Shown here: in pieces, positions 1-64,000 of the stretch | Numbering within the stretch: position 1 is the stretch's first letter | Layout of the letters: every line of letters begins with the position of its first letter | Origin: Candidatus Peregrinibacteria bacterium | GTDB lineage: Bacteria > Patescibacteriota > Gracilibacteria > Peribacterales > Peribacteraceae | DNA: 64,000 nucleotides | Direction of reading: 5' to 3' | Assembly: GCA_018648865.1 (NCBI GenBank) | Contig: JABGQH010000009.1 | Coordinates: 12,917-76,916 of the forward strand | Notes under the pieces: generated by a model | What the model saw: the letters and a program-made list of their open reading frames with translations, nothing else | The model's database searches: none | What the model was told of the DNA's origin: nothing | Translations under genes and position numbers: made by a program

Positions 1-237
1 AAGTGCGTAAAAGAATACGGATATAAGTAGTGCTATTAATATATATCTAGGTGCATCAGAAATATTCCATCCTTTAATATAAAAGGGGATTAAGGGTAAT
101 AGTAATAATGTACAAATACTTCCCCATACAACACTGAATGCGCGCGCGTTATTTGAGTTAATGGAATAAACACGACCAAGTACGTTATAGGTTGTATAGC
201 AAATTGCAGACAGAGATGCTAATACAATTGATTCCAT
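1..237 (-). CDS. EamA/DMT-family membrane transporter, N-terminal part (runs off window)
   Basis: Manual translation from ATG 237: MESIVLASLSAICYTTYNVLGRVYSINSNNARAFSVVWGSICTLLLLP...; open to position 1; hydrophobic helices; abuts the stop of the upstream gene. Confidence 0.55.
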   Translation of the reverse strand, partial: MESIVLASLSAICYTTYNVLGRVYSINSNNARAFSVVWGSICTLLLLPLIPFYIKGWNISDAPRYILIALLISVFFYAL

Positions 238-2124
238 TTATTCAATTGGGCGAAGTTGCCTAAGAGCTGATTTAGCTATCGCATTACTAGGATTGTAATA
301 TAGAACTGCTTCAAATTGATTAATTGCTTCATCTAACATTCCACGTTCGTGATACAAAATTGCTAGATTAATCCTAGCTGCTAAGAATGAAGGCTTTAAA
401 GCTACTGAGATTTCATATGACTCCATTGCAGCTTTTGATCCTCTTATCTTCCTCTGTACAACTGCTAGGTTGTAATAGGCTTCTGAGGAGAATGGAAGTA
501 TATGAATCGCTTTCTCTAAATGGATAATTGCCTCCTCTGGTTTATCTAGTTTATTTAGTAATGAGCCAAAATTAATGTGAACTTCTGCATATGTTGGATC
601 TAGTTCTAATGCACGAGTGTAGGATGCAATTGCTTCTGTATATTTACTTTGTGTGGCTTGCAGAATCCCAAGTCCAAAGTGAGCTTCTTTACTATCTGGA
701 TTAATAGCAAGCACATGATCGTATTCCTTTTGAGCCAAGTCATATCTTTTTAGTATTCTATAAACAGCTCCTAGGTTACTACGGGTTCTGTGATGATCCT
801 TGATAGCTAGAGCAGTATTAAATGATTCAATAGCTGGGATTAATTCTTTTTTCCTTCGGTAAATATTACCCATGTTGTTATGTGCTATATGAGAGTTTGG
901 ATAAAGCTTAATTGAATGGGTAAACAAGGATTCTGTACTGCTCCAAACATTTGCTTGGATATGAGACATTATTCCAAAGCATGAGATTATCACCAACAAT
1001 AAAATTGTTACTATCCTTTTTCTTATTATATTAATTTCAAAGGATTGTAGCAGTAGAGCAACAAGTAAAAATATTCCTATAGAAGGAAGATATGCGTATC
1101 TGTCTGATGCAAAATAAATATCACCACCTTTCATGAAGGTTATATATGTTGGTAGCAAGGCTAAGAAGAAAATAGATAGAGCAAAACCAGAAATCTTCTT
1201 TTTGTATGAAAGATAATCAGTCAAAGCTCCAAGCATTGCTGCTAGTCCAAGAGTTATTAAAAGAGAAAGTGAAGCAAAAGTAATTGGATCTGTATATGGA
1301 TATAAAACACTAAGGTTTGTTGGTAAGAATAACTTTTGAATATAAAAGATTGTGCTCTTGCCTGCAATTAGTATAAACTGAGAGAATGTGGCTTGCGTTA
1401 GGGCTCCCTGCTTTCCCAGCAACGCAACTAAAATAAATATAATTGCAAAAACAAAGTAGGGGATTAATCTCTTTGCAGATTTTTTAGAGAGACCTAAGCG
1501 TTGCCATTCAAGCATAAATAAAATACCAGGCAAAACTGCTACAACCACCTTAGAGAGTAGTGCAAAAACAAAAGCTATCAAGCTCAGCCAAAACCAAATG
1601 TTTATATTCTTCTTTCTAAATACAAGATACCAATTTAGAGACATCAAACAGAAAAACACACTTAGAACATCTTTTCTAGCACTTGCCCAAACAACTGCCT
1701 CTGTATGCAATGGATGCAATGCAAATATCAATCCAAATAATATTGCCAGTCTATTCTTAATCCCCATTTGTACAAAGAACCAGCTAACAAGTAGAGCGTT
1801 ACTAGTATGAAGTATTAGATTGGTTAAGTGATATATAGAAGGATTGGTTTCTCCGATTAGAAAATTGAGTTGGTAACTAAAGAAGGTAAATGGAATATAT
1901 AGCTCTGGGTCAAATTTAGTAAATATTGCTTTTAGTGTATTTGGAGTAATTGCACGGATCGCTGGATTCTCAAAAATAAGTAATCCATCATCCCATCTTA
2001 CAAATGGATTCCAAAGTGATTTGAAATAGACCAAAAAAGTAATAAAAAAGAATAGTGAGACAATTCCCCAAAGTGCTGCAGAGCGTACAGATAAATTGCC
2101 AGTATCTGAAATTTCATTGTTCAT
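238..2124 (-). CDS. TMTC-like GT-C glycosyltransferase-type membrane protein with C-terminal TPR repeats
   Basis: WDD motif, FALHPLHTEAVVW, ALLSK, DRYAYLPS, followed by multiple TPRs. Confidence 0.85.
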   Translation of the reverse strand: MNNEISDTGNLSVRSAALWGIVSLFFFITFLVYFKSLWNPFVRWDDGLLIFENPAIRAITPNTLKAIFTKFDPELYIPFTFFSYQLNFLIGETNPSIYHLTNLILHTSNALLVSWFFVQMGIKNRLAILFGLIFALHPLHTEAVVWASARKDVLSVFFCLMSLNWYLVFRKKNINIWFWLSLIAFVFALLSKVVVAVLPGILFMLEWQRLGLSKKSAKRLIPYFVFAIIFILVALLGKQGALTQATFSQFILIAGKSTIFYIQKLFLPTNLSVLYPYTDPITFASLSLLITLGLAAMLGALTDYLSYKKKISGFALSIFFLALLPTYITFMKGGDIYFASDRYAYLPSIGIFLLVALLLQSFEINIIRKRIVTILLLVIISCFGIMSHIQANVWSSTESLFTHSIKLYPNSHIAHNNMGNIYRRKKELIPAIESFNTALAIKDHHRTRSNLGAVYRILKRYDLAQKEYDHVLAINPDSKEAHFGLGILQATQSKYTEAIASYTRALELDPTYAEVHINFGSLLNKLDKPEEAIIHLEKAIHILPFSSEAYYNLAVVQRKIRGSKAAMESYEISVALKPSFLAARINLAILYHERGMLDEAINQFEAVLYYNPSNAIAKSALRQLRPIE

Positions 2125-2129
2125 AAGAT

Positions 2130-2876
2130 TTAGATTGCTACTTCTACAATTCCTTTTAGTAGAACTCCTACTGCGTATGCAATTATTGCTCCTATTATTC
2201 CTACTCCTAGAATTTCTATTGGGCCTCTAACTAATCTCTCCTTTGTAATTATACTTCTAGTCAGTCCCAGAATAATCAAGGCGATACATGTAGAGATTAT
2301 TGCTACAACGAAGCGAGAATTATTAGGTATAGAGATTATATAAGGAAACAGAGGTATGCTTCCAAAAATAACAAATGAAATAAATGTCATAAATGCATGC
2401 ATTATGGGATTAGATGCATTTTCTTGAATCATTTCATGCTCTGAGTGCATCATGGTGTCTAGCCATAGCTCACGATTACTTGTAACTATATTTAAAAGAA
2501 GATTTAAGTTTTCTCCGGATATTCCTTTGGATTCATAAAACTCTTTTACTTCTTCTCTTTCTATCTCTGGATGCTTATCTATTTCTTCATTTTCTTCTCT
2601 TCTTAGCCTTTTAAATCTATCTAGGGTAGACCGCAAGGATAGGTAGGCTCCTGTTGCCATAGAGGCTCCGTCTGCAAACAAATTAGCTAGTCCTAGTATA
2701 ATTATTACGTATCTAGGCAAATTGGCACCTGTGGTGCCTGCAACAACTGCGAATGTTGTTACTATTCCATCGTTACCTCCATAAACAATATCATGTATAA
2801 ACTTTCCAACAGCTGGACCATGGTGTTCGCTTTGCCTGTGTTCAAGAAGCTTCTTTTTAATGTCTTTACTATTCAT
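2130..2876 (-). CDS. VIT1/CCC1 iron/manganese transporter family protein
   Basis: [19 protein letters not shown] and [19 protein letters not shown] signature motifs. Confidence 0.9.
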
Positions 2877-2948
2877 ACAAAAAATAGGTAAGTAAAATTT
2901 ACAATCAGAATTATACTCGATCTTTATTTATTATTACACAATCCTTTT

Positions 2949-3941
2949 CTATTTCTTAATAACTACACTACCTCGTGTATGCTTCATAAGTAAATATAAA
3001 GACAGAATGCTAACCAAAATTGCTGTCCAAGTGCCAATGCCAGTATTTGGTTGCTGGAATGGTTTTTGAACATTTGCTCCCAAGTATGCACCAGGGTTAT
3101 CTTGATACTGAGTTGGAACTGGATTCTGTCCACCTCCCATTGCATAAGGATTCTGTGGAACCCCAGGGATTGGAGCTGTATTTTGTGGGATTACTGCTGT
3201 ATTTGGATTATTTGTGTTTGCAGATGTTTGTCTATCTAACTCAAGTTGTCTTTCAATGGATTCTAGTAACGGATTCTTTGATGCACTAGATGAAGAATTT
3301 GAACTAGATGAAGAATCTGAACTATCTTGTTCAGCATCAAATAGATCGAATACTGGATCATTGCTAGGCTCAGCAGAAAATGTTGGTTCCGCAGACGAAG
3401 AAGATGAACTAGAGCTAACTGTTGGCTCAGTTCCAGTGAGAGGAGGATTACCTCCTGTTATAGATATTGTTCCAATAAGGGTTGAATCGGTAGGAGAGAA
3501 ATATGTATGAGATCCAGATGTAGCAGTTACAGGAATAGTGTAAGAAGTTTCTGCTCCAGCGAATACTGTAGAAGTAGTCATACATTCCTCTGAAGAGGAG
3601 CAAAGTGTGTTAGAAACAAGGTAATGTGGAATATCTTGCTGGTTAATCCATGTAATTGTGTCTCCTGGTTGAGCTGTAATAACAGATGGTTCTAGGCTTG
3701 TTTCAGTAATAACTACAATAATTGAGGAATCTGTTAATTGACCAATAGTTTGTTCTGGTGACTTCAGAAGAAATGAACTAATTGCTACTACAATTAATAT
3801 TCCTGCAATTGCAGCTGGCTTACGAGATAGTGATTTAAATTTATTTAGATCAACATCTGAATCTGGGCTAGAGGAAACAATTTTTATAGGAACTGATTCT
3901 TCATTGTCAGTTATCTGCCAATCGTGATCATTATTAGACAT
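2949..3941 (-). CDS. Surface protein with cupredoxin-like fold, Ser-rich linkers and a C-terminal QPNTG-TM-basic sorting signal
   Basis: PSVITAQPGDTITWINQQDIPH is cupredoxin-like but lacks the C-terminal Cys/His/Met ligands; C-terminus QPNTG + hydrophobic helix + KH/KK. Confidence 0.6.
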   Translation of the reverse strand: MSNNDHDWQITDNEESVPIKIVSSSPDSDVDLNKFKSLSRKPAAIAGILIVVAISSFLLKSPEQTIGQLTDSSIIVVITETSLEPSVITAQPGDTITWINQQDIPHYLVSNTLCSSSEECMTTSTVFAGAETSYTIPVTATSGSHTYFSPTDSTLIGTISITGGNPPLTGTEPTVSSSSSSSSAEPTFSAEPSNDPVFDLFDAEQDSSDSSSSSNSSSSASKNPLLESIERQLELDRQTSANTNNPNTAVIPQNTAPIPGVPQNPYAMGGGQNPVPTQYQDNPGAYLGANVQKPFQQPNTGIGTWTAILVSILSLYLLMKHTRGSVVIKK

Positions 3942-3943
3942 GT

Positions 3944-5317
3944 TTATTTTTTGCAGGTGGCGTAAGCAGATTGTCTACGGAGTGCTACAACTGTTCCTAT
4001 AATTGCAGAAAGAAATACAAATAAAGCAATTTTTGATGGTAGGCCTGTTTCTCCAGGCACATTATATTCATTCTGAAGTGGATTAACTCCGTTAGGACCA
4101 GGATTAGTAATAAGTTGCGCTGTAGATGTATTTGAATCTCCTATAGTTACAGAAGCCTCTTGGCTGAATGCACTTTCTTCATCATCGTCACTAACAGCAC
4201 GTACTGCTACGAAATATGTAGTGTTTATAGGTAGTGATCTAATAATTAAGCTATCCATTGATCCATTAACTGTTTTTCTCTGTATATATCTACCAGAGGT
4301 CGTTCCGTAATAAATATTATAAGCTTTTACACTTGAATGATTAATTGAGTCCCATCCTATATAAAGTGAAGAGCCTTCTGTAGTTATGCGAATGTTTCTA
4401 ACTTGAAGTAGGGAGAATGGTGTTCTTTGATTTGAGTTATCTTCCTCTGATCCCTCATTTTCTTCTTCCTGCTGGTTATTATCATTCTCTTCATTTGATT
4501 CTTCTTCCTGCTGCTCTTCATTATTATCTCCATCTAGCTCTTCTCCATCTTCTTCAAATAGTGCGTCTACATCATTGTCCCCTTCTACATCATCATTGTT
4601 TTCACTTTCTTCGTTATCTTCCTCTGTTGTTCCACCTTCATCTTCTTCATCTAAATCATTGTTAGAAAACACAACATGCAGGCTGCCCAAGGGGTCAGAA
4701 AGAATATACGTTTCTACTTCATTAATATTAGAACTAATTGAAGTGTGCCCCCCATCCTGAGGATCATAAAAGCTAATTGGGGTACCAGCAGACGATGTCT
4801 CTTTTACAAGAAACCTAACACGAGCAACTTTTATTGTGTCATCCTCATTAGAGTTCTCTGTATCGTTTCTAGCTTCTATCATTACATATCCATTTTCTGT
4901 ATCAAAGTCAGATTCTCCTGGCGTAACTGCAGGGAATGAATCAGAAACATTTATGTTAATCCCCTCAAGTATTACAGGGTCATATGAAAGCCAGACACGT
5001 ACAGAATCAACTGATTGTAAATTTGGATTAGAGATAGAAATATCAAAATCTAATTCATCACCAACTTCTAACATGTCAGTCTTTATTGTTTCTGGATCTT
5101 CTACAACAAAATTTGGACATCCATCTTCTCCCATTTCATATTCATCATTAAATGGAACGGATCCTCCTATATGTTCTATCCCAAATATATCTGAATTACA
5201 GTGTGGCCTAAGTGTTAATGAAACATCTTGTCCTGCTGCAATTCCTACTATAGGTACAAGCATAAATATTGTAAGTAGTACCAAGGTGCGCCATTGATTG
5301 TATTTGTTTACAGTCAT
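3944..5317 (-). CDS. Secreted cohesin-like + acidic linker + fibronectin type III protein with PGETG-TM-basic tail
   Basis: Signal peptide; cohesin-like VDSVRVWLSYDPVILE; D/E/N linker; FN3 (IGWD...YNIYYG...LPINTTYFVAVRAV); VPGETG + TM + RR. Confidence 0.7.
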   Translation of the reverse strand: MTVNKYNQWRTLVLLTIFMLVPIVGIAAGQDVSLTLRPHCNSDIFGIEHIGGSVPFNDEYEMGEDGCPNFVVEDPETIKTDMLEVGDELDFDISISNPNLQSVDSVRVWLSYDPVILEGININVSDSFPAVTPGESDFDTENGYVMIEARNDTENSNEDDTIKVARVRFLVKETSSAGTPISFYDPQDGGHTSISSNINEVETYILSDPLGSLHVVFSNNDLDEEDEGGTTEEDNEESENNDDVEGDNDVDALFEEDGEELDGDNNEEQQEEESNEENDNNQQEEENEGSEEDNSNQRTPFSLLQVRNIRITTEGSSLYIGWDSINHSSVKAYNIYYGTTSGRYIQRKTVNGSMDSLIIRSLPINTTYFVAVRAVSDDDEESAFSQEASVTIGDSNTSTAQLITNPGPNGVNPLQNEYNVPGETGLPSKIALFVFLSAIIGTVVALRRQSAYATCKK

Positions 5318-5332
5318 TTGTATTAATAATAT

Positions 5333-5662
5333 TTATTCTTGTGACAATCCAGATAAGACGCGTATAGCATCATCTATGGTTAGGTTGCCGTCTCCATTTG
5401 GGTCTGCCATTATCTGAGAAGGCGTTGGGCGTGTATAGCCTTGAGCTATCTCTAGAATAATGAGAGCATCCTGAACGGATATGCTTCCATCTTCATTCAT
5501 ATCTCCAGAGAGCTGAATACTTCCTGCTCTGATAAGAGATACTGGTTGAACATCACCAGTGGTTTGTACACCAATAGCGAACGAGCTGATTACAGCTACA
5601 AGGCCGAGAGCGAATATCTGGATATTTCGCTTATGCAGTGGGGATTGTTTTTGTGTATTCAT
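5333..5662 (-). CDS. Dockerin type I repeat-containing small secreted/membrane protein
   Basis: Two Ca-binding loops GDMNEDGSISVQDAL and ADPNGDGNLTIDDAI after an N-terminal hydrophobic helix. Confidence 0.85.
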   Translation of the reverse strand: MNTQKQSPLHKRNIQIFALGLVAVISSFAIGVQTTGDVQPVSLIRAGSIQLSGDMNEDGSISVQDALIILEIAQGYTRPTPSQIMADPNGDGNLTIDDAIRVLSGLSQE

Positions 5663-5776
5663 CTACTTATTATAAAAGAAAAGTCGAATTTACTCAATCT
5701 AGGGGCATTGACTAATGCCTAATAATATTTTCTATTTGTTCTGCATCAAAGCTCTCTAAAGAGGTATACTTTTGGA

Positions 5777-6748
5777 GTGAGTGATCTAATAGTATTAATC
5801 GGTCCTAATAAATACGCTTTGCGTAAAGAAAAACAACGTTGGACCAATGGCTTTAAGAAACGCCAAGGTGAAGAGAATCTAGCTGAATACTTTGCCAAAA
5901 AGGTATCTTTCTTGAATCTACAAAACGAAGGACAAGTTGCACCATTTATAGCTGATAAAAGATTAATTGTTGTTTATGGCGTACCTAATGGAAAAAAAGA
6001 GGATATCCAAAAAATAATTGATGTAAAACATCCAGATACCATATTTCTATTTGTAATAGAAGAAGAGGCGGGAAAGAAGAGAAAGCTTACTATTCCTGGC
6101 AAAGAATTGGTTGCGAAGGGTCAGGTTCAGGAATTCCCAATGCTTAATACTAATCTAATCAAACAATGGATTATTGATGAGGCTAAAAATTCTGGTGCCC
6201 TAGGAATAGACCAAGATGCTATTAATTATTTGATTGATACCATTGGTGAAGATCAGAATATTTTAGAATCAGAAATATCAAAGATCGCTACATATGCATT
6301 TGGAAAAACAATTACAAAGGATGATGTTTCTTTGTTGGTTGCAAGTATTACAGAAAGGGATGTATGGAAGCTAATGGACTTTCTTGGATCTGAAGATGTT
6401 AATAGCGCACTTAACTATGTTCATGAATTACTGGATAGGGGATACAGCCCTCAAGCTCTGTGGAGCATGTATCTATGGATGATTTCCCTTATTCCTCAAA
6501 TAGTAGCTGTAATAGAGGAAGGAGAGAGCAATCCATGGAAGATAGCGGGGTCGGTACGGGCTAATCCATATAGCGTTAAGGCGATTCTTCCATTTGCTAA
6601 ATCTGTAAGCAGAGAGAAGCTTTCTCGCATTGTAAAAACGGCAATAGATTTTGATATTAAGATGAAAACAGGTGAATATAAATCGCCAACTAACGATCAA
6701 GAAGAGTTACTATCTTTAATAGATAGGTCTATTATGACTTTTTCATAA
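5777..6748 (+). CDS. holA: DNA polymerase III delta subunit
   Basis: APFIADKRLIVV, DAINYLIDTIGED...LESEISKI, DIKMKTG; 323 aa. Confidence 0.85.
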   Translation: MSDLIVLIGPNKYALRKEKQRWTNGFKKRQGEENLAEYFAKKVSFLNLQNEGQVAPFIADKRLIVVYGVPNGKKEDIQKIIDVKHPDTIFLFVIEEEAGKKRKLTIPGKELVAKGQVQEFPMLNTNLIKQWIIDEAKNSGALGIDQDAINYLIDTIGEDQNILESEISKIATYAFGKTITKDDVSLLVASITERDVWKLMDFLGSEDVNSALNYVHELLDRGYSPQALWSMYLWMISLIPQIVAVIEEGESNPWKIAGSVRANPYSVKAILPFAKSVSREKLSRIVKTAIDFDIKMKTGEYKSPTNDQEELLSLIDRSIMTFS

Positions 6749-6751
6749 GTA

Positions 6752-7129
6752 TTATAGGTTCTCTATTTTATCTAAAACATTTTCAAGAGATTGGCTGTTT
6801 TGCACGTCTTCCTTTGCCTCTGCATCTCGTCGTTTCTTTTTCATAACCTTTCTATCACTTTGAGTTTTTTGAACTAGCTCTTCATTATTTATTTTCTTTA
6901 TCTTCCCTGCATATTTCTTATCTATTGCATTTAGTTGGTCTCTTTCATTTTCAAGTATTTCTATTAAATTCTTCAATTGATCAGGTGTCATTACTGGAAG
7001 GATATTAATCCAATACTGACGCTCTTCGTCATTCATGCTTTGGCTATCCTTAATTAAGGATAAAATCTTTTCAAACTTATCATTTGTTCCTGCAGGGATA
7101 ACTAGCCGGCTTGAGTCAGAATCTGACAT
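6752..7129 (-). CDS. Hypothetical protein (helical, coiled coil)
   Basis: 125-aa ORF; extended -10 TGTTATTCT lies 6 nt before the ATG. Confidence 0.75.
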   Translation of the reverse strand: MSDSDSSRLVIPAGTNDKFEKILSLIKDSQSMNDEERQYWINILPVMTPDQLKNLIEILENERDQLNAIDKKYAGKIKKINNEELVQKTQSDRKVMKKKRRDAEAKEDVQNSQSLENVLDKIENL

Positions 7130-7182
7130 ATTGATAGAATAACAGGAAAACAGTTCCGATTCATATATTTAAAGTTTCAAAC

Positions 7183-7698
7183 TTATGAAACTTTATTAAT
7201 TTCATACTTAACAATCCCTCCTGGAGTTTCGATAGTAACAATTTCTCCTTTTCTTCTACTTATTAGAGATCTTCCTATAGGTGATTCATTACTAATTTTT
7301 CTATTGGTAGGATTTGCTTCTGTCGATCCTACGATTGTAAAGCTTTCTGGATCTGTACCAGCAGTTTTATTAGTAATATTAACAGTTGACCCAATTTCTA
7401 CGGATTTACCTTTTTCTTTCTTATCAGTAATTATTTTGGCGTTCTTTATCTTATTCTCTAATTCTAGAATTCTTCCTTCTACGAATGCTTGTTCGTTTTT
7501 TGCTTCTTCGTATTCAGAATTCTCAGATAGATCACCATAAGAGATTGCTTCTTTTAGTCTTGCTGCAACTTCTTGCCTGCGAACCTTCTTTAGATTATCT
7601 AATTCTATTTTAAGGTTCTTTAGCCCTTCTTTGGTTACGAAGGTTTGATCGTCGTTATAATTGTCAGATTCGTCTTCAGATGTGAAATCGTCATCCAT
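7183..7698 (-). CDS. greA: Transcription elongation factor GreA (probable start ATG 7698)
   Basis: GDLSENSEYEEAK and ISNESPIGRSL motifs. Confidence 0.95.
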   Translation of the reverse strand: MDDDFTSEDESDNYNDDQTFVTKEGLKNLKIELDNLKKVRRQEVAARLKEAISYGDLSENSEYEEAKNEQAFVEGRILELENKIKNAKIITDKKEKGKSVEIGSTVNITNKTAGTDPESFTIVGSTEANPTNRKISNESPIGRSLISRRKGEIVTIETPGGIVKYEINKVS

Positions 7699-7775
7699 GT
7701 AAGTTGTGCGGGAAATCGCGAAAACGTTAAGGGATTTTGCTTTACTAAGCAAGAAAACTGGCTGGAAAGTAGTAG

Positions 7776-10700
7776 CTAATCTTGTAATAGGTCAGGCCAC
7801 CTAAGTAAAGGAAGCGACTCTATATCCTCTTGATACAAGGCTTCTATGATTCTTTTAGCTAGTTGTACGTTGGTTATTAATGGAATACCTTGATCTGTGG
7901 CTATCCTTCTAATGAAATATCCATCAGTTTGCTCATTGCCAGAGCTATGTGTAGGGATATTAATAACTAAATCAATTCTTCGTTTCTCTAGGTATTCTTT
8001 TATGTTAGGGCTTCTTGGCTCAGATATTTTATTAAGCATTGCAGAAGTAACTCCACGAGATTCCAAGAAATTATGGGTATTCTTAGTCGCAAAGAAGGAA
8101 AATCCTTTCTCTTTTAGCATTTGGATAGAAGGTAGCATGTCAACTTTGTCTTCTAGGCTACCTATAGTTAATAGAATGTTTTTCTTTGGTGTTTTAAATC
8201 CTACTGCGATAAGTGCTTTTAGTAATGCTTGTTCTGCATTGTGTCCAAAACAGGCTACTTCTCCTGTGCTTGCCATTTCTATTCCTAGTCTTGGATCTGC
8301 TCCTTTTAATCTACTAAAGCTAAATTGAGCTGCTTTCACACCAACATGGTCTATATCTATCGTTTGGTACTTTTTACTATAGTCTGCAATTCCTAGTAAT
8401 GCTTGTGTTGCAATTGTAATAAAATTCTCTCCTGTAACCTTACTTGCAAATGGGAAACTACGGCTGGCTCTTAGATTACACTCAATGACTTTAAGTTTGT
8501 TTCTGGCAGCCAAAAATTGAATATTAAATGGACCAGAAATATCTAGTGCTCCTGCAATGTTTCTGGATATCCTTTTTACCATTCGCATTGTTTCTAGATT
8601 TACTCTTTGAGGCGGTAGAACCATTGTTGCATCTCCAGAATGTACTCCAGCATTCTCTACATGTTCAGATATGGCATATATAAGTAATTTTCCATTCTGT
8701 GCTACTCCATCAAACTCAATTTCTTTTGCTCCCTGCTCAAATTTAGAAATTACTATTGGTGATTCTTTATTTATAAAAGATGATTGTCCTATATAGGCTT
8801 CTAAATCTGCCTTGGAATGTACTACAGCCATAGAGGCGCCAGACAATACATAGCTTGGTCTAACAATAACGGGATAACCAACTTGTTCAGAAAATGATAT
8901 AGCAGAGTCAAGTTCACAGAATTCCTCCCACTCAGGTTGATCAACTTCTAGATTATCTAGCATAGAGCTAAATTTATTTCTATCTTCTGCACAATCTATA
9001 TTTTTAGGGTCAGTTCCTAAAATATTGATTCCATGATGCGCAAGTTTTCTAGCTAATGAATTTGGTATTTGACCACCCATAGAAACTACAACACCATCTG
9101 GGTTAACGTAATCAATAATATCTCTAACCCTTTCCTCGCTTAGTTCTTCAAAGAATAAGGTGTCACATTCATCATAGTCTGTACTTACAGTCTCTGGATT
9201 ACTGTTGATCATAGTTACTGAATAGTTTTGTTTTTGTAGCTCATGCACGGTTTGTACACAGCACCAATCAAATTCGACAGAAGATCCTATTGAATAGGGT
9301 CCTCCTCCTAAAACTATTGCAGATTTATTACTATTCGAATTTCCTTCTAGATTAATATCTTGCTTGTATCCGTGATACGTCATATACAAATAATTTGTTT
9401 CTGTAGGGAATTCACCTGCCAATGTGTCAATTTGTTGTATTACAGGAACAATATTATTTTTAATTCTATTTTGTCTAACTTCTTCTGTAGGGGTTTCGGT
9501 TAATTTACCTATGGCTGTATCAGAGAATCCATCTTTCTTTGCACGATTAAGTAATTCAGGAGTGATTTCTTTTGTTTTACTTAAATCATTTGCACATGCT
9601 GCACATTCTGCGATTCTTTCTAGGAACCACATATCCATACCTGTTGCGATAGAAATTTCTTCTGGGGTCCATTCTCCTCTTAGTGCCTCTGCAACTGCAA
9701 AAATTCTTCTTGGGGTTGGTCTCTTTAATTCATTAGTGATATCAGGGAAATTGAACGTAGCAGGAAAGAGGCCCTGAGTTCCTATATTTAACATTCGCAA
9801 TGCTTTGTTCAAAGCTTCTTCAAATGTTTTGCCTAGTGCCATTACTTCTCCAACTGATTTCATTTCACTGGTTACAAGATTAGATACAAATCTAAATTTT
9901 TGTAGATCCCATCTGGGCACTTTGACTGCTACGTAATCTAACGATGGTTCAAAATCTGCACATGTAATTTTTGTAATAGCATTTTGCAATGCAGGCATTG
10001 TGTAACCCAATCCAAGTTTTGCTGCTACAAATGCTAGTGGATACCCTGTCGCCTTAGATGCAAGTGCAGAACTTCTACTTAGTCGAGCATTCACTTCAAT
10101 TACTCGATAGTTCCTGGATTTTGGATCAAGAGCGTATTGAATATTGCATTCTCCTATAATGCCCATATGTCTAATAACTTTTAATGCTGCACTTCGTAGC
10201 ATTTGGTAATCCTCATTATCCAAAGTTTGACTTGGAGCAATTACAATTGATTCTCCTGTATGTATTCCAAGAGGATCAACATTCTCCATATTACAGACAG
10301 TGATACAGTTATCTACCTTGTCTCTAACTACTTCATATTCAATTTCCTTCCATCCAGTTAGATCTTCTTCTACTAGGATTTGTGGAGACTCAACAAATGC
10401 ATTTTTTGCCAATTCTTTTAATTCTTTCTCATTCATTGCTCGTCCACTTCCTTTTCCTCCAAGAGCAAATGCACCTCTGATAATTACGGGATATGTTATT
10501 AGTTCTGCAGCTTTTAAGGATTCTTCTAATGTATTACATGCCCGTGACATAGGCACAGGAATACCAATGGATTGTAGCTCTTTATTAAAGAGTGCTCTGT
10601 CCTCTGTTTTTCTTATGCTTTCTACCGGTGTTCCAAGTACTTTTATATTATATTTTTCAAGTACTCCACTGTCATTCAAGGCAAGACCACAATTTAGAGC

Positions 10701-11039
10701 TGTTTGACCACCAAAACTAAGTGCAATTGTGTCTGGGTTTTCTTTTTCTATAACTCTTTCTACAAATGATGGAATTACAGGCACAAAATAAACAGCATCA
10801 GCTAGGCCCCAACTGGTTTGATTGGTAGCGATGTTAGGATTAATTAATACTACTCTATATCCTTCTTCTTTAAATGCCTTGATTGCTTGGCTTCCTGAGT
10901 AATCGAATTCTCCTGCTTCTCCAATCTTTAATGCTCCTGAACCAAGCAGAAGTATCGTTTGATCCTTATTTTCTTTAGAAAAAACAACTCTGTCATCCTT
11001 ATTAGGATCATCAGAGCCGATTTCATTTATCTCATTCAT
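7776..11039 (-). CDS. carB: Carbamoyl-phosphate synthase large subunit
   Basis: GEAGEFDYSGSQA, two ATP-grasp domains (IEVNARLSRSSALASKATGYP), C-terminal MGS domain. Confidence 0.97.
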   Translation of the reverse strand: MNEINEIGSDDPNKDDRVVFSKENKDQTILLLGSGALKIGEAGEFDYSGSQAIKAFKEEGYRVVLINPNIATNQTSWGLADAVYFVPVIPSFVERVIEKENPDTIALSFGGQTALNCGLALNDSGVLEKYNIKVLGTPVESIRKTEDRALFNKELQSIGIPVPMSRACNTLEESLKAAELITYPVIIRGAFALGGKGSGRAMNEKELKELAKNAFVESPQILVEEDLTGWKEIEYEVVRDKVDNCITVCNMENVDPLGIHTGESIVIAPSQTLDNEDYQMLRSAALKVIRHMGIIGECNIQYALDPKSRNYRVIEVNARLSRSSALASKATGYPLAFVAAKLGLGYTMPALQNAITKITCADFEPSLDYVAVKVPRWDLQKFRFVSNLVTSEMKSVGEVMALGKTFEEALNKALRMLNIGTQGLFPATFNFPDITNELKRPTPRRIFAVAEALRGEWTPEEISIATGMDMWFLERIAECAACANDLSKTKEITPELLNRAKKDGFSDTAIGKLTETPTEEVRQNRIKNNIVPVIQQIDTLAGEFPTETNYLYMTYHGYKQDINLEGNSNSNKSAIVLGGGPYSIGSSVEFDWCCVQTVHELQKQNYSVTMINSNPETVSTDYDECDTLFFEELSEERVRDIIDYVNPDGVVVSMGGQIPNSLARKLAHHGINILGTDPKNIDCAEDRNKFSSMLDNLEVDQPEWEEFCELDSAISFSEQVGYPVIVRPSYVLSGASMAVVHSKADLEAYIGQSSFINKESPIVISKFEQGAKEIEFDGVAQNGKLLIYAISEHVENAGVHSGDATMVLPPQRVNLETMRMVKRISRNIAGALDISGPFNIQFLAARNKLKVIECNLRASRSFPFASKVTGENFITIATQALLGIADYSKKYQTIDIDHVGVKAAQFSFSRLKGADPRLGIEMASTGEVACFGHNAEQALLKALIAVGFKTPKKNILLTIGSLEDKVDMLPSIQMLKEKGFSFFATKNTHNFLESRGVTSAMLNKISEPRSPNIKEYLEKRRIDLVINIPTHSSGNEQTDGYFIRRIATDQGIPLITNVQLAKRIIEALYQEDIESLPLLRWPDLLQD

Positions 11040-11213
11040 ATTCTGGGAAAGTGTATGAAAAGATTATCCGATATACAAGTAAAAAGACGTTTGTATATTC
11101 TTTATATATAAATATATACAATTCTAGTAGCATAATGAACTTCATATTAATTATTGAATATGGAAATTATAAATAAAATCGCTACACTGTTTGCACCCTC
11201 CCCTCGATTATTA

Positions 11214-12059
11214 ATGAACGTTAGGTGTCTGCTACTTGTTGCGGCATTACTTCCTGTGCATGCATTAGCATCTGGATTTGACTATCTGTTAGGAGATGCA
11301 GAAAAGTTTGCAGATGATTTGAAATGGCAGATTAATGCAGAAGTATTGATGATAGAAGATGCTGAATATCAAAATTCTATGGAATTATTTATTCCAGTTG
11401 ATGATGACAAATTAATTAATGAAGGTGTAAAGGACGTAGTAATTGATTCATCAAAATTTGTTACCGTTCGTATAAATGGAATTCCTGTAACATTCACAGA
11501 TGTTCCGAGTGGTACTTGGTTCTCGTCTTTTGTAAGGCAAGCTGCCGAAACAGGAATAGTATCTGGATACAAGGATTTAAGTGGGCGAATACTTGGTGTA
11601 TTTGGTCCTACCGACAATGTAACGATAGAACAACTCGCAAAGATAGCGTTAGAAGCATCTGGTCATTACATTCCAGATTGCGCGGGTACACCTATAAACG
11701 AATCTGGAGCAGGTTCTTGGTCAGAGGATTATATTTCTTGTACAGAGAATCTTGAATGGTCAGTATTTAGTGATGGATCAGTAGATGTTAAAAGGCCAGC
11801 AACAAGATCAGAGGTAATAATTACTTTAATCCAATCATTTGATGTTTCGTTTAGCAGGGGAACAGGTGAAGTGTTTGATGATGTTACGTCTACTACTCAA
11901 TTTAGTGGTGCAATAGAGAGAGCAGAAGAAGATGGCATTGTTTCTGGGTACGCAGATGAAAACGGTGATCCAACAGGATTGTTTGGACCATATGAAACTG
12001 TAAATAGGGCAGAAATTGCAAAAATGATCACCTTAGCTCAAAGCGTATATAGCAATTAG
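11214..12059 (+). CDS. S-layer homology (SLH) domain protein (probable start ATG 11214; ORF track starts 11154)
   Basis: FTDVPSGTWF...GIVSGY...FGPTDNVT and FDDV...GIVSGY...FGPYETVNRAE SLH repeats; signal peptide from MNVRCLLL. Confidence 0.85.
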   Translation: MNVRCLLLVAALLPVHALASGFDYLLGDAEKFADDLKWQINAEVLMIEDAEYQNSMELFIPVDDDKLINEGVKDVVIDSSKFVTVRINGIPVTFTDVPSGTWFSSFVRQAAETGIVSGYKDLSGRILGVFGPTDNVTIEQLAKIALEASGHYIPDCAGTPINESGAGSWSEDYISCTENLEWSVFSDGSVDVKRPATRSEVIITLIQSFDVSFSRGTGEVFDDVTSTTQFSGAIERAEEDGIVSGYADENGDPTGLFGPYETVNRAEIAKMITLAQSVYSN

Positions 12060-12061
12060 TA

Positions 12062-13075
12062 CTATATTTGATTCCTGTGATGCTGAATCATGTGGTGCTC
12101 TTGTACTTTTTCTGATGAGTGGACACCAACTTTATGTGTTAGCAGTACTCCTAGTACAATTGTTGATCCTCCAATAATTTGATACATGTGTATTTGCTCA
12201 CCTAGATATATGGCAGCAAAAATTATTCCACCAACTATAGAAAGTGTCCCCATCATAGATACTGTTCTTACTTTTAGATGATCTATTGCTTGATGGAAGC
12301 CATATGTGCCTAAGAATTTAGCGATAAATCCGTAGCCTATTAAAGCTATTAGAATTTCTTTGTTAATGTTTGAAAACTCATTTCCCATATTAAATGTAAT
12401 AAATGGTGAAACTAAGAAAAAAGTAAGCGCAGCCATAGATGCCCTACCTGCAATAATTAATTCTGGTGGGACTTCGTGTAGAGATTTTTTTATGATAATA
12501 CTTCCTAGTGCATATACTAATGCAGACGAAACAATTAACATATCTCCTGTTGCAATGTTCACAGTTTCTGTGAATCCTCTAAGTGCCACATAAGTTATTC
12601 CAAATAAAATTACGGATAATGAAAATACATGTTGCTTTGTAAACTTTTCATGAATAACTATTACACCAAGTAAAATCATAAATAGCATTTCTGTTCTACT
12701 AAATAATTCTGCATTAACAGCAGAAGTACTGCTTAGCCCAATAAACCATAGTAGTGGTGCAATTACACCATTCAACAAGGAGCTAAATATAAACAGCTTC
12801 TTCTTATTCTTTTTTACCTTTCTCCATTTTCTTATTATTGGAATCGCACCAAACCAAATTGCCACAAATATTCCTCCTAAAAATTCGCTTAGGAATAATA
12901 ATGAAACAGGAGAAAATGCAGTTGTAAGCTTTTTACCGAAGGAAGGATATGTAGAACCAGCTACAATTAGTAATACAACACCTATCCAACCTAATAATTT
13001 AGATTTAGAGTTAGCATCGCTCTTGAATAAAGCAATAGGTTGAAAGTCGATGTCAAAAACTTGTGTTAATTTGAT
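12062..13075 (-). CDS. EamA/DMT transporter; frame extends 70 codons upstream of GTG 12865 to a candidate ATC start at 13075
   Basis: EamA repeats (GLSSTSAVNAELF, IYLGEQI); upstream frame open and encodes further TM helices; His-rich C-terminus. Confidence 0.8.
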   Translation of the reverse strand: MKLTQVFDIDFQPIALFKSDANSKSKLLGWIGVVLLIVAGSTYPSFGKKLTTAFSPVSLLFLSEFLGGIFVAIWFGAIPIIRKWRKVKKNKKKLFIFSSLLNGVIAPLLWFIGLSSTSAVNAELFSRTEMLFMILLGVIVIHEKFTKQHVFSLSVILFGITYVALRGFTETVNIATGDMLIVSSALVYALGSIIIKKSLHEVPPELIIAGRASMAALTFFLVSPFITFNMGNEFSNINKEILIALIGYGFIAKFLGTYGFHQAIDHLKVRTVSMMGTLSIVGGIIFAAIYLGEQIHMYQIIGGSTIVLGVLLTHKVGVHSSEKVQEHHMIQHHRNQI

Positions 13076-13298
13076 AGTGTTATTATAACATAAATAGAGA
13101 GTATTGGGAATACTCTAATACCTACAAATAAAGGTTATATTAACAACTACGATGCATAAGAAAAGGTCCTTCGATTCAGCGCTCTGCGCTTCACTCAGTT
13201 TTCAACAAGTTCAAACTAAAGGATCATTCGAATCTTTATGAAAAGAATGGTTTACCATGAGAGAGGAGTTGTTGCACTAGCAACAATGACTAATCGAA

Positions 13299-13386
<88 letters not shown>

Positions 13387-13481
13387 ATATACGAATATTT
13401 CAGAGATCGATTAATAGTTAATCTAACTCAATTGTAGAAAGAACATTTTGATTTGTACAGAAACAATAGATGTTCTTCTAT

Positions 13482-14744
13482 TTAGATAGGTAGTGATTCA
13501 ACATCTAAAGATGGCAATTCTCTTTCTGCTTTAACGCCTATATCCATAGGTAGGCTAGTTATTGGGTCAACTTCCTGAGAAGTAATTATTAGTCTTCGTA
13601 ATGTTGTTCCAATTGGAGTACATGTCATTAAAGTCCCAATTCGTTTATTAATTGGTTGGTCTAGCACATTTACATTTGTTGGCTTAACCTCTTTTTTCTC
13701 TTGAACAATGTACCTGTGTTTATCTCCACCATAATAAATCCAATATTCATCACCTGGTTCTAGTTGATGCAAGCCAGCAAAAACTGATTTATATGCCCCT
13801 GGTGCCCATGGGTAATACGAACTGTGCCCTGTTATGAAAAAGTTACCAGCTTGCCCAGGTCTAGCTGTTCCGGGGTAATGAACAACTCCGAGCTGCAATG
13901 CATCTTGAATGTCTTCCTCTAGCTCATCCCATTCTTCATTTAGCAGCGATTGATAAGAAGGCGTAATTAGAGGGACATTTAAATGCAACTTTGGAATAAT
14001 AATTCTATTTGTTGGTGGCCCAACTTGTGGCAAGAAGCTGAGCATATTCCCATTGCTGTCACCAGATACAGCAAGAGAAGGACTCCTGAGTAGTTTCTGC
14101 TTCATTGTGTCGTCAACACCAGTCAGCAAAGATGATTCCTGAATCTTTTGAATTGGATTTAGATTAGATTTGGTTATCTTCCAGAAACTTTGGAAATTTA
14201 AAGTTATAAACAAAAGCAGGAATAATCCTGCAAAAGTTCCACCGAATCTAACAGTATCAATTAGGAATAATGTGAGTCTGTTATATTGTTTCATTTCATT
14301 TTTTTTCTTTTGCACTACCCAAACTGGTTGAGTTAAAAAGTTCCAAATTGGTTTTTTTATAGACTTTGAATTCTTGGCAACATTTATACATTCGCTCTTG
14401 CATGTTTTTAAACAAGAGCTGTATTGATTTGTGCCTTCTGAAAATACTGAATTTATAGTGTTAAATATTTTCTTACGTGCTGATATAAAAATATGGTGAT
14501 CCTTGGATACAGAAAATGATTTCTCCAAAGAAGGTGAAATCTCATCTTCAAATGGAACATTATGTCCATGTTGTTTTCTGGAGACTCTAATACTCTGATC
14601 TTCTAAATTTGAAATTGGAGTTGAGTCTTCTTCTGTAACTGTCCATGAATTATTCTGATTAATATCATTATCAGCATCTGGAAGACGTATATTTCCATCT
14701 TCATCATATTCAGCCTCGTGATCGTGGTTATGCGCAGAAATCAA
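13482..14744 (-). CDS. Sortase (class D/E-like) with long N-terminal extension and TM anchor
   Basis: GNFFITGHSS and TLMTCTPIGTTLRR catalytic His/Cys/Arg; start uncertain. Confidence 0.85.
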   Translation of the reverse strand: MISAHNHDHEAEYDEDGNIRLPDADNDINQNNSWTVTEEDSTPISNLEDQSIRVSRKQHGHNVPFEDEISPSLEKSFSVSKDHHIFISARKKIFNTINSVFSEGTNQYSSCLKTCKSECINVAKNSKSIKKPIWNFLTQPVWVVQKKKNEMKQYNRLTLFLIDTVRFGGTFAGLFLLLFITLNFQSFWKITKSNLNPIQKIQESSLLTGVDDTMKQKLLRSPSLAVSGDSNGNMLSFLPQVGPPTNRIIIPKLHLNVPLITPSYQSLLNEEWDELEEDIQDALQLGVVHYPGTARPGQAGNFFITGHSSYYPWAPGAYKSVFAGLHQLEPGDEYWIYYGGDKHRYIVQEKKEVKPTNVNVLDQPINKRIGTLMTCTPIGTTLRRLIITSQEVDPITSLPMDIGVKAERELPSLDVESLPI

Positions 14745-14850
14745 TTTATTATACCTGAAAATGTCTTAAATTGCACGGTGTGACATGCATGTCATTCTAG
14801 CAAATAAACAATGAGTCAAGCAGTGTTTTTATCAGATTTAAGGGCTATTC

Positions 14851-15927
14851 TCAAATTGAGTCAGTGCGCAAAATTATTCCCCCGCCCAAAACTTCGTCTT
14901 CTAGATAAAACACAATAGATTGGCCGTCTGCAATCCCACGAATTGGCTGATCAAAAGTGAATTTTGGATATTTGTTATCAAATTCAAGAGTTCCTGACTT
15001 ACATTCTCCTAGTGAGTGGATTCTTGCAGATACCTTCTTGGTATCAAGAATATAGTCTGGATTGATCCATTTAAGATTTTGTATAAACAAAGATGAAGAA
15101 AAATCATCTTTGCTATCCGCAACTATAATTTTGTTATCTATAATATCCTTTCTTTTAACATATAAAGGGATTTTTAATCCTCCAATACCAAGTCCTTTAC
15201 GTTGCCCAATCGTATAGAATGGCAACCCTTTGTGCTCTCCAATTATTTCTCCATCTTCTGTACAGATATCACCAGATTTAATCCCTGTTAAATTTCTTTT
15301 TAGGAATTCATCTGGCCCATCTTCTGAATAAAAACAAATATCTTGGCTTTCCTTATATGTTTCAGGAATTGCTAGTTTAAGCGTTTTAGCAATTGAGAAC
15401 ACTTCTTTTTTAGTCTTACCTCCTAGCGGAAACAAGAGTGAGGAGAGAATTTCTTGTGTAAGTGTATACAGGTAATAGCTCTGGTCTTTCTTTGGGTCTT
15501 TTCCTTTTAATAAGTGGAATATTCCATCTTTATTTTCACTAACCTGAACATAGTGTCCAGTCGCCATCTTGTCACAGCCAAGCTCTTTTGCTTTTTTGAA
15601 TAATGCTCCAAATTTTATATATCTATTACACTCAATGCATGGGTTTGGCGTCGAACCAGTTTCATAGCTTTTTAAAAATGGCTTAACAACATGCTTAATA
15701 AACTCTTCTTCAATGGTAATTAAATGAAATGGAATGTTTAGGTTGTCGCATATCAATTTTGCACTTTCAGCTTGTTCTGGCGAATAACAAGTATTAGCTG
15801 AGCTATTAGATGGAGAATCTTTCCAAAGTTTCATCATTACACCTATTAGTTCATGCCCCTGTTTATGTAGAAGATGAGCTACTGTACTTGAATCTACGCC
15901 GCCAGACATTGCTACAAGGATTTTCAT
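14851..15927 (-). CDS. mnmA: tRNA 2-thiouridylase MnmA (probable start ATG 15927)
   Basis: VAMSGGVDSS, TPNPCIECNRYIKF, ATGHY, KDQSYYL, YTIGQRKGLG. Confidence 0.96.
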   Translation of the reverse strand: MKILVAMSGGVDSSTVAHLLHKQGHELIGVMMKLWKDSPSNSSANTCYSPEQAESAKLICDNLNIPFHLITIEEEFIKHVVKPFLKSYETGSTPNPCIECNRYIKFGALFKKAKELGCDKMATGHYVQVSENKDGIFHLLKGKDPKKDQSYYLYTLTQEILSSLLFPLGGKTKKEVFSIAKTLKLAIPETYKESQDICFYSEDGPDEFLKRNLTGIKSGDICTEDGEIIGEHKGLPFYTIGQRKGLGIGGLKIPLYVKRKDIIDNKIIVADSKDDFSSSLFIQNLKWINPDYILDTKKVSARIHSLGECKSGTLEFDNKYPKFTFDQPIRGIADGQSIVFYLEDEVLGGGIILRTDSI

Positions 15928-15982
15928 GCGTACCATGCTATATTCTTTCTTACGCTTCTGCTAAAGTTTTACAGAATTTAGC

Positions 15983-17062
15983 ATGATAAAAAAATTAAAA
16001 GCATTGGCGGAAGAATACGCAGATCTTCAAATGAAAATCCAAGAACCAGAGGTTTTAACTGATCCTAAAAAAATTGCGACTATTGGTAGAAGGTTATCTC
16101 AATTAGAGCCAGGTCTAGAGCTTTTGCGCGAGTATGAAGGCTGCAAGAAAGCAATTGATTTTGTAGAGGAGGCTAAAGGAGATCCAGAACTATTGGAAAT
16201 GGCTCAGGAGGAAGCAGAAACGGCAAAGGCTAGGATAGATGTATTAAATGAAGAGATTCAATTATTCCTTTTGCCGAAGGATCCAAATGACATGAGACCA
16301 GTAATTTTAGAAGTTCGCGCTGGCACAGGAGGAGAAGAAGCAGCTCTATTCGCAGCAGAATTACTCAGAATGTATTTACGATATGCAGAAGAGAATGGAT
16401 GGTCTACTGAATTACTTAGTAAGGCAGACGCAGACGCAGGTGGGATTAAAGAGGCAGTTTGTAGAATAGCTAGCTCCAAATCGTCAGATATTGGTGTATA
16501 TGGTGAATTAAAGTTTGAATCTGGTGTCCATAGAGTTCAGAGGATTCCAGAGACTGAAAGTAAAGGGCGTGTACACACTTCAGCTGCATCTGTTGCAATA
16601 CTGCCAGAAGCAGAGGAAGTTGATGTTAAACTAAACAATGAAGAAATGCGTGTTGATGTCTTTAGGTCTAGTGGTCCTGGTGGTCAGTCTGTAAACACAA
16701 CTGACTCTGCAATTAGAATAACTCACATACCAACAGGGCTTGTAGTAACGTGCCAAGATGAAAAGAGTCAACTAAAGAACAAGAACAAAGCAATGAACAT
16801 TTTGCGTTCTAGACTCTATGCCTTAGAGCAGGAAAGACTTTCTAAAGAAAGAGGGGATATGAGATCAGGACAAATTGGAAAAGGTGACAGGAGCGAGAAG
16901 ATTAGGACTTATAATTTCCCTCAAGATAGAATTACAGATCATAGGTTGAATCAGAACTTTAGTAATATGTCTAAAACTTTAGAGGGGGGGATTGGTGAAA
17001 TCATTACAGCACTAAGAGAAAAAGACGTAGAAGATAAACTTATAGAGATGAGTAAAAAATAA
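15983..17062 (+). CDS. prfA: Peptide chain release factor 1
   Basis: GGQ motif (GPGGQSVN), PET tripeptide (RIPETE), RTYNFPQDR. Confidence 0.97.
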   Translation: MIKKLKALAEEYADLQMKIQEPEVLTDPKKIATIGRRLSQLEPGLELLREYEGCKKAIDFVEEAKGDPELLEMAQEEAETAKARIDVLNEEIQLFLLPKDPNDMRPVILEVRAGTGGEEAALFAAELLRMYLRYAEENGWSTELLSKADADAGGIKEAVCRIASSKSSDIGVYGELKFESGVHRVQRIPETESKGRVHTSAASVAILPEAEEVDVKLNNEEMRVDVFRSSGPGGQSVNTTDSAIRITHIPTGLVVTCQDEKSQLKNKNKAMNILRSRLYALEQERLSKERGDMRSGQIGKGDRSEKIRTYNFPQDRITDHRLNQNFSNMSKTLEGGIGEIITALREKDVEDKLIEMSKK

Positions 17063-17264
17063 GTTCATACTATCCCCCTTTTAATAGGGCTGAATCAGAA
17101 TCAGCGATAGATTATATTTGTGATAGTTATTATTTTGATAATATTGATTGACAGACTTAAGTCTACTTTTTCTCATTTAAACATATGAATATTCTTATTT
17201 GAATGCAAAGAAGAAGGATATTATTAAACAGACATCTAGAAGCATAAATATGAATAGCAAAGGT

Positions 17265-18590
17265 TTATGAAAACAGATGTTTTACTGTGTTAACACGCTG
17301 TTGCATTAACTCTTTTGTTCCTATGTCATCTCTAAAGCGCACAGGGCCTTTTACTTGCTCACAGAGCCCCTGAGCAATTGCTTGAGCTTCTTCTATAGTA
17401 TCCCCAATTCCAACTATTCCAGCTGTCCTAGAGCCTCCCAGTATCAAATTTCCATTACTGTCTTCTGTTAAATCGCCATAGAAAAGTTCTGCGTTTTCAG
17501 GCATTTCGGGGAACTCTATTTGCTGTCCTTTCTGATCCTTATTATTTGGGTATCCTTCTGGGGTAATGTATTTACAAACAGTTGCTTTTTCATGGAAGGA
17601 AACTAAATCATCTGTAAGGGAATTAGTTAATATTGCCTGACAAATATCTACAAAGTCTGTTTTAAGTAGCGGCAGGATGTTAAGTGCTTCGGGATCACCG
17701 AATCTTGCATTGTATTCAATTAGCTTTACTCCTTCCCTTGTAATTATAAAACCACCATACAAAATTCCTTTATAAGGTACTCCACATTGTTCTTGCAGAG
17801 CAGCAGCCACTTGCCTGTTGATTTCTTTTGCTCTATCTAGATGTCTTTGCTCTATAAATGGAAGGCTATGATTAGCATCACTTACTGTACCCATTCCTCC
17901 TGTGTTAGGACCTGTGTCTCCGTTGTATGCACGTTTGTGATCCTGAACAGCTGGGGTGTCTACAACCAGCGTTCCACTGGTAAAACTTATTAGACTAAAT
18001 TCAACACCGTTAAGCTTTTCCTCTATTACTGTTTGTCCACACTCTTCTATACATTCGATTGCGTACTTAACCCCTTCTTCTGTTGAGTTTAGATGTTCTC
18101 CACTTATTTTAACTCCTTTACCTCCTCTTAATCCGTCGTACTTTACTACGAATTCACCAGATAAATCTTGTTCAATATATTTACTCAGGAGTTCGGGATC
18201 AGCCCTATCGAAAGACATAAACTTGGGTGATGCATTTATGCCATATTGCTCTAATAAATTCCTTGTAAATGCTTTGCTGGTTTCTACTCGTGCAAGTGAC
18301 TTAGTAGGTGCCACAGATGGAATGCCAATAGAATCAAGAGCATCGGCCATTCCAGCACCTATTGGATCATCGGGTCCAATAAACGCAAAGTCAATATCGT
18401 GTTTTTTGGCTATATCTAGGGCTGAATCGAAATCCATTAAATCAGAAACATATTCTTGTTTAGCGATCTTCTTAATCCCAGGATTAGATCTTGGGCTAAT
18501 AGATATTATATCCGGATTGTGTGAACTTTTACTTAGCGACTCTGCAATTGCATGGCCTCTAGCCGAGGAAGTTAGTAACAATATTTGCAT
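17265..18590 (-). CDS. purD: Phosphoribosylamine-glycine ligase
   Basis: QDHKRAYNGDTGPNTGGMG, EYNARFGDPE. Confidence 0.95.
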   Translation of the reverse strand: MQILLLTSSARGHAIAESLSKSSHNPDIISISPRSNPGIKKIAKQEYVSDLMDFDSALDIAKKHDIDFAFIGPDDPIGAGMADALDSIGIPSVAPTKSLARVETSKAFTRNLLEQYGINASPKFMSFDRADPELLSKYIEQDLSGEFVVKYDGLRGGKGVKISGEHLNSTEEGVKYAIECIEECGQTVIEEKLNGVEFSLISFTSGTLVVDTPAVQDHKRAYNGDTGPNTGGMGTVSDANHSLPFIEQRHLDRAKEINRQVAAALQEQCGVPYKGILYGGFIITREGVKLIEYNARFGDPEALNILPLLKTDFVDICQAILTNSLTDDLVSFHEKATVCKYITPEGYPNNKDQKGQQIEFPEMPENAELFYGDLTEDSNGNLILGGSRTAGIVGIGDTIEEAQAIAQGLCEQVKGPVRFRDDIGTKELMQQRVNTVKHLFS

Positions 18591-18634
18591 ATATAATATG
18601 TAAAATAATTAATAAATATTCTTAAAAACTTAAT

Positions 18635-20149
18635 TTAAACCAAGCTCATATTTCTGTAATTTTCTCCTTCCTCGTCTGTGCCTTCACTTAGGTAGGATGT
18701 TCTTGTTCTATTTCGATCATTTCCTAATTCCTCTAGCATTTCAGAAGTAATTTCTGGTGTTGGATATTTTTTAGTAAAACATCCATCACTAAATTTATTG
18801 ATATCATTATTTCCTATTTGAATTGCCTCTCTAATATTTTCGATTGTGTTATAAAATAGTCCATCTGCGCCGATAAATTTACGTATTTCTTCTATAGAAG
18901 AATTGGCAGCAATTAACTCGCTTGTAGTAGGCAAATCAATTCCATATGGATCTGGTGAAACAATTTGGGGGGATGCAGATGCGAAATAGACGTTCTTAGC
19001 ACCTGCATTTCTAGCTATTTCAACGATCTTTTTGCTCGTATTACCTCTTACAATAGAATCATCAACTATTAAAACTGAGTTATTCTTAAATTCCAAATCG
19101 ATTGGATGCAGCTTAAATTGAAGGCTTCGCTTTCTGACCTGTTGGCCAGGCATAATAAATGTTCTTCCTATATATCTATTTTTTACAAAGCCTTCCCTGT
19201 ATCTAACTTTCAATTTATCCGCGAGTCCAGTAGCCATTGGTCTACCTGTATCTGGTACTGGAATTACTGAATCTATCTGTATTCCAGATTCAATAATCTG
19301 ATCTGCTAGGGCTTCTCCCATTCTTATTCTAGATTTGTATACACTTACACCATCTAGCATAGAATCTGGAGCAGCTAGATATACCCATTCAAATATACAT
19401 GGGCTGAATCTATCTGCACTTACTATCTGCTTTGTATGTAAATTATTTTTTCTATCTATAAATACTGCTTCTCCTGGTTGTATATCTTTAACAAACTCAA
19501 AGTCTAAAGCTTTAAATGCAGTGTTTTCAGATGCTATTATATATTCTTTCTTCATTCCAAACTTTCTTACACCTAGCTGAAGTGGTCTGATTCCATGGGG
19601 GTCTCTAAATCCAACTATTCCTTGCTCACCAACTAGAGCAACTGCAGAGTATGCTCCTTTGCATTTACTAAACACCTCATTTACAGCCCCAAAAACATTA
19701 TCCGCCGTTAAGGTTTTAGTTGGTTTCTGATTTCTTAATGCAACAGAGAATACATTTAGTAAGACTTCTGAGTCAGATGTAGTATTTAGATGTCTGTAGT
19801 CTTTATCTCTGAGCTCAATTGCAAGCTCTTTTGAATTTGTTAAATTTCCATTATGAGCAAGTGCGATTCCGTAAGGTGTATTTACAAAAAATGGTTGTGC
19901 TTCAAATTCACTACAACAACCAGCTGTTGGATACCTAACGTGGCCTATTCCCATTCTTCCTTTTAATCTAGCAAGCGACCTAGAGTGAAAAACATCTCTA
20001 ACCATTCCATTACTTTTCTTTAAATGGAATTGCTCATCATAAGTTACTATTCCCGCGGCATCTTGTCCTCTGTGTTGTAGCAGTATCAGACCGTCGTATA
20101 AGTCTTGAATTACATCTCTAAAACCTGACACAGCTATTACACCACACAT
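18635..20149 (-). CDS. purF: Amidophosphoribosyltransferase
   Basis: N-terminal MCG, LQHRGQDAAG, VDDSIVRGNT PRPP-binding loop. Confidence 0.97.
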   Translation of the reverse strand: MCGVIAVSGFRDVIQDLYDGLILLQHRGQDAAGIVTYDEQFHLKKSNGMVRDVFHSRSLARLKGRMGIGHVRYPTAGCCSEFEAQPFFVNTPYGIALAHNGNLTNSKELAIELRDKDYRHLNTTSDSEVLLNVFSVALRNQKPTKTLTADNVFGAVNEVFSKCKGAYSAVALVGEQGIVGFRDPHGIRPLQLGVRKFGMKKEYIIASENTAFKALDFEFVKDIQPGEAVFIDRKNNLHTKQIVSADRFSPCIFEWVYLAAPDSMLDGVSVYKSRIRMGEALADQIIESGIQIDSVIPVPDTGRPMATGLADKLKVRYREGFVKNRYIGRTFIMPGQQVRKRSLQFKLHPIDLEFKNNSVLIVDDSIVRGNTSKKIVEIARNAGAKNVYFASASPQIVSPDPYGIDLPTTSELIAANSSIEEIRKFIGADGLFYNTIENIREAIQIGNNDINKFSDGCFTKKYPTPEITSEMLEELGNDRNRTRTSYLSEGTDEEGENYRNMSLV

Positions 20150-20250
20150 AGATATGAGGAGAAAAATGAAAAGAACCGGCAGGTAGCACTGTACTCCATG
20201 TATGCATTCTACTGAGAAGATTTAGCAGAGCAAGAAAAAAGTATGTGCTA

Positions 20251-21102
20251 TTAACTTAACTCCAATTGTCTTTTCTTAGCTCGAACACAATTTCTAATTA
20301 GGCTAGCTACTGTCATTGGGCCAACACCACCTGGGACAGGTGAAATTGCATAGGCTTTCTCTTTAACTGCTTCGAAATCCACATCTCCGCATAGTCCGTT
20401 TTCTGTTTTCGTGATTCCAATATCAACGACAACAACTCCATCTTTTACCATATCTGCAGTGATTAGATTTGGTTTACCTACAGCTACGCAAAGTATGTCT
20501 GCATCTTTTGTATGATGCGCTAAATCCTTTGTATAAACATTACAGGTTGTAACAGTTGCATTCCTATTTAAGAACATAGTAGTTAGAGGCTTGCCAACAG
20601 TGTTACTGTGCCCAACTACAGTTACATTCTTTCCTTCGAAGGGTATGTCGTAGTGCTCAAGCAATGTAATTACACCAGATGGTGTTGCAGGCGGTAGATG
20701 TTCAAATTCTGTTGAGAGGAACATTTTTCCTATGTTATATGCAGAAAAACCATCTACATCTTTTTTAGGATCAATTTGCCTAATTATCTGTGGTACAAAT
20801 TCATTTAGATGTTTTGGGAGAGGTAACTGAACAATAAATCCAGTTACGTCATCATCATTATTTAAATCATTAATAATTGTCATTAGATCATCAAGATTAG
20901 TTTCTTCAGGAAGATGAAGATGCTGATGTCTCATTTTAACTGCGTCACAACTTTTGATTTTTTGTCTTATGTAACTAGAACTAGCTGGATCTTCGCCAAC
21001 TTGAACAACTACAAGTTTTGGGTCTAGATCGGCAACATCTTTTTGCAAGGATGTTAGGAGTTCTGCTGCCACTAATCTTCCGTCTAATAATAAAGCGCTC
21101 AT
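20251..21102 (-). CDS. folD: Bifunctional methylene-THF dehydrogenase/cyclohydrolase
   Basis: VQLPLP, KDVDGF, PVPGGVGPMTV. Confidence 0.96.
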   Translation of the reverse strand: MSALLLDGRLVAAELLTSLQKDVADLDPKLVVVQVGEDPASSSYIRQKIKSCDAVKMRHQHLHLPEETNLDDLMTIINDLNNDDDVTGFIVQLPLPKHLNEFVPQIIRQIDPKKDVDGFSAYNIGKMFLSTEFEHLPPATPSGVITLLEHYDIPFEGKNVTVVGHSNTVGKPLTTMFLNRNATVTTCNVYTKDLAHHTKDADILCVAVGKPNLITADMVKDGVVVVDIGITKTENGLCGDVDFEAVKEKAYAISPVPGGVGPMTVASLIRNCVRAKKRQLELS

Positions 21103-21122
21103 TTGATTATATTGTATAGTGC

Positions 21123-21725
21123 TTAATCCAATTCTGGAAATCTCTTCTTTACATGACTAATAATCATTTGTGATACTTCTTCTTTGCCTCCAGTAGTATC
21201 TACTGTAAATGTATTTTGATTATTAATATTAGAATACCCACTGTGTACACTTTCTTGAATAGTATTTGTTTCTAGAGGATCCTGATTTTCACGACGGTTA
21301 ATTCGCTCTAGGCACACAGAGAGTGGCGGTAATGCTATTAGGGTTAAATCTGGTACAGGAAAAATTGAATTAACCGATTTGAGCCAATCTCGGTTTAGCC
21401 CAAGAGTTGTCCCATAAATTATTGTAGATAACGTATATCGGTCAGAAATGACTATTTTACTCTGCTCTAAGGCAGGCAATACTATATTTTCAACATGATC
21501 TGATCTGTCAGCACAAAATAGTAATTGAAGTGTAGATGGCTCAATTTCCTTTCTATCTTTAAGCATAGTTCTAATCATACTTCCAATTGGCCTATCAGTT
21601 GGCTCTCTGGTCAAAACGACCTCTTTCCCAATACTTTCAAGATATTCAGATAATAAACGACTATGAAGAGTCGTTCCGCTGCCATCTGGACCTTCTAATA
21701 CTATAAATTTGCCTTTTTGTTGCAT
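21123..21725 (-). CDS. tmk: Thymidylate kinase
   Basis: FIVLEGPDGSGTT (P-loop Lys replaced by Thr), TREP, ISDRY. Confidence 0.9.
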   Translation of the reverse strand: MQQKGKFIVLEGPDGSGTTLHSRLLSEYLESIGKEVVLTREPTDRPIGSMIRTMLKDRKEIEPSTLQLLFCADRSDHVENIVLPALEQSKIVISDRYTLSTIIYGTTLGLNRDWLKSVNSIFPVPDLTLIALPPLSVCLERINRRENQDPLETNTIQESVHSGYSNINNQNTFTVDTTGGKEEVSQMIISHVKKRFPELD

Positions 21726-21788
21726 GTTCCAATAATAGGGAAATTCTGCTATAATTACAGGATAATATTCAAATTAAAGAAAAACTAA

Positions 21789-22187
21789 ATGATTCATGCG
21801 ATACTCTCATTCCCCGGCATATTATTGCTTTCGTTTCTGCCATGGTATTACGGAGAATATCCTGTAAGAATCTTTAGGCAGTATATAGCATATGCAAAAG
21901 CATTTCTGGAAATTATCTCAATCGTGTTTTTGATTAAGACTTTCTTGTCTCCTTGGAAAAGTATTGTGGATGAATATCCAAAAAATCTTACAAATATAGG
22001 AGAAATTGCACAGGTATTTACACTCAATTGTACAACTAGAATAATAGGAATGATTTTTAGAACAGTAGCTTTGTCTGTAGCAATTATTTTGCATGCAGCA
22101 TTGATTGTGCTGTTTACAGTTTATTTAGTTTTATGGCTTTCTTACCCAGGTATTTTAATTGTTTTAGCTTACCTTTCATTTTCATAA
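21789..22187 (+). CDS. Small membrane protein abutting the downstream Clp-like ATPase gene
   Basis: Hydrophobic 132-aa ORF (KTFLSPWK); stop directly abuts the next ATG. Confidence 0.75.
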   Translation: MIHAILSFPGILLLSFLPWYYGEYPVRIFRQYIAYAKAFLEIISIVFLIKTFLSPWKSIVDEYPKNLTNIGEIAQVFTLNCTTRIIGMIFRTVALSVAIILHAALIVLFTVYLVLWLSYPGILIVLAYLSFS

Positions 22188-24632
22188 ATGACTGTGCCTA
22201 AATGTGATATTCGGCAAACTAAGGCAAATACTGGTCTCGTATTGCATAATATACTGGCTGGTAAGCTATCTATAGTTGTATATCTATCATTATTGATTGC
22301 ATTACTTAAAACTGCTGTAGAGTCGGGGGACTATACAATATTCTCGTTTGTTGCTGGACTTATATTATTTGGACTGCACATCGAGACAATATTTATGAAA
22401 GAAAAATTTAGTGGGATAGATGAACAGATAGAAGAGAGCAACCTCGCAAGTTATTTATCAACTGAAATAGTCCGCCATATACATGGCAAAGGAAATCTAA
22501 CTACAAACAAGTTGTTCAATGCATCATTAAAATCAATTAGATCATCTTTTGTTATAAACATGCTGGGTATAGAAAAAAGTTCGATGGCAAAGAAGGTTAA
22601 AAGCAGTTTGCAGAATATAGATGCGCAGTCTTTTCTAAAAGATGCTTTAGCGCATGCAAAAGATCTTGGAATAGAAACCATAACAGCACCAGTCATACTT
22701 TCTACATTTTTAAGAAGTGGAGGAGTATTTAAAGAGTTATTAAATGAATGCGATATATCTATTAATGATTTAGATGAAATTGTTCAGTGGGAGGTATTTA
22801 GCAGGAGGGTTAACGCAAGTGAGTCAACTCTTTCACCTGAAAGCTTTGTTAGGGCATTTGGTTCATTTGGAAGAGGGTGGGTTCAGGGTTATACAAGCGA
22901 ACTTGATCGTGTTACAGATGAGATAAGTGGAAGTGTTCAATGGAGATCAAAGAAGCGTGGATTAATGATTCATAAAAAGAAAATTGAGTCAGCAGTTCAT
23001 ATTCTTTCTAGAAGCGGACAGAAGAATATGTTATTTGTAGGCGATAAAGATGTAGGTAAAGAGACATTAATAGAAAACATTGGGACTCTATTAAGAAAAG
23101 ATGAGATGGAGAATGGGAAAGAACTAACTCGTCTATTAGTTTTAAGAACAGAAGAGATCCTTTCGGGTTACAAGCACCCCGATCGTGTATTACTTAGAGC
23201 TTTAAGTAAGGCAGAAAAGGCAGGAAAATTTGTAATAATCATTAAGGATATTTCATTATTCATGCAGTCCTCTGATAGTAATGTCCGTACAGTTCTTTCT
23301 AAATTTCTACAAAGTAAGTCTATTGGGGTGTTTGCTGTTGCTTCTGCTGATTCTTATCACAAATATGTAAAAGGCAACTCAGCATTTGATAGTCAATTTG
23401 AAAAAATATATGTAGAAGCAGCATCTGGAAAAGAGGCACTTTCTACACTTATGGTTAGATCTATTCAATTACAGAAAGAGAAAGGTAAAAATACATATAT
23501 CACATTCAGGGCTTTAAAAATGCTATTAAGGCTGACAGAAAGATATATGACTAATGCGGGGTTACCTGGTAGTGCGATTTCTGTATTAGAAGACGCAATA
23601 CTTACAGCGAATAACGAAAAACAAAAATATGTTTTAGAGTCTCATATAAGAAAAGCAATATCACTAAAAGCTCGAGTGGATGTAGAAGATGTTTCAACAG
23701 ACGAGAAACAAAAGCTACTTCAGTTAAAGGAAACTCTTAGTACAAGCATAATTGGTCAAGACGAGTCCATTGATGCTCTTGTAGGCGCTTTAAAAAGAGC
23801 CAAAATGGATATTAATGCAGGCAACAGGCCTCTTGGGACATTCTTGTTCTTAGGGCCAACAGGAGTAGGTAAAACACACACTGCAAAAATACTTTCTAAT
23901 GAGTATTTTGGTGGTGAAGAATCACTAATAAGAGTAGATATGAATGAATATGGCACAGAGGAATCTGTATATGGGATTATTGGTGATACGAACCCTAGTG
24001 GTAGTGGCCAGAGTTATTTGACCAAAAGAGTTCAGGATCATCCATTCTCTTTACTGCTTTTAGATGAAATAGAAAAAGCACACCCTGCTGTGTTAAATGT
24101 ATTTCTTCAAATATTAGATGAAGGACACTTAACAGATAATAAGGGTAAGAAAACTGATTTTAGAAATACTATAATTATTGCTACTTCTAATGCAGGAGCT
24201 TTATTTATTAGAGACTTTATTGCAAAGAATAGTAATAAGAAAAAAGATGAATTTAAAAAATCACTAGTAGATACAATAATAAAGGACAGAACATTTTCAC
24301 CTGAATTTATAAATAGATTTGATGAGGTTTTGCTTTATTATCCATTAAATATACACGATACAATTTCTATCGCTTTATTAATGTTAGACGGAATAGTGAC
24401 CGAGATTGCAGAAAAGAAAGGATTTAACATACGAGTAGAAGAAGATATAGTCGCAGAGATAGTAAAGAGAGGTTACTCAGTTGAATTTGGTGCAAGAGAA
24501 ATGAGAAGAGTAATTGTAGATATAATAGAAAATTATCTTGCAGACTATTTGTTGCAGAACAAAGCAAAACGAGGAGACACAATAAAAATATCTCTAAAAG
24601 AAGTTAAGGATTATCTTAAGTCAAAAGAATAA
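22188..24632 (+). CDS. ClpA/ClpB-like AAA+ ATPase with N-terminal TM helices and degenerate first AAA module
   Basis: NBD2 intact (FLGPTGVGKT, LLLDEIEKAH, FGAREMRR); NBD1 degenerate (GDKDVGKE, IIIKDI). Confidence 0.85.
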   Translation: MTVPKCDIRQTKANTGLVLHNILAGKLSIVVYLSLLIALLKTAVESGDYTIFSFVAGLILFGLHIETIFMKEKFSGIDEQIEESNLASYLSTEIVRHIHGKGNLTTNKLFNASLKSIRSSFVINMLGIEKSSMAKKVKSSLQNIDAQSFLKDALAHAKDLGIETITAPVILSTFLRSGGVFKELLNECDISINDLDEIVQWEVFSRRVNASESTLSPESFVRAFGSFGRGWVQGYTSELDRVTDEISGSVQWRSKKRGLMIHKKKIESAVHILSRSGQKNMLFVGDKDVGKETLIENIGTLLRKDEMENGKELTRLLVLRTEEILSGYKHPDRVLLRALSKAEKAGKFVIIIKDISLFMQSSDSNVRTVLSKFLQSKSIGVFAVASADSYHKYVKGNSAFDSQFEKIYVEAASGKEALSTLMVRSIQLQKEKGKNTYITFRALKMLLRLTERYMTNAGLPGSAISVLEDAILTANNEKQKYVLESHIRKAISLKARVDVEDVSTDEKQKLLQLKETLSTSIIGQDESIDALVGALKRAKMDINAGNRPLGTFLFLGPTGVGKTHTAKILSNEYFGGEESLIRVDMNEYGTEESVYGIIGDTNPSGSGQSYLTKRVQDHPFSLLLLDEIEKAHPAVLNVFLQILDEGHLTDNKGKKTDFRNTIIIATSNAGALFIRDFIAKNSNKKKDEFKKSLVDTIIKDRTFSPEFINRFDEVLLYYPLNIHDTISIALLMLDGIVTEIAEKKGFNIRVEEDIVAEIVKRGYSVEFGAREMRRVIVDIIENYLADYLLQNKAKRGDTIKISLKEVKDYLKSKE

Positions 24633-24637
24633 GTAAA

Positions 24638-24952
24638 TTACATCCTAGGCCATATCCTAGCTGCGATAAGAAATGGTGCTATGAATACAGCAATTATTTG
24701 TAATATAAATATCGAGTATACAAAGGTGGCCATTGTGTCTGTTCTTCGGTTAAAGAAATATCCTATAGATACAATAAGACCTACAAATTCAAATAATAAT
24801 AATCCATATTGGATTCCTGTTATTTCTATTGGTATAGAGCCAGTTGTTGGCACATATTGCATTGCTTGAAAAAATACCCAGAGTACATATCCGCTAATAA
24901 AAATGTTTATTGCGGCAAGCCAGCATACGAACGTGGAAAAGCAAGATCTCAT
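24638..24952 (-). CDS. Hypothetical 3-TM membrane protein
   Basis: 104-aa hydrophobic ORF; TGATAGACT -10-like element upstream. Confidence 0.6.
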   Translation of the reverse strand: MRSCFSTFVCWLAAINIFISGYVLWVFFQAMQYVPTTGSIPIEITGIQYGLLLFEFVGLIVSIGYFFNRRTDTMATFVYSIFILQIIAVFIAPFLIAARIWPRM

Positions 24953-24988
24953 TGGGGGAAGAGTCTATCAGAAACTTTTTAGTAACAC

Positions 24989-25036
24989 GAAAAAACCACG
25001 CAGTGATCTAGTAAAAGATTTTGACACTGCGTGGTT
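24989..25036 (-). terminator. Rho-independent terminator after groEL
   Basis: AACCACGCAGTG...CACTGCGTGGTT stem followed by a T-run on the minus strand. Confidence 0.7.
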
Positions 25037-25048
25037 ATTATTGCGGGA

Positions 25049-26698
25049 TTACATCATTCCCATTCCACCCATTCCACCCATTCCTCCTCCAGGTGCTCCG
25101 GCCGGTGCAGCTTCTTCCTTTTTAGGGATTTCACATATTGCTGCTTCTAATGTTAGGAACATGCTAGCTACAGATGCTGCATTCTCTAATGCTGATCTGG
25201 TAACTTTTTTAGGATCAATGATCATTGCTTTTGCTAGATCTTCATACTTGCCTGTTAGAGCGTTGTATCCCTCGTTGCCTTTAGCTTGCCTTACTTTATC
25301 TACTACAACGTCTGCAGGTGCACCAGCGTTGGAAGCAATGTTTTCTAGTGGGGCACTTAGAGCCTCTTTAATAATCTCTACTCCAATTTGTTGATCATCG
25401 TTATCTGTCTTAACTTTTTCAAGTGCATCTAGTGCACGAAGGTATGCAGTCCCACCACCTGGTAGGATTCCTTCTTCTGCAGCTGCACGAGTGGCAGAAA
25501 GAGCATCTTCTACTCTATGTTGTCTTTCTTTTTGTTCGACCTCTGTAGCAGCTCCAACTCTTATTACAGCTACGCCACCAGATAGTTTTGCTAGACGTTC
25601 TTGTAGCTTATCTCTATCAAAATCAGATTTGCTAGATTCAATACCTGCTTTAATTTGACTAATGCGAGCATCAATATCTTGTTTTTCTCCTCCTCCATCA
25701 ACTATCAATGTGTTGTCTTTAGTGGAAACTACTTTTCTAGCAGTCCCTAGATCTTCGATTGTTGCGTTTTCTAGCTTGAGTCCAACCTCTTCACTTATTA
25801 CTCTTCCTCCTGTTAGTGCTGCAATATCGCTTAGGATTTCTTTTCTGCGGTCACCAAATGCAGGTGCTTTTACAGCTAGCGCATTAAATGTACCACGTAG
25901 TCTATTTACAACTAATGTAGCTAGAGCTTCTCCTTCTATACTTTCTGCGATAATCACAATTTCCTTTCTTCCTTTTTGAGCGATTTGCTCAAGTAGAGGA
26001 AGGATCTCTTGAATAGATCCAATCTTTTTATCTGTGATCAAAATGTATGGCTTCTCAAACTCTGCTTCCATTCTGTTTGTATCCGTAACAAAGTAAGGGG
26101 AAATATATCCTTGATCAAACTGCATCCCTTCTACGTATTCTTTTTCTAGTCCTAGTGTCTGCCCTGCTTCTACTGTTATAACGCCGCTTTTACCTGCTTC
26201 ATCTATTACTTCTGCGATTATGTCTCCAACTTCTTCATCTTGAGCAGAGATAGTTGCAACTGCCTTGTATTCTTCTTTTGAACTAATATCTTTTTTCATT
26301 TTGGTTAGCTCATCAGTAACTGTGTTAACTGCTAAATCTATTCCACGCTTGATAGAGATTGCATTTGCACCTTTACCTATGTGTTTTAGGCCTCGTTGCA
26401 TAATTGCAAATGCTAGTACGGTTGCTGTTGTTGTTCCATCTCCTGCAGCATCGTTTGTTTTTGTTGCCGCCTCTTTAACTAGTTGAGCTCCCATATTCTC
26501 AAAACTATCTTCTAGCTCTACTTCTCTTGCTACAGATACTCCATCTTTTGTTACGGTTGGTGCTCCGTATGCTCTTTCTACTATTACATTTCGACCGCTT
26601 GGTCCCATTGTTACTCTAACTGCGTTATATAGCTTTTCTACTCCTTGCAAGATTTGTTCTCTTGCATCGGAGCTAAATTTTATATCTTTTGCTGACAT
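25049..26698 (-). CDS. groL: Chaperonin GroEL
   Basis: [15 protein letters not shown]-terminal repeats. Confidence 0.99.
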
Positions 26699-26740
26699 AT
26701 GGTTTGGGGGAAATTAACGGATTGAATTAAAAATTATAAA

Positions 26741-27070
26741 TTAAACGACTTTTCCTAAAACAGAATCTAAACGAAGTACTTTAACTTCTACTTCTTTGCC
26801 TTCTTCTGTTTTTAATTTAACTTCATCTCCTGAATATTTTCCAAATAGAACTTTGTCTCCTTTTTTCAAGAATTTAGTTGGATCAGGCATATCTTCGCCT
26901 GTTCCTCCTTTTCCAAGTGCAAGCACTATGCCTTCGCTTGGTTTTTCTCCTGTTGCAGTATCTGGCAACACAATTCCAGACTGTGTAACTTGCTCTCGTT
27001 CAAGTGGCATAACAAGTATGCGATCTCCTAGTGGTTCTACTTCTACAGCGAGTTTTGGAATATTAGACAT
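26741..27070 (-). CDS. groS: Co-chaperonin GroES
   Basis: PLGDRILV, SGIVLPDTA, GDKVLFGKYSG. Confidence 0.97.
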   Translation of the reverse strand: MSNIPKLAVEVEPLGDRILVMPLEREQVTQSGIVLPDTATGEKPSEGIVLALGKGGTGEDMPDPTKFLKKGDKVLFGKYSGDEVKLKTEEGKEVEVKVLRLDSVLGKVV

Positions 27071-27100
27071 ATAATAAGGGGTTAAATGTAATTGAAGTAT

Positions 27101-27127
27101 CTAGCACTTAATGAATGAGAGTGCTAA
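27101..27127 (-). promoter_or_regulatory. CIRCE element (HrcA operator) upstream of groES
   Basis: Minus strand TTAGCACTC-N9-AAGTGCTAG versus consensus TTAGCACTC-N9-GAGTGCTAA. Confidence 0.9.
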
Positions 27128-27282
27128 TGACCGAAGTATGGTACCAGTCGTTTATTAGATTTGGTATAGAAAAAGCTTCCTTTATTAAGAATGTTCAAGC
27201 CGAGAATATCTTTATATGGTAGTCAAGTAGAGGAATTAAAATTCTTTGGTATAGTCTTTCACAATCTTTCCCGTTTTTTATT

Positions 27283-28707
27283 ATGAAGAAATTATCAACT
27301 TTATTATTTATATCTGGTTTAACAACTGGAGTATTAGTTACGTCTGCCATTGGACAGGGTGGTTTGGGATCCCTAATTTTTCCAGACGTACCTGTTGGCT
27401 CTTATTATGATGCATCTATTGGCGAAATGGCATCACTTGGTATTATTACAGGATTCGCAGATGGTACATTTAAGCCAAATGATCCACTAAGCAGAGGCCA
27501 AGCAGCTGTTTTAATGAAAAGGCTTAGGGATGAAATAAAAGGCATAACTTCGTCATCTAGTAGCAGATCATCAGTTTCTTCTAGTTCATCTTCAAGCTCT
27601 TCTTCTAGTAGTTCTACTTCTAGTTCTTCTTCTAGTAGTTCAATTCCATCATCTGGGCTGGTTAGATTTACAGCTTCTCAGTACAGAGTAAATGAGGATG
27701 CAGGCACTGTTACAGTCACTCTTGTGAGGGCAGCTGGCAATAGAGGAGTTGTTACAGTTGATTACACACTTGTTGCAGACTCTGCTACCGAAGACGAGGA
27801 TTACGAAAAGCAAGAAGGCACAGTAAGATTTGATTCTGGTGTTACAAGTGCACGATTTGATTTAGCAATTTTAGACGATCAAGACCAAGAAGGAGATGAG
27901 ACATTTAAAATTACTCTAGATAATATTACTGGCGGAGCAGGTAGAACTACTCCAGACGAAGCAACAATATTAATTAATGATGATGAAACAGCTAGCAGTA
28001 GCTCAAGTTCTTCTGTTGCAGATGGTCCAGAAGAGGGAACATTTAAGTTCTCTGCTTTAGACTTTGCAGCTTCAGAGGAAATTGACACAGCAACAATCCG
28101 AGTGGTAAGGACAGGTGGAGATACAGGATCTGTTTCTGTTAATTATGGGATGACAAATGGAACTGCAAGATCATCCAATTATAATAGTACAAGTGGAGTA
28201 CTTAATTTCTCAGGAGGAGAAACAGAAAAAACGTTTACTATTACAATTCTGGATAATTCAGATATGGGTGGTAACAAAACAGTAAACTTATCACTATCTA
28301 ATCCAACAGGAGGTGCAGAGATTGGCGATTCAACCGCTCTACTAACAATCTATGATGATGAAAATTCATCATTTGGCTCAGGATCACTTAAATTGAGTCA
28401 TACAGAATTCGAGGTTTTAGAAAGTGATGGGGAGGCAATTATTACTATAAAGAGACTAGGGGGAGCAATGGGGGAAGTTTCTGTTAAGTTTAAAACCATC
28501 TCCAATACAGCAACAGCTGGGTCAGATTATGAGAATGTAGATGAAATTATCGTATTTAAAGATGGCGAAGCGTCTAAAACAGTAATCATACCTGTATTAA
28601 AGGATTTGGTATCAGACGGAGGAGAATCAGTAAATCTAAGACTTCAGGATCCAACAGGTGGTGCGACTATTATTACACCTAGTACGGCAATCCTTTATAT
28701 ATATTAG
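27283..28707 (+). CDS. SLH + three Calx-beta domain surface protein
   Basis: FPDVP...GIITGFADGTFKPNDPLSRGQ; poly-Ser linker; three VxE/DxGxATVxVxR...DY Calx-beta repeats. Confidence 0.9.
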   Translation: MKKLSTLLFISGLTTGVLVTSAIGQGGLGSLIFPDVPVGSYYDASIGEMASLGIITGFADGTFKPNDPLSRGQAAVLMKRLRDEIKGITSSSSSRSSVSSSSSSSSSSSSSTSSSSSSSSIPSSGLVRFTASQYRVNEDAGTVTVTLVRAAGNRGVVTVDYTLVADSATEDEDYEKQEGTVRFDSGVTSARFDLAILDDQDQEGDETFKITLDNITGGAGRTTPDEATILINDDETASSSSSSSVADGPEEGTFKFSALDFAASEEIDTATIRVVRTGGDTGSVSVNYGMTNGTARSSNYNSTSGVLNFSGGETEKTFTITILDNSDMGGNKTVNLSLSNPTGGAEIGDSTALLTIYDDENSSFGSGSLKLSHTEFEVLESDGEAIITIKRLGGAMGEVSVKFKTISNTATAGSDYENVDEIIVFKDGEASKTVIIPVLKDLVSDGGESVNLRLQDPTGGATIITPSTAILYIY

Positions 28708-28716
28708 TTTGAATAT

Positions 28717-28766
28717 AAAAAGGGGAGAGGCATACAGGGTTAGCCCGCATGCATCTCCCTTTTTTT
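28717..28766. terminator. Bidirectional terminator between convergent genes
   Basis: AAAAAGGGGAGAGGCAT...ATGCATCTCCCTTTTTTT hairpin flanked by A and T runs. Confidence 0.7.
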
Positions 28767-28777
28767 AGACTCGAGGA

Positions 28778-28987
28778 TTATTCCTCTGTCTCTTCTTCTG
28801 TTTCTTCCTCTGTCTCTTCTTCTGTTACAGTTGGTTCTTCTGTTTCTTCCTCTGTAACTTCTACTACTGCATCTTCTTCCATTACAGGTTCTGCATCTGT
28901 ACCCATAAAGAAGTATGCAAGAGCAACTAGCACAGCAATAACGATAACTGTGATGAATAGTTTGGATTTGCAACACTTAGACGACAT
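28778..28987 (-). CDS. Small single-TM protein with Glu-rich (TEEE) tail
   Basis: MSSKCCKSKLFITVIVIAVLVALAYFF + EETE repeats; TTTCCC motif 8 nt upstream of ATG 28987. Confidence 0.7.
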   Translation of the reverse strand: MSSKCCKSKLFITVIVIAVLVALAYFFMGTDAEPVMEEDAVVEVTEEETEEPTVTEEETEEETEEETEE

Positions 28988-29108
28988 AAATAAAAGGGAA
29001 AATGAATAATGTAAGCCGAAGTATAACAAGGAATGCAATCAAAATGCCATACCCTTTTTATTTTAGTGATAATTGCTTCAAATTTGTATCATCGTATACT
29101 CAACATAT

Positions 29109-29155
29109 GCCGATCAGCCTTCGCTCTCACGAGCTTCGGCCGACAAGAGTGGCGG
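29109..29155 (+). pseudogene. Degenerate 5' fragment of tRNA-Leu(CAG) split by a 34-bp hairpin-like insert
   Basis: GCCGA[tcagccttcgctctcacgagcttcggccgacaag]AGTGGCGG equals tRNA nt 1-13; directly follows a TTGCTT-16-TATACT promoter. Confidence 0.5.
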
Positions 29156-29209
29156 CACGCCGCGAATGCGGGGATGAATACCTCAATAACTGTTCCTTTT
29201 ATCTATATT

Positions 29210-29259
29210 GCCGAAGTGGCGGAATTGGTAGACCTGCCTGCCGGCAGGCAGGCGCGCAC
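29210..29259 (+). pseudogene. 5' fragment of tRNA-Leu(CAG) interrupted by a 20-bp palindrome CCTGCCTGCCGGCAGGCAGG (29233-29252)
   Basis: GCCGAAGTGGCGGAATTGGTAGA[palindrome]CGCGCAC is identical to the first 30 nt of the tRNA at 29313. Confidence 0.9.
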
Positions 29260-29312
29260 ATCAAATAAATGTGCAATAATTAACTCCGATATGTTCTTTC
29301 TAAAAAAGTTAT

Positions 29313-29399
29313 GCCGAAGTGGCGGAATTGGTAGACGCGCACGATTCAGGTTCGTGTGAGCGCAAGCTTGTGAGAGTTCGAGTCTCTCCTTCGGCACCA
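29313..29399 (+). tRNA. tRNA-Leu (anticodon CAG), CCA encoded
   Basis: CACGA-TT-CAG-GT-TCGTG anticodon arm, GTTCGAGTC T-loop, acceptor GCCGAAG/CTTCGGC-ACCA. Confidence 0.95.
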
Positions 29400-29448
29400 A
29401 AGTTAAATTCGAGTAGATTACAAATGTAAACAATCCATGTCGTGATTT

Positions 29449-31473
29449 TTGTTATGTCTTATGTCATCATGTCCTAGTATGCGATTAATAAATAAATTGA
29501 CCCGCGAACAGTGGGTCCAATGGTTACTATTATGTTTTGTAGTTGTCGCAGTAATGTGGAGAGGCGGAAAAAGCATAGATGTTACTTGGGTTTTAACTGG
29601 TATTGCAGGAGCTGTTGTATTCTCTTCATTTTTAAGCTTAAAAGAAAAAGCATCAGATCGTATGCCTGCATTTTTGTGGGTAGCTGTTATGTCATTCCTC
29701 GTTTTAACAGTTGTTAGTTATTTTTATTCTTCTGCAAAAAATTATGGTTTTGATGAAGTAATTAGAACAGGGTCTTTATTACTCTTATTTTTGTGGGCAG
29801 TTCGTAAAGCACAGGACTCAGTAGATTTAAGAGAGAATGAAACATGTACGCATTTTATTAGGGTGCTAAGTATCGCAACTCTAACTGCATGTGGTATCGG
29901 ATTAGTCGTTTATACATTTCAGCCTGTTAATAGATTTGTAGGTACATTTTTCGATTTTAGATTCCATACTGATTATTGGCCTAATGCTTGGGCAAACTAT
30001 CTATTGCTTACATGGCCTATTGTTGCTGAGTGGGTATTTAGAAACCCAATAGAATCAAATACAAAATCTCAATACTCAGTAAACATAATTATTAGATCAT
30101 TAATATTAGGATTTGTTATTGGCTGTTTGTTCCTTAGTTTCTCTAGAGGCGCGATAATTGCATTTGTAGGACAAATAATTCTTTTGTCTGGGATCTTATA
30201 TATAAAGAAGCTAGATAAAACTGAGTGGAAGAGAAAAGCAATTAAGGTAGGAATGATTTTTGTTGTTTCTTTATTAGTATTCCAGTTTGCAAACATTCTT
30301 AGGTCAGATGTACATCAAGTATTATCTGTAGGAAAGAAAATTACATTTAGTGCAGATGAAGGTGTTTCATCTGTTTCTGAAAGGTCCGAGTTTTGGAAAC
30401 AGTCAATATCCTTAATAAAAGAAGAGCCACTGCTCGGATGGGGCCCATATAGTTTTAGGTTTATTCAGCCTCATTCACAGACACAAGTTCTTGCTACATC
30501 GGATCATCCTCATAATGTATTTTTGAAAATTGCAGTAGAAAGAGGAGTAATAGCATCGCTTATACTATTAATATTGCTTGGATTAATTTTATATAAGGGT
30601 ATCTATTCAGAGGTTAGAAAGGAGAGCCAATCAAATAATTCACTAAATATTTTGATCATTGTTTCTCTTGCTGGAGTTATTTCTCATAGTTTGATTGATT
30701 ATAATCTCCAGTTTGTTGGAATTGCGTTACCGTTTTGGTTACTAGTAGGATTTTTGTCTGGGTCATTATTTAATGATTCTAAATTTGTAGTACATAGAAA
30801 AATTTCTGTGTCTTTGGAGGTCATATTAGTTTCTATACTACTATTTGCTGCCCTATTTGAGGGCGTGTATCTAGTTACCTCATCTCTAGGTAGGCATGCA
30901 GAAGCAAGAGGAGAAGAGAGAATCGCTATGCGTTGGTATCAAAGGTCTAGTAATGAATGGTTCAGTAGGGACCTACATTTAAGTAGATCCAAAATACTAT
31001 TTAGTCAGGGCAATCTAACAGAGGCAGAAAGAGCAGCTAGGCAATACATTAAACTGAATAAGAGTGACTATAGATCTTGGAAACTATTAGGAGAGATCTA
31101 TGAGGAGATGGGTGTAGATGATAAGGCTGTATCTTCTTATGAGACTGCGTATCAGTATGGTGTATATAATGATTTAGGAATATTACATGGCTTGGTTCGA
31201 TCTTATCTAGCCTGGAACAGGGCAGAGGAAATTGATGCTAGAAGAGAAGAGTTTGATTCTATAATTTCAGATTTTGCTAATGCTTTTACTTATAACACTC
31301 ATTTTGTAAGTCTTTCACCAAATGTTGAGGAATTTGTTTCCCTATGTGAGTTATTTGCTCGTTTGTATCCAGAGGATGCTCCATCCTATTTTGTATTAGC
31401 TGCTAGAGCAGATCATTATGCAGGCGTAGAAAGAGACAGAATTGATGCGAGGCCTCCAGGATTCTTGTGGTAG
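29449..31473 (+). CDS. O-antigen ligase (Wzy_C)-like membrane protein with C-terminal TPR
   Basis: SFSRGA, ERSEFWK...PLLGWGPYSF, HPHNVFL...ERG, HSLIDYNL; start likely at a downstream ATG. Confidence 0.85.
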   Translation: MLCLMSSCPSMRLINKLTREQWVQWLLLCFVVVAVMWRGGKSIDVTWVLTGIAGAVVFSSFLSLKEKASDRMPAFLWVAVMSFLVLTVVSYFYSSAKNYGFDEVIRTGSLLLLFLWAVRKAQDSVDLRENETCTHFIRVLSIATLTACGIGLVVYTFQPVNRFVGTFFDFRFHTDYWPNAWANYLLLTWPIVAEWVFRNPIESNTKSQYSVNIIIRSLILGFVIGCLFLSFSRGAIIAFVGQIILLSGILYIKKLDKTEWKRKAIKVGMIFVVSLLVFQFANILRSDVHQVLSVGKKITFSADEGVSSVSERSEFWKQSISLIKEEPLLGWGPYSFRFIQPHSQTQVLATSDHPHNVFLKIAVERGVIASLILLILLGLILYKGIYSEVRKESQSNNSLNILIIVSLAGVISHSLIDYNLQFVGIALPFWLLVGFLSGSLFNDSKFVVHRKISVSLEVILVSILLFAALFEGVYLVTSSLGRHAEARGEERIAMRWYQRSSNEWFSRDLHLSRSKILFSQGNLTEAERAARQYIKLNKSDYRSWKLLGEIYEEMGVDDKAVSSYETAYQYGVYNDLGILHGLVRSYLAWNRAEEIDARREEFDSIISDFANAFTYNTHFVSLSPNVEEFVSLCELFARLYPEDAPSYFVLAARADHYAGVERDRIDARPPGFLW

Positions 31474-31475
31474 TT

Positions 31476-31527
31476 TTGTATTACAATGTATTACAAAGGT
31501 GATGAAATGTAATACAATGTAATACAA
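31476..31527. repeat. 20-bp inverted repeat built from tandem TGTA(A/T)TACAA decamers
   Basis: TTGTATTACAATGTATTACA ... TGTAATACAATGTAATACAA (1 mismatch). Confidence 0.8.
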
Positions 31528-31551
31528 TTTTAATTAATTTATAATTCATAT

Positions 31552-32076
31552 ATGAATAATATCTCATCACTAATGGTAATAAGTCTATTTGCACCACTTT
31601 GCCTGCTAACATCCTGTAAAGAAGAAAAGGTATCTATACAGAAGCCAGATAATCTAGAAACTCATAGCCAGCCAATGCCAACAGGGGGAGTAGTAGTAGA
31701 TGATAGATTTGGAAAAGAAGTTTGGTTTGCATATGGTTCAATAAATGGAGAAGGGGACACAAGCGCAAATGGAGTATTGCAGGCACATTATTTTGAAGAT
31801 GGCTCTTATGCTCAAGAAATGCAATTAAATATACAAAGACCAGAGGATGGCAGTTTCTTTGAGGCTTGGTTAATTAATCCAGATACAGGTGATTTAATTA
31901 GTGCTGGGCATCTGCATACAATGTTTGGAGACGTGCGTCACGCCAACCAATTTACAAGTGATATAGATTATAGGTCCTATACTATTGTTCATGTTACAAA
32001 AGAATTGGATGACGGTGATCCAAAGCCATCTGATATTTTAGTAGCAAAAGGAACACTTAAGCCCGTAGAACGCTAA
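31552..32076 (+). CDS. Putative lipoprotein, RskA C-terminal/DM13-like domain
   Basis: Lipobox LLTSC; FFEAWLI...ISAG...VTKELDDGDPKPS pattern. Confidence 0.65.
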   Translation: MNNISSLMVISLFAPLCLLTSCKEEKVSIQKPDNLETHSQPMPTGGVVVDDRFGKEVWFAYGSINGEGDTSANGVLQAHYFEDGSYAQEMQLNIQRPEDGSFFEAWLINPDTGDLISAGHLHTMFGDVRHANQFTSDIDYRSYTIVHVTKELDDGDPKPSDILVAKGTLKPVER

Positions 32077-32147
32077 GCGTCTTGGCTATTAGTGATAAAT
32101 TTTATTTGCTCGTTGTTTCTTCCTCTTCAGATTTTACTCTCTAGGGA

Positions 32148-32264
32148 CTAAAGAGTTGGAAGGCTCATCACCATACTTAATGTAAGGAAGGCAATGAGGA
32201 ACGCGTGCATTAGCACTACATTGGAAGAAACACGTTGTGTGAAGTGTTTCACGTTACTTATCAT
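32148..32264 (-). CDS. Unannotated 38-aa single-TM peptide
   Basis: MISNVKHFTQRVSSNVVLMHAFLIAFLTLSMVMSLPTL*; C-rich motif before ATG and TATAAT about 70 nt upstream. Confidence 0.5.
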   Translation of the reverse strand: MISNVKHFTQRVSSNVVLMHAFLIAFLTLSMVMSLPTL

Positions 32265-32580
32265 ACGGGACGGGGGGCAAGCAGAGCAGTGTACGGAATA
32301 GGCACTTGTTGTCTAGTAAGAAGTGATTAATTCCATTATATGAACAAACTCTTTGTTCAATGTCATACTTTATGGCTATAGCTAGCCAAATAGGAATAGT
32401 TTCATAGTTTAATTTAAGAAGGAAAATAGTTGTATAAAAAATGTATACACAAATGTCTAAAAAACAGCATAATCCGCTTTAAATGGTCACTTACTCAATT
32501 AGATCTCAAATAAAAATCATATATTTCATTTAGTAATTTGCAATCTTGTATGGCATCTAGTTACATGCTTATATATAAAT

Positions 32581-33279
32581 ATGAAACCTCTAAAATATTT
32601 TGATGTTGTAGTCTCTTTCTTTGTAGCAGCCTTGCTAATTAGCAACATTTCATCTTCTGCAAAGATTGTTGATTGGGGTTTCTCTATTTTCGGCTTAAGG
32701 CTAGCGTTTGATGCAGGAACATTGCTGTTTCCTATTAGTTATATATTTGGAGACATCCTTACAGAAGTATATGGGTATCAAAAAGCACGCAGAGCTATTT
32801 GGATCGGATTTTTCATGAGCGCAATTATGAGTGGCTACTTCTTGTTAGTTCAAAAAATGCCAGGAGAAGAGCAATGGCTGCTGTATGCAGGTAATGATGC
32901 ATATTCCTCAATACTAGGTGGTGTGAGTACTGGGGGGATCGTTATTGCAAGTTTATGTGCATACTTGTTTGGTGAGCTAAGCAACTCTGTAATTTTGGCT
33001 AAGATGAAAGTACTAATGAATGGCAGATATTTGTGGATGAGGACTATTGGATCTACTTTGATTGGTCAGATTATTGATTCTGTAATTTTTGTAACTATTG
33101 CCTGTTTATTAGGTGTTTTCCCATGGGAAATAGCTGTGAGTCTGATTATCGCAAATTACATTTTCAAAGTTTCGATAGAAGTCTTATTCACGCCATTAAC
33201 GTATAAGATTGTTGATTTCCTTAAAAAGGAAGAGGGATTAGACTATTTTGACACAAATACTAAATTCTCGATCGTTTGA
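32581..33279 (+). CDS. Queuosine precursor transporter (YhhQ/VUT family)
   Basis: FPISYIFGDILTEVYGY, ASLCAYLFGE, RTIGSTLIGQIIDSVIF. Confidence 0.92.
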   Translation: MKPLKYFDVVVSFFVAALLISNISSSAKIVDWGFSIFGLRLAFDAGTLLFPISYIFGDILTEVYGYQKARRAIWIGFFMSAIMSGYFLLVQKMPGEEQWLLYAGNDAYSSILGGVSTGGIVIASLCAYLFGELSNSVILAKMKVLMNGRYLWMRTIGSTLIGQIIDSVIFVTIACLLGVFPWEIAVSLIIANYIFKVSIEVLFTPLTYKIVDFLKKEEGLDYFDTNTKFSIV

Positions 33280-33286
33280 TAATAAA

Positions 33287-34129
33287 CTATTTGGATTCCT
33301 CTGGCATCACACCAAAGATGTGCAAGTAAACTGAGGATCGCAATTCATCATCAATTGGTCCAATTACACTAAGCCTTTCAATAACTCTTTTTAATTCCAT
33401 CGCATGCATTTCTGCAATTTTATCCTCTTTTTCTAGCTGTAATTGTTTTTCTACCTCTGGATTAACTTTATTAAGATATTGATTAGATCTTGCTTTGCTT
33501 AATGATCGTTTAACAGAATTTGATCTTTTACTCTTATCATTTTGGTATCTACTGATTTTATTTTCCAAATATCCATTTCTAAGACTATTTTTATCATTTA
33601 AATTTGAATGAATCTCAGACATAACATTTTTAGATCTTTGCTCTTTAATTTGTCTAACACTTATTCTTTTTCTGTGTAAGAAACTTGTTCTGCTTTGTGT
33701 TCGAGATTTTTTTAATGCTTCCCACTGGTTTCTCCATGCCATTTCTTTTTCCTTCAATGCTGCTTCTTTTTCTTCTCTTTGAATAGCGAAGAGAGATTTA
33801 GCATTACTCATCATTCTTTGACGAGCTCTTAACTGAATCTTATTTTTTAAAGAATGCAATAGTGGTAATTGGCTTAGCAGATCGTTTTCTTCTTGTATTC
33901 TACTTTCTACCCAAGCTTTTAAATCTTCTCTTTCTTTCATTATATCTTTTTGAATTTCTTTTAGTGCAGCAAAGGACCTTGCATATTCATTTTCTTGTAC
34001 GTCTCTTTGTTGATTAATTGTTTGAATATTTTCACTTAATACATTTATATCAACTTCTGATGCACTTGCTAGGCAAGGCAAGATTATTACTGCTGTAACC
34101 AATGTATAGATAGATAATGAATGTTTCAT
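33287..34129 (-). CDS. Secreted coiled-coil hypothetical protein (probable start ATG 34129)
   Basis: Signal peptide MKHSLSIYTLVTAVIILPCLASA followed by charged helices. Confidence 0.7.
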   Translation of the reverse strand: MKHSLSIYTLVTAVIILPCLASASEVDINVLSENIQTINQQRDVQENEYARSFAALKEIQKDIMKEREDLKAWVESRIQEENDLLSQLPLLHSLKNKIQLRARQRMMSNAKSLFAIQREEKEAALKEKEMAWRNQWEALKKSRTQSRTSFLHRKRISVRQIKEQRSKNVMSEIHSNLNDKNSLRNGYLENKISRYQNDKSKRSNSVKRSLSKARSNQYLNKVNPEVEKQLQLEKEDKIAEMHAMELKRVIERLSVIGPIDDELRSSVYLHIFGVMPEESK

Positions 34130-34252
34130 AGTATTTGGAGAAAGTTGTGACAGGAGTGGCAGAATACAGAATGGTATAATGATGTCAAATATTCTGCTCA
34201 AATGGACAAAACAAAATAATGATTTTGTAATAAATATCAGCATTTCACTTAT

Positions 34253-35062
34253 GTGATATTTAGTGTGTATAATATTTTGTATATGAAGTTAAAGTGGTTT
34301 TCAGTATGTATTTGTTTGGCATTTGCAACTCCAATTGTTGCATCTGCTGCATTTTCACTTCCTCCAAACGATGGGTATCTTACAGATGATGCCTCTCTTA
34401 TAGATGCTACGCAGGAGCAGGTTATAGAAAGTGCCCTATCCGGATTAGCAGATCAAACTGGCCAGTTTATTGTTGTGTTCTTTATAGAGAGCTTACTTGG
34501 TTATGATGTTGACGATATAACAGATCAAGTTAGAGAAGAGTGGGATTTACCATCAAATAGTGTTTTGTTACTTTTCTCATACAGCGATAGAATCGCTAAT
34601 GTTTCAACTGACTTTCAACTAAGTACTATTTTTAGTGATCAGGTAAGAAATGGAATTGTGGAGAAAGATATTATGCCTAGTGTAAGGGAAGGAAAATACA
34701 ACAAAGCTATTTTGAGTGGTGTAGAGAGCATCATGAATCACATAACTGGGAAGTACACTGAAGAGAGGTATTACACTGGCCTTGAGTCGAGTAAGTCATT
34801 GGCTGTTACATTGCTTTATGCAATTGTCTTCTTATTTGCTTTGTCTTGGTTGCTTGGAACAATTGCTATATTCACATTCAATAGAAGGTATTCAATCGCA
34901 GGTACTTTAATAGGTCCAATTGTTGGTGTCATACTATTACAGAAACATGGAATGTGGCTTAGTATCCCACCATTCTTGCTACTGGGGGTGCTGTCTGATT
35001 ATTTTGTTTTCAAATTATATAAATCCTGTGTTCCAAAAAGAAGAAGGAAGAGATCAAAGTAA
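34253..35062 (+). CDS. TPM (DUF477) domain membrane protein
   Basis: GYLTDDASLI, ...IMPSVREGKYNKAILSGV; C-terminal TMs; start probably at MKLKWF. Confidence 0.85.
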   Translation: MIFSVYNILYMKLKWFSVCICLAFATPIVASAAFSLPPNDGYLTDDASLIDATQEQVIESALSGLADQTGQFIVVFFIESLLGYDVDDITDQVREEWDLPSNSVLLLFSYSDRIANVSTDFQLSTIFSDQVRNGIVEKDIMPSVREGKYNKAILSGVESIMNHITGKYTEERYYTGLESSKSLAVTLLYAIVFLFALSWLLGTIAIFTFNRRYSIAGTLIGPIVGVILLQKHGMWLSIPPFLLLGVLSDYFVFKLYKSCVPKRRRKRSK

Positions 35063-35082
35063 TTCTTTGCTAGAATATATGT

Positions 35083-36018
35083 ATGAACTCAATTCTGTTT
35101 GCATACTTTCTTCATCATTTTAATCTAGGTCAGCAGAACAATTCTTTGGCAGCTGCTCAGACTCAAAACGTTGTTAGTACAACGAATGCAGTTCTTTCTG
35201 TAGAACATGAGCAGGCTACTGTTAGGTCATTTCCTCGTGGCTCTACTAGGATTCCGTTTTTAAATTTAAGTTTAAAAACATCTTGTGATGAAGACGTGAT
35301 TTTAGATGGGATTACTGTACGTCATAGGGGGTTAGGGAGTGCACAGGATATTAGTTCTGTATATTTACTAGCTGATAATAGGAGAATAACAAGGGGACGA
35401 ACTGTTCCAAAAGATGGAGAAGTGCACTTTAATATTCGCAATATTGTTATTAAAGCATGTTCAACTAAGCTAATTACTGTTGCAGCAGATATTTCTGCAG
35501 ATGCAGCTATAGATTCGCAGCATGGGTTTTATATTGATGATGCTAAGGATGTCTCGACAAATTCAAATGTCTACCTTTCCGCCAGACCTGATTTGAAACA
35601 AAACAATGTCTATAGGACAGCTACAAAGAAAGCAGGGACTATCAATGTTACCTATGCGAACATTTCAAGCAGGATCAAGTACGGATTGCGCAGAAAGGTA
35701 ATGAGATTTCTACTTAAAGCAGACTCCGTTTCTAATCATAAAATTTCTGCAATTACGATTAGTAATCGCGGAAGTGCTAAAGATGATAATTTGAAAAATA
35801 TATTTATAGAAACAGGAACGCAGGTAATTACTCCTGTTGTTAGCCAAATGAATGGTGATTCAATTGATTTGATTTTTGATCCTCCTTTTATCTTAAACAA
35901 AAACCAAGAAAGATTGTTTTCTGTTAGAGCAGACGTAATGGCAAAGAGATCAAGAACCGTGCAGCTAATTATAGAAGAACCGAGTGATATAATTTCTATA
36001 CCTGTTAGTGGAAGATAA
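35083..36018 (+). CDS. Hypothetical surface protein with two beta-sandwich repeats
   Basis: Repeated ITV/I..RG..S..D...VYL/IFI...TV.AD motif. Confidence 0.65.
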   Translation: MNSILFAYFLHHFNLGQQNNSLAAAQTQNVVSTTNAVLSVEHEQATVRSFPRGSTRIPFLNLSLKTSCDEDVILDGITVRHRGLGSAQDISSVYLLADNRRITRGRTVPKDGEVHFNIRNIVIKACSTKLITVAADISADAAIDSQHGFYIDDAKDVSTNSNVYLSARPDLKQNNVYRTATKKAGTINVTYANISSRIKYGLRRKVMRFLLKADSVSNHKISAITISNRGSAKDDNLKNIFIETGTQVITPVVSQMNGDSIDLIFDPPFILNKNQERLFSVRADVMAKRSRTVQLIIEEPSDIISIPVSGR

Positions 36019-36091
36019 ATATTGTCTTTACTGTGAACAATTCGTAATTATGCTCTGGTGCCATATCTAAACTGTACGTTCTATTAAAGTC

Positions 36092-37096
36092 ATGGCAAAC
36101 TACATAGGATCAATTTCTTGTCTGCTTATTATGATTTCAAATAGTATAAAAAAAATGTCAGTTGTAGCACTAGGTGTTTTATTAATTACAGCTTGTGTTA
36201 AACAAAATGCAGACGGAGGTGAGCTACCTCCAGAGGAGGTTCTAATGAAATCAGTTATTGCTGCTATGCAAACTGAATCAGCAAAATTTGATGTAGAAGG
36301 GAATATTCAAGTAAATAAACCTGATAGCTTAATAAATGCTAGCGCAGTTATTAAAGGACGACAGGATGCGATGGGAAAACAGTCACACTTTTCTGCAGAT
36401 ATTCATCTTGTTTCTAACAATGCTTCTGAATCGCTGTCATTGGATACAAAAATTAAAATTACTACTCTAGGTCCAGACGAAATATATTTGATGGTAGATG
36501 AATTGATTGCAGATGGAGAGAACCCATTATTTTCTGAATCATTAGTAAAAATGTTCACTGGAAAATGGATCACTGTTAAAAGTAACGAGTCCGATATGGG
36601 TAATTCTACTGTAAGTCCTGATCCCAGATTATTACGTGCACAGGCAAAAGTTGTTAGAGTAAAGGAAGAATTGCCTTTCACGTCTATTGATGACAATGAC
36701 ACGTATCATTATTCGGTATCTGTAGATCCAGAAAAGTTAGCTCTATACTTAGAAGAAGTATCAAAGGAACAGGGTGAAGAGTTTGATAGTGAAATGCTTA
36801 TGGAAATGTACAACACATTAATAGCATCAGGAGAAATTTGGATAGATGCAGATACATTTAATGTTAGAAAGATAGTGTGGAATATTGATTCACTTATTAC
36901 GCAAGATGGCACAGTAATTTCAGGAGAAATGGATGTTATGTTCTCTGATTTTAATAATGTAGAGCCAATACTTCCCCCAGATGAGAGTATTAGCATCACA
37001 GAAGCAATGGGCTCTATATTTGGGTCTCAATTACAAGACGAAGACGATCAATCTATACAATTAATGCTTCAGCAATCAATTCCACTTAATGAGTAA
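36092..37096 (+). CDS. Putative lipoprotein (LppX/LprAFG-like fold)
   Basis: Lipobox LITAC; IWIDADTF, FSDFN..EPI.PP. Confidence 0.65.
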   Translation: MANYIGSISCLLIMISNSIKKMSVVALGVLLITACVKQNADGGELPPEEVLMKSVIAAMQTESAKFDVEGNIQVNKPDSLINASAVIKGRQDAMGKQSHFSADIHLVSNNASESLSLDTKIKITTLGPDEIYLMVDELIADGENPLFSESLVKMFTGKWITVKSNESDMGNSTVSPDPRLLRAQAKVVRVKEELPFTSIDDNDTYHYSVSVDPEKLALYLEEVSKEQGEEFDSEMLMEMYNTLIASGEIWIDADTFNVRKIVWNIDSLITQDGTVISGEMDVMFSDFNNVEPILPPDESISITEAMGSIFGSQLQDEDDQSIQLMLQQSIPLNE

Positions 37097-39072
37097 TGGA
37101 TACTAACCAACAATCTGTAGACGGCATTTCGGTTGATCAGCCGGCAATTTCGAAAGCTAATCCTAATATTAAGATGGCTTTATTGATTATTTTTTTAACG
37201 CCATATGTAATATTTGTTTTTTGGTGCTTATTCTTGTTGGCATTTTTGCCAAATGCAAAAGGGGACTTTGAACAGCTAATACCGCTTGGTGTAATGAGTG
37301 GATTTTCTGGCGCTGCAGTTTTATCAATAATCGCTGCATTCTTATTAAAGAGGATTGTATTTGCAGATAAACAGAGAATAATTACAATCTTAGGAGTAAC
37401 AAAAATATCTGCTGTGATATTGCCAGGAATAATTATTGCTTTATTTACAGTATATAAAATACAACAAGAGCCATCCCTATCATTGCAGATACTGGCTCCA
37501 GAGATTCAAGGAAAATTAATTGCCCCTTTAACAATTACATTTGGTCTAAATGAAGCTGCAGATGTATTAAGTAGAAGGGGACTGAGTATAGAATCAATTT
37601 CTTGGGATTTCGAAGGAGACGGGGAAGCTAATGAGGAAACAATCGAAACAGAGTCAACTGCATACTACGAAGACAAAGGAACATATGACGTTGCTGTGAA
37701 ACTTACTTTGACTGATGGTTCATTTAGATATATATATAGAAAACTACTTATCGCAGATGCTGTATTTTCTGTCTTTCCAATTCAGCCAATAGTAGACGAG
37801 CCAGTTACACTTAGTATTGAACACATGATTAATGATCCTGTTAAGCTAGTAGAAGCAAAATGGGATTTTCAAAGTGACGGAGAAATAGATGAAATAACAG
37901 ACAAAACAGATGTTTCATTTACTTATCCTAGAACTGGATTAAACACAGTTACTGTAACAATGCTTCTTAGTAATCAAACTCTGTTAACAATGCAAAGGGA
38001 GATTACAATTACAGACCCTCCTCCACTTCCTTTCCCAGTAAGTATAGAAACTGATCCAATTAACCTAATTGGACCTGCTCCTTTTGGTATTTTATTTAGC
38101 ATAGAAACCAGTGAGCCATTTCAAAGTGTAGATTGGGACTTAGGAGACGGTAATAAGGCAAGTGGAGATCGCATAGGCCATACTTTTGAAGATAACGGTA
38201 ATTATTACGTCACAGCAGAGGTCAGGTCTAATAGCGGTGTAGTTGCACGCGTGAGTAAAACAGTTCGTGTTGTAGATGTATTAAGGTTACCGGATCTAAA
38301 ATTCGTAGGAACACCAGATATAAGAGGTAGAAAGATTTCTGGTGAAGTTCCTTTGCAAATTGAGGTAAGTCCAGAAACAAATCAACCATTAATTGATTTT
38401 GTTTGGGAGGCTCCAAATGCTACGGCTGTTGAATCTACTGACACTGTGTTAAAGGCAATTTATAGAAGGCCAGGAACATATACAGCAACAATGATTGCAA
38501 CTGGGCCATCTAAAAATGTTTTAAGAATGTCGCTAACAATAGAGGTATTACCTCCAAGTTCTATAATCGCAATTCGTATGAGTCCAGAGGGCGGTGTTTC
38601 TCCTCTCCTAGTTCGTTTTGATGCATCTGAAACTGTAATACCAGATGAAGAAATCACTGGGTTTGAATGGAAGTTTGGAGACGGTATACAATCTTCTCCT
38701 ATACAAAGTGGTGCACAGATTGAGTATCTATTTGAACAACCTGGTACTTACAGAATATTAGTTACTGCATTTACAACTAGTGGAAAAACATTCAGCGCAG
38801 AAAGAACTATAGTAGTACGTGCTCCTGTATTAGATGCTTGTTTCACAACTAGTAGAACATCAGGCAAAGCGCCACTAGGTGTTAGCTTTGATATGTCTTG
38901 TACTACAGGTAGATCAGACGATATAGAATGGGACTTTGGAGATGGTTCAACAACAGACGAGAATAATCCTATCCATGTATTCGAGAGACCAGGTACATAT
39001 AATGTTATCCTTTCTCTAAAAGATGAACAGGGCTCATTGAGCCAAGAAATGCTTACTATTACTTCCCAATAA
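37096..39072 (+). CDS. Membrane-anchored multi-PKD domain protein
   Basis: 3 TM helices followed by repeated WDFGDG/PGTY PKD motifs. Confidence 0.9.
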   Translation: MDTNQQSVDGISVDQPAISKANPNIKMALLIIFLTPYVIFVFWCLFLLAFLPNAKGDFEQLIPLGVMSGFSGAAVLSIIAAFLLKRIVFADKQRIITILGVTKISAVILPGIIIALFTVYKIQQEPSLSLQILAPEIQGKLIAPLTITFGLNEAADVLSRRGLSIESISWDFEGDGEANEETIETESTAYYEDKGTYDVAVKLTLTDGSFRYIYRKLLIADAVFSVFPIQPIVDEPVTLSIEHMINDPVKLVEAKWDFQSDGEIDEITDKTDVSFTYPRTGLNTVTVTMLLSNQTLLTMQREITITDPPPLPFPVSIETDPINLIGPAPFGILFSIETSEPFQSVDWDLGDGNKASGDRIGHTFEDNGNYYVTAEVRSNSGVVARVSKTVRVVDVLRLPDLKFVGTPDIRGRKISGEVPLQIEVSPETNQPLIDFVWEAPNATAVESTDTVLKAIYRRPGTYTATMIATGPSKNVLRMSLTIEVLPPSSIIAIRMSPEGGVSPLLVRFDASETVIPDEEITGFEWKFGDGIQSSPIQSGAQIEYLFEQPGTYRILVTAFTTSGKTFSAERTIVVRAPVLDACFTTSRTSGKAPLGVSFDMSCTTGRSDDIEWDFGDGSTTDENNPIHVFERPGTYNVILSLKDEQGSLSQEMLTITSQ

Positions 39073-39077
39073 TTAAA

Positions 39078-39170
39078 ATGAAGCAAAAAAAAGTTGTCCG
39101 AATCGTAGCTACTGTAGGTGCTTTAGCAATTGTTGCAGCAGCCTTATTGCCTGTGTTAAGCGCTTTCTAG
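39078..39170 (+). CDS. Unannotated 30-aa membrane peptide
   Basis: MKQKKVVRIVATVGALAIVAAALLPVLSAF*; fills the gap between the PKD gene and the convergent tsaD stop. Confidence 0.6.
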   Translation: MKQKKVVRIVATVGALAIVAAALLPVLSAF

Positions 39171-40187
39171 TTAGTCAGATGCTTTTCCAGATTTAAATGA
39201 CTCATATGCGAGATCACCTTTTTCCCGAAAGAGAAAATATCCAGCTGCAGCAATCATAGACCCGTTATCTGTACAGTATTTTATTTTTGTAGGGCATCGA
39301 ACAGTTTTATCTTTGAAAGTAGAATTCACGATCTCTCTTAAATGATTATTAGCAGATACTCCACCAACAATATGAATTTCATTACATTCATCATGTTCAG
39401 ATACTGCTCGTTTTAATCTATCTACAAGATGAGCGCATATAGCATTCTCGTAAGACGCAGAAATATCAACAAGTTGCTTATCTGTAAGTGATTCAGGCGT
39501 ATCGATATTTAGATCTCTTAAAAGATATTTAAGTGATGTCTTTAGTCCAGAGAAACTAAAATCTAGTGATTTATCATTTGCTAGAGGTAGAGGAAACTTA
39601 TGTGAAGTAGCATCTCCATCTATTGCAGTTTTGCTAATCGATGGGCCACCAGGGTAGGGGAGCCCTAGCTGAATTGCTCCTTTATCGAATGCTTCTCCTG
39701 CTGCATCATCTTTTGTTGATCCAAGTAATATTCCCTCTGTATGAGACTTTCTAAGCCAAAGATCTGTATGACCGCCAGAAACAGATAAAGTTAAAATTGG
39801 ATAACTTGGTTCATCCTCACATTCCAACCATACGGATGATAAATGACCTAAGGTGTGATTAACTCCAATTAATGGCTTATTCCATATTGAGCAGAATGCT
39901 CTAGCAGTAGATGTGCCTACCAAAAGAGAGCCAAGTAATCCGGGCCCCTTTGTTACTGCTACTGCATCAATGTCCATTGCAGAAAGATTAGCCTCACTAA
40001 GTGCAGTATTTAGTACAGGAATCATATATTCAACTTGAGCTCTGGCAGCTTCCTCTGGGATAACTCCTCCTGCATTCTCAAAAAGCTCAATTGAGCTGCT
40101 AGTTACATTAGATAAAACCTTTCTTCCATCTTCTACTATTGCAACAGAGGTTTCATCGCACGATGTTTCTATTCCTAGTATTAGCAC
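39171..40187 (-). CDS. tsaD: tRNA N6-adenosine threonylcarbamoyltransferase
   Basis: LGIETSCDET, GPGL.GSL.VG, HTLGH, DDAAGEAFDK, CTDNGSMI. Confidence 0.96.
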   Translation of the reverse strand: MLILGIETSCDETSVAIVEDGRKVLSNVTSSSIELFENAGGVIPEEAARAQVEYMIPVLNTALSEANLSAMDIDAVAVTKGPGLLGSLLVGTSTARAFCSIWNKPLIGVNHTLGHLSSVWLECEDEPSYPILTLSVSGGHTDLWLRKSHTEGILLGSTKDDAAGEAFDKGAIQLGLPYPGGPSISKTAIDGDATSHKFPLPLANDKSLDFSFSGLKTSLKYLLRDLNIDTPESLTDKQLVDISASYENAICAHLVDRLKRAVSEHDECNEIHIVGGVSANNHLREIVNSTFKDKTVRCPTKIKYCTDNGSMIAAAGYFLFREKGDLAYESFKSGKASD

Positions 40188-40281
40188 AAGCTTAGTATAC
40201 GTAAAATTGAGGATAATGAAGAGATAGATTAATAAAAATTGTAATACAATTTATTATATAATGAAGATTAGATTTCGTATT

Positions 40282-40316
40282 CCCTCTCCCGGCGGGAGAG
40301 GGTTAGGGAGAGGGGG
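40282..40316. repeat. GC-rich REP-like palindrome
   Basis: CCCTCTCCC-GGC-GGGAGAGGG-TTAGGGAGAGGGG in AT-rich intergenic DNA. Confidence 0.7.
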
Positions 40317-40629
40317 TGATCACCATAAAGGACAAAGTACATAATTTATTTACTAAAATAATTCATTACATGTTCATTTTTTGTCTTGATACAAAAAACG
40401 AACCAAAAAAGATCAAGACAAACGCAGACTCGCTCGTCGCATACTTGCTAGACATAAGTTTAACTCACAGAGACAAGTCATCTGTTCGTGTATCACTAGA
40501 AACTATGCAATGCTCCTCTCTCAAACAAGTGCGCTTGCATTTTATGCTTAAGGCTCAAAGCTTATAGCTTAAAGCTATTTAAACCGTTCCATTGCTTCAC
40601 TGTTATACTGCTTCACTGTTTTACTGATA

Positions 40630-41436
40630 TTAAAGCCTATGCAGACCAATTCTTTTAGCTGTAACAATTAATCTGTCTTTTGTTGTTCCTATAGGGAAGC
40701 ACGTCATCAACTTAAGTATCTTCTCATCCTTTTGTTGCTTTAAAATTTCAGTTTCAGAAACTGGAATTACGTAGGATTCTTGAACAATGTATGTGATTCT
40801 AACCCCATCATCTATTAGATATATTGCATCTCCTTCTTTTAATGATGGAAGCGATCTAAAAATATTTCCATATATACTTTCTGCTGCACGTTCGTCTGGA
40901 GGGCTGCTATGACCTGCAATAATTATTGAACCCATTTCACCAGGTAAAACAGAATGAGGATATGCAACAGCTCCTTTTAGGAGTCCTATTTGCATTTGCT
41001 CTTCTAACATACCCCATTTTCTAGACTCCCAATAAGTGATAGACGGTAGCAAAACTGGAACACGTATGTTCAAAGAGGGGATTTGCAATGTAAAGGATCT
41101 TTGTAGCCCCCATTTTTCAAGTTCATTTTCAGTTTTAGCATTGTCTTCTTCTGAATTTATCTCTCTTGTTTCTACAGTTATATTAACTGGTGCAGACTCA
41201 TGTAATTCATTTTTATCGATTTCATCTTCTATATTAATAAGTGATGCTTCTAAACTCTTTGTCTTAACATTGGAATATTCCAAGTAGCTTAAATTTCTGT
41301 TCCAAACATTTTCTTTTGATTCATATGTATTGGAATATGCAATATTGGCGATTGCTAATGTCCAAAGCAAAGAGGAAACAACAACAGAGATCCCCGCAGC
41401 CGTATAAGCAAATTTCCAGTTTTGTTTTTGTGTCAT
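40630..41436 (-). CDS. Second sortase family protein
   Basis: IAGHSS, LMTCFPIGTTKDR; N-terminal TM. Confidence 0.85.
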   Translation of the reverse strand: MTQKQNWKFAYTAAGISVVVSSLLWTLAIANIAYSNTYESKENVWNRNLSYLEYSNVKTKSLEASLINIEDEIDKNELHESAPVNITVETREINSEEDNAKTENELEKWGLQRSFTLQIPSLNIRVPVLLPSITYWESRKWGMLEEQMQIGLLKGAVAYPHSVLPGEMGSIIIAGHSSPPDERAAESIYGNIFRSLPSLKEGDAIYLIDDGVRITYIVQESYVIPVSETEILKQQKDEKILKLMTCFPIGTTKDRLIVTAKRIGLHRL

Positions 41437-41513
41437 TATGTATAATTATAACATATTATACTAAATATGTCTAACTCTTACATTAAATGGTAAATCTTTC
41501 TATACTTAGATAT

Positions 41514-42287
41514 ATGATTCAATTCTTCCCATCTAGAGAGATAGCTGTCCAGATCCTTAGTTTAAGTATTCATTGGTACGGATTGCTCTATTTAATCTCC
41601 TTTTGGATAGCATATTTAATACTCCCCAGACTAGGTAGAAAGCGTAAATTGAACCTTACGCATGATGATTGGGCATCATTGCTCACATGGGCCGTAGTAG
41701 GTGTAATTGTAGGTGGTAGGCTAGGTTATGCTGTTTTATATGAACCTGTATATTTTTTAGCTAATCCATTAAAACTATTTGCAGTTTGGGAGGGCGGAAT
41801 GTCGTCTCATGGAGGATTCGCTGGAGTTATTATCCTTTTATCCTATATTTTATGGGAGAGGCAGATTTCCTTAAAAAGGGTGGCTGATGTAGTAGTGATA
41901 CCTGCTGCGATTGGCTTAGCTCTTGGCAGGCTAGGTAATTTTATTAATCAAGAGTTGTATGGGACTGTTACGACTTTGCCATGGGGTATGGAGTTTCCTT
42001 TAGCAGATGGAATTCGTCATCCACTTCAGATATATGGAATAATTAAAGATCTATTAATTGCTGGCGCTTGTTTCTGGTATTTAAATAGAAAGCCTATTTG
42101 TATTGGTAGAACGGCTGCTTTGTTTATGATTCTTTATGGATCACTTAGGTTTTTACTAGAATTCATTCGTGATCAACAATATTCACTATTTGATTTAGGC
42201 ATTATTACTTTAACTAGGGGGCAAATGTATACACTTCCAATTTTGGTTCTTGGTTTGTTTTTGTGGGTTAAATGTAAGGATGAATAG
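41514..42287 (+). CDS. lgt: Prolipoprotein diacylglyceryl transferase (probable start ATG 41514)
   Basis: HWYGLLY, GGRLGY, GGMSSHGG, GRLGNFINQEL.G, RHP.Q.Y. Confidence 0.96.
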   Translation: MIQFFPSREIAVQILSLSIHWYGLLYLISFWIAYLILPRLGRKRKLNLTHDDWASLLTWAVVGVIVGGRLGYAVLYEPVYFLANPLKLFAVWEGGMSSHGGFAGVIILLSYILWERQISLKRVADVVVIPAAIGLALGRLGNFINQELYGTVTTLPWGMEFPLADGIRHPLQIYGIIKDLLIAGACFWYLNRKPICIGRTAALFMILYGSLRFLLEFIRDQQYSLFDLGIITLTRGQMYTLPILVLGLFLWVKCKDE

Positions 42288-42328
42288 CTTTAAGACTTAA
42301 GCTTTAAGCTATAAAAAAATACTTAAAG

Positions 42329-43609
42329 CTAAAAGCTCATAGCTGATAGCTTTGCTTTTGCTACCTCTCTTTCATCCCAATCAACTGCTCCTCCAATTTT
42401 GTTCATTGTGCTAAATGGGCCCATGCCGCATAGAACAACTGCGTCGCCTTCTTTCGCATTTTCAAAAAGGAAGGAGATTGCCTCACTTCTGTCAAAAATC
42501 TTATACGCTTCGCATTTAGATTGATCTATTCCATTCCACACTTCATCAAGTACTGAATGAGGATCTTCTCCGTAGGTTTCATCCTCTGTAGCAACTACGA
42601 AGTCCGCAAGATCACTACATATCTGACCAACTATTGGTCTCTTCTCTTTCATTCTATCTCCACAGCTAGAGCAAAGAACCATTACTCTTCCGTTCCCTCC
42701 AACTATTTGTCTAAGTGTGTTTAGAGTTTTTTCGTATGCATTAGGTGAAACTGCAAAATCTACAAATACAGAGAAAGGTTGTCCTTCATCTATCATCTCC
42801 ATTCTTCCTGGGATACTACTAAAATCGCTTAATGCTTCTACAGCTTCTAAAACAGATATGCCACAAGCTTTGGCACATCCAATTGCACACAAAGCGTTTT
42901 GAATGTTGAACAGACCAGGAATTGGGATAGATAGATTGATATTTTCATCGTTATTATTAATCAATGCAGTACATTTTGTATTTGAGGCTTTAATTTCTTT
43001 TGCTTGAACATCTGCAGCCTCCTCTGTATCTGAAATTGAGATTGTTTTGCCTTTTAAAATAGAAGAGAAATATCCAAAAGATTCATCCGAAGCATTAAGT
43101 ACTTTAGTTCCGTTTTTACTAAGCATTCTAAGCAAAATTGCTTTATCTTTTATATATTGCTTCATTGAACCGTGATAATCCAAATGCTCTAGCGAAATAT
43201 TGGTGATAGTTGCAATACTAGGAAAAGTCCAACTTGAACGTCCTTGTACAAGTCCATGAGAAGACATCTCTACGACTGCATGCGTGCATCCCCTTTTAAC
43301 AAGTTTTCTTAGAAACTTTTGGAGAACGAAAGGGCTTATAGATGTTAAATGCGTAGAATTTTCCTCAACTTCATCTTCTATTTGAACAAATGCTGTAGAT
43401 GCTGCACCTGCTCTAATCCCATTTTTCTTTAGAATATGAGCAATCATTCCAGCAGTAGTGGTTTTACCATCTGTACCAGTTACGCCTATCACAGTTAGTT
43501 TCCTAGCAGGAAAACGGTACTTAAGTGCTGCAATCAATGCTTTAGATTGATGCCAGCCGAGTCTAAGTGGGCTCCTGTTGCCTATATATTTTTTTAAGAA
43601 CTTAATCAC
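42329..43609 (-). CDS. murE: MurE-like UDP-MurNAc-peptide ligase
   Basis: GVTGTDGKTT, EMSSHGL, TNISLEHLDYH, PGRME. Confidence 0.8.
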   Translation of the reverse strand: MIKFLKKYIGNRSPLRLGWHQSKALIAALKYRFPARKLTVIGVTGTDGKTTTAGMIAHILKKNGIRAGAASTAFVQIEDEVEENSTHLTSISPFVLQKFLRKLVKRGCTHAVVEMSSHGLVQGRSSWTFPSIATITNISLEHLDYHGSMKQYIKDKAILLRMLSKNGTKVLNASDESFGYFSSILKGKTISISDTEEAADVQAKEIKASNTKCTALINNNDENINLSIPIPGLFNIQNALCAIGCAKACGISVLEAVEALSDFSSIPGRMEMIDEGQPFSVFVDFAVSPNAYEKTLNTLRQIVGGNGRVMVLCSSCGDRMKEKRPIVGQICSDLADFVVATEDETYGEDPHSVLDEVWNGIDQSKCEAYKIFDRSEAISFLFENAKEGDAVVLCGMGPFSTMNKIGGAVDWDEREVAKAKLSAMSF

Positions 43610-43991
43610 TGAGTATCATTCTACAGGCTTCTATGTCTTGCTCAATCTGGTTCTTTAGTTCTTCTGGCCCTTTAAAATTTTGTACTTCTCTTAAATATTG
43701 CATAACAGTAATAGTTATCTCTTTTGGAAGTGATTCTAGATATGAATCAAGTAGATGAATTTCACATGCTCTGGTGTCATTAAAAACAGGTCTGTCTCCG
43801 TAATGCATTACTCCAATATAAATATTATCATCATCACAGACTTTCACTAAACAGGCATAAATCCCATCATCCATCTCTTCTGGGACAGCAGCCATATTTA
43901 CGTTGATAGTTGGAATTCCGAGTTCTTTCCCGCCTCTGTCTGATCCAGTAATTGCAGAAGCTGTGAATGTTAGTGGTAGGGGAGTTGTCAT
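43602..43991 (-). CDS. Stand-alone riboflavin kinase domain (no FAD synthetase domain)
   Basis: GKELGIPTIN, GIYAC, EIHLLD, LKNQIEQD. Confidence 0.85.
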   Translation of the reverse strand: MTTPLPLTFTASAITGSDRGGKELGIPTINVNMAAVPEEMDDGIYACLVKVCDDDNIYIGVMHYGDRPVFNDTRACEIHLLDSYLESLPKEITITVMQYLREVQNFKGPEELKNQIEQDIEACRMILSD

Positions 43992-44070
43992 AGGTTCAGT
44001 TTACATTATTTACATAAAGACTATATGTTTTATATGAAGATTGAAATATAGGTATGTATACTATTATTAA

Positions 44071-45750
44071 ATGAAAAAGATATGCACAAAGTGTTCGGCA
44101 GGATTTGAGATCACAGAAGAAGATATTGATATGCTGAGTGATTTAAGTCCTGTGATTGGAGGGAAGAAATACGAAATTCCACCACCAACGCTTTGTCCTA
44201 GGTGTAGATCCAAAAGAAGGCTATCTCATGTTAACCAATTAAATTTATATGAGAGGAAATGTAATCTAACTGGAGCAAGCATTATTTCAAATATTAGACC
44301 TGAGTTGCCTTATAAGGTATATCGCCAAGAAGATTGGTACAGCGATAAGTGGGATCCATTAGATTATGGAATGAATTTTGATTTTAATAGACCATTTTTT
44401 GAACAATGGAATGAGCTTGTATTAAATGTTCCACTCCCCAATCTATTTACAGGATATGAATTTGATGAAAATTGTGAATATACAAACCACGCAGGTAAAA
44501 ATCAGAATTGTTATTTGGTTTTTGATTCAGATGAAGACAGAGACTGCTATTACAGCTACAGCATAAATCAGTGTGTAAATTGTATGGACTGCTATCGAAC
44601 TAGGAAGTCTGAATTATGTTATGAGTGTGTTGATTGTGTTAAATGTTATGAGTCTTCATTCTTACAAGATTGTAATAATTGTAGCTCTAGCATGTTTTTA
44701 AAAAACTGTACTGGATGTAAAAACTGCTTGATGTGCTCTAACATGAACAATAAAGAATATTTTGTAGAAAATAAAAAAGTTTCAAAAGAAGAGTTTGAAA
44801 ACTTTAGATCATTATTGGGTTCATATGCTTCTTTAAAGAATGCAAAAGAAAGGTTTATGAAATTAAAATTAGAGTATCCACAAAAATATATACATGGGAT
44901 TCAAAACGAAGATGTAGTAGGGGATTACCTAGTTAATTGTAAAAATGCATATATGTGCTTCGATAGCGAGGACTTATGGGATTGCAGGTATGTTTGCCAA
45001 GGTTTTATGCCTCTAAAAAATTGTATGGATATAGATGAATGTGGAGAGGCAGAAAAGTTGTATGAGTGCACGGTTTGTGGTTACCAAATTAATTCCTGTT
45101 GCTTCTGTGACCATACATTAGGAATGATGACTGACCTTTTATATTGTTCCCATTGCCCACATACTACAGATTCATTTGGTTGCAGAGGTGTTCAAAGAAA
45201 GGAGTACTGCATTCTAAATAAGCAATATACAAAAGAAGAATATGAAGAATTGGTACCTAGGATTATTAATCACATGATTGAAACAGGTGAATGGGGCGAG
45301 AACTTTCCATCCACAACATCTAAATACGCATATAACGAGACGATGGCTCAAGATCATTATCCACTAAATAAAGAGCAGGCAGTTAAAGAAGGTTTAAATT
45401 GGCTAGATGATGAAAAGAAGATTGATCAATACATGGGTCCAGTAAATGTATTACCAGATAATGTGAAAGATGCCCCCGATGATGTTTGTAAAAAAATCTA
45501 CATTTGTGAGGAATCAGGTGAGCCATATAAAATTATTCCTCAGGAACTTTCGTTTTATAAAGAATTAAATTTACCATTACCTAGAAAAGGTTTCTTTAAA
45601 CGTAATAAGGATAGAATGAAGTTAAGAAGCCCAAGAAAATTATATGGCAGGAAATGCGAAGAGTGCGGAATTGAATTCATGACTTCTTATGCATTAGATA
45701 GAGAGGAAAAAATCTTTTGCGAATCCTGTTACCAGAAAGCTCTAATATGA
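44071..45750 (+). CDS. Cys-rich zinc-ribbon/repeat protein, array copy 1
   Basis: CxxC...PTLCPxCR...WYSDKWDP...DFNRPFF, Cys repeats, GEWGE.FP, C-terminal FCESCY. Confidence 0.9.
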   Translation: MKKICTKCSAGFEITEEDIDMLSDLSPVIGGKKYEIPPPTLCPRCRSKRRLSHVNQLNLYERKCNLTGASIISNIRPELPYKVYRQEDWYSDKWDPLDYGMNFDFNRPFFEQWNELVLNVPLPNLFTGYEFDENCEYTNHAGKNQNCYLVFDSDEDRDCYYSYSINQCVNCMDCYRTRKSELCYECVDCVKCYESSFLQDCNNCSSSMFLKNCTGCKNCLMCSNMNNKEYFVENKKVSKEEFENFRSLLGSYASLKNAKERFMKLKLEYPQKYIHGIQNEDVVGDYLVNCKNAYMCFDSEDLWDCRYVCQGFMPLKNCMDIDECGEAEKLYECTVCGYQINSCCFCDHTLGMMTDLLYCSHCPHTTDSFGCRGVQRKEYCILNKQYTKEEYEELVPRIINHMIETGEWGENFPSTTSKYAYNETMAQDHYPLNKEQAVKEGLNWLDDEKKIDQYMGPVNVLPDNVKDAPDDVCKKIYICEESGEPYKIIPQELSFYKELNLPLPRKGFFKRNKDRMKLRSPRKLYGRKCEECGIEFMTSYALDREEKIFCESCYQKALI

Positions 45751-47399
45751 AAAACTCTTGCAGCGAATGCTCGGCAAAATTTGAAGTAACAGATAGTGAT
45801 TTAGAATTCTTTGGTAAATTTAAATACCCCATATCTACACCTACTCTGTGTCCGGCCTGTCGAGTACAAAGGAGGATGTCTTGGAGGAACGATAGAACTT
45901 TCTACCATCGAAAATCCTCCTTATCAAAAAAACAGATGGTATCTATTTATCCAGAAAATACCCCTTGGCCTGTATATCTACAGAGTGAGTGGTATAGCGA
46001 TAAATGGAATCCTTTGGATTATGGAATTGAATTTGATTTTAGCGTTCCATTCTTTACTCAGTTTAAAGAGCTAATGATGACAGTACCTAGACTGGGTATG
46101 GATTTAATTAATTGTGAGAACAGCGAATATTGTAATTACTGTGGTGATGATAAAAACTGTTATTTAGATATTGCAGGTGAGGCCAATGAAGATTGTTACT
46201 TCTGTTTATTTACTAAATATTCAAAAAATTGCTTAGACTGCACATTCGCTTATCATTCAACTCTGTGTCATGAATGCATACAGGTTTACAACTCATATGC
46301 ATGTAGGAATTCTATGTACTTAGATAACTGCAGTGATTGCGCATTTAGTTTCGATCTAAAAGGATGCAAGAACTGCCTACTTTCTATTAACCTTCGTAAT
46401 AAAGAATATTATATTTTGAACGAACCTCATACAAAGGAGGAATATGAAAAGAAACTTTTAGAATTAAATTTGAGTTCTAATGAAGCACTAAAAAGTGTTC
46501 ATGATATTTGGAAAAAAATGAGAATTGAAAATGGAATCTATAGAGACATGTACACCTTGAATTGTGAAGACTGCACAGGAAATAACGTTAAGACATCAAA
46601 AAATTGTCATGGATGTTACAACACAACAGACTCAGAAGATTGTAAATATTTATATGATGTCCTAGATGCAAAGGACTGTCAGGATTTAAATTACTCACTT
46701 TATAAACCAGAGGTAGCATATGAACTCTGTTCAACGTTAAATATGACTTATAGCGCCTTCTGCTACGCTTCTCATTACAGTAATAATTGTTTCTATTGTG
46801 ATAAGACAAATCATAGTAGCAACTGTTTTGGTTGTATTGGATTAGACCATATGGAGTATTGCATTCTGAACAAGCAATATACAAAGGAAGAATACGAAGA
46901 ATTGCTGCCAAGAATTATCGCATACATGGAAAAAACTAAAGAATGGGGACAGTTCTTTCCAGTTACACTTTCACCATATGGATATAACGAAACTGTTGCC
47001 CATGAATACATGCCACTAACTCAGAAAGAGGTAGAGAAGAATGGTTGGGTTTGGACGTTGCAAGAAGAAAAGGAAAGTTACATGGGTCCAGAAGTACAAA
47101 TACCAGATACAATTTCGGATGTAAGCGATGATATTTGTAATGAGCTTATAACCTGCGATAAAAGTGGTAAGCCTTTTAAGATAATTCCACAAGAGCTTAA
47201 ATTTTATCGCGAGCAGGGGATTCCAATACCTAGGAGGTCCCCAATGCAAAGGCATACAGATAGAAATGACCTAAGAAATCCACGCAAGCTCTGGGACAGA
47301 AAATGTGATAAGTGCTCAAATGATATTCAAACAAGTTACAGTCCAGATAGGCCAGAGAAGGTTTTTTGTGAGGAATGTTATCTAAAAGAGGTATACTAG
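45747..47399 (+). CDS. Cys-rich protein, array copy 2 (start ATG 45747, ATGA overlap with copy 1 stop)
   Basis: Paralogue; MKNSCSEC aligns with the other N-termini; ends CEECYLKEVY. Confidence 0.9.
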   Translation: MKNSCSECSAKFEVTDSDLEFFGKFKYPISTPTLCPACRVQRRMSWRNDRTFYHRKSSLSKKQMVSIYPENTPWPVYLQSEWYSDKWNPLDYGIEFDFSVPFFTQFKELMMTVPRLGMDLINCENSEYCNYCGDDKNCYLDIAGEANEDCYFCLFTKYSKNCLDCTFAYHSTLCHECIQVYNSYACRNSMYLDNCSDCAFSFDLKGCKNCLLSINLRNKEYYILNEPHTKEEYEKKLLELNLSSNEALKSVHDIWKKMRIENGIYRDMYTLNCEDCTGNNVKTSKNCHGCYNTTDSEDCKYLYDVLDAKDCQDLNYSLYKPEVAYELCSTLNMTYSAFCYASHYSNNCFYCDKTNHSSNCFGCIGLDHMEYCILNKQYTKEEYEELLPRIIAYMEKTKEWGQFFPVTLSPYGYNETVAHEYMPLTQKEVEKNGWVWTLQEEKESYMGPEVQIPDTISDVSDDICNELITCDKSGKPFKIIPQELKFYREQGIPIPRRSPMQRHTDRNDLRNPRKLWDRKCDKCSNDIQTSYSPDRPEKVFCEECYLKEVY

Positions 47400-47419
47400 G
47401 CACCAATGCAGAAAAAATG
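47361..47419 (+). repeat. 59-bp junction repeat, exact copy at 49050-49108; variants at junctions near 50750-50800, 52435-52485 and 54125-54176
   Basis: GTTTTTTGTGAGGAATGTTATCTAAAAGAGGTATACTAGGCACCAATGCAGAAAAAATG occurs twice. Confidence 0.92.
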
Positions 47420-49088
47420 CTGTAAATGTCCGGGATCGTTTGAAATAACTGACGAGGATTTAGTATTTTACGACAAAGTTTCACCAATAATTAATAAAAA
47501 GAAACACAGAATACCAACTCCTACTCTATGCACACCCTGTAGAGAGCAGAGGCGTTTAGCAATCCCGAATGTTAGAAACTTCTATTCTAGAGAATGTAAT
47601 CTTTGTCAGAAGATGATGGTATCAGCATATGCATCCGATCAACTATTTACAGTCTATTGCCAAGAATGTTGGTGGGGTGATAAGTGGGATGAATTAACTT
47701 ACGGTGTTGATGTTGATTTCTCACGTCCATTTATCGAGCAGATGCAAGAATTACAACTAAAAGTGCCACGGCTTACCTTGATGAATAAGGCTGCAGAGAA
47801 CAGTGAGTTCTGTAACTACGCAGGATTCAACAAGAATTGTTATCTAGCAATTGCTGGTTCGTGGTACAACGAAGATTGTTTATATGGAACGTGTTTCGAT
47901 CACTCAAAAAACTCTGTGGATTGCTCATTTCTTTCTTACGGAGAATTGTGTTACGAATGCATCTATGGCACTAAATTATACAATTGTGTTTACTGTGTTG
48001 ATTCCTCTGATTCCTCAGATTGTCTATTTTCATTCAATTTAAGAGGTTGTAGAAATTGCATTCTAAGCAGTAATATACGTAACAAACAGTATTACATACG
48101 TAATAAGCAATGCACTAAGCAAGAATTTGATGAAATCAGGAGTATGATTTCTAGGTACGAAATCTTCCAGAAATATCTAACAGAGTTTCACAAGTGGAGA
48201 AAAACACTCTTGCGTCCAGCTAACTACAATATTAACTGTGAAGATTGTATCGGCGACTATCTGCGGAATTGCAAAAATGTAGTAAACGGCTTTATTGGAA
48301 ATGGGGTAGAGGATGCAAAAAATGTTTTCATGGTTGAGTATTCAAAGGATTTTATGGACTGTTGTTTTGCAGGTTACGATAATGCTCAACTTTTCTATGA
48401 ATGCATAGCCGCTGGTATAGGAGGGCAGCGTAATCAATTCTGTTTTCAGAATTGGTCATGCAATGACATACTTTATTGCGATACACCACAGTCATCATCA
48501 GACTGTTTCGGTTGCATTTGTATTCGCAATAAACAATTTTGTATTCTAAATAAGCAATATTCAAAGAACGAATACCAAGAGTTAGTACCAAGAATCATAG
48601 ATCTTATGAAAAAACATGGAGAGTGGGGAGAGTTCTTTCCATCTAGCTATAGTCCATTCGCTTATAACGAGACATTTGCTCAAGACTACTATCCTCTAGC
48701 CAAAAAAGAAGCACTAATGAATAATCTAAAATGGAGAGAGGACACTAATGAAATATTAAAAGTAGATCGAACTATACCTTCTAGTAATCTACCTGATTCT
48801 ATCCATGACATTCCAGATGATATTCTTAATTGGGCTGTAATATGTGCAGAAACTGGTAAGCCGTACCGTATTGTAAAACAAGAACTTTACTATTATCGTT
48901 CACAGAACCTACCAGTTCCTCGATTACACTACGATGCTCGCAATAAGCATCGCATCCAATTACACAATTTGAATAAGATACACAAAAAGCAATGCGACAA
49001 GTGCAACAAAGAAATGCATACAGTTTATTCAACTGATTGTTCTGAAACAGTTTTTTGTGAGGAATGTTATCTAAAAGAGGTATACTAG
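47406..49088 (+). CDS. Cys-rich protein, array copy 3
   Basis: Paralogue, 560 aa, ends CEECYLKEVY. Confidence 0.9.
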   Translation: MQKKCCKCPGSFEITDEDLVFYDKVSPIINKKKHRIPTPTLCTPCREQRRLAIPNVRNFYSRECNLCQKMMVSAYASDQLFTVYCQECWWGDKWDELTYGVDVDFSRPFIEQMQELQLKVPRLTLMNKAAENSEFCNYAGFNKNCYLAIAGSWYNEDCLYGTCFDHSKNSVDCSFLSYGELCYECIYGTKLYNCVYCVDSSDSSDCLFSFNLRGCRNCILSSNIRNKQYYIRNKQCTKQEFDEIRSMISRYEIFQKYLTEFHKWRKTLLRPANYNINCEDCIGDYLRNCKNVVNGFIGNGVEDAKNVFMVEYSKDFMDCCFAGYDNAQLFYECIAAGIGGQRNQFCFQNWSCNDILYCDTPQSSSDCFGCICIRNKQFCILNKQYSKNEYQELVPRIIDLMKKHGEWGEFFPSSYSPFAYNETFAQDYYPLAKKEALMNNLKWREDTNEILKVDRTIPSSNLPDSIHDIPDDILNWAVICAETGKPYRIVKQELYYYRSQNLPVPRLHYDARNKHRIQLHNLNKIHKKQCDKCNKEMHTVYSTDCSETVFCEECYLKEVY

Positions 49089-49094
49089 GCACCA

Positions 49095-50786
49095 ATGCAG
49101 AAAAAATGTCCTAAGTGCTCGGCGTCATTTAATGTAACTGACGAGGATATTTTGCTTTTAGATAAATTATCACCAGTGATTAATTCCAAAAAGCATAGTC
49201 TGCCAGCTCCTACATTATGTTTTAGCTGCAGATTACAAAGGAGGCTAGCGTTCTATAATTCTAGATCGATTTATCCTAGGAAATGCGATCTAACAGGAAA
49301 AAACATTGTATCTATTTATTCACCGGATAAGCCATACAAAGTTTACGAGAGAAGAGAATGGTATGGGGATAACTGGGATCCATTTGAATATGGCAGAGAT
49401 TTTGATTTTAATAGACCTTTCTTTGATCAATTCAAAGAATTACTAGATTCGGTTCCACATCTTTCTTTAACAGTACTAGGAGAGACTGTTAATAGTGAAT
49501 TCACTAATGACAATTTGATAGTAAAAAATTGTTATCTAATATTCGACGGAGAGAGAGCAGAGGATTGTATGTATGGTCATACATTTGTTGGTATCACTTC
49601 ATGTTTAGATTTTGCAGCAGCGGTAGATTGTGAACTCTGCTATGAAACGATCCATTGCAATAATTGTTATAACTGCAAATACAGTAGATATTCTACAAAT
49701 TGTAGTGATAGTTGGTTTATTAGGGACTGCATAGGATGTAAGAACTGTTTTGGATGTGCTAATTTGAGGCAAAAACAATATTGCATATTTAATGAACAAA
49801 AAACAAAAGAGGAATACGAGAAATACTTAGAACAATTCGATTCAACCTCGTATAAAACTGTTCAGGATATGATTAATAAAACAAATGAGTTCTTTCTGAA
49901 ATATCCTGTAAAAGAATGTAGAGGAGAACAGAATGTTGATGTCACAGGGAATAATCTAAATCAATCAAAGGATTCAAAAGACTGCTTTGACTGCAACAAA
50001 GTACAGGACTGCCATTACTGCACAAATTGCTTGGTAGGAGCAAAGGACTGCAGTGATATACATATATGGGGAGACAGCATGGAGCTCTGTTATGAAAGCT
50101 GCGTAATTGGTGTAAAGACTCAAAACTTATTGGGCTGTTATTATGTGTCACAAGGTGCAGACAACATACTCTATTCTATGTATTGCAGCAGAAGTGTAAA
50201 AAACCTATTTGGTTGCATAGGGTTACGGCATAAGAGCAATTGTATTTTCAACAAACAATATTCAGCAGAAGAGTATGAAGATCTAGCTGAAAGAATCGTT
50301 GAGCATATGAAGAAGACTGGAGAATGGGGGGAGTTCTTTCCATCTTCTATATCTGGCTTTGGTTATAACGAAACAATGGCTCAGACATTCTTTCCCTTAG
50401 AAAAAGACGATGCAAAGAAGCTTGGCTATTCATGGAGTGAATACCAATCTCCTGTAGAGGCAGATCGTACGATTGATGCTTCAAAGTTGCCAGATAGTAC
50501 AAATGACATCCCAGACGATGTTTTGAACTGGGCCATCGTATGCACAGATACAGGAAAGCCTTTTAAAATAATTAGGAAGGAACTTGAGTTTTATAGAGAT
50601 CATAAATTGCCGATTCCTCGTAAGCACCCAGACCAAAGGCATTACGATAGATTTGCTATTAAAAATCCATATCACCTTTGGGATAGATCATGCGATAAAT
50701 GTTCTAAAGAAATTAAAACAACATACGCACCAGAAAGGCCAGAAACAATTTTCTGTGAAGAATGCTATCTAAAAGAGGTATACTAA
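49095..50786 (+). CDS. Cys-rich protein, array copy 4
   Basis: Paralogue, 563 aa. Confidence 0.9.
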   Translation: MQKKCPKCSASFNVTDEDILLLDKLSPVINSKKHSLPAPTLCFSCRLQRRLAFYNSRSIYPRKCDLTGKNIVSIYSPDKPYKVYERREWYGDNWDPFEYGRDFDFNRPFFDQFKELLDSVPHLSLTVLGETVNSEFTNDNLIVKNCYLIFDGERAEDCMYGHTFVGITSCLDFAAAVDCELCYETIHCNNCYNCKYSRYSTNCSDSWFIRDCIGCKNCFGCANLRQKQYCIFNEQKTKEEYEKYLEQFDSTSYKTVQDMINKTNEFFLKYPVKECRGEQNVDVTGNNLNQSKDSKDCFDCNKVQDCHYCTNCLVGAKDCSDIHIWGDSMELCYESCVIGVKTQNLLGCYYVSQGADNILYSMYCSRSVKNLFGCIGLRHKSNCIFNKQYSAEEYEDLAERIVEHMKKTGEWGEFFPSSISGFGYNETMAQTFFPLEKDDAKKLGYSWSEYQSPVEADRTIDASKLPDSTNDIPDDVLNWAIVCTDTGKPFKIIRKELEFYRDHKLPIPRKHPDQRHYDRFAIKNPYHLWDRSCDKCSKEIKTTYAPERPETIFCEECYLKEVY

Positions 50787-50792
50787 CTGCCA

Positions 50793-52472
50793 ATGCAGCA
50801 AACCTGCGAAAAGTGTTCGGCAATGTTTGAAGTCACAGAAGGGGATTTAGAGTATTACGATGAAATATCGCCTATATTTAACGGAAAGAAATACTTAATA
50901 CCTCCTCCTGTTCAGTGCCCTGAATGTCGCTTTCAGAGGAGGTTAATATTTAGAAATGAAAGAAAATTATATAAAAGAAAATCAGATGTTTCAGGAAAAC
51001 AAATAGTAAGTATGTTTGCTCCAGATAATCCACATAAAACATGTACACAGGACGAGTGGCTTAGTAATGATTTTGACGCAATGCAGTTTAGTAGAGATTT
51101 TGATTTTGATAGTCCATTTTTCGATCAGCTAAAGGAGTTGAATATTGATGTACCGCATCCTGGTTTAAATAATACAAATGTAGAAAATAGCGAATTCACA
51201 AACTTTGCACTAAATCAGAAAAATTGTTATCTGATATTTGGAGCAGGGGATAATGAGGATTGTATATATGGAAAGTTCATTGTCTCTTCTAACAATGTTG
51301 TAGACAATTTGTCGTTATACTCCTGCGAATTTTGTTACGAAGGAGTGTCGTCTCAAAATTGTTATGAATGTACATATTTCAAAAATTGTCATAATTGTGC
51401 AAATTGCATGATGGTAGAAGACTGCAGTTCATGCAAAAACTGTTTAATGTGCTTTGGGTTAAGGAACAAGGAATATTGCATATTGAATGAGCAATTATCT
51501 AAAGAAGAATATGAAAACAGGAGAAGCAAGATTGATCCTTTAACTAATAAGAAGATTTTGGAGATGCAATTTGAATTAGATAAGTTAAAAGAAAACATTC
51601 CTCATATTGATTCTCATATATACGCGAGTGAAGATTGCACTGGTGAAACTATTTATAACAGTAAGGGGTGTCATAATTGCTTTGATATTAAGAATTGTGA
51701 GGATTGTAAATATACATCTTATACTCCGAATGGCGTTGCCTCTTACGACTCCACATTTACTGCTCCGGATGGTGTTAGGTGGTGCAATAATGTTATTTCT
51801 GCAATTGGACACAGGTGCATGGGTACTTTCTTATGTTGGTATACAAACGATGTTTATTACTCAATTAATTGCAGGAATTGTGACTTCTGTTTTGGATGTG
51901 TTGGATTACAGAATCAAAAATATTGTATTTTCAACAAGCAATACTCAAGAGATGAGTATGAAGTCATTGTTCCTAAGATAATCAAAAAAATGGAATCTGC
52001 AGGAGAATGGGGGCATTTCTTGCCTCCAGAACTTTCACATTTTGCATATAACGAGACAATTGCTAACGAATATTTTCCTCTTCTAAAAAAAGAAGTTGAA
52101 AAGAGGGGATTTAGGTGGAGAGAAGAAGATGAAGTTATTCCAGATGTAGAAAAGATAATTCCTGCTAGTCAGCTTCCACCATCAATATCAGATATTCCGG
52201 ACGATATATTAAATTGGGCTGTTAAATGTGAAATAACAGGAAGACCATTTAGAATTATAAAACCAGAATTGAATTACTACAGAAAAATGGGTCTTCCAAT
52301 TCCTCATGTTCATCCAGATGAAAGGCATAATATAAGACTTAGGAAAAAGAATCCTTACAAGCTATGGCAATGTAAGTGTGCAAACTGCTCCAAGGAAATT
52401 AAAACAACCTACGCACCAGAAAGGCCTGAAACAGTTTTTTGTGAAGATTGCTATCTAAAAGAGGTATACTAA
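50793..52472 (+). CDS. Cys-rich protein, array copy 5
   Basis: Paralogue, 559 aa. Confidence 0.9.
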   Translation: MQQTCEKCSAMFEVTEGDLEYYDEISPIFNGKKYLIPPPVQCPECRFQRRLIFRNERKLYKRKSDVSGKQIVSMFAPDNPHKTCTQDEWLSNDFDAMQFSRDFDFDSPFFDQLKELNIDVPHPGLNNTNVENSEFTNFALNQKNCYLIFGAGDNEDCIYGKFIVSSNNVVDNLSLYSCEFCYEGVSSQNCYECTYFKNCHNCANCMMVEDCSSCKNCLMCFGLRNKEYCILNEQLSKEEYENRRSKIDPLTNKKILEMQFELDKLKENIPHIDSHIYASEDCTGETIYNSKGCHNCFDIKNCEDCKYTSYTPNGVASYDSTFTAPDGVRWCNNVISAIGHRCMGTFLCWYTNDVYYSINCRNCDFCFGCVGLQNQKYCIFNKQYSRDEYEVIVPKIIKKMESAGEWGHFLPPELSHFAYNETIANEYFPLLKKEVEKRGFRWREEDEVIPDVEKIIPASQLPPSISDIPDDILNWAVKCEITGRPFRIIKPELNYYRKMGLPIPHVHPDERHNIRLRKKNPYKLWQCKCANCSKEIKTTYAPERPETVFCEDCYLKEVY

Positions 52473-52478
52473 TCACCA

Positions 52479-54164
52479 ATGCAGAAAACTTGTACTAAAT
52501 GTTCGGCTCCGTTCGAGGTAACCGATGATGATATTAAATTTTACGAGAATGTTTCCCCTATTATAAAAGGAGAAAAGTATATTATTACTCCTCCTAAATA
52601 TTGCCCTGATTGCAGATTACAGAGGAAGGTTTGCTTTCGAAATGAACGCATGTTTTATAGTCGAAAAAGTGATTTAACAGGAGATATGATGGTTTCCATA
52701 TATGCTCCAGATATTCCATACAAGATATATGATCAAGAAGAATGGTGGAGCAAGAAGTGGGATGCCAGAGACTATGGACGTGAATTTGATTTTACAAGAC
52801 CATTTTTTGATCAAATGAATGACCTATGGAAGGAGGTTCCAATAGTTACATTATGGAATTCAAACTGCGAGAATGCCACATATAACAATAACTGCTTCCA
52901 TTTGAAGGATAGTTATATGAATTACAACAGTGACGAAGGAGAGAGAATTATGTATTCATATGGAACGGAATTCTGCACTGATTCTGCTGATTGTACATTC
53001 GTACAAAAATCTGAACTTTGTTATGAATGTACCGATTGTACGAGAGCATATACATGTATATTTTCTAGTCTTTTGGATAACTGCACAGACTGCTCATTCA
53101 GTTCAGACTTGATGGGATGTAAGAATTGTTTTGGCTGCCATGGACTTAGACAACAAAGTTATTGTTTCTTTAATGAACATCTCTCAAAAGATGAGTGGGA
53201 AGATCGTATGAAATCTATTAGTTATACACCACAAAATATAAGTAAATATAAAAAACAATCTGAAGAAGTGCGTATGAAGGTGCCACAAGTTGCTACAAAA
53301 ATGGTGCAGTGTTCGGACAGTACAGGAAACTTTTTATATAACTGTGCCAATTCTGAAAATTGTTTTGATATGCATAATTGCGAATTTGTTAAGAATGGAA
53401 TTTACGTTCCTTGGGACGTAAAACATGCGCAAGATGTATACGCACATGCTGGAGCAGAATGGAGTTACGAAGTAATTGCAGGGGGAATAGGAATTTCACA
53501 TGTTGCATTTATAAATGGTTTAGTTAGTGGCCTAAGTGATAGTTACTATTCAGTCCAATGCGGATACGGATCTAATAATCTATTTGGATGTGTAAGTATG
53601 ATGAAATATAAATATTGCATTTTAAATAAGCAGTACACAAAAGAAGAATACGAAGAGCTTGTGCCTCGTGTCATAGAACACATGAAAAAGAATGGAGAAT
53701 GGGGAGAATTCTTTCCCCCTAGTATTAGTCCATTTGCGTATAACGAAACAATGGCACAGGAATTCTTCCCTCTAACAAAAGAAGAAGCTCTTAATCAAGG
53801 ATATAAATGGAGAGATATACAAGATGAACTGCCAAAATCTGACAGAGTGATTTCTTCAGATAAGTTGCCACCATCAATCGAAGATATTCCTGACGACATC
53901 CTAAATTGGGCAATTAAATGTGAAGTTAGTGGGAGACTTTATAAAATTACATCTCAAGAATTGGATTTTTACCGTCGCATGAAATTACCGGTTCCGAGAT
54001 TGCATTACGAGAAGCGCTATCAAAACAGGGCAAAAAGTCGACCTCCACGCAAGCTTTGGAATCGCAAATGTAACAAGTGTGATATTGATATACAGACAGT
54101 CTATTCACCTGATAGGCCAGAGAAAGTTTTTTGTGAAGATTGCTATTTAAAAGAGGTATACTAA
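52479..54164 (+). CDS. Cys-rich protein, array copy 6
   Basis: Paralogue, 561 aa. Confidence 0.9.
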   Translation: MQKTCTKCSAPFEVTDDDIKFYENVSPIIKGEKYIITPPKYCPDCRLQRKVCFRNERMFYSRKSDLTGDMMVSIYAPDIPYKIYDQEEWWSKKWDARDYGREFDFTRPFFDQMNDLWKEVPIVTLWNSNCENATYNNNCFHLKDSYMNYNSDEGERIMYSYGTEFCTDSADCTFVQKSELCYECTDCTRAYTCIFSSLLDNCTDCSFSSDLMGCKNCFGCHGLRQQSYCFFNEHLSKDEWEDRMKSISYTPQNISKYKKQSEEVRMKVPQVATKMVQCSDSTGNFLYNCANSENCFDMHNCEFVKNGIYVPWDVKHAQDVYAHAGAEWSYEVIAGGIGISHVAFINGLVSGLSDSYYSVQCGYGSNNLFGCVSMMKYKYCILNKQYTKEEYEELVPRVIEHMKKNGEWGEFFPPSISPFAYNETMAQEFFPLTKEEALNQGYKWRDIQDELPKSDRVISSDKLPPSIEDIPDDILNWAIKCEVSGRLYKITSQELDFYRRMKLPVPRLHYEKRYQNRAKSRPPRKLWNRKCNKCDIDIQTVYSPDRPEKVFCEDCYLKEVY

Positions 54165-54170
54165 ATACCA

Positions 54171-55835
54171 ATGCAGAATTGTATTTCATGTAACGTTTCA
54201 TTCGAAGATAGTCAGGCAGAGATATCTTTAAGAGCAAAGATTGGCGATGCTATACAAAAAGGTGATTTGCCAGAGCCAAAGCTATGTTGTGACTGCAGAT
54301 TAATTCAACTAATGAGTTGGAGGAATGAACGCATTCTATATACGAGAATGTGTGATAAGAGTGGCAAAAAGATAATCTCTGTTTATCCGCAAAATGTAGC
54401 TTTCCCTGTTTATGAAAAATCTATTTGGTGGGGAGACAGTTGGAACGCCACAAACTATGGCCAGGATTATGATTTTAATAGACCATTCTTTGAGCAGTTT
54501 GCAGAATTACAAAGAAATACTCCTCGTGCGTCATTAAATACAAAGAATGTTGAGAATTGCGATTATTGTAATTTTACGTTTGATTCAAAAGATAGTTACT
54601 TAACAACGTGTTGTTATTACTCAGAATCAATTCTATACAGTTTTTGGATGCTTGAGTGCAAAGATTGTACTGAATGTAGTTATTGTTTTCAGTGTCAGAA
54701 CTGTTTGCAGTGCACTGACTGCAATAAATCATATGGTTGCTATGAGTGTGTGCAATGCAATGTTTGCACTGATAGTTCGTACTTATTTGATTGTCGTGGT
54801 TGTACAGACTGTTTTTGTAGTGTCGGATTAAGAAATGCTAAATATCACATGTTTAATGAGAAATTATCTAAAGAAGAATTTGAAAATAGAATGAAAGAAT
54901 TTGATTTGCAAAATCCAGTACATGTAGAAAAGGTAAAAGAACGATTAGATGCTTTAAAATTAAAACACCCACACAAATATTCTGTGCAGGAAAAGTGTGA
55001 AGACTCAACGGGGGACCATATAGTAGAATTAAAAGACTGCAAAAATTGCTATCAGACATTTAGATCCAGAGATTGTATAAATGTAACAGACGCGGACGGA
55101 AACAATGATTTGCTTGATTGCTATCATACTGGTTGGTCAGAAATGATATATGAAGGATATTCACCAGTTAGACTTAGGAACTCTGCATTTGAGGTACAAT
55201 GCTGGGATGGCAATGACATCTTCTATTCAGATACATGCCAGAATTGCTCATATTGCTTTGGGTGTATTAGCTTGCGACAAAATAAATATTGCATATTGAA
55301 TAAACAATATTCAAAAGAAGAATATGAAGTAATGCTCTATAAAATAATTAATCATATGAAATCTACAGGTGAGTGGGGGAAATTCTTTCCAAATGAAATT
55401 TGTATATTTTCTTATAACGATTCTGTGGCTCAGGATGTATATCCTCTAGAAAAAGAGGAAGCAATTAAACGAGGATGGAAATGGCAAGATAATCTCCCAT
55501 TTACTATGGGAAAGGAAACTACAACTTGGAATAGCTATGAAATGAAGATTGAAAAGGTGCAAGAAGATATATTAAATGAGATATTTGCCTGTGAATGTTG
55601 TAAAAAGAATTATCGTATAATTAGATCTGAACTCAAGTTTTATAAACAAATGAAGTTACCATTATCTAGGCTTTGTTCAGGATGTAGACACTTAGAAAGG
55701 ATCAAGACCAGAAATCCAAGAAATTTACATAACAGAACATGTAATAAATGTAATAAGGAAATTCAAACCACTTTTGCACCAGAAAGACCAGAAAAGGTTT
55801 ACTGCGAGGAATGTTATTTGAAAGAGGTTTATTGA
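54171..55835 (+). CDS. Cys-rich protein, array copy 7
   Basis: Paralogue, 554 aa. Confidence 0.9.
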   Translation: MQNCISCNVSFEDSQAEISLRAKIGDAIQKGDLPEPKLCCDCRLIQLMSWRNERILYTRMCDKSGKKIISVYPQNVAFPVYEKSIWWGDSWNATNYGQDYDFNRPFFEQFAELQRNTPRASLNTKNVENCDYCNFTFDSKDSYLTTCCYYSESILYSFWMLECKDCTECSYCFQCQNCLQCTDCNKSYGCYECVQCNVCTDSSYLFDCRGCTDCFCSVGLRNAKYHMFNEKLSKEEFENRMKEFDLQNPVHVEKVKERLDALKLKHPHKYSVQEKCEDSTGDHIVELKDCKNCYQTFRSRDCINVTDADGNNDLLDCYHTGWSEMIYEGYSPVRLRNSAFEVQCWDGNDIFYSDTCQNCSYCFGCISLRQNKYCILNKQYSKEEYEVMLYKIINHMKSTGEWGKFFPNEICIFSYNDSVAQDVYPLEKEEAIKRGWKWQDNLPFTMGKETTTWNSYEMKIEKVQEDILNEIFACECCKKNYRIIRSELKFYKQMKLPLSRLCSGCRHLERIKTRNPRNLHNRTCNKCNKEIQTTFAPERPEKVYCEECYLKEVY

Positions 55836-55877
55836 TTCTTATACGTAATATCAATTTGCTGTTATTATATTTAAGTA

Positions 55878-57545
55878 ATGCAAAAAACATGTAACCAGTG
55901 TTCAACTTCATATGAAATATATGATGATGACAAAGCGCTTCTACATAAAATTTCGCCTACAATTGGTGGTAGAAAATTTGAAATACCAGTATCGGATATT
56001 TGCCCAGAATGTAGGCAGCAACGTAGAATGTCCTTTAGAAACGAAAGGAAGCTGTATCGCAGGAAATGTGATGTTACAGGCAAGGATATCATTTCTATAT
56101 TCTCTTCGGACTCTCTTTTTAAGGTATGTGATAAGGATTACTGGTATAGCGATAAATTTGATCCCTTGGAATATGGCAGAGACTATGATTTTAATAGGCC
56201 ATTCTTTGAGCAATTCAAGGATTTGTCATTAACAATCCCTATGCCATCTATGCGCGTGGAAAGGTCAGAGAATTGTGATTTTAACAATGACATGGGGGAT
56301 TGTAAGAACTGTTACTTGTGTGCACGAACACATCAGTCACAGGATCTTATATACACATACAGAGGCAACAGATCATCTAGTTCAATAGATTGCACTCAGA
56401 TAACCAGATCAGAGATTCTTTATGAATGTGTTGATTGTGTTAAGTGCTACAACTGTAAATATTCATTCTTTTGTAGTGAATGTACAGATTGTTCTTTTCT
56501 ACTTGATTGTAGGAGTTGCATGTCCTGCTTTATGTGTACAAATCTTAGGAGTAAACAGTATTGTTTCTTAAATGAGCAACTAACCAAAGAAGAGTACGAG
56601 AAAAGACTTTCAGAATTTAATTTTGGTTCTTATGACCATGTTCAAAGAGCTTACAAAATGTACGCAGATATAAAAAAGAAAGCCATCCGTAGGAATCTTA
56701 TAAAAGTAAATGCAAACAACTCAACAGGCGACAATTTAATAGACTGTAATAATTGCCATATGTGCTTTAGCACTCAGTTTACAGAGGACGGTAGGTATCT
56801 GTGGGATGTTAAGGATTACAAGGATTCAATGGATGCATATAGCGGAGGAAGAAATAGTGAGCTTATGTACTACACAACTGCAGGGGCTGCTTCGTATAGT
56901 GTTCAGTTTTGCTTTAGGACATCTGGATGTAATGATGTTTTGTATTCGTTCTATATTAATACATCTAAAAACATATTTGGATCTATCGGTTTAAAAAGGG
57001 GAAACTTTTGCATTCTAAACAAGGAATATACAGAAGATGAATATAACGATCTGATGCCAAAGATTATTGATCATATGATCAGCACTGGTGAGTGGGGCAA
57101 GTTCTTTCCGTCTTCCCTTTGTCCATTTGCTTATAATGAAACTGTTGCTGACGAATTCTTTCCCCTAGATAAGGGAAGAGCTAACGATTTAGGATATAGG
57201 TGGAAAGAAGATGATCCAAAGGATTTTATGCCTCAAACATATAACATTCCAAATAACATTTCTGATGTTAAGGATGATATTTTAAATGAGGTTTTGGCAT
57301 GTGATACATGTAATAAGAATTACAAGATAGTTCCTGCTGAACTTAAGTTTTATAGAAATCATAATCTAGCTATTCCTAGGTACTGCATCGATTGCAGACA
57401 TATGAGGAGAAATAAAACAAAGAACCCAATGAGAATTAGAAAAGACATTTGCAAGAAATGTAATTCAGAAATGGATACTACATATCCAGAAGGAACAGAT
57501 ATGCAGATAATTTGTGATGATTGCTATCTAAAAGAGGTTTATTAA
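55878..57545 (+). CDS. Cys-rich protein, array copy 8
   Basis: Paralogue, 555 aa, ends CDDCYLKEVY. Confidence 0.9.
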   Translation: MQKTCNQCSTSYEIYDDDKALLHKISPTIGGRKFEIPVSDICPECRQQRRMSFRNERKLYRRKCDVTGKDIISIFSSDSLFKVCDKDYWYSDKFDPLEYGRDYDFNRPFFEQFKDLSLTIPMPSMRVERSENCDFNNDMGDCKNCYLCARTHQSQDLIYTYRGNRSSSSIDCTQITRSEILYECVDCVKCYNCKYSFFCSECTDCSFLLDCRSCMSCFMCTNLRSKQYCFLNEQLTKEEYEKRLSEFNFGSYDHVQRAYKMYADIKKKAIRRNLIKVNANNSTGDNLIDCNNCHMCFSTQFTEDGRYLWDVKDYKDSMDAYSGGRNSELMYYTTAGAASYSVQFCFRTSGCNDVLYSFYINTSKNIFGSIGLKRGNFCILNKEYTEDEYNDLMPKIIDHMISTGEWGKFFPSSLCPFAYNETVADEFFPLDKGRANDLGYRWKEDDPKDFMPQTYNIPNNISDVKDDILNEVLACDTCNKNYKIVPAELKFYRNHNLAIPRYCIDCRHMRRNKTKNPMRIRKDICKKCNSEMDTTYPEGTDMQIICDDCYLKEVY

Positions 57546-57652
57546 TAAAATATAGGGGTGGGGGTATATATATGCATTCAAAAGTGGCTATTTATCGCTA
57601 ATATATGCAGAGAAAGCTTCACATTTAGTAAATTTTAAAGTAAAATTCATGA

Positions 57653-59893
57653 TTGATGGCGCTTTCTTATTTGCATATCGTTATTCCACAGGGAAACCCA
57701 AATTCTCCTAAGTTAGAATCAAAATGGCAGGAGTTGTTAATTGCTCTAAGAAATACGATTACAGGTGAAAGGTTTTCATTTGAGTATTTTGGAAACGAAC
57801 AATATACATATTTTTATGTAGTTTCTAAAAAGAAGTACCAAGGAACCATAGAGGGTCGAATATACTCTTCGTTCCCAGATGCAGAAATATATGAAGTAAG
57901 TGATTACACTAGCAAGTTTAATCCAGAAAAAAGTGGATTTGCTGGGACACAGGTATCTCTATCAGAAAAAGATGTTTATCCAACTAGAACATACGAACAA
58001 TTTGAGGAAGACAGCATGGCACCATTCTTTTCAGTGGTTTCTAAGATAGAAAGTGGTGAGCAAGTTTGGACTCAAATAATTGTAGAGCCGCATGACGATA
58101 CAGGTAGATATCATTTAAGAAGGAATTTTAGGTATTGGCTGGTTAGAATGAAAAAGTTCTTTTCTGTGCGGGATAGATTAAGGAAGGAAGGATTGAAGGG
58201 AATAAATGCAGTAAGATTTGATATGGCAAAAGATAAAGAAAAAACAAAACCATTCAAGGTAAGTATCAGATGTTGCTACATTGCGAAAGATTCAGAAATA
58301 GCAAAAAGAAAGCTCCGCTCTGTAGTTAATAGCTTTTATCAATTCAATGATTCAGATATTAATTCATTTGAATCTTCTAGGTACTCAACTTCCGATAAAT
58401 TCATTGATAATTACAAAAACAGAAAGCACGCAAAGACATTCATATTAAGTGCTAAGGAATGTGCAACCATATATCACTTACCAAATGCGGACTTTACTCC
58501 ACATATAGTTCATGTACTTGCTCGCAAATCAGATCCTCCTAGAGATCTACCAAGAAAAGGAGAGAAAGAAGTAAGTGCTTTTGGTGTTACCAATTACCAT
58601 AACAACTTTGTTCCATTTGGTATAAAGAGAGAGGACAGAAGGAGACATTTGTATTGTGTAGGTAAGTCTGGATCTGGAAAAAGTAAATTATTGGAACTAT
58701 TGATTAATACAGACATAAAAGATGGTCACGGTGTTGCTGTCTTGGATCCTCATGGTGATTTAGTAGATGCAATACTTAAGCTAATCCCAGAGGAAAGGAA
58801 AGATGATGTAGTTTTGTTAGATCCAGGTGATATAGATTTTCCAATTGCGTTTAACCCACTTCAACAAGTTGATGAGGCATACAAAATGCAATTAACAATT
58901 GGATTCTTAGATATTTTCAAGAAGCTATTTGGAGATAACTGGACATATAGATTGGAGCACGTGCTTAGATATACAACTCTAGCTTTGTTAGACAGCCCTA
59001 ATACTACAGTCTTAAGCATACTTAAGATGCTTACAGACAAGAACTACAGACAAAAGATTGTTTCTAGGATCAACGATAATGTTGTTAAGAGTTTCTGGGT
59101 TAGCGAGTTTGCTGCATGGAGTGAAAAGTACGATGCTGAAGCAATTACACCACTGCTAAATAAAGTTGGGCAATTAGTAGCAACAAACATGGTTAGGAAC
59201 GTAATTGGTCAGCCAGAAACAAAGTTTGATATCAGAGAGATAATGGACAACAAGAAAATACTTCTTATGAAAGTATCCAAGGGACTACTCGGAGAAGAAA
59301 ACTCAGCTCTAGTAGGATCAATGATTATCACAAAGATGTATCAGGCTGCAATGAGTAGGGCAGATACTGCAGAGGCAGATAGACCTGATTTCTACTTTTA
59401 TGTAGATGAGTTCCAGAACTTTGCCACAGACACATTTTATGAAATCTTATCTGAAGCTAGAAAGTATCATCTTAATTTAACAATCGCTCATCAATATATG
59501 GGACAGTTGAGTGATAAGATTAGGCAAACAGTATTCGGTAATGTTGGTTCTATGATTAGCTTCCGTGTTGGAGCAGAGGATGCAAAGATTCTATCAGAGG
59601 AGTACAGTCCTATCTTTAACGAGCGCGATATTATTAATCTTGGTGTACGTGAGTTCTACACAAAGATGTCCATAGATGGAGAAATTAGAGAAGCTTTCTC
59701 TGGCAGAACCATGGATGCTCCAGTTCCTACAAATGATATATCTAAAGAAATAAGAGAATTATCTCGAAAGAAATATTGTGAACCAAAAGCAAATGTAGAA
59801 GTAATGTTAAAGAAATGGGATGAAGCAGCTTCTGCAGAAGCAACAGAAGAAGAAATGGCAGTAGAAGAAAAGTTTGAGGAGCCAATATTGTAA
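57653..59893 (+). CDS. VirD4/TraD/TrwB-like (HerA-FtsK superfamily) ATPase
   Basis: HLYCVGKSGSGKS, LDPHGDL, FYVDEFQNF, LSEARKY, AHQY, FRVG.EDA. Confidence 0.9.
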   Translation: MMALSYLHIVIPQGNPNSPKLESKWQELLIALRNTITGERFSFEYFGNEQYTYFYVVSKKKYQGTIEGRIYSSFPDAEIYEVSDYTSKFNPEKSGFAGTQVSLSEKDVYPTRTYEQFEEDSMAPFFSVVSKIESGEQVWTQIIVEPHDDTGRYHLRRNFRYWLVRMKKFFSVRDRLRKEGLKGINAVRFDMAKDKEKTKPFKVSIRCCYIAKDSEIAKRKLRSVVNSFYQFNDSDINSFESSRYSTSDKFIDNYKNRKHAKTFILSAKECATIYHLPNADFTPHIVHVLARKSDPPRDLPRKGEKEVSAFGVTNYHNNFVPFGIKREDRRRHLYCVGKSGSGKSKLLELLINTDIKDGHGVAVLDPHGDLVDAILKLIPEERKDDVVLLDPGDIDFPIAFNPLQQVDEAYKMQLTIGFLDIFKKLFGDNWTYRLEHVLRYTTLALLDSPNTTVLSILKMLTDKNYRQKIVSRINDNVVKSFWVSEFAAWSEKYDAEAITPLLNKVGQLVATNMVRNVIGQPETKFDIREIMDNKKILLMKVSKGLLGEENSALVGSMIITKMYQAAMSRADTAEADRPDFYFYVDEFQNFATDTFYEILSEARKYHLNLTIAHQYMGQLSDKIRQTVFGNVGSMISFRVGAEDAKILSEEYSPIFNERDIINLGVREFYTKMSIDGEIREAFSGRTMDAPVPTNDISKEIRELSRKKYCEPKANVEVMLKKWDEAASAEATEEEMAVEEKFEEPIL

Positions 59894-60118
59894 TCGGATC
59901 TTGAAATTAGAAGTAAATTACTTTTTATAAAAGTAAGTACCCCTTCATTCCGCTTTGCGGAACTTCGGAGCACACAGTATCTTGCGACTCACTGCGTCGC
60001 TACGCTCCTTGCTTGTCTGCAATTCAACTGTGGCGGAGCCATGTAGTAAGAACTTTCTCGTTTTTGTTGTATTTATTGGCCTGCCATGTAGTGAACGAAC
60101 GAAGTGAGTTCTACTACA

Positions 60119-60209
60119 TGGCGGAGAGAGAGGGATTCGAACCCTCGAGACCCTGTAAGAGCCTAACGGTTTTCAAGACCGTCGCCATCGACCACTCGGC
60201 CACCTCTCC
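60119..60209 (-). tRNA. tRNA-Ser (anticodon TGA), CCA encoded
   Basis: GGAGAGGTGGCCGAGTGGTC...ACGGT-CT-TGA-AA-ACCGT...GGTTCGAATCC...CTCTCCGCCA. Confidence 0.95.
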
Positions 60210-60285
60210 AAAACAATTATAAAGCAAAAATTGACCAATGTCTTCAATAGTTTCTAAATTTCGATTAATATTATATGACTAAGAA

Positions 60286-60341
60286 GACCACTTTACCCCG
60301 CACTTGAGCGAAGCTCATAGTGTAGGGTCGGCCACCTCTCC
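60286..60341 (-). pseudogene. 5' fragment of tRNA-Ser(TGA) interrupted by a 36-bp hairpin (60292-60327)
   Basis: Plus strand GACCAC[TTTACCCCGCACTTGAGCGAAGCTCATAGTGTAGGG]TCGGCCACCTCTCC equals tRNA nt 1-20; preceded by TGCTATAAT. Confidence 0.85.
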
Positions 60342-60384
60342 ATAAGGCATTATAGCAATAATAGAAGATTTAGTCTCTAAATAT

Positions 60385-62712
60385 TTATGAAAGATTTTCT
60401 TCTATCTTCTTAATTAAATCATCATTAGTTGGCATGTTGTCCTTAGGGCACTCTCTATTTGCCCAGAATTCTCTAAGTGAATCACAATATCCTTTTTCGG
60501 TTAGTAATTTACTTACGAATGGCTTTGCTGAATTTTTGAATCTACTGTTTTTCAGATTATTAGAGATTTCAGAGATAGCTGTAACAAAAGCATCTTCTCC
60601 TCCACAAACTTCTGTTCTTACCTCATCTTCTATAGCATTTTGAATACTCTCTGGATCTATTCCTGCCATAAAGTATAAATCTTTAGCTTTTGCAGATGGG
60701 AAATATCTATTAACTCCAAGCTTGCGCACTGAACAAGGCAAATTAAAGTCAGCAACAATATCAGAAACATGAGAAGCTAATCCACCTTCATTATTATGAT
60801 CTTCTACAACTATTAGGTGACCTGTTTCTATTGCTGCCTGAATTATACTTGCTGAATCAATTGGTCTAACACAAGAGATATTTAGTACACGGACCTTTAC
60901 TCCATCTGACTCTTTGCTTAGCTCATCTGCAGCTTCTACTGCGCTATGCACAGGTATACCAGTAGCAATTACAGTAACTTGATCAGTGGTATCACCATTA
61001 CCTCTAATCAAATCTGCTTTTCCATCAAAAATATAATCTGAACTGTAAATTACTGATCCATCTGGTGATTTAAGTTGTTCGTGTCCATCTCTAGGGAAAA
61101 ATGTATAAACACTCTCTTCTCCTTTTGCACTTATTTCTATAGCACGCTCTGCCATTGCAGCAGCTTGATTACAATCTGCAGATAGCCACACTTGTGTGTG
61201 ATCCAATGGAATGTTTAAGTAATTTCTTTCTTGGTGGGTTTCTCCATCTTCTCCAACACTTAGACCAGTGTGAGTACAATCATGAATTACTCCGCATTTA
61301 GTATGACCACAATTGATATCAATCAATCTAGCATTTGCTCTAGCCTCGTTTGTTCCAAATGCAGAGAACGTATATGTAATTGGCAATAATCCTGTTTGTC
61401 TCATGCCAGCTGCCATCATATACATGTTTGCCTCTGCAACTCCTACGTTTATTATTCTTTCTGGTAGCTCTTTCTCTATTGCACTAAATCCACCAGAACC
61501 TGCTAAATCTGCATGTAATACTAAAATACGATCATCTGCTTTCATCAAATTTAATACATGAACTGCTCCAAAGTCTTTTCTAGCAGCTCCTTTTGCATCT
61601 GTGATTGTTCTTTTGTAGCCAGAGCTATTAAGCTTTTCCATATCTAATTTAACTAATATATTTGTTTCTACAGATGGATTTGCTTCGTATCTCTTTTGCT
61701 CCTTTCCTCTAAACTCTTCATATGATTTTATCAAATCATTTAGAGGTGGTAATTGAGCTAGAGCTTTTTCTGCTTCTTCATCTGTAAGTGGTGCACCATG
61801 GTAATTCTTACCACCTGTATTAGATGCTTCTTCCATGAAATCAATTCCATTACCCATGGTTGTGTAATAACAAACAAATATTGGTTTGCCTTTACCTACT
61901 AAGTCATTAACTGTCTTTAAGGCAGTAGACACTTGATCAGGATTATTCCCATCCTGCACTTCTATAACTTGCCATCCAGCTGCTACTGCCATTGCAGAAA
62001 AATCAGATGCAAAAACCTCTGTAGCTGCAGTACTTAATTGAATATCGTTAAAGTCTCCATGAACTACCAAGTTATCTAGTTTTAGATTAGAGGCTAATCG
62101 AAATGCCTCATAAACTTGTCCTTCTTGTGCGTCTCCATCTGCAAGTATCACATCTACAATTCCTTTCTTGTTCTGATGTTTTAGTCCAAATGCAACACCT
62201 AAAGCATTAGATGGCCCTTTTCCAAGAGGCCCAGTTCCAAAAGGAATAGATCCAATACCAGCTTCGACGTGGCCTGGTAGTCCATCTGGAGTTCTAAATG
62301 TCTCTATAATACTATTTGGGCTATTTAAACGTTTGTCGTCTGCTCCTCTTCCAAATAACCATTCTAATCCATATGCCAAGATAGATAAGTGTCCTGCACT
62401 CATTCTTAATGGCTGATCTACAGATAGGTCTCGTTCCTTATTAATAAAATATCCCAGAGTAAAAGCAGATAGTGATCCACCAGGATGACCAGAACTATGA
62501 GCTCTAGGTGCCTGTACAGCCAAATGACACAGAATATTTTCTGCGATTTGGTACTGCTTGGCTTCCTCTTCAGTTAGAGAAATGGCTTCATTTGGCCCTA
62601 TCCATATAGAGTCAACTTGCTCACTAGTTTCTAAAATTCGTTGGCAAGACATTGGAACAGTCTTGACATCTTTTCCAATTAATGTGGATTTGTCTGGTCT
62701 TTGAACGGGCAT
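60385..62712 (-). CDS. tkt: Transketolase (fused N- and C-terminal domains, with extensions)
   Basis: SGHPGGSLS, TGPLGKG, DGDAQEGQ ThDP motif, NVGVAE, GEDGETHQ. Confidence 0.88.
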   Translation of the reverse strand: MPVQRPDKSTLIGKDVKTVPMSCQRILETSEQVDSIWIGPNEAISLTEEEAKQYQIAENILCHLAVQAPRAHSSGHPGGSLSAFTLGYFINKERDLSVDQPLRMSAGHLSILAYGLEWLFGRGADDKRLNSPNSIIETFRTPDGLPGHVEAGIGSIPFGTGPLGKGPSNALGVAFGLKHQNKKGIVDVILADGDAQEGQVYEAFRLASNLKLDNLVVHGDFNDIQLSTAATEVFASDFSAMAVAAGWQVIEVQDGNNPDQVSTALKTVNDLVGKGKPIFVCYYTTMGNGIDFMEEASNTGGKNYHGAPLTDEEAEKALAQLPPLNDLIKSYEEFRGKEQKRYEANPSVETNILVKLDMEKLNSSGYKRTITDAKGAARKDFGAVHVLNLMKADDRILVLHADLAGSGGFSAIEKELPERIINVGVAEANMYMMAAGMRQTGLLPITYTFSAFGTNEARANARLIDINCGHTKCGVIHDCTHTGLSVGEDGETHQERNYLNIPLDHTQVWLSADCNQAAAMAERAIEISAKGEESVYTFFPRDGHEQLKSPDGSVIYSSDYIFDGKADLIRGNGDTTDQVTVIATGIPVHSAVEAADELSKESDGVKVRVLNISCVRPIDSASIIQAAIETGHLIVVEDHNNEGGLASHVSDIVADFNLPCSVRKLGVNRYFPSAKAKDLYFMAGIDPESIQNAIEDEVRTEVCGGEDAFVTAISEISNNLKNSRFKNSAKPFVSKLLTEKGYCDSLREFWANRECPKDNMPTNDDLIKKIEENLS

Positions 62713-62911
62713 GATTATCGGGGAAATTTGTGACGTATTCTAGTGTATGTTTAATTTCTTCTCAATGCTACTGGCTTAATCAGAAGAGAATTTTCTTTTT
62801 ACTGCAAGTTGCGCTTCTTGACCTGATATAAAACAGCGGTAACCTTGTGTTCTTCGCGGATTTAACCGCAATTACTTTGATGTGTTATCTTTGATTTCTA
62901 CCCCTCATTTT

Positions 62912-63010
62912 ATGAGAATAAAATCCAAAAGTGCCTCAAGTCGTTCACTTATCGGAATAAATGTATCTGTAATCGTATTACTTTCTTTAATGATGTTGGT
63001 AGCTGGATAA
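62912..63010 (+). CDS. Unannotated 32-aa single-TM peptide
   Basis: MRIKSKSASSRSLIGINVSVIVLLSLMMLVAG*; ACCCC motif 7 nt before ATG; stop abuts the convergent gene. Confidence 0.5.
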   Translation: MRIKSKSASSRSLIGINVSVIVLLSLMMLVAG

Positions 63011-63011
63011 A

Positions 63012-63662
63012 TTAAACCTTCTTGCTAAGTACCAAAACTAAATTATCTCCGTTTTCTATTTCTTCTTTTACTCCCGTCCAATTATGGATGGAGTTTAGGA
63101 GTGTATCGAATTCATATTCATACCCTTCTCCTCTACGTGTACCAGGGTCATTAGTGATGAAATGGGTATCTGTGTAACCAGTGATAACTAACATGTGATA
63201 CCAAGGCCCTTCACCCGAAAAATAAGGATTGTCTAATTTTCTACCTGCTGCAGGAACTATAATTGGATTCCCTTCATCTATACTATTTTTTAAATCATCA
63301 ATCGATGGATTAACTACGATAGCTGCTAGGTAATCAAAATAAGTTACAGAGATCTCCGCAAGCTCTTGAATTGTAACGTCTTCGGGATACTGATTTTTAG
63401 ATTCCCATCTAAGTAGAGACAAAAGTTCACTATTTGCAGATTCTGGATTCATATCTTTGTTTTCAAAGAAGTTATGAACCATTAACAAAGACATCTCTTC
63501 ACATGCTTCTTGGTAAGGATCATCCCAGTTCGCAAATGGGGCTTGTGATGAAAAGGGGACTCCTAGAACATTTGAGTTTTGTTCATTTTCTTTTTCAGAT
63601 TGAATAGTTGAGCAGGAGCTCAGCAAGAATACACAGGTAATTAGTAGTGATAATTTATTCAT
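63012..63662 (-). CDS. Peptidase C39-like lipoprotein
   Basis: Lipobox LSSC; VPFSSQAP...QEACEE, HMLVITGY, NDPG. Confidence 0.85.
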   Translation of the reverse strand: MNKLSLLITCVFLLSSCSTIQSEKENEQNSNVLGVPFSSQAPFANWDDPYQEACEEMSLLMVHNFFENKDMNPESANSELLSLLRWESKNQYPEDVTIQELAEISVTYFDYLAAIVVNPSIDDLKNSIDEGNPIIVPAAGRKLDNPYFSGEGPWYHMLVITGYTDTHFITNDPGTRRGEGYEYEFDTLLNSIHNWTGVKEEIENGDNLVLVLSKKV

Positions 63663-63745
63663 ATATAAATTTAAGGGGAGATCTTTGCTTCAATGATAGG
63701 TGGCCTATGTGGTATACTATACAGCGTATTCCCACATACTTAACA

Positions 63746-64000
63746 ATGAAACTTTTCCTAGATACAGCAAATATTGCTTACGTAGAAGAAATCGCATCAT
63801 GGGGTGTATTAGATGGAGTAACTACTAATCCGTCTTTAGTCGCAAAAGAAGGTGCTGACTTCGAAAAGACAGTTAAAGCAATGGGGGATTTGGTTCCATG
63901 TGTTTCAGCTCAAGTTACTGCAACAGATTCGCAAGAGATGATTAAGCAGGGTGAACAGTATGCAAGCTGGCATAAGAATGTTTATGTAAAAGTTCCAATG
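63746..64000 (+). CDS. tal: Transaldolase/fructose-6-phosphate aldolase, 5' part
   Basis: Manual translation MKLFLDTANI...GVLDGVTTNPSL...NVYVKVPM. Confidence 0.9.
   Translation, partial: MKLFLDTANIAYVEEIASWGVLDGVTTNPSLVAKEGADFEKTVKAMGDLVPCVSAQVTATDSQEMIKQGEQYASWHKNVYVKVPM

Follow-up and report, generated by a model that had tools for sequence, protein, structure and literature searches.

A putative AUC start codon at the 5' terminus of a predicted leaderless mRNA encoding an EamA transporter in a Peregrinibacteria genome

An EamA transporter gene whose first canonical start codon lies within the domain

The window analysed here is a stretch of 64,000 nucleotides from a Candidatus Peregrinibacteria genome of 1.13 Mb in 23 contigs, and the named homologues of the transporter described below likewise come from Candidatus Peregrinibacteria. 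On its minus strand, a frame of 350 open codons runs from an in-frame TAG at 13117-13115 to the stop codon at 12064-12062. The translated frame matches the Pfam EamA profile (PF00892) in two stretches (E 3.9e-33, 115 bits, the cut-off being 28.2), of which the best spans open-frame residues 42-176 and profile positions 3-133 of 135. Both domains score above the Pfam gathering score, which places the protein within the EamA/DMT family, and it shares with that family the two EamA repeats and about ten helices. Judged from its sequence, the gene is that of a functional 10-helix EamA/DMT protein, and an orthologue was found at E<=1e-40 in 165 of 200 family genomes. A protein-based search of the genome contigs gave 514 pattern matches and no relatives. 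The C-terminal tail of the transporter is His-rich and conserved (HEHHM.QHHR), the protein being otherwise ordinary.

The first ATG, GTG or TTG in this frame is codon 84, a GTG at 12865-12863, and it is the start chosen in public gene calls (P0003, 267 aa). As the original prediction had stated, the frame stays open upstream of this codon and encodes the missing helices, the quoted peptide LLGWIGVVLLIVAGSTYPSFGKKLTTAFSPVSLLFLSEFLGG being present, and we found no in-frame ATG, GTG or TTG between TAG 13117 and GTG 12865. A complete first EamA repeat (helices 1 and 2) needs a translation start upstream of 12990. The GTG falls inside helix 2 of this repeat, and since the EamA match starts at residue 42, its product would be devoid of helix 1 and of part of helix 2; the 267-aa model is therefore truncated, being short by 70 residues that include helix 1. 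Exactly 210 nt, or 70 codons, upstream of GTG 12865 and in frame with it lies an ATC at 13075-13073. Starting from this codon, the proposed coding sequence (12062..13075, minus strand, 337 codons) contains the complete first repeat, preceded by an N-terminal cytoplasmic leader peptide, KLTQVFDIDFQPIALFKSDANSKSKLLG, encoded at 12986..13072 (29 codons from the ATC to the Trp of helix 1). The N-terminal peptide of this 337-aa model would be (f)MKLTQVFDIDFQPIALFK.

The ATC stands at a fixed place with respect to a promoter-like sequence. Read along the minus strand, an extended -10 element, TGTTATAAT (13090-13082), is followed by the hexamer AACACT (13081-13076) and then directly by ATC, so that the 6-nt spacing claimed in the original prediction is exact, and the ATC would coincide with the predicted +1 of the transcript. 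A putative -35 hexamer, TTCCCA (13105..13110; four of six matches to TTGACA), lies 17 nt before the -10 element; in our consensus scan the combination TTCCCA-17-TATAAT with its TG extension scores 10 of 12 matches and is the better of two promoter-like sites in 12800-13500, a number of sites that is not above that of shuffled sequences (mean 2.7). The palindrome that had been noted across the -35 region is real (AGAGTATT-CCC-AATACTCT, minus strand 13116-13098, 8-bp arms and a 3-nt loop), and an operator or a hairpin are both candidate roles. Its full sequence is unique in the genome; perfect 8-3-8 hairpins number 633 in 1.13 Mb, about 36 per 64 kb, and the palindrome has no counterpart in the same-genus locus L004, which is 38% identical over the 60 nt before its own -10 element. 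Because such hairpins are common and this one is unconserved in L004, we regard it as unremarkable and have kept it out of the evidence. Directly upstream on the same strand stands a tRNA-Leu(UAA) gene (13299..13386), which is syntenic in the same-genus genome, a tRNA 3' end being seen upstream of the L004 gene as well. An Rfam scan of 12700-13500 at E<=1 returned the tRNA and two sub-threshold chance matches, with no riboswitch or leader RNA found.

The base call at the proposed start is confirmed by contigs of two studies. Contigs from sequencing run X4 (12049-13219) and from run X5 of a different study (12983-13500 and 12683-12976) show 0 differences to the window, and the two sets hold no other letters or indels over 12983-13219; the DNA is found in marine metagenomes. 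Two RNA libraries furthermore gave four 151-nt contigs within 12545-13015 (12865-13015, 12739-12889, 12732-12882 and 12545-12695), which also cover sequence upstream of GTG 12865; DNA carry-over may account for them, and contigs of this kind cannot show 5' ends.

Leaderless geometry in the genome and the start position in relatives

In this genome, the 3' end of the 16S rRNA reads CACTTCCTTA (longer stretch ...GGAACACTTCCTTA), because of which the canonical CCUCC core of the anti-Shine-Dalgarno (anti-SD) sequence is altered to CUUCC; a Peregrinibacterium is listed among organisms without conserved CCUCC in the part of a published survey that we cite (PMC10783764). We took the 805 ORFs that span 150 codons or more and looked ahead of the first canonical start of each: SD-like words occur there in 37 ORFs and, in a control window, in 48, and the word GGAAG, which would suit the altered anti-SD, occurs in 7 as against 5, hence no enrichment of either. 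Gene starts here accordingly show no Shine-Dalgarno dependence, as expected of leaderless mRNAs. In the same set, the distance from the end of a -10-like box to the start is 6 nt in 51 ORFs, 7 nt in 28 and 8 nt in 31, as against about 11 ORFs at other offsets. The statement of the original prediction that this leaderless geometry occurs elsewhere also holds, the exact arrangement TATAAT-N6-ATG at the head of 100 or more open codons being found 23 times in the genome, with six the peak among spacers of 0-25. From the spacing of -10 boxes and these TATAAT-N6-ATG sites, we conclude that leaderless or near-leaderless initiation is a main mode in this organism. The 110 start codons in leaderless geometry comprise 90 ATG, 12 GTG and 8 TTG; because AUG dominates, starts at AUC, AUU or AUA (AUH) are exceptional in this genome, and AUH is a tolerated weak option, not a new default. 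At the EamA gene, little secondary structure is predicted for the 5' end, as is typical of leaderless mRNAs: the first 56 nt of the predicted mRNA fold with an MFE of -1.6 kcal/mol (z 0.86), and 165 of 200 shuffled sequences fold at least as well.

The genome holds one initiator tRNA gene, with C1xA72, anticodon CAT, and an anticodon stem that reads au/GC/GC instead of GC/GC/GC. All 15 of the family genomes that we examined carry this variant, as do the window's genome and two other families of the class. As far as the cited portion of the source goes, alpha-proteobacteria and some mycoplasmas are also known to have it, and in E. coli it is defective in initiation (PMC5389676). We considered the variant as the specific cause of AUH starts and rejected it, for it does not single out the genomes that use AUH. 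The gene for IF3 is present (IF3_N and IF3_C), with an open basic stretch upstream of its first ATG.

Among the genomes surveyed, only one other species of the genus was found; its transporter (locus L004) shares 56% protein identity with that of the window. L004 presents the layout TGGTATAAT-ACAAGT-ATT, in which the extended -10 and the 6-nt spacer are as in the window and an ATT follows in frame (the region reads TTA TGG TAT AAT ACA AGT ATT), and the first canonical codon of its frame is an ATG inside helix 1. From the ATY codon to the Gly-Trp of helix 1 the two species align over 30 codons with no gap. Over this leader, identity at codon positions 1, 2 and 3 is 0.53, 0.67 and 0.37, and the order pos2>pos1>pos3 is also that of the next 60 codons (0.70, 0.85 and 0.47); the BLOSUM62 score is 49 in frame but 5 and -1 in the two remaining frames, both interrupted by stops, and 6 of the 10 identical leader residues are encoded by different codons. 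Because the substitution pattern between the two species is that of coding sequence, we conclude that the leader is translated and under selection. Conservation is weak over the 8 residues that follow the ATC (3 of 8 identical within the genus), so that translation could conceivably begin a few codons downstream. A third, closer protein, P0002 (89% identical), reads MCYNNTIKLTQAF and keeps Ile at the ATC position ('NTIKLTQAF'); the 'M' assigned by the gene caller is the codon just before the TGT of the -10 element. For the relatives P0004-P0006 and P0012, the public models begin within helix 1 or slightly ahead of it.

Outside the genus, the orthologues point to the same place. The original prediction had allowed that orthologues might naturally begin near 12865; instead, all 49 informative non-genus loci (27 of 27 in a first set and 22 of 23 in a second) have a canonical ATG, TTG or GTG between a -10-like box and helix 1, at 39-45 codons before the FGK motif and 0-21 nt past the box, and 0 of the 49 start near the position of GTG 12865. 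One locus, L165 (G047), apparently without a canonical start, is cut by a contig end and was dropped from these counts, and three loci have an N-terminal peptide in common and could come from a single organism. A TGnTATAAT-like box stands 131-149 nt before FGK in most orthologue loci. In 17 loci with a 6-8 nt spacer, the start is ATG in 8, TTG in 8 and GTG in 1, and many other starts lie 9-18 nt past the -10. A scan of metagenome contigs returned 4 loci of about 50% identity, all with ATG starts. The orthologue N-termini MKELALTLP and MKTLTLTLP align with IKLTQVFDIDFQP of the window, and ATC 13075 aligns with the M of the 'MK..L.L.LP' N-termini; because both the N-termini and the spacing align, the ATC is the homologue of the orthologue start codons, at the leaderless position. 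The gene thus carries an AUH codon at the start position of its relatives, with no canonical start upstream of the conserved N-terminus.

Proposed initiation at a 5'-terminal AUC and the competing readings

Taken together, these observations lead us to propose that translation of the EamA gene genuinely starts at an AUC that forms the 5' terminus of a leaderless mRNA, a reading to which we give a probability of about 70%. The original prediction had offered three readings: that ATC is truly the start, that an ATG was recently inactivated to ATC, or that the sequence is in error. With the last two rejected, we infer the first, the best supported of the three, to which two further genes with the same geometry lend additional weight. 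Transcription from the extended -10 element would start at A13075; because the mRNA would begin at this nucleotide, the transcript would be leaderless and AUC would be both its first triplet and its initiation codon. Without an SD sequence, the 5' end of the mRNA may itself position the ribosome, which, carrying fMet-tRNA(CAU), would bind the unstructured 5' end and accept AUC by a wobble mismatch, the initiator tRNA pairing with the first two bases. Because of this pairing, the protein would presumably start fMet-Lys-Leu-Thr. So weak a codon probably keeps the level of the transporter low. The frequent TTG starts among EamA orthologues point toward low expression too.

The competing reading that survives best, although we consider it unlikely, is that translation starts at a near-cognate codon inside the leader (ATC 13051, ATT 13036 or ATA 12985), on a transcript with a short SD-less leader. 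It could draw on the Ile codons that the window (ATC), L004 (ATA) and P0002 (I) have in common at -37, on the low identity of residues -45 to -38 between the two species (3 of 8), and on the many orthologues that start 9-18 nt past the -10, from which it appears that short leaders work in this family. Such a start would ask an organism without SD use to select an internal AUH with no positional cue, and it is at the ATY codon itself that the gap-free similarity in frame 0 sets in, where the 'IK' of the window aligns with the 'MK' of orthologues. In two other genes of this genome described below, HTH-ATPase and RsmI, an ATH codon likewise sits six nucleotides past a -10 element, where orthologues have ATG or GTG.

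Less probable again is that ATC 13075 does serve as the start codon, on a transcript that begins further upstream, at a tRNA-Leu promoter around 13431-13459 or elsewhere; under this reading the mRNA would be leadered and the AUC therefore an ordinary rare start, not a leaderless one. In both species of the genus the tRNA-Leu gene is found 220 nt upstream, on the strand of the transporter gene, and it is a possible source of read-through transcripts, a promoter-like TGTACA-17-TACAAT stands ahead of it at 13459-13431, and no G+C-rich terminator was found between it and the transporter gene. Against such a transcript, most of the roughly 50 orthologue loci keep the extended -10 at one constant distance from the start regardless of what precedes it, and a genome without SD use would have nothing to guide initiation to an internal AUC.

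That the gene is a pseudogene, inactivated through loss of its start codon, seems very improbable to us. The absence of a canonical start and the truncated 267-aa public model P0003 would suit this reading; three genomes nonetheless retain an intact 337-codon frame at identities as low as 56%, with the pos2>pos1>pos3 conservation already described, and we estimate from base composition (35% G+C, about 7% stop triplets) that 337 codons free of constraint would remain open with a probability of about 1e-11. The RNA-library contigs on the gene, subject to possible DNA carry-over, also speak against it. The recent ATG-to-ATC inactivation proposed earlier fares no better, given that the Ile codon is common to species only 56% identical, that both frames are intact and that the 30 codons of the leader look coding.

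We give a shade less credence still to GTG 12865 as the true start, which would yield a shortened transporter of 8-9 helices. A perfect AGGAGG stands 7 nt upstream of this GTG, and public gene callers chose it; in the EamA frame the motif simply encodes Leu-Gly-Gly. With the anti-SD core altered and SD-like words unenriched before starts, an SD-led start at this codon is ruled out; moreover, the codon lies within helix 2 of the Pfam domain, the 70 upstream codons are conserved as protein, and no informative orthologue locus starts there. Finally, an assembly or sequencing error, be it an ATG misread as ATC or a 1-nt insertion in an A-rich run that would join the out-of-frame ATG at 13015..13017 (minus strand, MLTLNLNY*) to the frame, is of negligible likelihood: the X4 and X5 contigs are free of other letters and indels, relatives carry Ile codons at the site (ATT in L004, which has no ATG equivalent to 13017), and protein-level conservation extends upstream of 13017, so that both the error and the frameshift are ruled out.

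Other genes without a canonical start and known forms of AUH initiation

The EamA gene is not alone in its genome. Among 132 open frames whose first canonical start lies at least 18 codons in, a Pfam domain begins before that start in 7: two contig-edge fragments, prfB with its classic +1 frameshift (site CTT TGA G), and the four genes EamA, HTH-ATPase, RsmI and folK, which lack a canonical start and each have an AUH codon. The HTH-ATPase gene, for an HTH-HATPase-STAS protein, reads TTTACA-N17-TATAAT-TAGAAT-ATA GAT, and in each of the four orthologues found the -10 and six nucleotides precede an ATG (three cases) or a GTG (one case), the next codon being GAT or CAT. RsmI reads ...TGAGAGAAT-AATTAC-ATC CTA TCC, which corresponds to ATG CTx TCx in the majority of 21 relatives; the -10 element in the window's genome is weak (GAGAAT after TG), and with an alternative TATTAT the mRNA would have a short leader. 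An ATC is found for RsmI in two other genera as well, as TGCTATAAT-ACAGTT-ATC (L097) and TGCTATTCT-CCAGCC-ATC (L098), the former having a GTG 5 codons upstream of the ATC, inside the promoter. EamA, HTH-ATPase and RsmI thus have the -10-N6 geometry in common; folK (HPPK) differs, its ATA overlapping the TAG of the upstream gene (CCATAGC), an overlap found in 4 of 10 informative genomes (3 further genera), with ATG or GTG in that place in the other 6. In all four genes, then, positioning of the ribosome would fall to an mRNA 5' end or to termination on the preceding gene.

To our knowledge, the bacterial leaderless mRNAs characterised so far all have a 5'-terminal AUG (or GUG). Rare AUU, AUC or AUA starts are found in E. 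coli infC and pcnB, where they are SD-placed on leadered mRNA and proofread by IF3 on the 30S subunit, and EbpA of Enterococcus reportedly has an ATT start. Our gene resembles infC, pcnB and EbpA in that AUH replaces AUG, is conserved in close relatives, is missed by gene callers and probably lowers expression. It differs from infC and pcnB in the lack of an SD system, the codon being placed, in our proposal, by the mRNA 5' end; where an SD would be expected, 5-10 nt upstream, the 9 nt ahead of the codon belong to the -10 box and its spacer.

With the leaderless mRNAs of Deinococcus deserti, Mycobacterium and Caulobacter, the locus shares a -10 element some 6-7 nt before the start, the lack of an SD, an unstructured 5' end and the occurrence of this layout in a large share of the genome's genes. 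The difference lies in the codon. In those bacteria, as far as the cited parts of the reports go, it is a 5'-terminal AUG or GUG, rarely UUG; here, at a predicted transcription start, it is AUC, with AUU or AUA in the parallel cases. In the sections cited, leaderless reporters of Caulobacter with 5'-terminal AUC, AUU or AUA stay drastically below AUG, and just AUG, GUG and UUG occur naturally (PMC8459731); the 916 Deinococcus deserti mRNAs with a 0-nt UTR have ATG in 740 cases, GTG in 176 and ATC in 0, the ATC start given there being that of a leadered gene (PMC4007540); and the leaderless mRNAs of M. tuberculosis are defined by a 5' RUG (PMC9094748). A literature search in which subscription journals were mostly out of reach yielded no bacterial report, in CPR and Peregrinibacteria or elsewhere, of a leaderless mRNA starting with AUC, AUU or AUA.

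A further likeness is with mammalian mitochondria, which likewise combine leaderless mRNA, here predicted, with AUH initiation. In mouse mitochondria, near-cognate starts outnumber AUG on leaderless mRNAs (PMC8459731), and in mammals IF-3mt and a modified tRNA-Met support AUA (PMC11775629), to the extent that these sources are cited here. Mitochondria rely on one tRNA-Met with f5C34/m5C34 and on an IF3 with special extensions, unlike the present genome, which has a separate initiator tRNA(CAU) with C1xA72 and in which AUG still dominates the starts in leaderless geometry (90 of 110). What is new is the combination of a non-canonical start with a leaderless mRNA, both kinds being already known separately, and the combination recurs in the genome and in the family.

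If true, conserved and selected 5'-AUC/AUU/AUA starts in bacteria of a free-living type would mean that the rule derived from E. coli, Caulobacter, Deinococcus and mycobacteria, according to which leaderless mRNAs need a 5'-terminal AUG (or GUG), is lineage-specific, and would provide a bacterial counterpart of mitochondrial leaderless AUH initiation. They also have a practical side, for gene callers truncate or mis-start such genes, as with the EamA transporter, RsmI, folK and HTH-ATPase, and annotations of CPR genomes would therefore miss N-termini of this kind systematically. The data further suggest that very weak start codons set low expression where no SD strength can be tuned. More tentatively, and with rather less confidence than we would need to assert it, one may ask whether, within this Peregrinibacteria family, which lacks SD use, start identity is relaxed in all cases where the ribosome takes its position from a cue besides the codon, be it an mRNA 5' end, as with EamA (ATC/ATT), HTH-ATPase (ATA) and RsmI (ATC, three genera), or a terminating ribosome, as with folK (ATA). 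AUH would then form a regular, heritable class of bacterial starts for initiation of the 70S type, comparable to that of mammalian mitochondria. One syndrome with the AUH starts could also include the altered anti-SD and the au/GC/GC initiator tRNA found throughout the family. TTG is as frequent as ATG (8 versus 8) among EamA orthologues in leaderless geometry, which fits a relaxed start.

Start codons of EamA orthologues and the transporter tail

TTG and ATG are equally frequent, with eight cases each, among the EamA orthologues that start 6-8 nt downstream of a -10 box (the loci given for the TTG frequency are L006, L010, L015, L016, L023, L162, L163, L171 and L176). That TTG is common at the leaderless geometry in this group differs from the situation in D. 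deserti, in which leaderless TTG is nearly absent, with 0 of 916 (PMC4007540). The transporter, encoded on the minus strand, also ends in a His-rich C-terminal tail, HSSEKVQEHHMIQHHRNQI (window 12062-12120), in which H341, H345 and R347 are invariant across a 10-sequence alignment; these His and Arg residues hint at a metal- or pH-related function.

Further genes with probable or possible non-canonical starts

Outside the window, on contig C9 of the same genome (G000), a HTH-HATPase-STAS (DUF4325) regulator starts at ATA (L084:1504-1506), and its promoter region reads TTTACA, 17 nt, TATAAT, 6 nt and then the start codon. Upstream of this gene stand three copies of GTTTACAAT(T) and, since similar GTTTACAAT/GTTTACGAT repeats precede the orthologues, these putative elements look like autoregulatory operators. 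The start region of rsmI (ATC codon at L090:1513-1515, contig C20) reads ATC CTA TCC as against ATG CTx TCx in most relatives; in two other genera (L097 and L098) the codon is likewise ATC, with an extended -10 located 6 nt before it. The folK gene (HPPK; L141:1534-1536, contig C9; also L142, L147 and L150) starts with an ATA that shares bases with the TAG ending the gene before it (CCATAG), so that "ATAG" here corresponds to the ATGA commonly seen where a stop and a start overlap; it is kept in 4 of the 10 genomes examined, the remaining ones having ATG or GTG. As for infC (L042:7401-7964, contig C9), the IF3_N domain has its position 1 at the first ATG, which is preceded by a basic open stretch, RKRHGKKQSQSLSVKKPR; the true start may be a non-canonical codon, and such infC starts occur in other bacteria.

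Ribosome, tRNA set and decoding

The 3' end of the 16S rRNA (contig C9, about 175437-175500) reads GGAACACTTCCTTA, which gives an anti-SD core of CUUCC in place of CCUCC; no SD enrichment was found before the genes of G000. In G000 and in all 15 family genomes examined, the initiator tRNA (L116:1501-1577, contig C13; also L117-L137) lacks the full set of three G-C pairs and has A29:U41 (au/GC/GC). Four genomes from other families of the class have the canonical GGG/CCC stem, two of them with one G-U pair. The 43 tRNAs of G000 include a tRNA-Ile(UAU) (contig C1, 23244-23320) and only two CAU tRNAs, one each for initiator and elongator Met; the decoding of AUA presumably does without a lysidine tRNA-Ile2. 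Finally, prfB (L042:9691-10719, contig C9) has CTT TGA G, the classic motif for programmed +1 frameshifting, and UGA is therefore a stop in G000, unlike in the neighbouring Gracilibacteria/Absconditabacteria (code 25).

Follow-up and report, generated by a model that had tools for sequence, protein, structure and literature searches.

Spacing-dependent codon choice at paralogue ends in a Peribacteria-like genome, with candidate −10 boxes embedded in the last codons

In a family of tandemly arranged bacterial genes, two synonymous sites in the last sense codons are under selection that depends on the distance to the next gene, and this holds across species. Eight paralogues of the family form an array in the window, the 64,000-nt stretch of DNA analysed here, where the GTA-TAC codons at five gene ends and the T of the TAA or TAG stop spell the hexamer TATACT, followed by 8 nt and then by the ATG of the next paralogue. 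We consider it likely, judging from sequence for both promoter action and start sites, that these embedded −10 boxes give every downstream paralogue a near-leaderless transcript. The Val GTA codon, the Tyr TAC codon and the first stop base of paralogues 2–6 would double as a sigma-70-type −10 element, where the housekeeping holoenzyme of RNA polymerase would melt the DNA. Initiation would then fall 7–9 nt downstream of the box, that is at, or 1–2 nt ahead of, the next ATG, and copies 3–7 would each be expressed from their own leaderless or near-leaderless mRNA, besides any read-through transcript. With no box upstream, copy 2 probably shares the transcript of copy 1 and is coupled to that gene. 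Such a mechanism fits a host that lacks Shine-Dalgarno (SD) pairing and has boxes 6–9 nt ahead of about one start in three.

Array layout and junction boxes

The original prediction placed a TATACT in the GAG GTA TAC TA(A/G) ends of paralogues 2–6, 8 nt ahead of the next ATG, and all of its coordinates were confirmed (Table 1). The box is present at 5/5 of the six-nt junctions, and the same geometry recurs, as predicted, in the non-coding DNA upstream of copy 1. The string GAGGTATACTA occurs five times against 0.02 expected (100 shuffles), and every occurrence is the Glu-Val-Tyr-stop end of one of paralogues 2–6. Copies 7 and 8 do encode this ending as GAG GTT TAT and lose the box, and copy 8 has the intergenic sequence proposed for it (TGTTATTAT, 55860–55868). 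A related string, CTAAAGAGGTATACT (5756–5770), sits 6 nt ahead of the start at 5777 of an ORF that Pfam identifies as DNA polymerase III delta, holA; this start codon is GTG, not ATG. The AAAGAGGTATACT string of the junctions is thereby also found in genuinely intergenic DNA. The box rule is not universal: copy 1 ends in KALI, not EVY, and runs into copy 2 through an ATGA stop-start overlap, a junction that carries no box.

Table 1. Features of the paralogue array and of other sites in the window (positions are those of the window)
Feature	Position	Strand	Source
TATACT box, non-coding, 8 nt before copy 1 ATG	44057..44062	+	sequence
TACTAT overlapping the first box, 6 nt before copy 1 ATG	44059-44064	+	sequence
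Paralogue 1, 559 aa, ends ...YQKALI, stop overlaps copy 2 start (ATGA)	44071..45750	+	
Paralogue 2, 550 aa, no upstream box, ends GAG GTA TAC TAG	45747..47399	+	
Embedded −10-like TATACT (Val GTA, Tyr TAC, stop T), 8 nt before ATG 47406	47392..47397	+	
Paralogue 3, 560 aa	47406..49088	+	
Embedded TATACT, 8 nt before ATG 49095	49081..49086	+	
Paralogue 4, 563 aa	49095..50786	+	
Embedded TATACT, 8 nt before ATG 50793	50779..50784	+	
Paralogue 5, 559 aa, two more internal TATACT (51316, 51720)	50793..52472	+	
Embedded TATACT, 8 nt before ATG 52479	52465..52470	+	
Paralogue 6, 561 aa	52479..54164	+	
Embedded TATACT, 8 nt before ATG 54171	54157..54162	+	
Paralogue 7, 554 aa, ends GAG GTT TAT TGA, no box; next start 42 nt away	54171..55835	+	
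Intergenic extended −10 TGtTATTAT, 9 nt before copy 8 ATG	55860..55868	+	sequence, genome motif frame
Paralogue 8, 555 aa, last copy, ends GAG GTT TAT TAA	55878..57545	+	
Full promoter-like TTCACA-N17-TAAAAT, 9 nt before ATG 57656	57618..57646	+	promoter scan, sequence
VirD4/TraD-like ATPase gene	ATG 57656, ORF to 59893	+	
Intergenic TATACT, 6 nt before holA GTG (5777), preceded by the junction string AAAGAGG	5765..5770	+	

The plus strand of the array holds seven TATACT, five at the junctions and two inside copy 5; about two would be expected by chance in 13.5 kb at the background rate of coding sequence (135 per 900 kb). The bare hexamer is common in AT-rich DNA, and the two copies within paralogue 5 are a counterpoint to a promoter role. 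No −35 match lies at 16–18 nt from the junction boxes (the hexamer at 17-nt spacing is TGAGGA), and the bases preceding the boxes are AGG, so that the TG extension is reduced to its G. A bipartite promoter scan of the window, built on the E. coli-type consensus, did not flag the junction boxes; its 49 promoter-like sites compare with 70 ± 8.5 for shuffled sequence. A terminator scan found none at any array junction, and an Rfam scan of the window returned three tRNAs only and nothing at the junctions. Among the sequencing runs listed, no RNA run contained the stretch; three metatranscriptomes from the same study carried almost none of its words, a result that has no bearing on expression.

Within the array alone, the shared ending could lack any function and be explained by shared ancestry, by gene conversion over short tracts between junctions, or by a preference for certain codon pairs close to stops. 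Junctions 2/3 and 3/4 have an exact 59-nt tract in common; part of the within-window identity therefore comes from conversion, and the five junctions count as roughly four independent sequences. GTA is also a common codon of the genome (41.5% of Val codons; TAC makes up 32% of Tyr codons), and codon identity among the copies is only moderately raised in the last 11 columns (0.66 vs 0.50 overall). From genome codon usage, GTA-TAC at 5/5 junctions has a probability of ∼4e-5, a value that is valid only if the copies are independent. The cross-species codon test is stronger evidence than this within-array count, and it makes an origin without function highly unlikely: the choice recurs in assemblies in which GTA is rare, orthologues with different spacing take other codons, and terminal and solitary copies seldom use GTA.

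Codon choice in related loci

The codon test took in the window and 70 related loci, with 228 family C-termini in all, 134 of which end in Val-Tyr-stop; 80 of 763 confirmed family stretches were covered. Gene starts were all called by a simple ORF finder or by HMM alignment and not taken from curated annotation. The proposed check was whether GTA-TAC choice in homologous arrays goes with a downstream paralogue, and it does. Where the next gene starts 4–7 nt away, 14/17 genes use GTA, compared with 16/117 otherwise (Fisher p=1.9e-8 with the window included; 9/12 vs 16/115, p=1.7e-5, with the window left out). TAC shows the same pattern (15/17 vs 47/117, p=2e-4), and its excess matches position 5 of the hexamer in the promoter set of the host genome, where C (35%) outnumbers T (10%). 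As was also predicted, GTA is rare in terminal and solitary homologues (10/64 in the class with a far or no downstream gene). Family junctions of ≤3 nt show no preference for it either (3/29).

Codon usage of the individual loci does not account for this choice, since it predicts 3.8 GTA at tight junctions and 14 were observed. In 7/8 assemblies all 4–7 nt junctions take GTA, and the seven span 35–56% GC. GTA makes up only 5–8% of Val codons in three loci (L009, L010 and L060), where it is nevertheless present at 6/6 junctions. With one junction counted per locus and expectations taken from the codon usage of that locus, the joint probability comes to 1.1e-6. In the seven positive loci, GTA is found at 0/10 of the non-junction copies. 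GTT, the commonest Val codon at other ends (50/117), is found at 0/14 of their junctions; only A is taken at the free position that decides TAnnnT, although GTT is equally AT-rich. The exception is L043 (Abawacabacteria), with three 5-nt junctions that all carry GTT. This locus scored 0/17 in a per-locus test for leaderless layout, which is a hint only, because the test is noisy (short loci, with unfiltered ORFs in the GC-rich ones).

The presence of the box varies with spacing in the same manner. A box at −15 to −12 precedes 15/18 family starts that lie 4–7 nt from the upstream stop, compared with 5/38 at ≤3 nt, 8/49 at 20–200 nt and 23/45 at >200 nt. In the window, 8 nt separate box and start (box start −14); in L009, L010, L035 and L060 the spacer is 6 nt (box start −12, the genome-wide peak). 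On a tree of 198 copies, the codon state takes 13 changes for 13 labelled leaves, and shuffled labels give a mean of 12.7. The codon state thus follows junction spacing and not descent. One orthologous pair illustrates this: L009_11674 ends in GTA TAC at a 4-nt junction, whereas L010_11674 ends in GTC TAT ahead of a 636-nt gap.

The same codons could instead act in the mRNA, with GTATAC-stop serving as a non-SD signal for terminating ribosomes to re-initiate 4–6 nt further on, so that the genes would be coupled on a polycistronic message with no promoter between them. Genes that lie 4–6 nt apart with no terminator between them are expected to produce read-through transcripts, most tight junctions of the genome are boxless and must nevertheless be translated, and the ATGA of copies 1 and 2 is a classical coupling layout. 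Coupling is, however, most expected at junctions of ≤3 nt, and these have neither the GTA preference nor the box. The selected bases are just those needed to make TAnnnT, and they yield TATACT in preference to TATATT, in line with promoter frequencies; the 16S tail offers no complement to GUAUAC. We know of no re-initiation signal of this type, and we regard this explanation as unlikely relative to an embedded promoter.

Promoter layout and Shine-Dalgarno use in the host genome

The host is a Peribacteria-like member of the CPR with a genome of 1.13 Mb. A simple ORF caller that takes the first ATG as start yielded 881 ORFs of ≥120 aa. Among 873 upstream regions, TAYAMT starts at −12, −13, −14 and −15 in 52, 25, 25 and 20 cases, over a background of about 2–7 per position; the array junction boxes start at −14. 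When 240 intergenic boxes were aligned on the hexamer, T, T and G reached 57, 50 and 31% at 23–21 nt upstream, which corresponds to a 17-nt spacer, and the extended −10 position had T in 49% and G in 39%. Such −35 and TG bases at fixed positions identify these boxes as real sigma-70-type promoters. TATACT ranks fourth among their hexamers (14 cases). The −10 hexamer thus peaks 6–9 nt ahead of start codons with canonically spaced −35 TTG and extended −10 TG, and its genome-wide position is a leaderless layout. Inside genes the hexamer is avoided: TAYAMT occurs 1015 times compared with 1494 ± 30 in synonymous shuffles, and TATACT has an observed/expected ratio (Markov) of 0.63 on both strands.

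The codon-embedded, near-leaderless promoter first proposed is thus supported in part: the spacing-linked codon choice and the leaderless genome layout stand in its favour; the missing −35, the incomplete TG and the boxless junction 1/2 count against it. The −35 and TG elements are supporting rather than obligatory, because promoters consisting of a −10 element only are documented in mycobacteria, as described in the available excerpts of PMC10653884.

The genome makes no use of SD sites. SD-like words are rarer before starts than in the background (873 upstream regions), G content is 8–13% at −13 to −1, and the 16S tail of this organism reads ...CACTTCCTTA (CUUCC), not CCTCC. The mean duplex energy with the 16S tail is −0.63 kcal/mol before starts and −1.64 kcal/mol at control positions (853–873 starts). 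The reading of GAGGT in the Glu-Val codons as the SD site of the downstream gene, raised earlier as the alternative, is unsupported in this setting. GAGGU can form five pairs, one of them G-U, with ACUUC of the 16S tail (−4.5 kcal/mol), and stronger pairing is rare, with 4.5% of the genome's starts reaching −5 kcal/mol or stronger. The distance to the ATG is nonetheless 13 nt (11 nt in 4-nt junctions), outside the range of about 5–10 nt; copies 7 and 8 retain GAG GT though no close downstream gene follows; relatives with the same junction type carry GCG GTA or GAA GTA; and the selected A of GTA falls outside the pairing. A role for GAGGT as an SD site is accordingly most improbable.

Outside the family, a modest excess of boxes is present at tight junctions. 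A box that ends on the stop T is found at 4/22 junctions of 4–7 nt and in 64/850 other genes of this genome (p=0.085), and at 3/17 vs 32/528 in the related loci (p=0.089); the two sets pooled give 7/39 vs 96/1378 (p=0.019). With the array excluded, 86/111 tight junctions of the genome carry no box; evidently, then, expression of internal genes does not require it.

Known systems and implications

The embedded boxes share features with several known arrangements. Available excerpts of Lomsadze et al. 2018 (GeneMarkS-2, PMC6028130) describe 'group C' bacteria (Actinobacteria, Deinococcus-Thermus) with a Pribnow box 6–8 nt (about 10 nt) from the start and no RBS; the box belongs to the first genes of operons, and internal genes are expected to use an RBS. 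Compared with that scheme as excerpted, the present genome is similar in its box peak near starts and its lack of an RBS, and differs in its CPR lineage and in having the box within the last codons of the preceding gene at the 6-nt array junctions. According to excerpts of a mycobacterial study (PMC10653884), a bare TANNNT gives intragenic starts without a −35, synonymous changes create or remove it, the motif is depleted in coding DNA, and the resulting leaderless RNAs are translated. Synonymous choice decides the box here as well, and depletion in coding DNA is likewise seen. The mycobacterial sites in those excerpts are accidental and selected against, whereas the box at these junctions is apparently selected for, at a fixed place, and conserved across species.

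Other arrangements act on translation. Stop-start overlaps of the ATGA or TAATG type mediate translational coupling and express tightly packed tandem genes. Junction 1/2 of the array and many family junctions of ≤3 nt are of this kind. Junctions 2/3 to 6/7, in contrast, are boxed and 6 nt apart, and overlapping junctions have a box in only 5/38 cases. Stop-start overlap was considered for junctions 2/3 to 6/7 and is ruled out by the 6-nt gap; only 1/2 overlaps. An SD site within the 3′ end of an upstream gene would also place a downstream signal inside coding sequence, and GAGGT is SD-like; the absence of SD use, the altered anti-SD and the 13-nt spacing set the array apart from such sites.

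To our knowledge, almost nothing is known experimentally about gene expression in CPR/Patescibacteria. A search of the literature on leaderless genes and Shine-Dalgarno use in this group found no description of a leaderless layout, and 'leaderless' appeared in passing or in reference lists.

If the embedded boxes act as promoters, primary 5′ ends would map to the five ATGs listed after them in Table 1, and one synonymous A-to-T change would abolish each. The array offers a clean natural case of a synonymous site constrained by a putative transcription signal, a constraint that toggles with gene spacing across species and persists even where GC content strongly biases codon use. When these genomes are annotated, close packing of genes on one strand should not by itself be read as an operon, and analyses of codon usage and dN/dS should expect non-neutral sites at gene ends. 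A broader interpretation, to which we give roughly even chances, is that the stop-sharing promoter is a selected design in SD-less Peribacteria, in which the T of the stop completes the −10 hexamer and recoding has given the penultimate codon its TA ending. Genes 4–7 nt apart would then each fire a leaderless mRNA, synonymous selection would have kept this dual-coding signal across great evolutionary distances, and the ancient tandem arrays of the family, which is specific to the CPR, would consist of single-gene transcription units and not operons.

The array proteins belong to a family of 5844 homologues found, all of which, where named, are called hypothetical. In 3/8 copies Pfam detects a weak treble-clef zinc finger at the C-terminus (PF23477), above the cut-off in one, and NCBIfam returns only a sub-threshold CxxC-x17-CxxC domain. 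The ESM Atlas holds unnamed CPR clusters and one automatic name, 'CaiB/BaiF', which was rejected as it has no supporting Pfam match. An AlphaFold model of the array protein (pLDDT 82, pTM 0.84) had no Foldseek match at E≤0.001, and VIA-align reached at best Z 3.4. The weak structural matches for residues 127–270 are beta-helix proteins.

A recurrent hexamer at the array junctions

The host genome (1.13 Mb in 23 contigs, 37% GC, rated 99.97% complete), in which the window is C15:12917-76916, carries a tandem array of eight paralogues whose identity is 36–44% to copy 3 and 35–42% to copy 1. The proteins are cysteine-rich: a CxxC...CxxC unit lies at the N-terminus and a treble-clef-like zinc finger at the C-terminus. 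Seven of the eight share the ending ...FCEECYLKEVY; copy 1 instead closes with ...CYQKALI, and its gene overlaps the copy 2 start (ATGA, 45747). Copies 2–6 each leave 6 nt before the next ATG, copy 7 leaves 42 nt before the next gene, and copy 8 is the last. This Cys-rich family of 550–563 aa is spread over Patescibacteria and confined there (763 confirmed stretches, 5844 proteins), and all members are unnamed or called hypothetical among the source names listed. The nearest relatives, at no more than 66% identity, belong to metagenome-assembled genomes labelled Candidatus Peribacteria, Peribacteraceae or Peregrinibacteria. Arrays are the usual arrangement in the window and related loci L002–L071, with as many as 10 copies in a 20-kb locus. 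The AlphaFold model of a family protein is confident (pLDDT 82, pTM 0.84); it has no significant structural match, with nothing above Z 3.4, and its residues 127–270 show a weak predicted resemblance to beta-helix proteins.

Features of the array and other regions of the window (window positions)
Feature	Position	Strand	Basis or relation
holA ORF	5777–6748		both DNA polymerase III delta domains
Eight tandem paralogues, 550–563 aa	44071–57545	+	ORFs
59-nt tract, junction 2/3	47361–47419		identical to tract at junction 3/4
59-nt tract, junction 3/4	49050–49108		identical to tract at junction 2/3
TTCACA-N17-TAAAAT, full promoter-like site	57618 onward		promoter scan; VirD4-like gene
VirD4/TraD/HerA-like coupling ATPase gene	57656–59893		domain match; directly after array

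The original prediction held that a -10 box (TATACT) hidden in the last codons of array genes acts as a near-leaderless promoter for the next gene, and its coordinates are all correct on the sequence. The recurrent junction string GAGGTATACTA is found five times, where 0.02 occurrences would be expected. In each of the five, TATACT is assembled from the Val codon GTA, the Tyr codon TAC and the first base (T) of the stop, with the next ATG 8 nt on; the same Glu-Val-Tyr is spelled GAG GTT TAT in copies 7 and 8. Two further TATACT lie inside copy 5, about the number predicted from coding background for 13.5 kb. The holA example also holds, the ORF having a GTG start preceded by CTAAAGAGGTATACT and 6 nt, with the box in an intergenic region flanked by divergent genes.

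Neither codon is rare in the host (GTA 41.5%, TAC 32%). Synonymous sites elsewhere in the paralogues are saturated: identical residues share their codon at a frequency of 0.50 across the genes and 0.66 over the last 11 columns, and the codons immediately upstream (GAG/GAA, GAA/GAT, TGT/TGC) differ among copies. Junctions 2/3 and 3/4 are not independent: both contain one and the same 59-nt stretch, reaching from 39 nt before the stop's end to 20 nt past it, within flanks of 63–67% identity. This points to gene conversion or unequal crossing-over in a short tract around the junction. The junction boxes are without a -35 match, and of the TG extension the G alone is present, which weakens the promoter reading.

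Start-proximal boxes in the host genome

The survey of gene starts used ORFs of 120 aa or longer: a greedy selection reduced 1019 of these to 881 that do not overlap and that together span 85% of the genome, and each was assigned its first ATG as start. Ahead of these starts G falls to 8–13%, the Shine-Dalgarno (SD)-like words GGAG, GAGG, AGGA, GAAG and GGAA are rarer than further upstream, and pairing predicted with the host 16S tail weakens from a mean of -1.64 kcal/mol at -60..-44 to -0.63 at -20..-4. The 3' end of the host 16S rRNA (locus L001, G000:C9:174015-175488) reads ...GGATGGAACACTTCCTTACC; its anti-SD core, CUUCC and not CCUCC, agrees with the absence of SD signals ahead of genes. 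Ribosomal protein bS21 is reported to be frequently missing in Peregrinibacteria (Tsurumaki et al. 2022, PMC9297842). The alternative offered with the original prediction, that GAGGT is an SD site for the downstream gene, is very improbable: the spacing is 13 nt, the host shows no SD use, GAG GT is retained at terminal copies, and relatives carry GCG or GAA there.

In the 873 upstream regions, the hexamer TAYAMT starts at -12, -13, -14 and -15 in 52, 25, 25 and 20 cases, respectively; other positions have about 2–7. A promoter set of 240 boxes from intergenic spacers no shorter than 40 nt, aligned on the hexamer, displays T/T/G (57/50/31%) 23–21 nt upstream, equivalent to a 17-nt spacer, and T (49%) and G (39%) as an extended -10. 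TACACT, TATAAT, TACAAT and TATACT are the most frequent hexamers. By these sequence features, the start-proximal boxes are ordinary sigma-70-type promoters, with transcription predicted to begin at or next to the start codon, the layout described as 'group C' leaderless for GeneMarkS-2 (PMC6028130).

A second start-proximal motif is C-rich (TTTCCC or TTCCCC) and lies about 9–17 nt before the ATG at 99 of 853 ORF starts, for example at 37965(-), 40199(+) and 73301(-) in coordinates of contig C15; genome-wide, YCCC peaks at -14/-13 of ORF starts (22 and 26 versus 1–4 elsewhere). The motif has no complementarity to the host 16S tail and may represent a -10-like element of another sigma factor or a non-SD ribosome signal.

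Inside genes, -10-like hexamers are avoided genome-wide. In coding DNA, TAYAMT occurs 1015 times versus 1494 ± 30 in 20 synonymous shuffles, TANNNT 15155 versus 18155 ± 99, and TATACT at 0.63 of the Markov expectation on both strands; part of the shuffle depletion may be due to general TpA avoidance at codon borders, for which the Markov figure controls. The same intragenic depletion is described in mycobacteria, where TANNNT alone, created by synonymous recoding, leads to intragenic starts (PMC10653884).

Codon choice and junction spacing across related loci

The last two codons plus the stop-codon T can make a box that serves the next gene only if that gene starts 4–7 nt after the stop, giving a spacer of 6–9 nt. 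This class was compared with all other contexts in the window and 70 related loci, which contain 274 family ORFs detected by an HMM built from the eight copies. The C-terminus is complete in 228, and 134 of these end in Val-Tyr-stop; the other 94 were outside the codon test and retained in the box counts. As anticipated for GTA-TAC before a downstream paralogue in homologous arrays, Val is encoded by GTA at 14 of 17 junctions of 4–7 nt versus 16 of 117 other contexts (Fisher p = 1.9e-8), and at 9 of 12 versus 16 of 115 with the window excluded (p = 1.7e-5). The other contexts comprise 3/29 at ≤3 nt, 3/24 at 8–60 nt and 10/64 with the next gene far or absent. Tyr is encoded by TAC at 15/17 versus 47/117 (p = 2e-4), a bias that agrees with the promoter set, where C outnumbers T at hexamer position 5 (35% versus 10%).

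All Val-Tyr junctions of 4–7 nt carry GTA in seven of eight assemblies (five in the window, two each in L009, L010 and L060, and one each in L005, L035 and L069), and the non-junction copies of these seven loci have GTA in 0 of 10. In L009, L010 and L060 (53–56% GC), GTA accounts for just 5–8% of the Val codons of family genes. Over the 17 junctions 14 GTA are observed versus 3.8 expected, and the joint probability with one junction per locus is 1.1e-6. Drift or conversion alone is hard to reconcile with this cross-species result against codon bias and is considered improbable. The exception is L043 (Candidatus Abawacabacteria), in which three 5-nt junctions carry GTT and the box is found in none of 17 ORFs, a small sample. 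Two junctions of 4–7 nt are without a Val-Tyr end; that of L064 (...Leu-Asn-stop) spells TAAATT at -14, and that of L023 has no box.

Viewed from the downstream gene, with a box at -15..-12 scored at 219 family starts, the box is present at 15 of 18 starts with an upstream stop 4–7 nt away, compared with 5/38 at ≤3 nt, 3/10 at 8–19 nt, 8/49 at 20–200 nt, 23/45 beyond 200 nt and 19/59 with no paralogue upstream. A re-initiation or coupling signal on polycistronic RNA is an unlikely source of this pattern, as it leaves unexplained both the junctions of ≤3 nt without preference and the match of the selected bases to the -10 consensus.

Some of the relatives' 38–150-nt junctions, where the box is rare (8/49), contain other elements right after the family stop, either repeat units (GCCTGTAGG.TTGTAGG.ATGTAGG) or a GC-rich hairpin (GCCCCCTAACCCCCTGAAGGGGG); the loci are L061 and L064 (e.g. 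L061 1182, 2902, 4622) and L037 (13412, 15088).

Ancestry was assessed with a FastTree of 198 copies, 30 of the 228 (L060_16007 among them) having been dropped as their HMM match did not start in the first 40 positions. The window copies are scattered among those of other species; therefore, the paralogues are old. The state '4–7 nt junction with GTA-TAY' takes 13 changes for 13 labelled leaves, compared with a mean of 12.7 and a minimum of 10 for shuffled labels. Close relatives diverge as expected: L009_11674, with a 4-nt junction, uses GTA TAC, and L010_11674, the copy nearest to it, uses GTC TAT ahead of a 636-nt gap. On this tree codon state follows junction geometry, as functional constraint would predict and simple inheritance would not.

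Proposed mechanism and reach beyond the family

Whether the minimal -10 motif TAnnnT exists depends on a single free base, the third position of the Val codon. A alone is accepted there, with GTT equally AT-rich and commonest elsewhere. We take this A to be the -11 adenine of the promoter, the base that Feklistov and Darst reportedly described in 2011 as flipped out by sigma during promoter opening. From a box at -14..-9, transcription would start 7–9 nt past the hexamer, at the CA just before the ATG or at its A; ccaATG is present in 5/5 array junctions. At the relatives' 4-nt junctions, the canonical seventh base after the box would be the A of ATG. Because of the constraint on the Val-codon A and the box-to-ATG geometry, copies 3–7 are read as each having their own near-leaderless promoter. 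Copy 1 would rely on an intergenic promoter, copy 2 would be coupled to copy 1 through ATGA, and copy 8 would be served by the intergenic TGtTATTAT. Downstream of the array, the TTG listed at 57653 is probably not the start of the VirD4/TraD/HerA-like gene because a full promoter-like site lies 9 nt before ATG 57656.

Leaderless genes and promoters in the 3' end of the upstream gene are described in other systems, as are TANNNT promoters created or destroyed at synonymous sites (PMC6028130, PMC10653884). The notable features here are that the stop codon and the -10 hexamer share a T at a fixed place, that conservation of the embedded box extends over at least seven assemblies from an uncultured lineage, and that gene spacing provides a natural on/off contrast. 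The searched literature on CPR bacteria yielded no description of the leaderless layout or of such embedded boxes.

Outside the family the tendency is modest, and this too weakens the promoter reading. At tight junctions (-8..12 nt) of the host genome, array excluded, a box at -15..-12 is present in 25 of 111, where genes lacking a close neighbour would predict 12.3 (p = 4e-4). The box-on-stop geometry occurs in 4/22 versus 64/850 in the host genome (p = 0.085), in 3/17 versus 32/528 among non-family genes of the related loci (p = 0.089), and in 7/39 versus 96/1378 when pooled (p = 0.019). Given these modest counts, most tightly packed genes do without an embedded box; the strong signal belongs to the family arrays and is no genome-wide rule.

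Junctions of 10 nt display a second way for the stop codon to overlap a -10 box: in four of five cases, a small number, the stop TAA/TAG itself supplies the first TA of a TAnnnT located 7 nt before the next ATG (starts at C20 98873, C21 51111, C9 27828 and C9 190743, contig coordinates).

Follow-up and report, generated by a model that had tools for sequence, protein, structure and literature searches.

The eight cysteine-rich genes at positions 44071–57545 of the window (the whole 64,000-nucleotide stretch of Candidatus Peregrinibacteria DNA analysed here) and the P-loop ATPase gene that follows them at 57653–59893 are, as far as gene content and neighborhood indicate, one accessory module that small marine bacteria acquire or lose as a unit. 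What is new is the assignment of the 746-amino acid "VirD4-like" gene to the system of the array, which rests on the comparison of related genomes. The genomes of Patescibacteria are very small, and these bacteria depend on other cells. The Cys-rich family carries no name or assigned function despite its size (2,440 or more clusters at 50% identity, with E up to 1e-30, in a set of 1.84 billion representative proteins), and no printed description was found. Once linked to a single dedicated clade of coupling-type ATPases, these hypothetical proteins become a testable system.

Structure and Organization of the Array

According to the ORF listing, the interval 44071–57545 is filled by eight intact genes, all on the + strand and encoding proteins of 550–563 amino acids, with start-to-start distances of 1659–1707 nt; the first-pass annotation had likewise described eight intact paralogues of about this length, regularly spaced and free of frameshifts, and the reading frames are indeed unbroken. 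The intergenic gaps (−4, 6, 6, 6, 6, 6, and 42 nt) suggest an operon-like packing. Paralogue 1 and the divergently oriented riboflavin kinase gene are separated by 79 nt (43992–44070), which are presumed to be the promoter region of the array and contain one weak sigma-70-like match at 44000–44029, a consensus match only. TrmB-type regulators stand first in many arrays of other genomes and are absent from the array head in this one. The best conserved array DNA is found at the gene junctions, where a 36-nt repeat family (D7) is conserved at 86–100% in six out of seven copies.

Paralogue 1 (44071–45750, 559 aa) has its closest relatives in the orthologues of genomes G024, G007, and G019, with 66% identity to that of G024. 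Paralogue 2 (45747–47399) belongs to an ORF that opens at 45717, and its length of 550 aa assumes a start at the ATG at 45747, where the gene and the stop codon of paralogue 1 overlap by 4 nt; its orthologues in G013, G004, and G019 share about 60% identity with it. Paralogue 3 (47406–49088, 560 aa) has a G007 orthologue at 50%, and paralogue 4 (49095–50786, 563 aa), the copy used for the structure model, a best database relative at 69% identity. Paralogue 5 (50793–52472, 559 aa) falls in an orthologue group with G023, G035, and G013. The lowest and the highest Cys counts (31 and 47) are those of paralogue 6 (52479–54164, 561 aa) and paralogue 7 (54171–55835, 554 aa), respectively; for the latter, the genomes retrieved for comparison yielded no close orthologue. 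Lastly, paralogue 8 (55878–57545, 555 aa) adjoins the ATPase gene, as its G024 orthologue does.

The identity between paralogues is 35–44% across all 28 pairs, and 67 columns are invariant in the alignment of the eight copies. The 31–47 Cys per protein correspond to 5.5–8.5% of the residues vs. a genome median of 0.98% (638 ORFs of at least 200 aa). The genome contains exactly eight full-length copies, all of them in the array, plus one free 98-aa protein with two fingers, located away from it; such an array is far beyond chance. No signal peptide or membrane segment was seen in the eight copies by hydropathy (all 19-residue windows at or below 1.63), in agreement with the first-pass annotation, and the N-termini are polar; since such segments are missing on this measure, the proteins probably act in the cytoplasm.

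Architecture of the Cys-Rich Proteins

Each copy consists of treble-clef zinc fingers at both termini (three to four per protein) and of two homologous solenoid modules between them. Profile comparison shows internal duplications of both kinds of element: module 1 matches module 2 with an hhalign probability of 99.9% (E 4e-34), and the N-terminal finger matches the first C-terminal one with a probability of 99.1%. The first C-terminal and the second N-terminal fingers are degenerate in most copies, their Cys being replaced by His or lost, while paralogue 3 has all four Cys in its second N-terminal finger and paralogue 7 keeps CxxC...CxxC in its first C-terminal finger. The four Cys of the CxxC-x17-CxxC motif (C533, C536, C554, and C557) are 95–100% conserved in 173 sequences. 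Five of the eight copies match PF23477 (zf_Tbcl_2; best E 5.9e-7) and five match TIGR04272 (best E 2.6e-5), which the remaining three do not reach at E 1. The free 98-aa protein matches zf_Tbcl and zf_Tbcl_2 (PF13451, PF23477) at about 1e-18 (2.4e-18 for zf_Tbcl_2) and aligns to residues 475–555 of a Cys-rich copy, within the C-terminal 90 residues (E 1.9e-11); single weak matches resembling it (E 1e-5 to 1e-12) are found in 14 out of 40 relatives.

The number of fingers per protein, and the existence of the same finger pair as a free protein, might suggest that the paralogues are zinc-finger proteins binding nucleic acids and acting without the ATPase, the linkage with it being due to co-regulation or to shared ancestry of the locus. 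In line with this, a transcription-related role has been suggested for small Methanosarcina mazei proteins with the CxxC-x17-CxxC motif by the authors who showed by ICP-MS that they bind zinc (PMC12704099). Nevertheless, this explanation appears improbable: the proteins are net acidic (71–88 D+E vs. 64–77 K+R), eight to dozens of co-oriented and packed genes are atypical of regulators, and the family shows near-perfect co-occurrence and recurrent adjacency with a single ATPase clade across classes (see below).

In module 1, every third residue (Cys, Ser, or hydrophobic) points inward along coils of 12 residues, and the Cys of the repeats follow a strict period of 3 within these coils; in many ladder positions, Cys gives way to Ser, Leu, or Val, and runs of CxxCxxCxxC also occur. 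The structure model of copy 4 renders the repeats as narrow beta-solenoids with moderate pLDDT (58–74), consistent with the Cys-laddered beta-solenoid that had been proposed from the sequence. Its top fold matches reach no more than Z 6.7 and are weak, Foldseek returned no match at E 1e-3 (all rows at E 0.46 or worse), and profile searches found no family for the approximately 400 residues between the fingers. The Cys-lined double solenoid of 12-residue coils, set between finger pairs, has no clear equivalent among solved structures and for that reason deserves structural study. Outside the fingers, a conserved core surrounds DFDF.RPFF, GEWG.FFP, and YNET; all the shared motifs listed in the first-pass annotation (CxxC pairs, W.SD.WD, DFDF.RPFF, YCILNKQY.KEEY, GEWG.FFP, YNET.A, and CxxCY) are present in the alignment, its zinc-finger-like termini are borne out by the treble-clef profile matches and the finger comparison, and no characterised enzyme family was matched in the profile, fold, and defence searches. 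In the last of these, based on PADLOC-DB profiles, the two of eight copies that were scanned matched no family.

The Partner ATPase

The ATPase encoded at 57653–59893 (+ strand, 746 aa) matches PF02534 (T4SS-DNA_transf) with 39.1 bits against a cut-off of 20.1 and PF10412 (TrwB_AAD_bind) with 25.8 bits against 20.5, and it remains far below the cut-off of every NCBIfam equivalog. Its model matches TrwK/VirB4 (Foldseek E 5e-17) and TrwB (E 1.5e-13, TM on the target 0.66, rmsd 4.7–5.7 Å), and helices 408–532 form an all-alpha insert in the NTPase domain. Walker A is present from residue 337, and D585/E586 of Walker B are invariant. Among the PADLOC-DB profiles, it matches mad8 (1.4e-12) and, weakly, HerA models, as any P-loop ATPase of this class might.

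By hydropathy, the protein has no membrane anchor (19-residue maximum 1.07). An N-terminal anchor-like segment was found, again by hydropathy only, in none of the five array-type ATPases checked, four of which lack any segment above 1.6, the fifth having an internal one at residue 449; outside their clade, 12 out of 16 sampled relatives carry a hydrophobic segment, nearly always N-terminal. In the ATPase tree (62 rows), a clade of 29 sequences (SH-aLRT 100) gathers every one of the 18 ATPases that neighbor Cys-rich genes, together with 11 from genomes in which the family is present; the 22 rows from genomes lacking the family all lie outside it. The gene is flanked by the array and by a transketolase-like gene, and neither virB4 nor a relaxase gene is adjacent.

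The first-pass annotation had used the "VirD4" gene as a landmark only, and its co-inheritance with the array was overlooked.

Linkage and Distribution of the Module

A tblastn search placed the ATPase beside Cys-rich arrays in other genomes. A full-length orthologue is present in 19 out of 41 related genomes, using a criterion of at least 50% identity that was set after inspection of the data and is supported by the 62-row tree; all 19 are among the 20 genomes with full-length Cys-rich genes, the twentieth harboring a 153-aa ATPase fragment (57% identity), and none of the 21 related genomes without the family has an orthologue. These counts were made among kin, i.e., genomes that are not independent of each other. 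In 12 of the 19 genomes, a Cys-rich gene is found no more than 1.2 kb away from the ATPase; in three it is not, and in the other four contig ends preclude a decision. In a sample of the phylum, the Cys-rich family occurs in 16 out of 301 genomes, and neighboring ATPase and Cys-rich genes are again seen in other classes (G112, G158, and G067). On these comparative grounds, the ATPase is to be regarded as the co-inherited partner within the system of the array.

In the related genome G011, the order TsaD–Lgt–Mur ligase–riboflavin kinase–...–transketolase–C39 peptidase is kept without the array block, and a single SLH-domain gene occupies the place of the 15.9-kb block. Array size and content vary between genera and related genomes, in accordance with the first-pass annotation, which had expected an array content that is not identical across relatives; up to 37 Cys-rich matches are found in one genome of about 0.9 Mb.

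The membership of the ATPase in the coupling-protein family raises the possibility that the paralogues are effectors or substrates that it passes to a Patescibacteria-type T4SS for delivery to a host cell. The genome does contain T4SS genes, namely a VirB4-like ATPase and three pilin genes on contig C20, a point in favor of export, as is the large share of the genome that the family can take up. Paralogous effector arrays (Bep) stand beside virD4 in Bartonella. Saccharimonadia reportedly cannot do without T4SS genes when growing as epibionts (PMC12102498). On the other hand, the module lies on a different contig (C15) from the VirB4-like and pilin genes, the five array-type ATPases checked lack the N-terminal segment that most sampled relatives have, the C-terminus is a structured zinc finger rather than a disordered basic tail, unfolding a Cys-rich protein with several zinc ions before export would be difficult, and the family is patchy, whereas T4SS are widespread in the phylum according to the same paper. 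Export to a host is, for these reasons, considered rather unlikely; the assignment of the conserved termini to a recognition signal and of the solenoids to the binding of host targets, with which subfamily-specific conserved surfaces would fit, is unlikely to the same extent.

Age of the Copies and Pattern of Constraint

None of the eight copies of the window is sister to another one in the tree (eight changes for eight rows), and, except for copy 7, for which none was found, each is closer to an orthologue in another genus than to its neighbors. The eight copies represent ancient subfamilies; the set diversified in place that the first-pass annotation had envisaged is not what the tree depicts. 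Among the paralogues of the window, identity is 36% in module 1, 30% in module 2, and 45–49% in the termini, whereas the orthologue-like pairs of copies 1, 2, and 4 reach 74–82% in module 1 vs. 48–70% in the termini. The same switch is observed over all pairs of the 173 sequences and holds for both inward and outward solenoid positions: inward positions are 39% identical between paralogues and 66–88% within orthologue groups, and outward residues are likewise conserved within groups. Within these groups, module 2 stands at the level of the termini, and the linker alone is clearly lower.

Since module 1 is the most conserved region within orthologue groups, each subfamily is under its own purifying constraint, and divergence between paralogues combined with conservation within groups points to solenoids that serve as specialised recognition surfaces rather than to arms-race variability. 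Of the variable surface proposed earlier, the divergence of the solenoids between paralogues holds, while within orthologue groups module 1 turns out to be the part that varies least.

A binding repertoire that evolves fast and diversifies locally, as in antigenic variation or an arms race, could draw on the differences in array size and content between genera and on the divergence between copies, which is greatest in the solenoids. It is nonetheless very improbable in view of the absence of sister copies in the window, of the conservation within groups described above, and of the stability of the locus, which is almost invariant in contigs from four metagenome runs (0–3 differences per contig piece listed), a result that does not support the repertoire diversified in place of the first-pass annotation. 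Long near-identical DNA repeats able to drive shuffling were not found either, identity being 60–78% outside the 36-nt junctions. A hypervariable or shuffling locus was rejected on the tree, the conservation of orthologue groups, and the near-invariance in the four runs.

The Cys ladders also invite the explanation that the proteins buffer metal, sulfur, or redox equivalents, holding metal ions or reducing equivalents with copy number as capacity, as the abundance of Cys, the CxxCxxCxxC runs, and the zinc binding of the related terminal motif in M. mazei (PMC12704099) would allow. This has a slender chance, smaller than that of the nucleic-acid binders, because many ladder positions hold Ser, Leu, or Val, the Cys pattern is subfamily-specific and the outward residues are conserved within groups too, a divergence as ancient as 35–44% identity is unlike dosage amplification, and no role would be left for a coupling-type ATPase.

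Proposed Mechanism

The favored reading, whose chances are put somewhat short of even, is that the paralogues serve as a set of recognition subunits, or of clients, with a single soluble coupling-type motor in common. The conserved "handle" would be given by the pair of treble-clef fingers at each end together with the core (DFDF.RPFF, GEWG.FFP, and YNET); the two narrow Cys-lined solenoids would offer surfaces that differ between subfamilies and are conserved within each; and the partner would be a single soluble VirD4/TraG-family ATPase, catalytically intact judging from its motifs. The paralogues might then be interchangeable, each binding a different conserved ligand through its solenoids, and all of them might dock through the shared handle onto one hexameric motor, which would move or remodel the paralogues themselves or their bound protein or nucleic acid. 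What tells against a shared motor is the location of the ATPase away from Cys-rich genes in three of the 19 related genomes.

A broader proposal, which is more tentative and rather doubtful as it stands, is that a clade of Patescibacteria T4CPs lost its membrane anchor and was exapted as the common motor of a large and ancient set of interchangeable zinc-finger/double-solenoid proteins. Together they would form an undescribed modular machine that either performs recognition in the cytoplasm or represents a T4SS client of a new class. In such a machine, the Cys-lined 12-residue coils would carry the subfamily-specific surfaces and perhaps stacked metal sites, and it could occupy several percent of a reduced genome and be gained or lost as a block. 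According to PMC12102498, the T4CP homologues of Patescibacteria are mostly located at a distance from virB4, and their exaptation for other functions is "not ruled out"; the module would provide a concrete case for that suggestion.

Comparison with Known Systems

The array fingers resemble the zf_Tbcl/TIGR04272 fingers in their profile matches and in the CxxC-x17-CxxC Cys, and differ from the small proteins of these families in being the ends of a 560-aa protein. Similarly, the ATPase shares with VirD4/TraG/TraD/TrwB the Pfam matches, the TrwB fold, the helical insert, and both Walker motifs, whereas it lacks the N-terminal anchor, is not located beside virB4 or a relaxase gene, and belongs to a clade of its own.

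As for the solenoids, the antifreeze protein (AFP) of Tenebrio molitor is a narrow, Cys-braced beta-helix of 12-residue coils, and the Cys-rich modules are like the insect AFPs in coil length and in the inward position of every third residue (Cys, Ser, or small). The fold matches to the model are weak (3ult Z 5.8, 1m8n Z 5.5, and 1ezg Z 4.0); moreover, the array proteins look cytoplasmic, have as many as four Cys in a coil where the AFPs have two, and show no Thr-x-Thr ice-binding face when the eight copies are aligned. The best-fitting solved folds for module 1 (compared over residues 125–249) are LpxD, LpxA, and GlmU, with Z 5.9–6.3 and rmsd 2.7–3.6 Å over 110–125 residues, Z values within the range usual for unrelated repeats, and left-handed beta-helix acyltransferases make up most of the weak Foldseek rows. 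Unlike these hexapeptide-repeat transferases, the Cys-rich modules have a coil period of 12, not 18, and the hexapeptide Pfam profile gave no match in the Cys-rich copies at E up to 1.

In the mycobacterial PE/PPE proteins, a paralogous substrate family is tied to an ATPase of the FtsK/VirD4 class, EccC. By analogy, the array may be likened to both the Bartonella Bep and the PE/PPE systems: paralogues with a conserved recognition part and a variable part, linked to one coupling-type ATPase and taking up a large share of the genome. The ATPases of those two systems, however, are membrane-anchored within a secretion machine, and the folds of their proteins are unrelated to those of the Cys-rich family.

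Organization of the Cys-Rich Genes

The ORF listing of the window disclosed eight genes on the + strand, located between positions 44071 and 57545 and encoding Cys-rich paralogous proteins of 550–563 aa (copies 1–8, in gene order; copy 2 taken from the ATG at 45747), which confirms the same-strand array reported in the first-pass annotation. The ATG of copy 2 overlaps the stop of copy 1 by 4 nt, and the remaining intergenic gaps, from copy 2 to copy 8, are 6, 6, 6, 6, 6, and 42 nt long. Pairwise identity is 35–44% in all 28 pairs; the whole-length alignment contains 67 invariant columns, as well as each of the motifs previously described as a shared scaffold. Cys residues number 31–47 per copy (5.5–8.5%, vs. 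a genome-wide median of 0.98%, taken over 638 long ORFs). No hydrophobic N-terminus or TM-like segment was detected by hydropathy in copies 1–8, in agreement with the earlier statement that signal peptides are lacking. The assembly (1.13 Mb, 23 contigs, completeness 99.97%) harbors no further full-length copy, the only related product being a 98-aa two-finger protein encoded on another contig (C20, L009:1459–1755, + strand).

At the DNA level, conservation across the array peaks in the final codons of most copies, which encode ...CYLKEVY (window 47365–47400, 49054–49089, 50752–50787, 52438–52473, 54130–54165, and 57511–57546), with identities of 86–100% vs. about 60–78% elsewhere. Within it, a Shine–Dalgarno-like AAAGAGGT is located about 14 nt 5' of the next ATG, a spacing longer than usual. 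The CYLKEVY end may be a protein motif doubling as a translation-coupling signal. A promoter and terminator scan returned 49 promoter-like sites vs. 70.9 expected, and 8 terminator-like sites vs. 7.9 expected. The runs holding window DNA are marine or seawater metagenomes, with no RNA run among the 20 listed. The labels of the nearest database relatives indicate a Peregrinibacteria (Peribacteraceae-like) source.

Structure of the Cys-Rich Proteins

Two Cys-rich modules lie between the terminal fingers; they are mutually homologous (hhalign probability 99.9%, E 4e-34, 116 columns), and each of them closes with FGC.GL...K.YCI.N.Q.[ST]KEEYE. In 173 family sequences, all Cys–Cys spacings divisible by 3, up to 36, show a 2- to 5.7-fold enrichment; the other spacings are mostly depleted (to 0.15-fold) and none of them is enriched, the maxima being 1.09 (spacing 19) and 1.07 (spacing 22). 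Column statistics resolve module 1 (residues 133–228 of copy 4) into eight 12-residue coils, each starting with [N/D]-C and having Cys, Ser, or hydrophobic residues at positions 2, 5, 8, and 11; the runs C182/185/188/191 and C212/215/218/221 are occupied by Cys at 74–98%. The AlphaFold2 model of copy 4 (90-sequence alignment) has a pLDDT of 85.6 and a pTM of 0.87, with values above 90 for the termini and of 58–74 for the modules. The period-3 Cys ladder in 12-residue coils and this moderate-confidence model are therefore the basis for considering the modules putative beta-solenoids, and they are consistent with the fold proposed in the first-pass annotation.

A strong match to a characterised enzyme family had been indicated as a counter-test; none emerged. 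Foldseek yielded 0 matches in the PDB at E ≤ 1e-3, and the Pfam and NCBIfam matches are confined to the finger-bearing protein ends. The weak Foldseek rows are mostly left-handed beta-helices. The exhaustive VIA fold search placed residues 126–270 on beta-helices, the best being phi29 gp12 (Z 6.7), followed by LpxD (Z 6.3), GlmU (Z 6.0), and antifreeze helices (Z 4.0–5.8), all values lying in the range common to unrelated repeats; the terminal domains were barely probed by this search, because all rows cover residues 126–270. The family profile retrieved chance-level rows only from the solved-structure sequences (E 0.036 or worse), and the ESM Atlas yielded clusters without names, apart from a weak match to a zf_Tbcl cluster (0.82).

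Concerning the fingers, PF23477 (zf_Tbcl_2) and TIGR04272 (CxxC-x17-CxxC) each match five of the eight copies. The free 98-aa protein matches zf_Tbcl and zf_Tbcl_2 (E ~1e-18) and aligns to family residues 475–555, its finger pair being the same as that of the family C-terminus. Profile–profile comparison revealed that the N-terminal finger (4–62) is homologous to the first C-terminal one (482–531; probability 99.1%, E 1e-18). In most copies the latter has lost Cys: position 483 has one Cys, position 511 His or Cys, and position 516 His, while CxxC...CxxC is intact in copies 7 and 8. The segment following the N-terminal finger resembles, by eye in the alignment, a degenerate second finger, whose four Cys are retained in copy 3. 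In the terminal finger, C533/C536/C554/C557 are conserved at 95–100%. Small proteins of M. mazei with the CxxC-x17-CxxC motif have been reported to bind zinc by ICP-MS (PMC12704099).

Distribution of the Family

The family search retrieved at least 5,980 matches in the protein database, and the exhaustive profile search of representative proteins at least 2,440 clusters at 50% identity (E ≤ 1e-30). All source names are 'hypothetical protein', save for one automatic Atlas cluster label (CaiB/BaiF), which has no Pfam support. Of 41 related genomes, 20 harbor full-length members, the number of matches reaching 37 in one genome; 14 have a single weak match only and seven have none. These single weak matches probably represent the small free two-finger protein. 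In an even sample of the phylum, the family is present in 16 of 301 genomes, eight of which belong to the class of the window; in one other taxonomic family it occurs in four of six genomes.

Some unusual members were also observed. P0121 (1114 aa), found in a search for longer proteins, apparently corresponds to two tandem copies, by length and 99% query cover; two others, from the representative search, carry an N-terminal GNAT acetyltransferase domain (P0305) and a C-terminal extension of about 250 aa with no assigned domain (P0321). These are rare single cases and possibly gene-calling fusions. In locus L032 (G026:C1:1–20000), a run of shortened Cys-rich ORFs (159, 432, 262, and 213 aa) adjoins one intact copy, and at a distance of about 7 kb there is a divergent homologue of the ATPase that is split and interrupted by an in-frame stop; the intact ATPase of this genome is at the end of its other contig. 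L032 may be a second module in decay.

Origin of the Copies

A FastTree tree was built from the eight copies and 83 full-length members of ten further genomes. On it, eight label changes are needed for the eight window rows, and six of the copies fall in supported clades with members of other genera; the grouping of copy 6 with a member from G004 has a support of 89, below the significance mark of the tree, and copy 7 has no close partner among the ten genomes. Copies 1 and 2 are 66% and 61% identical to members from G024 and G013, respectively; for copy 4, a database protein reaches 69% identity. The comparison of related genomes proposed in the first-pass annotation disclosed arrays differing in both content and order: G024 has a copy-8-type member adjacent to the ATPase, G013 a copy-2-type member, and G019 a copy-1-type member.

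Between window paralogues, identity is 24% in the linker, 30% in module 2, 36% in module 1, and highest (45–49%) in the termini. In the orthologue-like pairs of copies 1, 2, and 4 the order is reversed, with 74–82% in module 1 vs. 48–70% in the termini. The same trend is seen over all pairs of the 173 sequences: module 1 vs. termini is 36% vs. 42–45% in the 30–40% overall-identity bin, and 71% vs. 61–64% in the 60–70% bin. In module 1, inward positions are 66–88% and outward positions 51–79% identical within orthologue groups, vs. 39% and 34% between window paralogues, so each subfamily holds its own Cys pattern and surface. As judged from these sequence comparisons, the copies are old subfamilies and not the outcome of a local burst.

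Contig pieces from four further metagenome runs (four studies) have 0–3 differences per listed piece with respect to the locus, the few difference clusters stemming from short, deep contigs, apparently paralogues of other organisms. This near-invariance speaks against strain-level hypervariability. The same strain (window 44000–59900) was found in marine/seawater metagenomes of several studies dated 2016–2020. The first-pass annotation had considered the array a candidate diversified binding repertoire; a fast-diversifying, locally expanded one is contradicted by the eight changes over eight rows, the conservation within groups, and the metagenome data, and we regard it as highly improbable.

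The Partner ATPase

A 746-aa P-loop protein is encoded on the + strand at 57653–59893, 108 nt 3' of copy 8. It has weak Pfam matches to DUF87, TrwB_AAD_bind, and TraG-D_C and scores above the PF02534 cut-off; its model (pLDDT 86.7) matches TrwK/VirB4 (E 5e-17), TrwB (TM 0.66), HerA, and DotL. The protein has a Walker A motif, and all 51 orthologues compared share D585/E586.

According to tblastn, this ATPase adjoins arrays in other genomes. Each of the 41 related genomes contains 2–6 matches of the ATPase class; full-length orthologues (≥50% identity) were found in 19, all of them within the 20 holding Cys-rich genes. The twentieth (G006) has an ATPase piece of 153 aa at 57% identity, and no orthologue at ≥50% identity was found in the 21 genomes without full-length Cys-rich genes. 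In 12 of the 19 genomes, no more than 1.2 kb separates the orthologue from a Cys-rich gene; in three, no such gene is in the fetched flanks, and in four, contig ends prevent a decision. Adjacency was also found in other classes of the phylum sample (G112, G158, and G067).

In an IQ-TREE tree of 62 ATPases (one fragment dropped), the array-type ATPases form a clade of 29 rows with an SH-aLRT of 100, a support that needs some caution because a quick search with LG+G4 was used. This clade includes the complete set of 18 ATPases that adjoin Cys-rich genes; its other 11 rows come from further ATPases of family-holding genomes, and the 22 rows of genomes lacking the family all lie outside it. A hydrophobic segment is absent from four of the five clade ATPases checked by hydropathy (the fifth has one internal segment), and is present in 12 of 16 sampled relatives outside the clade, nearly always at the N-terminus; in these anchor-bearing relatives, Walker A is about 60–150 residues further from the start than in the clade. 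On the basis of linkage and phylogeny, the ATPase is best considered part of the same system as the array.

The possibility that the first 190 ATPase residues are unique to the array type was rejected, since in blastp the alignment with generic paralogues already starts near residue 39. Three more T4CP-family paralogues (810–897 aa; C20:127317–130007, C21:6814–9243, and C21:33891–36563) are set among ordinary genes of the window's genome, only one of them having clear TM-like segments. A survey of 2,918 Patescibacteria genomes reported 5,713 VirD4-type T4CP homologues, only 148 of which are near virB4; its authors leave exaptation open (PMC12102498).

Genomic Context

Of the first 16 loci fetched, 10 contain ORFs of about 255 aa, for the most part arranged head-to-head with the gene that opens an array, and one of them was confirmed as a TrmB family member (PF01978, E 1.6e-8). 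Such TrmB-type winged-helix regulators are found at arrays in L023 (6519–7304), L033 (4395–5189), L028 (13635–14396), and other loci, and one array region may have several of them. No orthologue was found in the window's genome (best E 8e-4), and no other recurring partner was found in the gaps of other genomes' arrays, where the remaining ORFs are miscellaneous.

In G011, which lacks the family, the gene order is TsaD–Lgt–Mur ligase–riboflavin kinase–[SLH gene]–transketolase-like–C39 peptidase; therefore, the 15.9-kb block formed by the eight genes and the ATPase represents an insertion or a deletion between conserved neighbours. In G001, a 75% complete genome of the same genus, the gene after riboflavin kinase is unrelated (531 aa), and the contig ends beyond it. 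No direct repeats flanking the block were found, and the Pfam scan of 19 window neighbours disclosed no integrase or transposase. Elsewhere in the window, two ORFs (33287–34243, − strand, 318 aa; 35083–36018, + strand, 311 aa) match no Pfam family at E ≤ 1e-3; their neighbours encode a Vut_1 vitamin transporter, a TPM-domain protein, a DUF6612 protein, and a PKD-repeat protein.

Contig C20 carries, at 52130–54379 and 60231–61584 (L051), genes for a VirB4-like ATPase (PF19044, 1e-26; PF11130) and three T4SS pilins (PF18895), so the genome harbors a Patescibacteria-type T4SS unlinked to the array. The main alternative to the shared-motor mechanism proposed below is that the Cys-rich proteins are clients exported through this T4SS, a reading in line with the coupling-protein relationship of the ATPase and with how members of the phylum live; the loss of the ATPase anchor, the location of the T4SS genes apart from the array, and the structured zinc-finger C-terminus of the Cys-rich proteins fit less well with export, which we consider rather unlikely.

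A Co-Inherited Module and Its Relation to Known Systems

The data show a co-inherited module, in which many ancient and specialized proteins of uniform build are accompanied by a single dedicated ATPase, soluble and of the coupling-protein family. The conserved ends and core of the Cys-rich proteins might represent a common handle for the ATPase motor, and the two solenoids would confer a subfamily-specific ligand. This is the most economical mechanism; we infer the physical coupling from linkage and propose it tentatively, as a possibility falling somewhat short of an even chance. The prediction of a complex between full-length copy 4 and ATPase residues 1–300 gave a score of 0.00, which weighs neither for nor against binding. 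That the Cys-rich proteins act alone as nucleic-acid binders accounts for less than a handle shared with the motor and appears improbable; their being metal or redox buffers also accounts for less, and is more doubtful still.

No published description of the Cys-rich family or of its link with the ATPase was found in the literature searched, supplements aside. The Cys-rich proteins described for Peribacteria are large (about 1655 aa on average) and mostly possess signal peptides (PMC4736985), and hence represent a different set by size and signal peptides; the available text of a Gracilibacteria metaproteome paper does not mention the family (PMC11452946). The known finger family (zf_Tbcl_2/TIGR04272) covers only the ends of the Cys-rich proteins. 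The ATPase shares its superfamily with the known coupling proteins, and the array-type clade is set apart by the missing anchor in the members checked. No described system matches the 400-residue core, the predicted double solenoid with its Cys-lined 12-residue coils, or the association with a T4CP clade that lacks the anchor, and we rate the module as new at the system level.

Follow-up and report, generated by a model that had tools for sequence, protein, structure and literature searches.

The question raised by this locus is what the junctions between its genes do, and how they came to be so alike in DNA when the genes themselves are not. Within the window, by which we mean the whole 64,000-nucleotide stretch of DNA analyzed here, eight paralogues (g1 to g8) are arranged head to tail on the + strand between positions 44071 and 57545, in a Peregrinibacteria-type host genome of 1.13 Mb. 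Pairwise identity among the eight is 35-44% for protein and 50-56% for DNA. A preliminary description of the locus reported that the junctions are homogenised while the gene bodies diverge, and proposed that the junctions act as recombination handles.

The array begins with g1 (44071..45750, + strand), a family member with a different C-terminus (..CESCYQKALI), whose stop codon overlaps the start of g2 (45747..47399, +) by 4 nt (ATGA). It continues with g3 (47406..49088, +), g4 (49095..50786, +), g5 (50793..52472, +), g6 (52479..54164, +) and g7 (54171..55835, +), and the last copy is g8 (55878..57545, +). We verified that the five internal junctions, from g2/3 to g6/7, share the form AAAGAGGTATACTAR NNN CCA ATGCAG with a 6-nt gap, and that the motif is missing, as had been described, from the outer junctions, at which g1 and g2 overlap and g7 and g8 lie 42 nt apart. 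A search of the whole genome for the motif returned five sites, all in the array; there were none on the reverse strand and none for a reversed-pattern control. The 59-bp identity reported between junctions 2/3 and 3/4 is exact and is bounded by mismatches on both sides. One copy (47361..47419, +) covers the end of g2, the spacer GCACCA and the first 14 nt of g3, and the other (49050..49108, +) covers the end of g3, the spacer and the first 14 nt of g4. The similarity of about 75 bp claimed for the ends of g4 and g5 was also found, with the last 75 nt matching at 70 of 75 positions.

Among possible functions of the junctions, we focused on a -10-like box, TATACT, that precedes six of the genes at a distance of 8 nt from the ATG. 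Before g1 (44057..44062, +) the box lies in non-coding DNA, with the same hexamer and distance as at the internal junctions. Before g3 (47392..47397, +) it is made up of the codons GTA TAC and the T of the stop codon of g2, and it recurs before g4 (49081..49086, +), g5 (50779..50784, +), g6 (52465..52470, +) and g7 (54157..54162, +). A related TATATT box (55866..55871, +) is located in the 42-nt spacer between g7 and g8, 6 nt before the ATG of g8, so that TAnnnT is present before g1 and g3 to g8. The g7 and g8 genes themselves end in GAG GTT TAT TGA and GAG GTT TAT TAA, respectively, without a box, and no gene follows g8 tightly. Because g2 overlaps g1 and no -10-like box precedes its start, its translation is probably coupled to that of g1; in other genera, orthologues of g1 (at most 67% identity) likewise have a next gene that overlaps or follows tightly.

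The surroundings of the box match the rest of the genome only in part. At the five internal junctions G is always found at -14, a base with a frequency of 0.36 genome-wide and 0.47 before family genes, but -15 is A and not the T of an extended -10 element (TG at -15/-14). Immediately before the ATG the junctions have A, at a position that is T or C in most of the genome's box-bearing genes (0.69), and the 8-nt distance is less common genome-wide than 6 or 7 nt. No -35 element is present at the junctions, and a standard sigma-70 two-hexamer scan of 43900-57800 gave 43 matches compared with 61.8 in shuffles, with no junction flagged.

Boxes of this kind are nevertheless a general feature of gene starts in this organism. 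Genome-wide (G000), TAnnnT ends 6, 7, 8 and 9 nt before the ATG in 107, 77, 59 and 66, respectively, of 768 crude gene calls (the first ATG of long ORFs), compared with roughly 20-37 at other positions. When the array was left out, a box 6-9 nt before the start was found in 282 of 759 genes, against a background of 26.9 per position. Box-bearing starts are also enriched genome-wide for T at -15 (0.44) and for the G at -14. Of the 20 copies of GGTATACT in the genome, ten are at 6-9 nt from the start codon of a downstream ORF (minimum 80 aa), five in the array and five before unrelated genes. Other tight same-strand gene pairs in the genome (gap 4-8 nt) carry a box in only 5 of 27 cases. Thus, the box is not a general necessity in tight junctions, and reinitiation alone could express g3 to g7.

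The box is also retained in relatives, for which we used a sample of 95 loci with 404 family ORFs from other genera. Among genes ending in ..EVY*, the codons GAG GTA TAC occur in 19 of 22 with a gap of 3-8 nt to the next gene (Fisher p 2e-13, a value that overstates significance in a set of loci containing non-independent kin). The same codons were used in 3 of 67 genes with a gap of more than 40 nt, in 2 of 23 not followed by a family gene, and in none of 10 that overlap the next. When the gap is 4-7 nt, which corresponds exactly to box-to-start distances of 6-9 nt, TAnnnT lies at those distances before 26 of 31 family starts (22 of 27, from 19 loci, with the window left out). At other spacings the counts were 5 of 53 for overlapping genes, 4 of 23 for gaps of 0-3 nt and 1 of 9 for gaps of 8-12 nt, with a background of about 0.12. 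Where the sequence before a family gene is non-coding, TATACT is the most frequent hexamer (26 of 91). In addition, six non-coding relics of a ..ECYLKEVY* end, recognizable as in-frame ORFs of 17-30 codons, lie 4-6 nt before family starts in three genomes.

These results do not support the handle role that had been assigned to the fixed motif and gap. The core and its distance to the ATG match the promoter-next-to-start architecture of the genome, the synonymous sites are conserved across genera only at 6-9 nt to the next start, and the core is found before unrelated genes and in non-coding DNA as well.

A different function for the junction would be a Shine-Dalgarno (SD) site (AAAGAGGT or AAGGAGGT) in the end of the upstream gene, coupling translation along a polycistronic mRNA. 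GAGGT is part of the motif in this array, as is AAGGAGGT in several relatives, and the genes are tightly packed; a terminator scan of 43900-57800 gave no excess over shuffles and no terminator-like sites between genes. We nonetheless regard SD coupling as very improbable. The 3' tail of the 16S rRNA (..ACACTTCCTTA) reads CUUCC and not the anti-SD CCUCC, and Ca. Peribacter riflensis, also of the Peregrinibacteria, is listed among SD-scarce organisms lacking CCUCC in PMC10783764. SD-like words have no positional enrichment before the 768 genes: GGAGG occurs 3-8 nt upstream in only 4 of them, and no SD-like 5-mer is enriched. At the array junctions GAGG ends 14 nt before the ATG, as compared with 5-10 nt for an SD site, and tight junctions of genes with other tails (KAVY, SQVY, KQVY, KTVY) keep GGTATACT and lose GAGG. 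SD coupling also leaves the conserved synonymous sites in GTA TAC unexplained. An alternative tether of the TURBS kind, complementarity of GTATAC to 16S rRNA, gave no match in the 1474-nt 16S.

The 6-nt gaps also keep g2 to g7 in one frame, with stop-to-stop frames contiguous from 47399 to 55835 across five consecutive junctions, as would be expected if the stop codons were read through to yield fusion proteins. We rejected this explanation, to which we assign almost no probability, because relatives keep the motif with frame-breaking gaps of 4, 5 and 7 nt; all three stop codons are in use at junctions.

We then considered how the junctions are related to one another. Over 59 positions, junctions 2/3 and 3/4 have no differences, whereas the other nine junction pairs have 7-13. 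The identity of these two extends to the stop codon (TAG, compared with TAA at the other three internal junctions), the three free spacer bases and synonymous sites. In a GENECONV-like permutation test on units g2-g6, g2 and g3 shared a run of 17 matching polymorphic sites (global p 0.0015), and the other nine pairs, including g4/g5 with its 75-nt similarity, were not significant (global p of at least 0.24). In comparison with orthologues in other genera, gene ends are more similar among paralogues and bodies among orthologues. Body identity is 0.58 for orthologues and 0.39-0.42 for paralogues, whereas over the C-terminal 14 aa it is 0.68 for orthologues and 0.89 for the paralogues g2-g6, and over the N-terminal 14 aa it is 0.46 and 0.56, respectively. 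The residue before CxxCY is Phe in 6 of the 8 window genes but in only 18 of 353 relatives, 286 of which have Tyr.

The arrays of relatives show the same pattern, with junction modules of 80-190 bp that are 70-99% identical between genes of 32-53% identity. In two of these genomes (G024 and G023), pairs of genes with 32-53% protein identity have upstream stretches of 82 nt that match at 70-99%. When five G024 modules were aligned, the homogenised tract extended from the last ~35 nt of a gene across the spacer into the following gene, of which it covered the first ~40 nt. The claim of homogenised junctions thus held in the tract test, in the contrast of paralogues with orthologues and in the modules of relatives, but it did not extend to a general synonymous excess. 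Across all 28 gene pairs, synonymous codon identity is 0.58-0.67 in the C-terminal block, compared with 0.51-0.67 in other conserved blocks and 0.50 (2975/5960) over the whole gene. Because the C-terminal block is no higher over the 28 pairs, the excess is specific to copies 2-6 and to particular positions. Taken together, we conclude that junctions are homogenised relative to gene bodies, both here and in the arrays of relatives.

Purifying selection on the protein ends and the promoter could by itself produce similar junctions, in which case no recombination would be needed and the 59-bp identity would be a coincidence of constraint. The synonymous identity of the C-terminal block over the 28 pairs, which resembles that of other conserved blocks, fits such a reading, as does the fact that a single tract passed the permutation test. 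It is hard to reconcile, however, with two junctions that agree at the TAG stop, the free spacer bases and synonymous sites at which the others differ by 7-13 positions. A derived Phe is common to six paralogues whose orthologues have Tyr, and in relatives non-coding spacers of 82-98 nt reach 98-99% identity between genes that are 46-49% identical. We therefore consider selection alone unlikely. That the repeat is an assembly artefact is scarcely credible, as a 59-bp patch within DNA of about 50% identity is unlike a collapse or a chimera, and independent assemblies contain this type of junction at 19 loci.

If recombination acts at the junctions, a further question is of what type. The array content and order do vary, as had been claimed: they differ between genera, in which orthologues of the window genes occur in other orders with other neighbours, and none of the 95 relatives' loci keeps the gene order of the window. 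At a syntenic locus in the same genus, an unrelated ORF and not a family gene lies beyond the conserved flank, where only ~950 nt are readable. Together with homogenised modules around differing bodies and relic gene ends carried before genes, these observations could point to a dedicated site-specific cassette system, in which a trans-acting recombinase inserts, excises and swaps whole genes at the junctions. In contrast, the core is tied to the distance to a start codon and also precedes unrelated genes. The junctions have no shared inverted repeats (of the two searched, J2/3 has one weak 9-nt pair and J4/5 has none). The ten flanking ORFs scanned (36092-43991 and 57653-63662) encode metabolic or envelope proteins, an ATPase and a C39 peptidase, and none of them is a recombinase. 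Junction types vary between genomes, with overlaps of -1 or -4, gaps of 4-7 nt or long spacers, which does not fit one recombination site, and for genera as distant as those compared, ordinary duplication, loss and rearrangement suffice. A dedicated cassette system is thus quite improbable. Of the recombination that had been proposed at the junctions, homologous recombination or gene conversion survives, and we regard ordinary recombination there as plausible, but we found no support for site-specific shuffling of cassettes.

The explanation that we favour, and consider probable, has two layers: the junction core is a promoter for the next gene, and the junction modules are kept alike by gene conversion while the bodies are old. 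From sequence statistics, conservation across genera and a concerted pattern, all of which are observed, we infer promoter activity, transcription start sites and a mechanism of conversion as follows. TATACT, with G at -14 and -13, would be spelled by the final Val (GTA) and Tyr (TAC) codons of each upstream gene together with the T that opens its stop codon. RNA polymerase would begin transcription 6-9 nt beyond the box, at the next ATG or 1-2 nt before it, and a gap of exactly 6 nt would be maintained to hold the box 8 nt from the start. Accordingly placed boxes would give g1 and g3 to g8 each a leaderless or nearly leaderless mRNA of its own, in an organism without SD initiation, and g2 would be made by termination-reinitiation from g1. 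Modules that run from the last 10-25 codons of a gene through the spacer and over the first 5-15 codons of its successor would evolve in concert within a genome through short-tract gene conversion or unequal recombination. Constraint on the protein (a zinc-ribbon CxxCYLKEVY end and an MQKxC start) combined with constraint on the promoter would confine long identical runs to these stretches, and the gene bodies would be old paralogues with separate orthologues in other genera.

Several known systems resemble parts of this arrangement. Leaderless genes with a TANNNT -10 box directly before the start have been described in Actinobacteria and Deinococcus-Thermus (PMC3160421; also PMC4007540 and PMC12340547), and the first of these papers takes TANNNT near the start codon as the leaderless signature. 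The present genes share with them TAnnnT at 6-9 nt before ATG or GTG, the lack of an SD site and of a clear -35, and genome-wide use. They differ in lineage (Candidate Phyla Radiation, CPR; Peregrinibacteria), in having the putative array box in the last two sense codons and stop of the preceding paralogue, and in its retention at synonymous sites across genera. We found no description of leaderless promoters in the literature searched on leaderless expression in Peregrinibacteria and the CPR.

Internal promoters are known within operons or upstream coding sequence, and the putative array promoter is likewise inside the 3' end of the upstream gene; unlike them, it is repeated at each paralogue junction and co-constrained with a zinc-ribbon C-terminus. 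Concerted evolution through gene conversion is also found in other bacterial multigene families. [quoted passage not shown] The array genes also share a highly similar flank with a putative promoter despite divergent bodies. There is, however, no sequence relation; UHB loci are on prophage-plasmids whereas the array is tandem and chromosomal in a free CPR genome, and its homogenised tract spans a gene end and the next gene start. Cassettes for programmed variation, such as pilS/pilE, the 70-bp repeats of VSG genes, shufflons and integron attC sites, have conserved flanks around variable bodies, as does the array. In contrast to these, the array has neither silent partial cassettes nor a single expression site; a recombinase was absent from the ten flanking ORFs scanned, the two junctions searched had no site-type inverted repeats, and all copies are full length and have start signals of their own.

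A bolder proposal, which we hold to be a long shot, is that the junction module is a portable unit of expression and recombination with which Peregrinibacteria add, delete and re-pair the bodies of a hyper-expanded cysteine-rich family. If so, which paralogues are present and expressed would be subject to programmed variation, analogous to surface-variation cassettes but acting on full-length, individually promoted genes, and the relic gene ends, genome-specific module types and shuffled orthologue order would be its footprints.

The two-layer explanation would provide a testable picture of expression in an uncultured CPR lineage that lost the anti-SD core. Promoters would lie directly before start codons, and in the array family the final codons of one gene would encode the promoter of the next, so that regulatory information would be carried by synonymous sites, by the stop codon and by the length of the gap. 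A practical consequence concerns annotation, as such genomes will be misread by software for gene finding or operon prediction that presupposes SD sites and polycistronic units.

The analysis also flags a very large unannotated protein family, whose ends evolve in concert and whose bodies are conserved as separate orthologues. Such a combination usually marks families selected for diversity. At least 5980 database proteins matched at E <= 0.001 among the 8000 scored, and the family has tens of copies per roughly 1-Mb genome, with up to ~38 genes in one of 0.9 Mb. Pfam and NCBIfam yielded only sub-threshold treble-clef zinc-finger matches, at both ends of g6, PADLOC had no match for g4 or g7, and the ESM Atlas returned only unnamed CPR clusters. 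The modelled g4 protein had no Foldseek hit in the PDB at E <= 0.001; a wide VIA comparison gave a weak likeness to beta-solenoid proteins (residues 127-270 and 273-386; best Z 4.4). The array products are without signal peptides and look cytoplasmic and zinc-binding, and thus no antigenic role is implied. We found no description of the gene family in the literature searched on Peregrinibacteria and the CPR. A 14-gene cysteine-rich cluster of Ca. Peribacter encodes proteins that are large (mean 1655 aa) and exported, according to PMC4736985.

After the array, the + strand carries a gene for a HerA/VirD4-like ATPase (57653..59893; Pfam DUF87, TrwB_AAD_bind and TraG-D_C), which is possibly linked to the array family. 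Its orthologues (67-69% identity) were found only in two family-bearing genomes, G004 and G007, and in G007 the ATPase gene directly follows an array of family genes.

The window (G000:C15:12917-76916, from a genome of 1.13 Mb and 36% G+C that we refer to as G000) carries an array of eight head-to-tail genes of 550-563 codons on the + strand (44071-57545). These are g1 (44071-45750), g2 (45747-47399), g3 (47406-49088), g4 (49095-50786), g5 (50793-52472), g6 (52479-54164), g7 (54171-55835) and g8 (55878-57545). Their proteins share 35-44% identity (50-56% in DNA) and consist of 5.5-8.5% cysteine, and no signal peptide was obvious on inspection of the sequences. We conclude that g1-g8 are old paralogues. 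G000 holds exactly eight full copies and, on a different contig, a single weak partial match; at G000:C20:199216-199455, a 122-codon open frame with weak likeness to the family's last 80 residues (E 1.6e-5) may be a stand-alone zinc-ribbon relative. Searches of Pfam and NCBIfam gave no family above threshold for the array genes, the matches being sub-threshold treble-clef zinc fingers at either end of g6. We modelled g4 with AlphaFold2 from an alignment of 66 sequences (pLDDT 84, pTM 0.85). Foldseek gave no PDB match for the model at E <= 0.001; in VIA-align, its two cysteine-rich middle parts appeared weakly beta-solenoid-like (best Z 4.4). The ends of the family protein resemble zinc ribbons, and two parts of its middle weakly resemble beta-solenoids. 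Matches in the ESM Atlas were unnamed CPR clusters only, and the named relatives are Candidatus Peregrinibacteria/Peribacteria metagenome-assembled genomes. One database search returned 5980 proteins with E <= 0.001 among 8000 scored, and the family was found in 24 of 41 related genomes (G000 counted), with up to 38 matches in one 0.9-Mb genome. Its expansion is patchy, for it occurs in 13 of 24 genomes of the same taxonomic family, with 25 matches in one genome of 1.2 Mb and 23 in another of 1.4 Mb. The array family is very large and has no curated family. A Peribacteria genome paper describes a cluster of 14 genes for cysteine-rich proteins (7.2% Cys; PMC4736985).

The preliminary description had noted an exact 59-bp repeat at the g2/g3 and g3/g4 junctions, and we recovered it (47361-47419 = 49050-49108) with a mismatch flanking each side. 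Likewise, g4 and g5 match at 70 of their final 75 nt, and all five junctions from g2/g3 to g6/g7 have the form AAAGAGGTATACTAR-NNN-CCA-ATGCAG, their gap being 6 nt; the genome contains no match beyond these five. The outer junctions lack the motif, as had been reported: g1 and g2 overlap via ATGA, and g7 and g8 are spaced by 42 nt. It is very unlikely that the repeat is an assembly artefact, since this type of junction recurs at 19 independent loci. A comparison of synonymous identity at gene ends with that in other conserved blocks did not point one way. With all 28 pairs taken together, identity at synonymous codons was 0.58-0.67 in the C-terminal block, 0.51-0.67 in other conserved blocks and 0.50 over the whole gene, so any excess is not general to gene ends and is confined to particular copies and positions. 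The g2/g3 and g3/g4 junctions have the same stop codon (TAG, as opposed to TAA in the other three), the same three free spacer bases and matching synonymous sites, and this agreement takes the 59-bp identity beyond what constraint alone would give. Over the same 59 positions, each of the other nine pairs of junctions has 7-13 differences. Permuting the order of polymorphic sites gave a global p of 0.0015 for the identical pair and no significant result for the rest.

Ends and bodies were also compared across genera. For seven of the eight window genes (all except g3), a relative in another genus, at 50-67% identity, is a clearer match than any paralogue at home. Body identity is 0.58 between cross-genus orthologues and 0.39-0.42 between window paralogues, whereas the last 14 residues are 0.68 identical between orthologues and 0.89 between paralogues g2-g6; for the first 14 residues the values are 0.46 and 0.56. 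A phenylalanine before CxxCY is common to six of the eight window genes as against 18 of 353 relatives, 286 of which have tyrosine. Genes within two related genomes, G023 and G024, match one another at 70-99% over the 82 nt that precede codon five, although the encoded proteins share 32-53% identity. When modules from G024 (gene end, spacer and next gene start; five in all) were aligned, the homogenised tract covered the last ~35 nt of the gene, a spacer of 82-98 nt and the next gene's first ~40 nt, after which identity fell to background. Because module types vary by genome while the bodies are orthologous, ends and spacers seem to have been copied among paralogues within each genome. Selection alone is an unlikely source of the junction similarity, as it leaves unexplained both the identity at free sites and the spacers that are 98-99% identical in relatives. 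Judged from these alignments, homogenisation of the junctions is real, and homologous recombination or conversion would act there on top of a promoter constraint.

That constraint concerns the fixed junction core, which is best explained, on sequence grounds, as a predicted promoter adjoining the start codon. TATACT in the array is formed by GTA TAC and the T of the stop codon, and ends 8 nt before the ATG of g3, g4, g5, g6 and g7. The same hexamer lies 8 nt before the ATG of g1, in non-coding DNA, and g8 has TATATT 6 nt before its start, within the 42-nt spacer. No -35 element was found at the array junctions. A weak point for the promoter reading is that the base 5' of the array ATGs is A, versus the usual pyrimidine in G000. 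Other tight gene pairs of G000 carry the box in just 5 of 27 cases, so the array boxes are a family feature and not a necessity; reinitiation could also contribute. The subfamily of g1 (44071-45750; orthologues at loci L035, L037 and L111) has a divergent, CYQ..LI-like C-terminus without the box, and in the window and several relatives the next gene overlaps or starts within a few nt, which suggests that a g1-type gene and its successor form a conserved, translationally coupled pair.

We examined the box in 404 family ORFs of relatives with 390 distinct 3' ends, from 95 loci. Gaps to the next family gene peaked at -1 (46), 6 (13), 4 (12), 2 (10) and -4 (8) nt, and 150 gaps exceeded 40 nt. In genes with a ..EVY* end, the codons GAG GTA TAC were used in 19 of 22 with a gap of 3-8 nt, but in 3 of 67 with a gap above 40 nt, 2 of 23 without a next family gene and 0 of 10 that overlap it. 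Since the stop codon begins with the final T of the box, gaps of 4-7 nt correspond to box-to-start distances of exactly 6-9 nt. TAnnnT stood 6-9 nt before the downstream start at 26 of 31 junctions with such gaps (22 of 27, from 19 loci, with the window left out), compared with 5 of 53 overlapping junctions, 4 of 23 with gaps of 0-3 nt, 1 of 9 with gaps of 8-12 nt and a background of ~0.12. The Fisher p-values (~1e-13) overstate the case because kin among the loci are not independent, but the pattern is still categorical. The relatives' gaps of 4, 5 and 7 nt also defeat in-frame read-through of the stop codon across junctions, which has a next to negligible probability. Tight junctions with non-EVY tails (KAVY, SQVY, KQVY, KTVY) keep GGTATACT and lose GAGG, which speaks for a -10 element and against Shine-Dalgarno (SD) function. 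In non-coding context before family genes, TATACT is the commonest hexamer (26 of 91), and positions -14 and -13 are enriched in G. Three genomes contain, 4-6 nt ahead of family starts, a total of six non-coding relics of a ..ECYLKEVY* terminus whose in-frame ORFs span only 17-30 codons; such remnants would be expected had the final ~35 nt of an upstream gene outlived its loss because they drive the next gene. Relic ends occur at L034 and L036 (G024), L038 (G023) and L106, some repeated within one genome.

The same arrangement extends to G000 at large. By crude gene calls over the whole genome, TAnnnT ends 6, 7, 8 and 9 nt before the ATG in 107, 77, 59 and 66 of 768 genes, against ~20-37 at other distances; with the array left out, 282 of 759 genes have it at 6-9 nt (26.9 expected per position). 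These box-bearing genes are enriched for T at -15 and G at -14, and the base before the ATG is a pyrimidine in 0.69 of box-bearing genes. C-rich words are enriched immediately 5' of gene starts. Over the genome, TATAAT (996 versus 2144) and TATACT (464 versus 1247) occur at less than half the mononucleotide expectation. SD words showed no enrichment before the 768 genes, with GGAGG at 3-8 nt in four of them, and the 16S rRNA ends in ..CACTTCCTTA, so that the CCUCC core is altered to CUUCC. SD-based translational coupling at the junctions is thus contradicted by the 16S tail, the genome-wide statistics and the spacing, and we consider it very improbable. Ca. Peribacter riflensis has been placed among SD-scarce organisms without CCUCC (PMC10783764), and TANNNT near the start codon has been described as a mark of leaderless genes (PMC3160421). 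The predicted gene starts of G000 follow a leaderless-type pattern genome-wide. GGTATACT occurs 20 times in the genome, 10 of them 6-9 nt before an ORF start, including five before unrelated genes. At 5777-6748 (+) in the window, an unrelated GTG-start gene is preceded, at 6 nt and within a divergent intergenic region, by CTAAAGAGGTATACT, a string near-identical to that of the array junction.

The homogenised ends had been taken as handles for cassette-like shuffling of whole genes. Homogenisation relative to the bodies and rearrangement of arrays both stand, but nothing points to a dedicated site-specific mechanism. Orthologues of the window genes have other neighbours and other orders in other genera. 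In G001, a 75% complete genome of the same genus with one weak family match only, the Lgt-Mur ligase-riboflavin kinase flank is kept (G001:C20:1875-6146), and an unrelated, open-ended 317-aa ORF stands where the window array starts, ~950 nt beyond the flank having been read. Together, these differences indicate that arrays are gained, lost and rearranged. A site-specific recombination cassette is nevertheless very improbable, because the junctions have no inverted repeat in common, a scan of ten flanking ORFs between 36092 and 63662 revealed no recombinase, junction architecture differs from genome to genome and the conserved core is accounted for by its distance to the start codon.

Leaderless promoters adjoining start codons are a known kind of arrangement, as are promoter-bearing flanks that evolve in concert. 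The present case differs in that the terminal Val-Tyr-stop of one paralogue encodes a predicted -10 box for the next; this box is kept at synonymous sites in different genera of a CPR lineage and lies inside putative concertedly evolving junction modules of a very large unannotated family. We found no description in the literature of such a box, nor of such modules in the cysteine-rich family. After the array, a HerA/VirD4-like ATPase (57653-59893) has 67-69% identical orthologues in both family-bearing genomes tested (G007:C2:6799-9027, directly after an array, and G004:C57:8985-11219), whereas the two family-less genomes tested have only 43-44% paralogues, a distribution that hints at a functional link between the ATPase and the cysteine-rich family.
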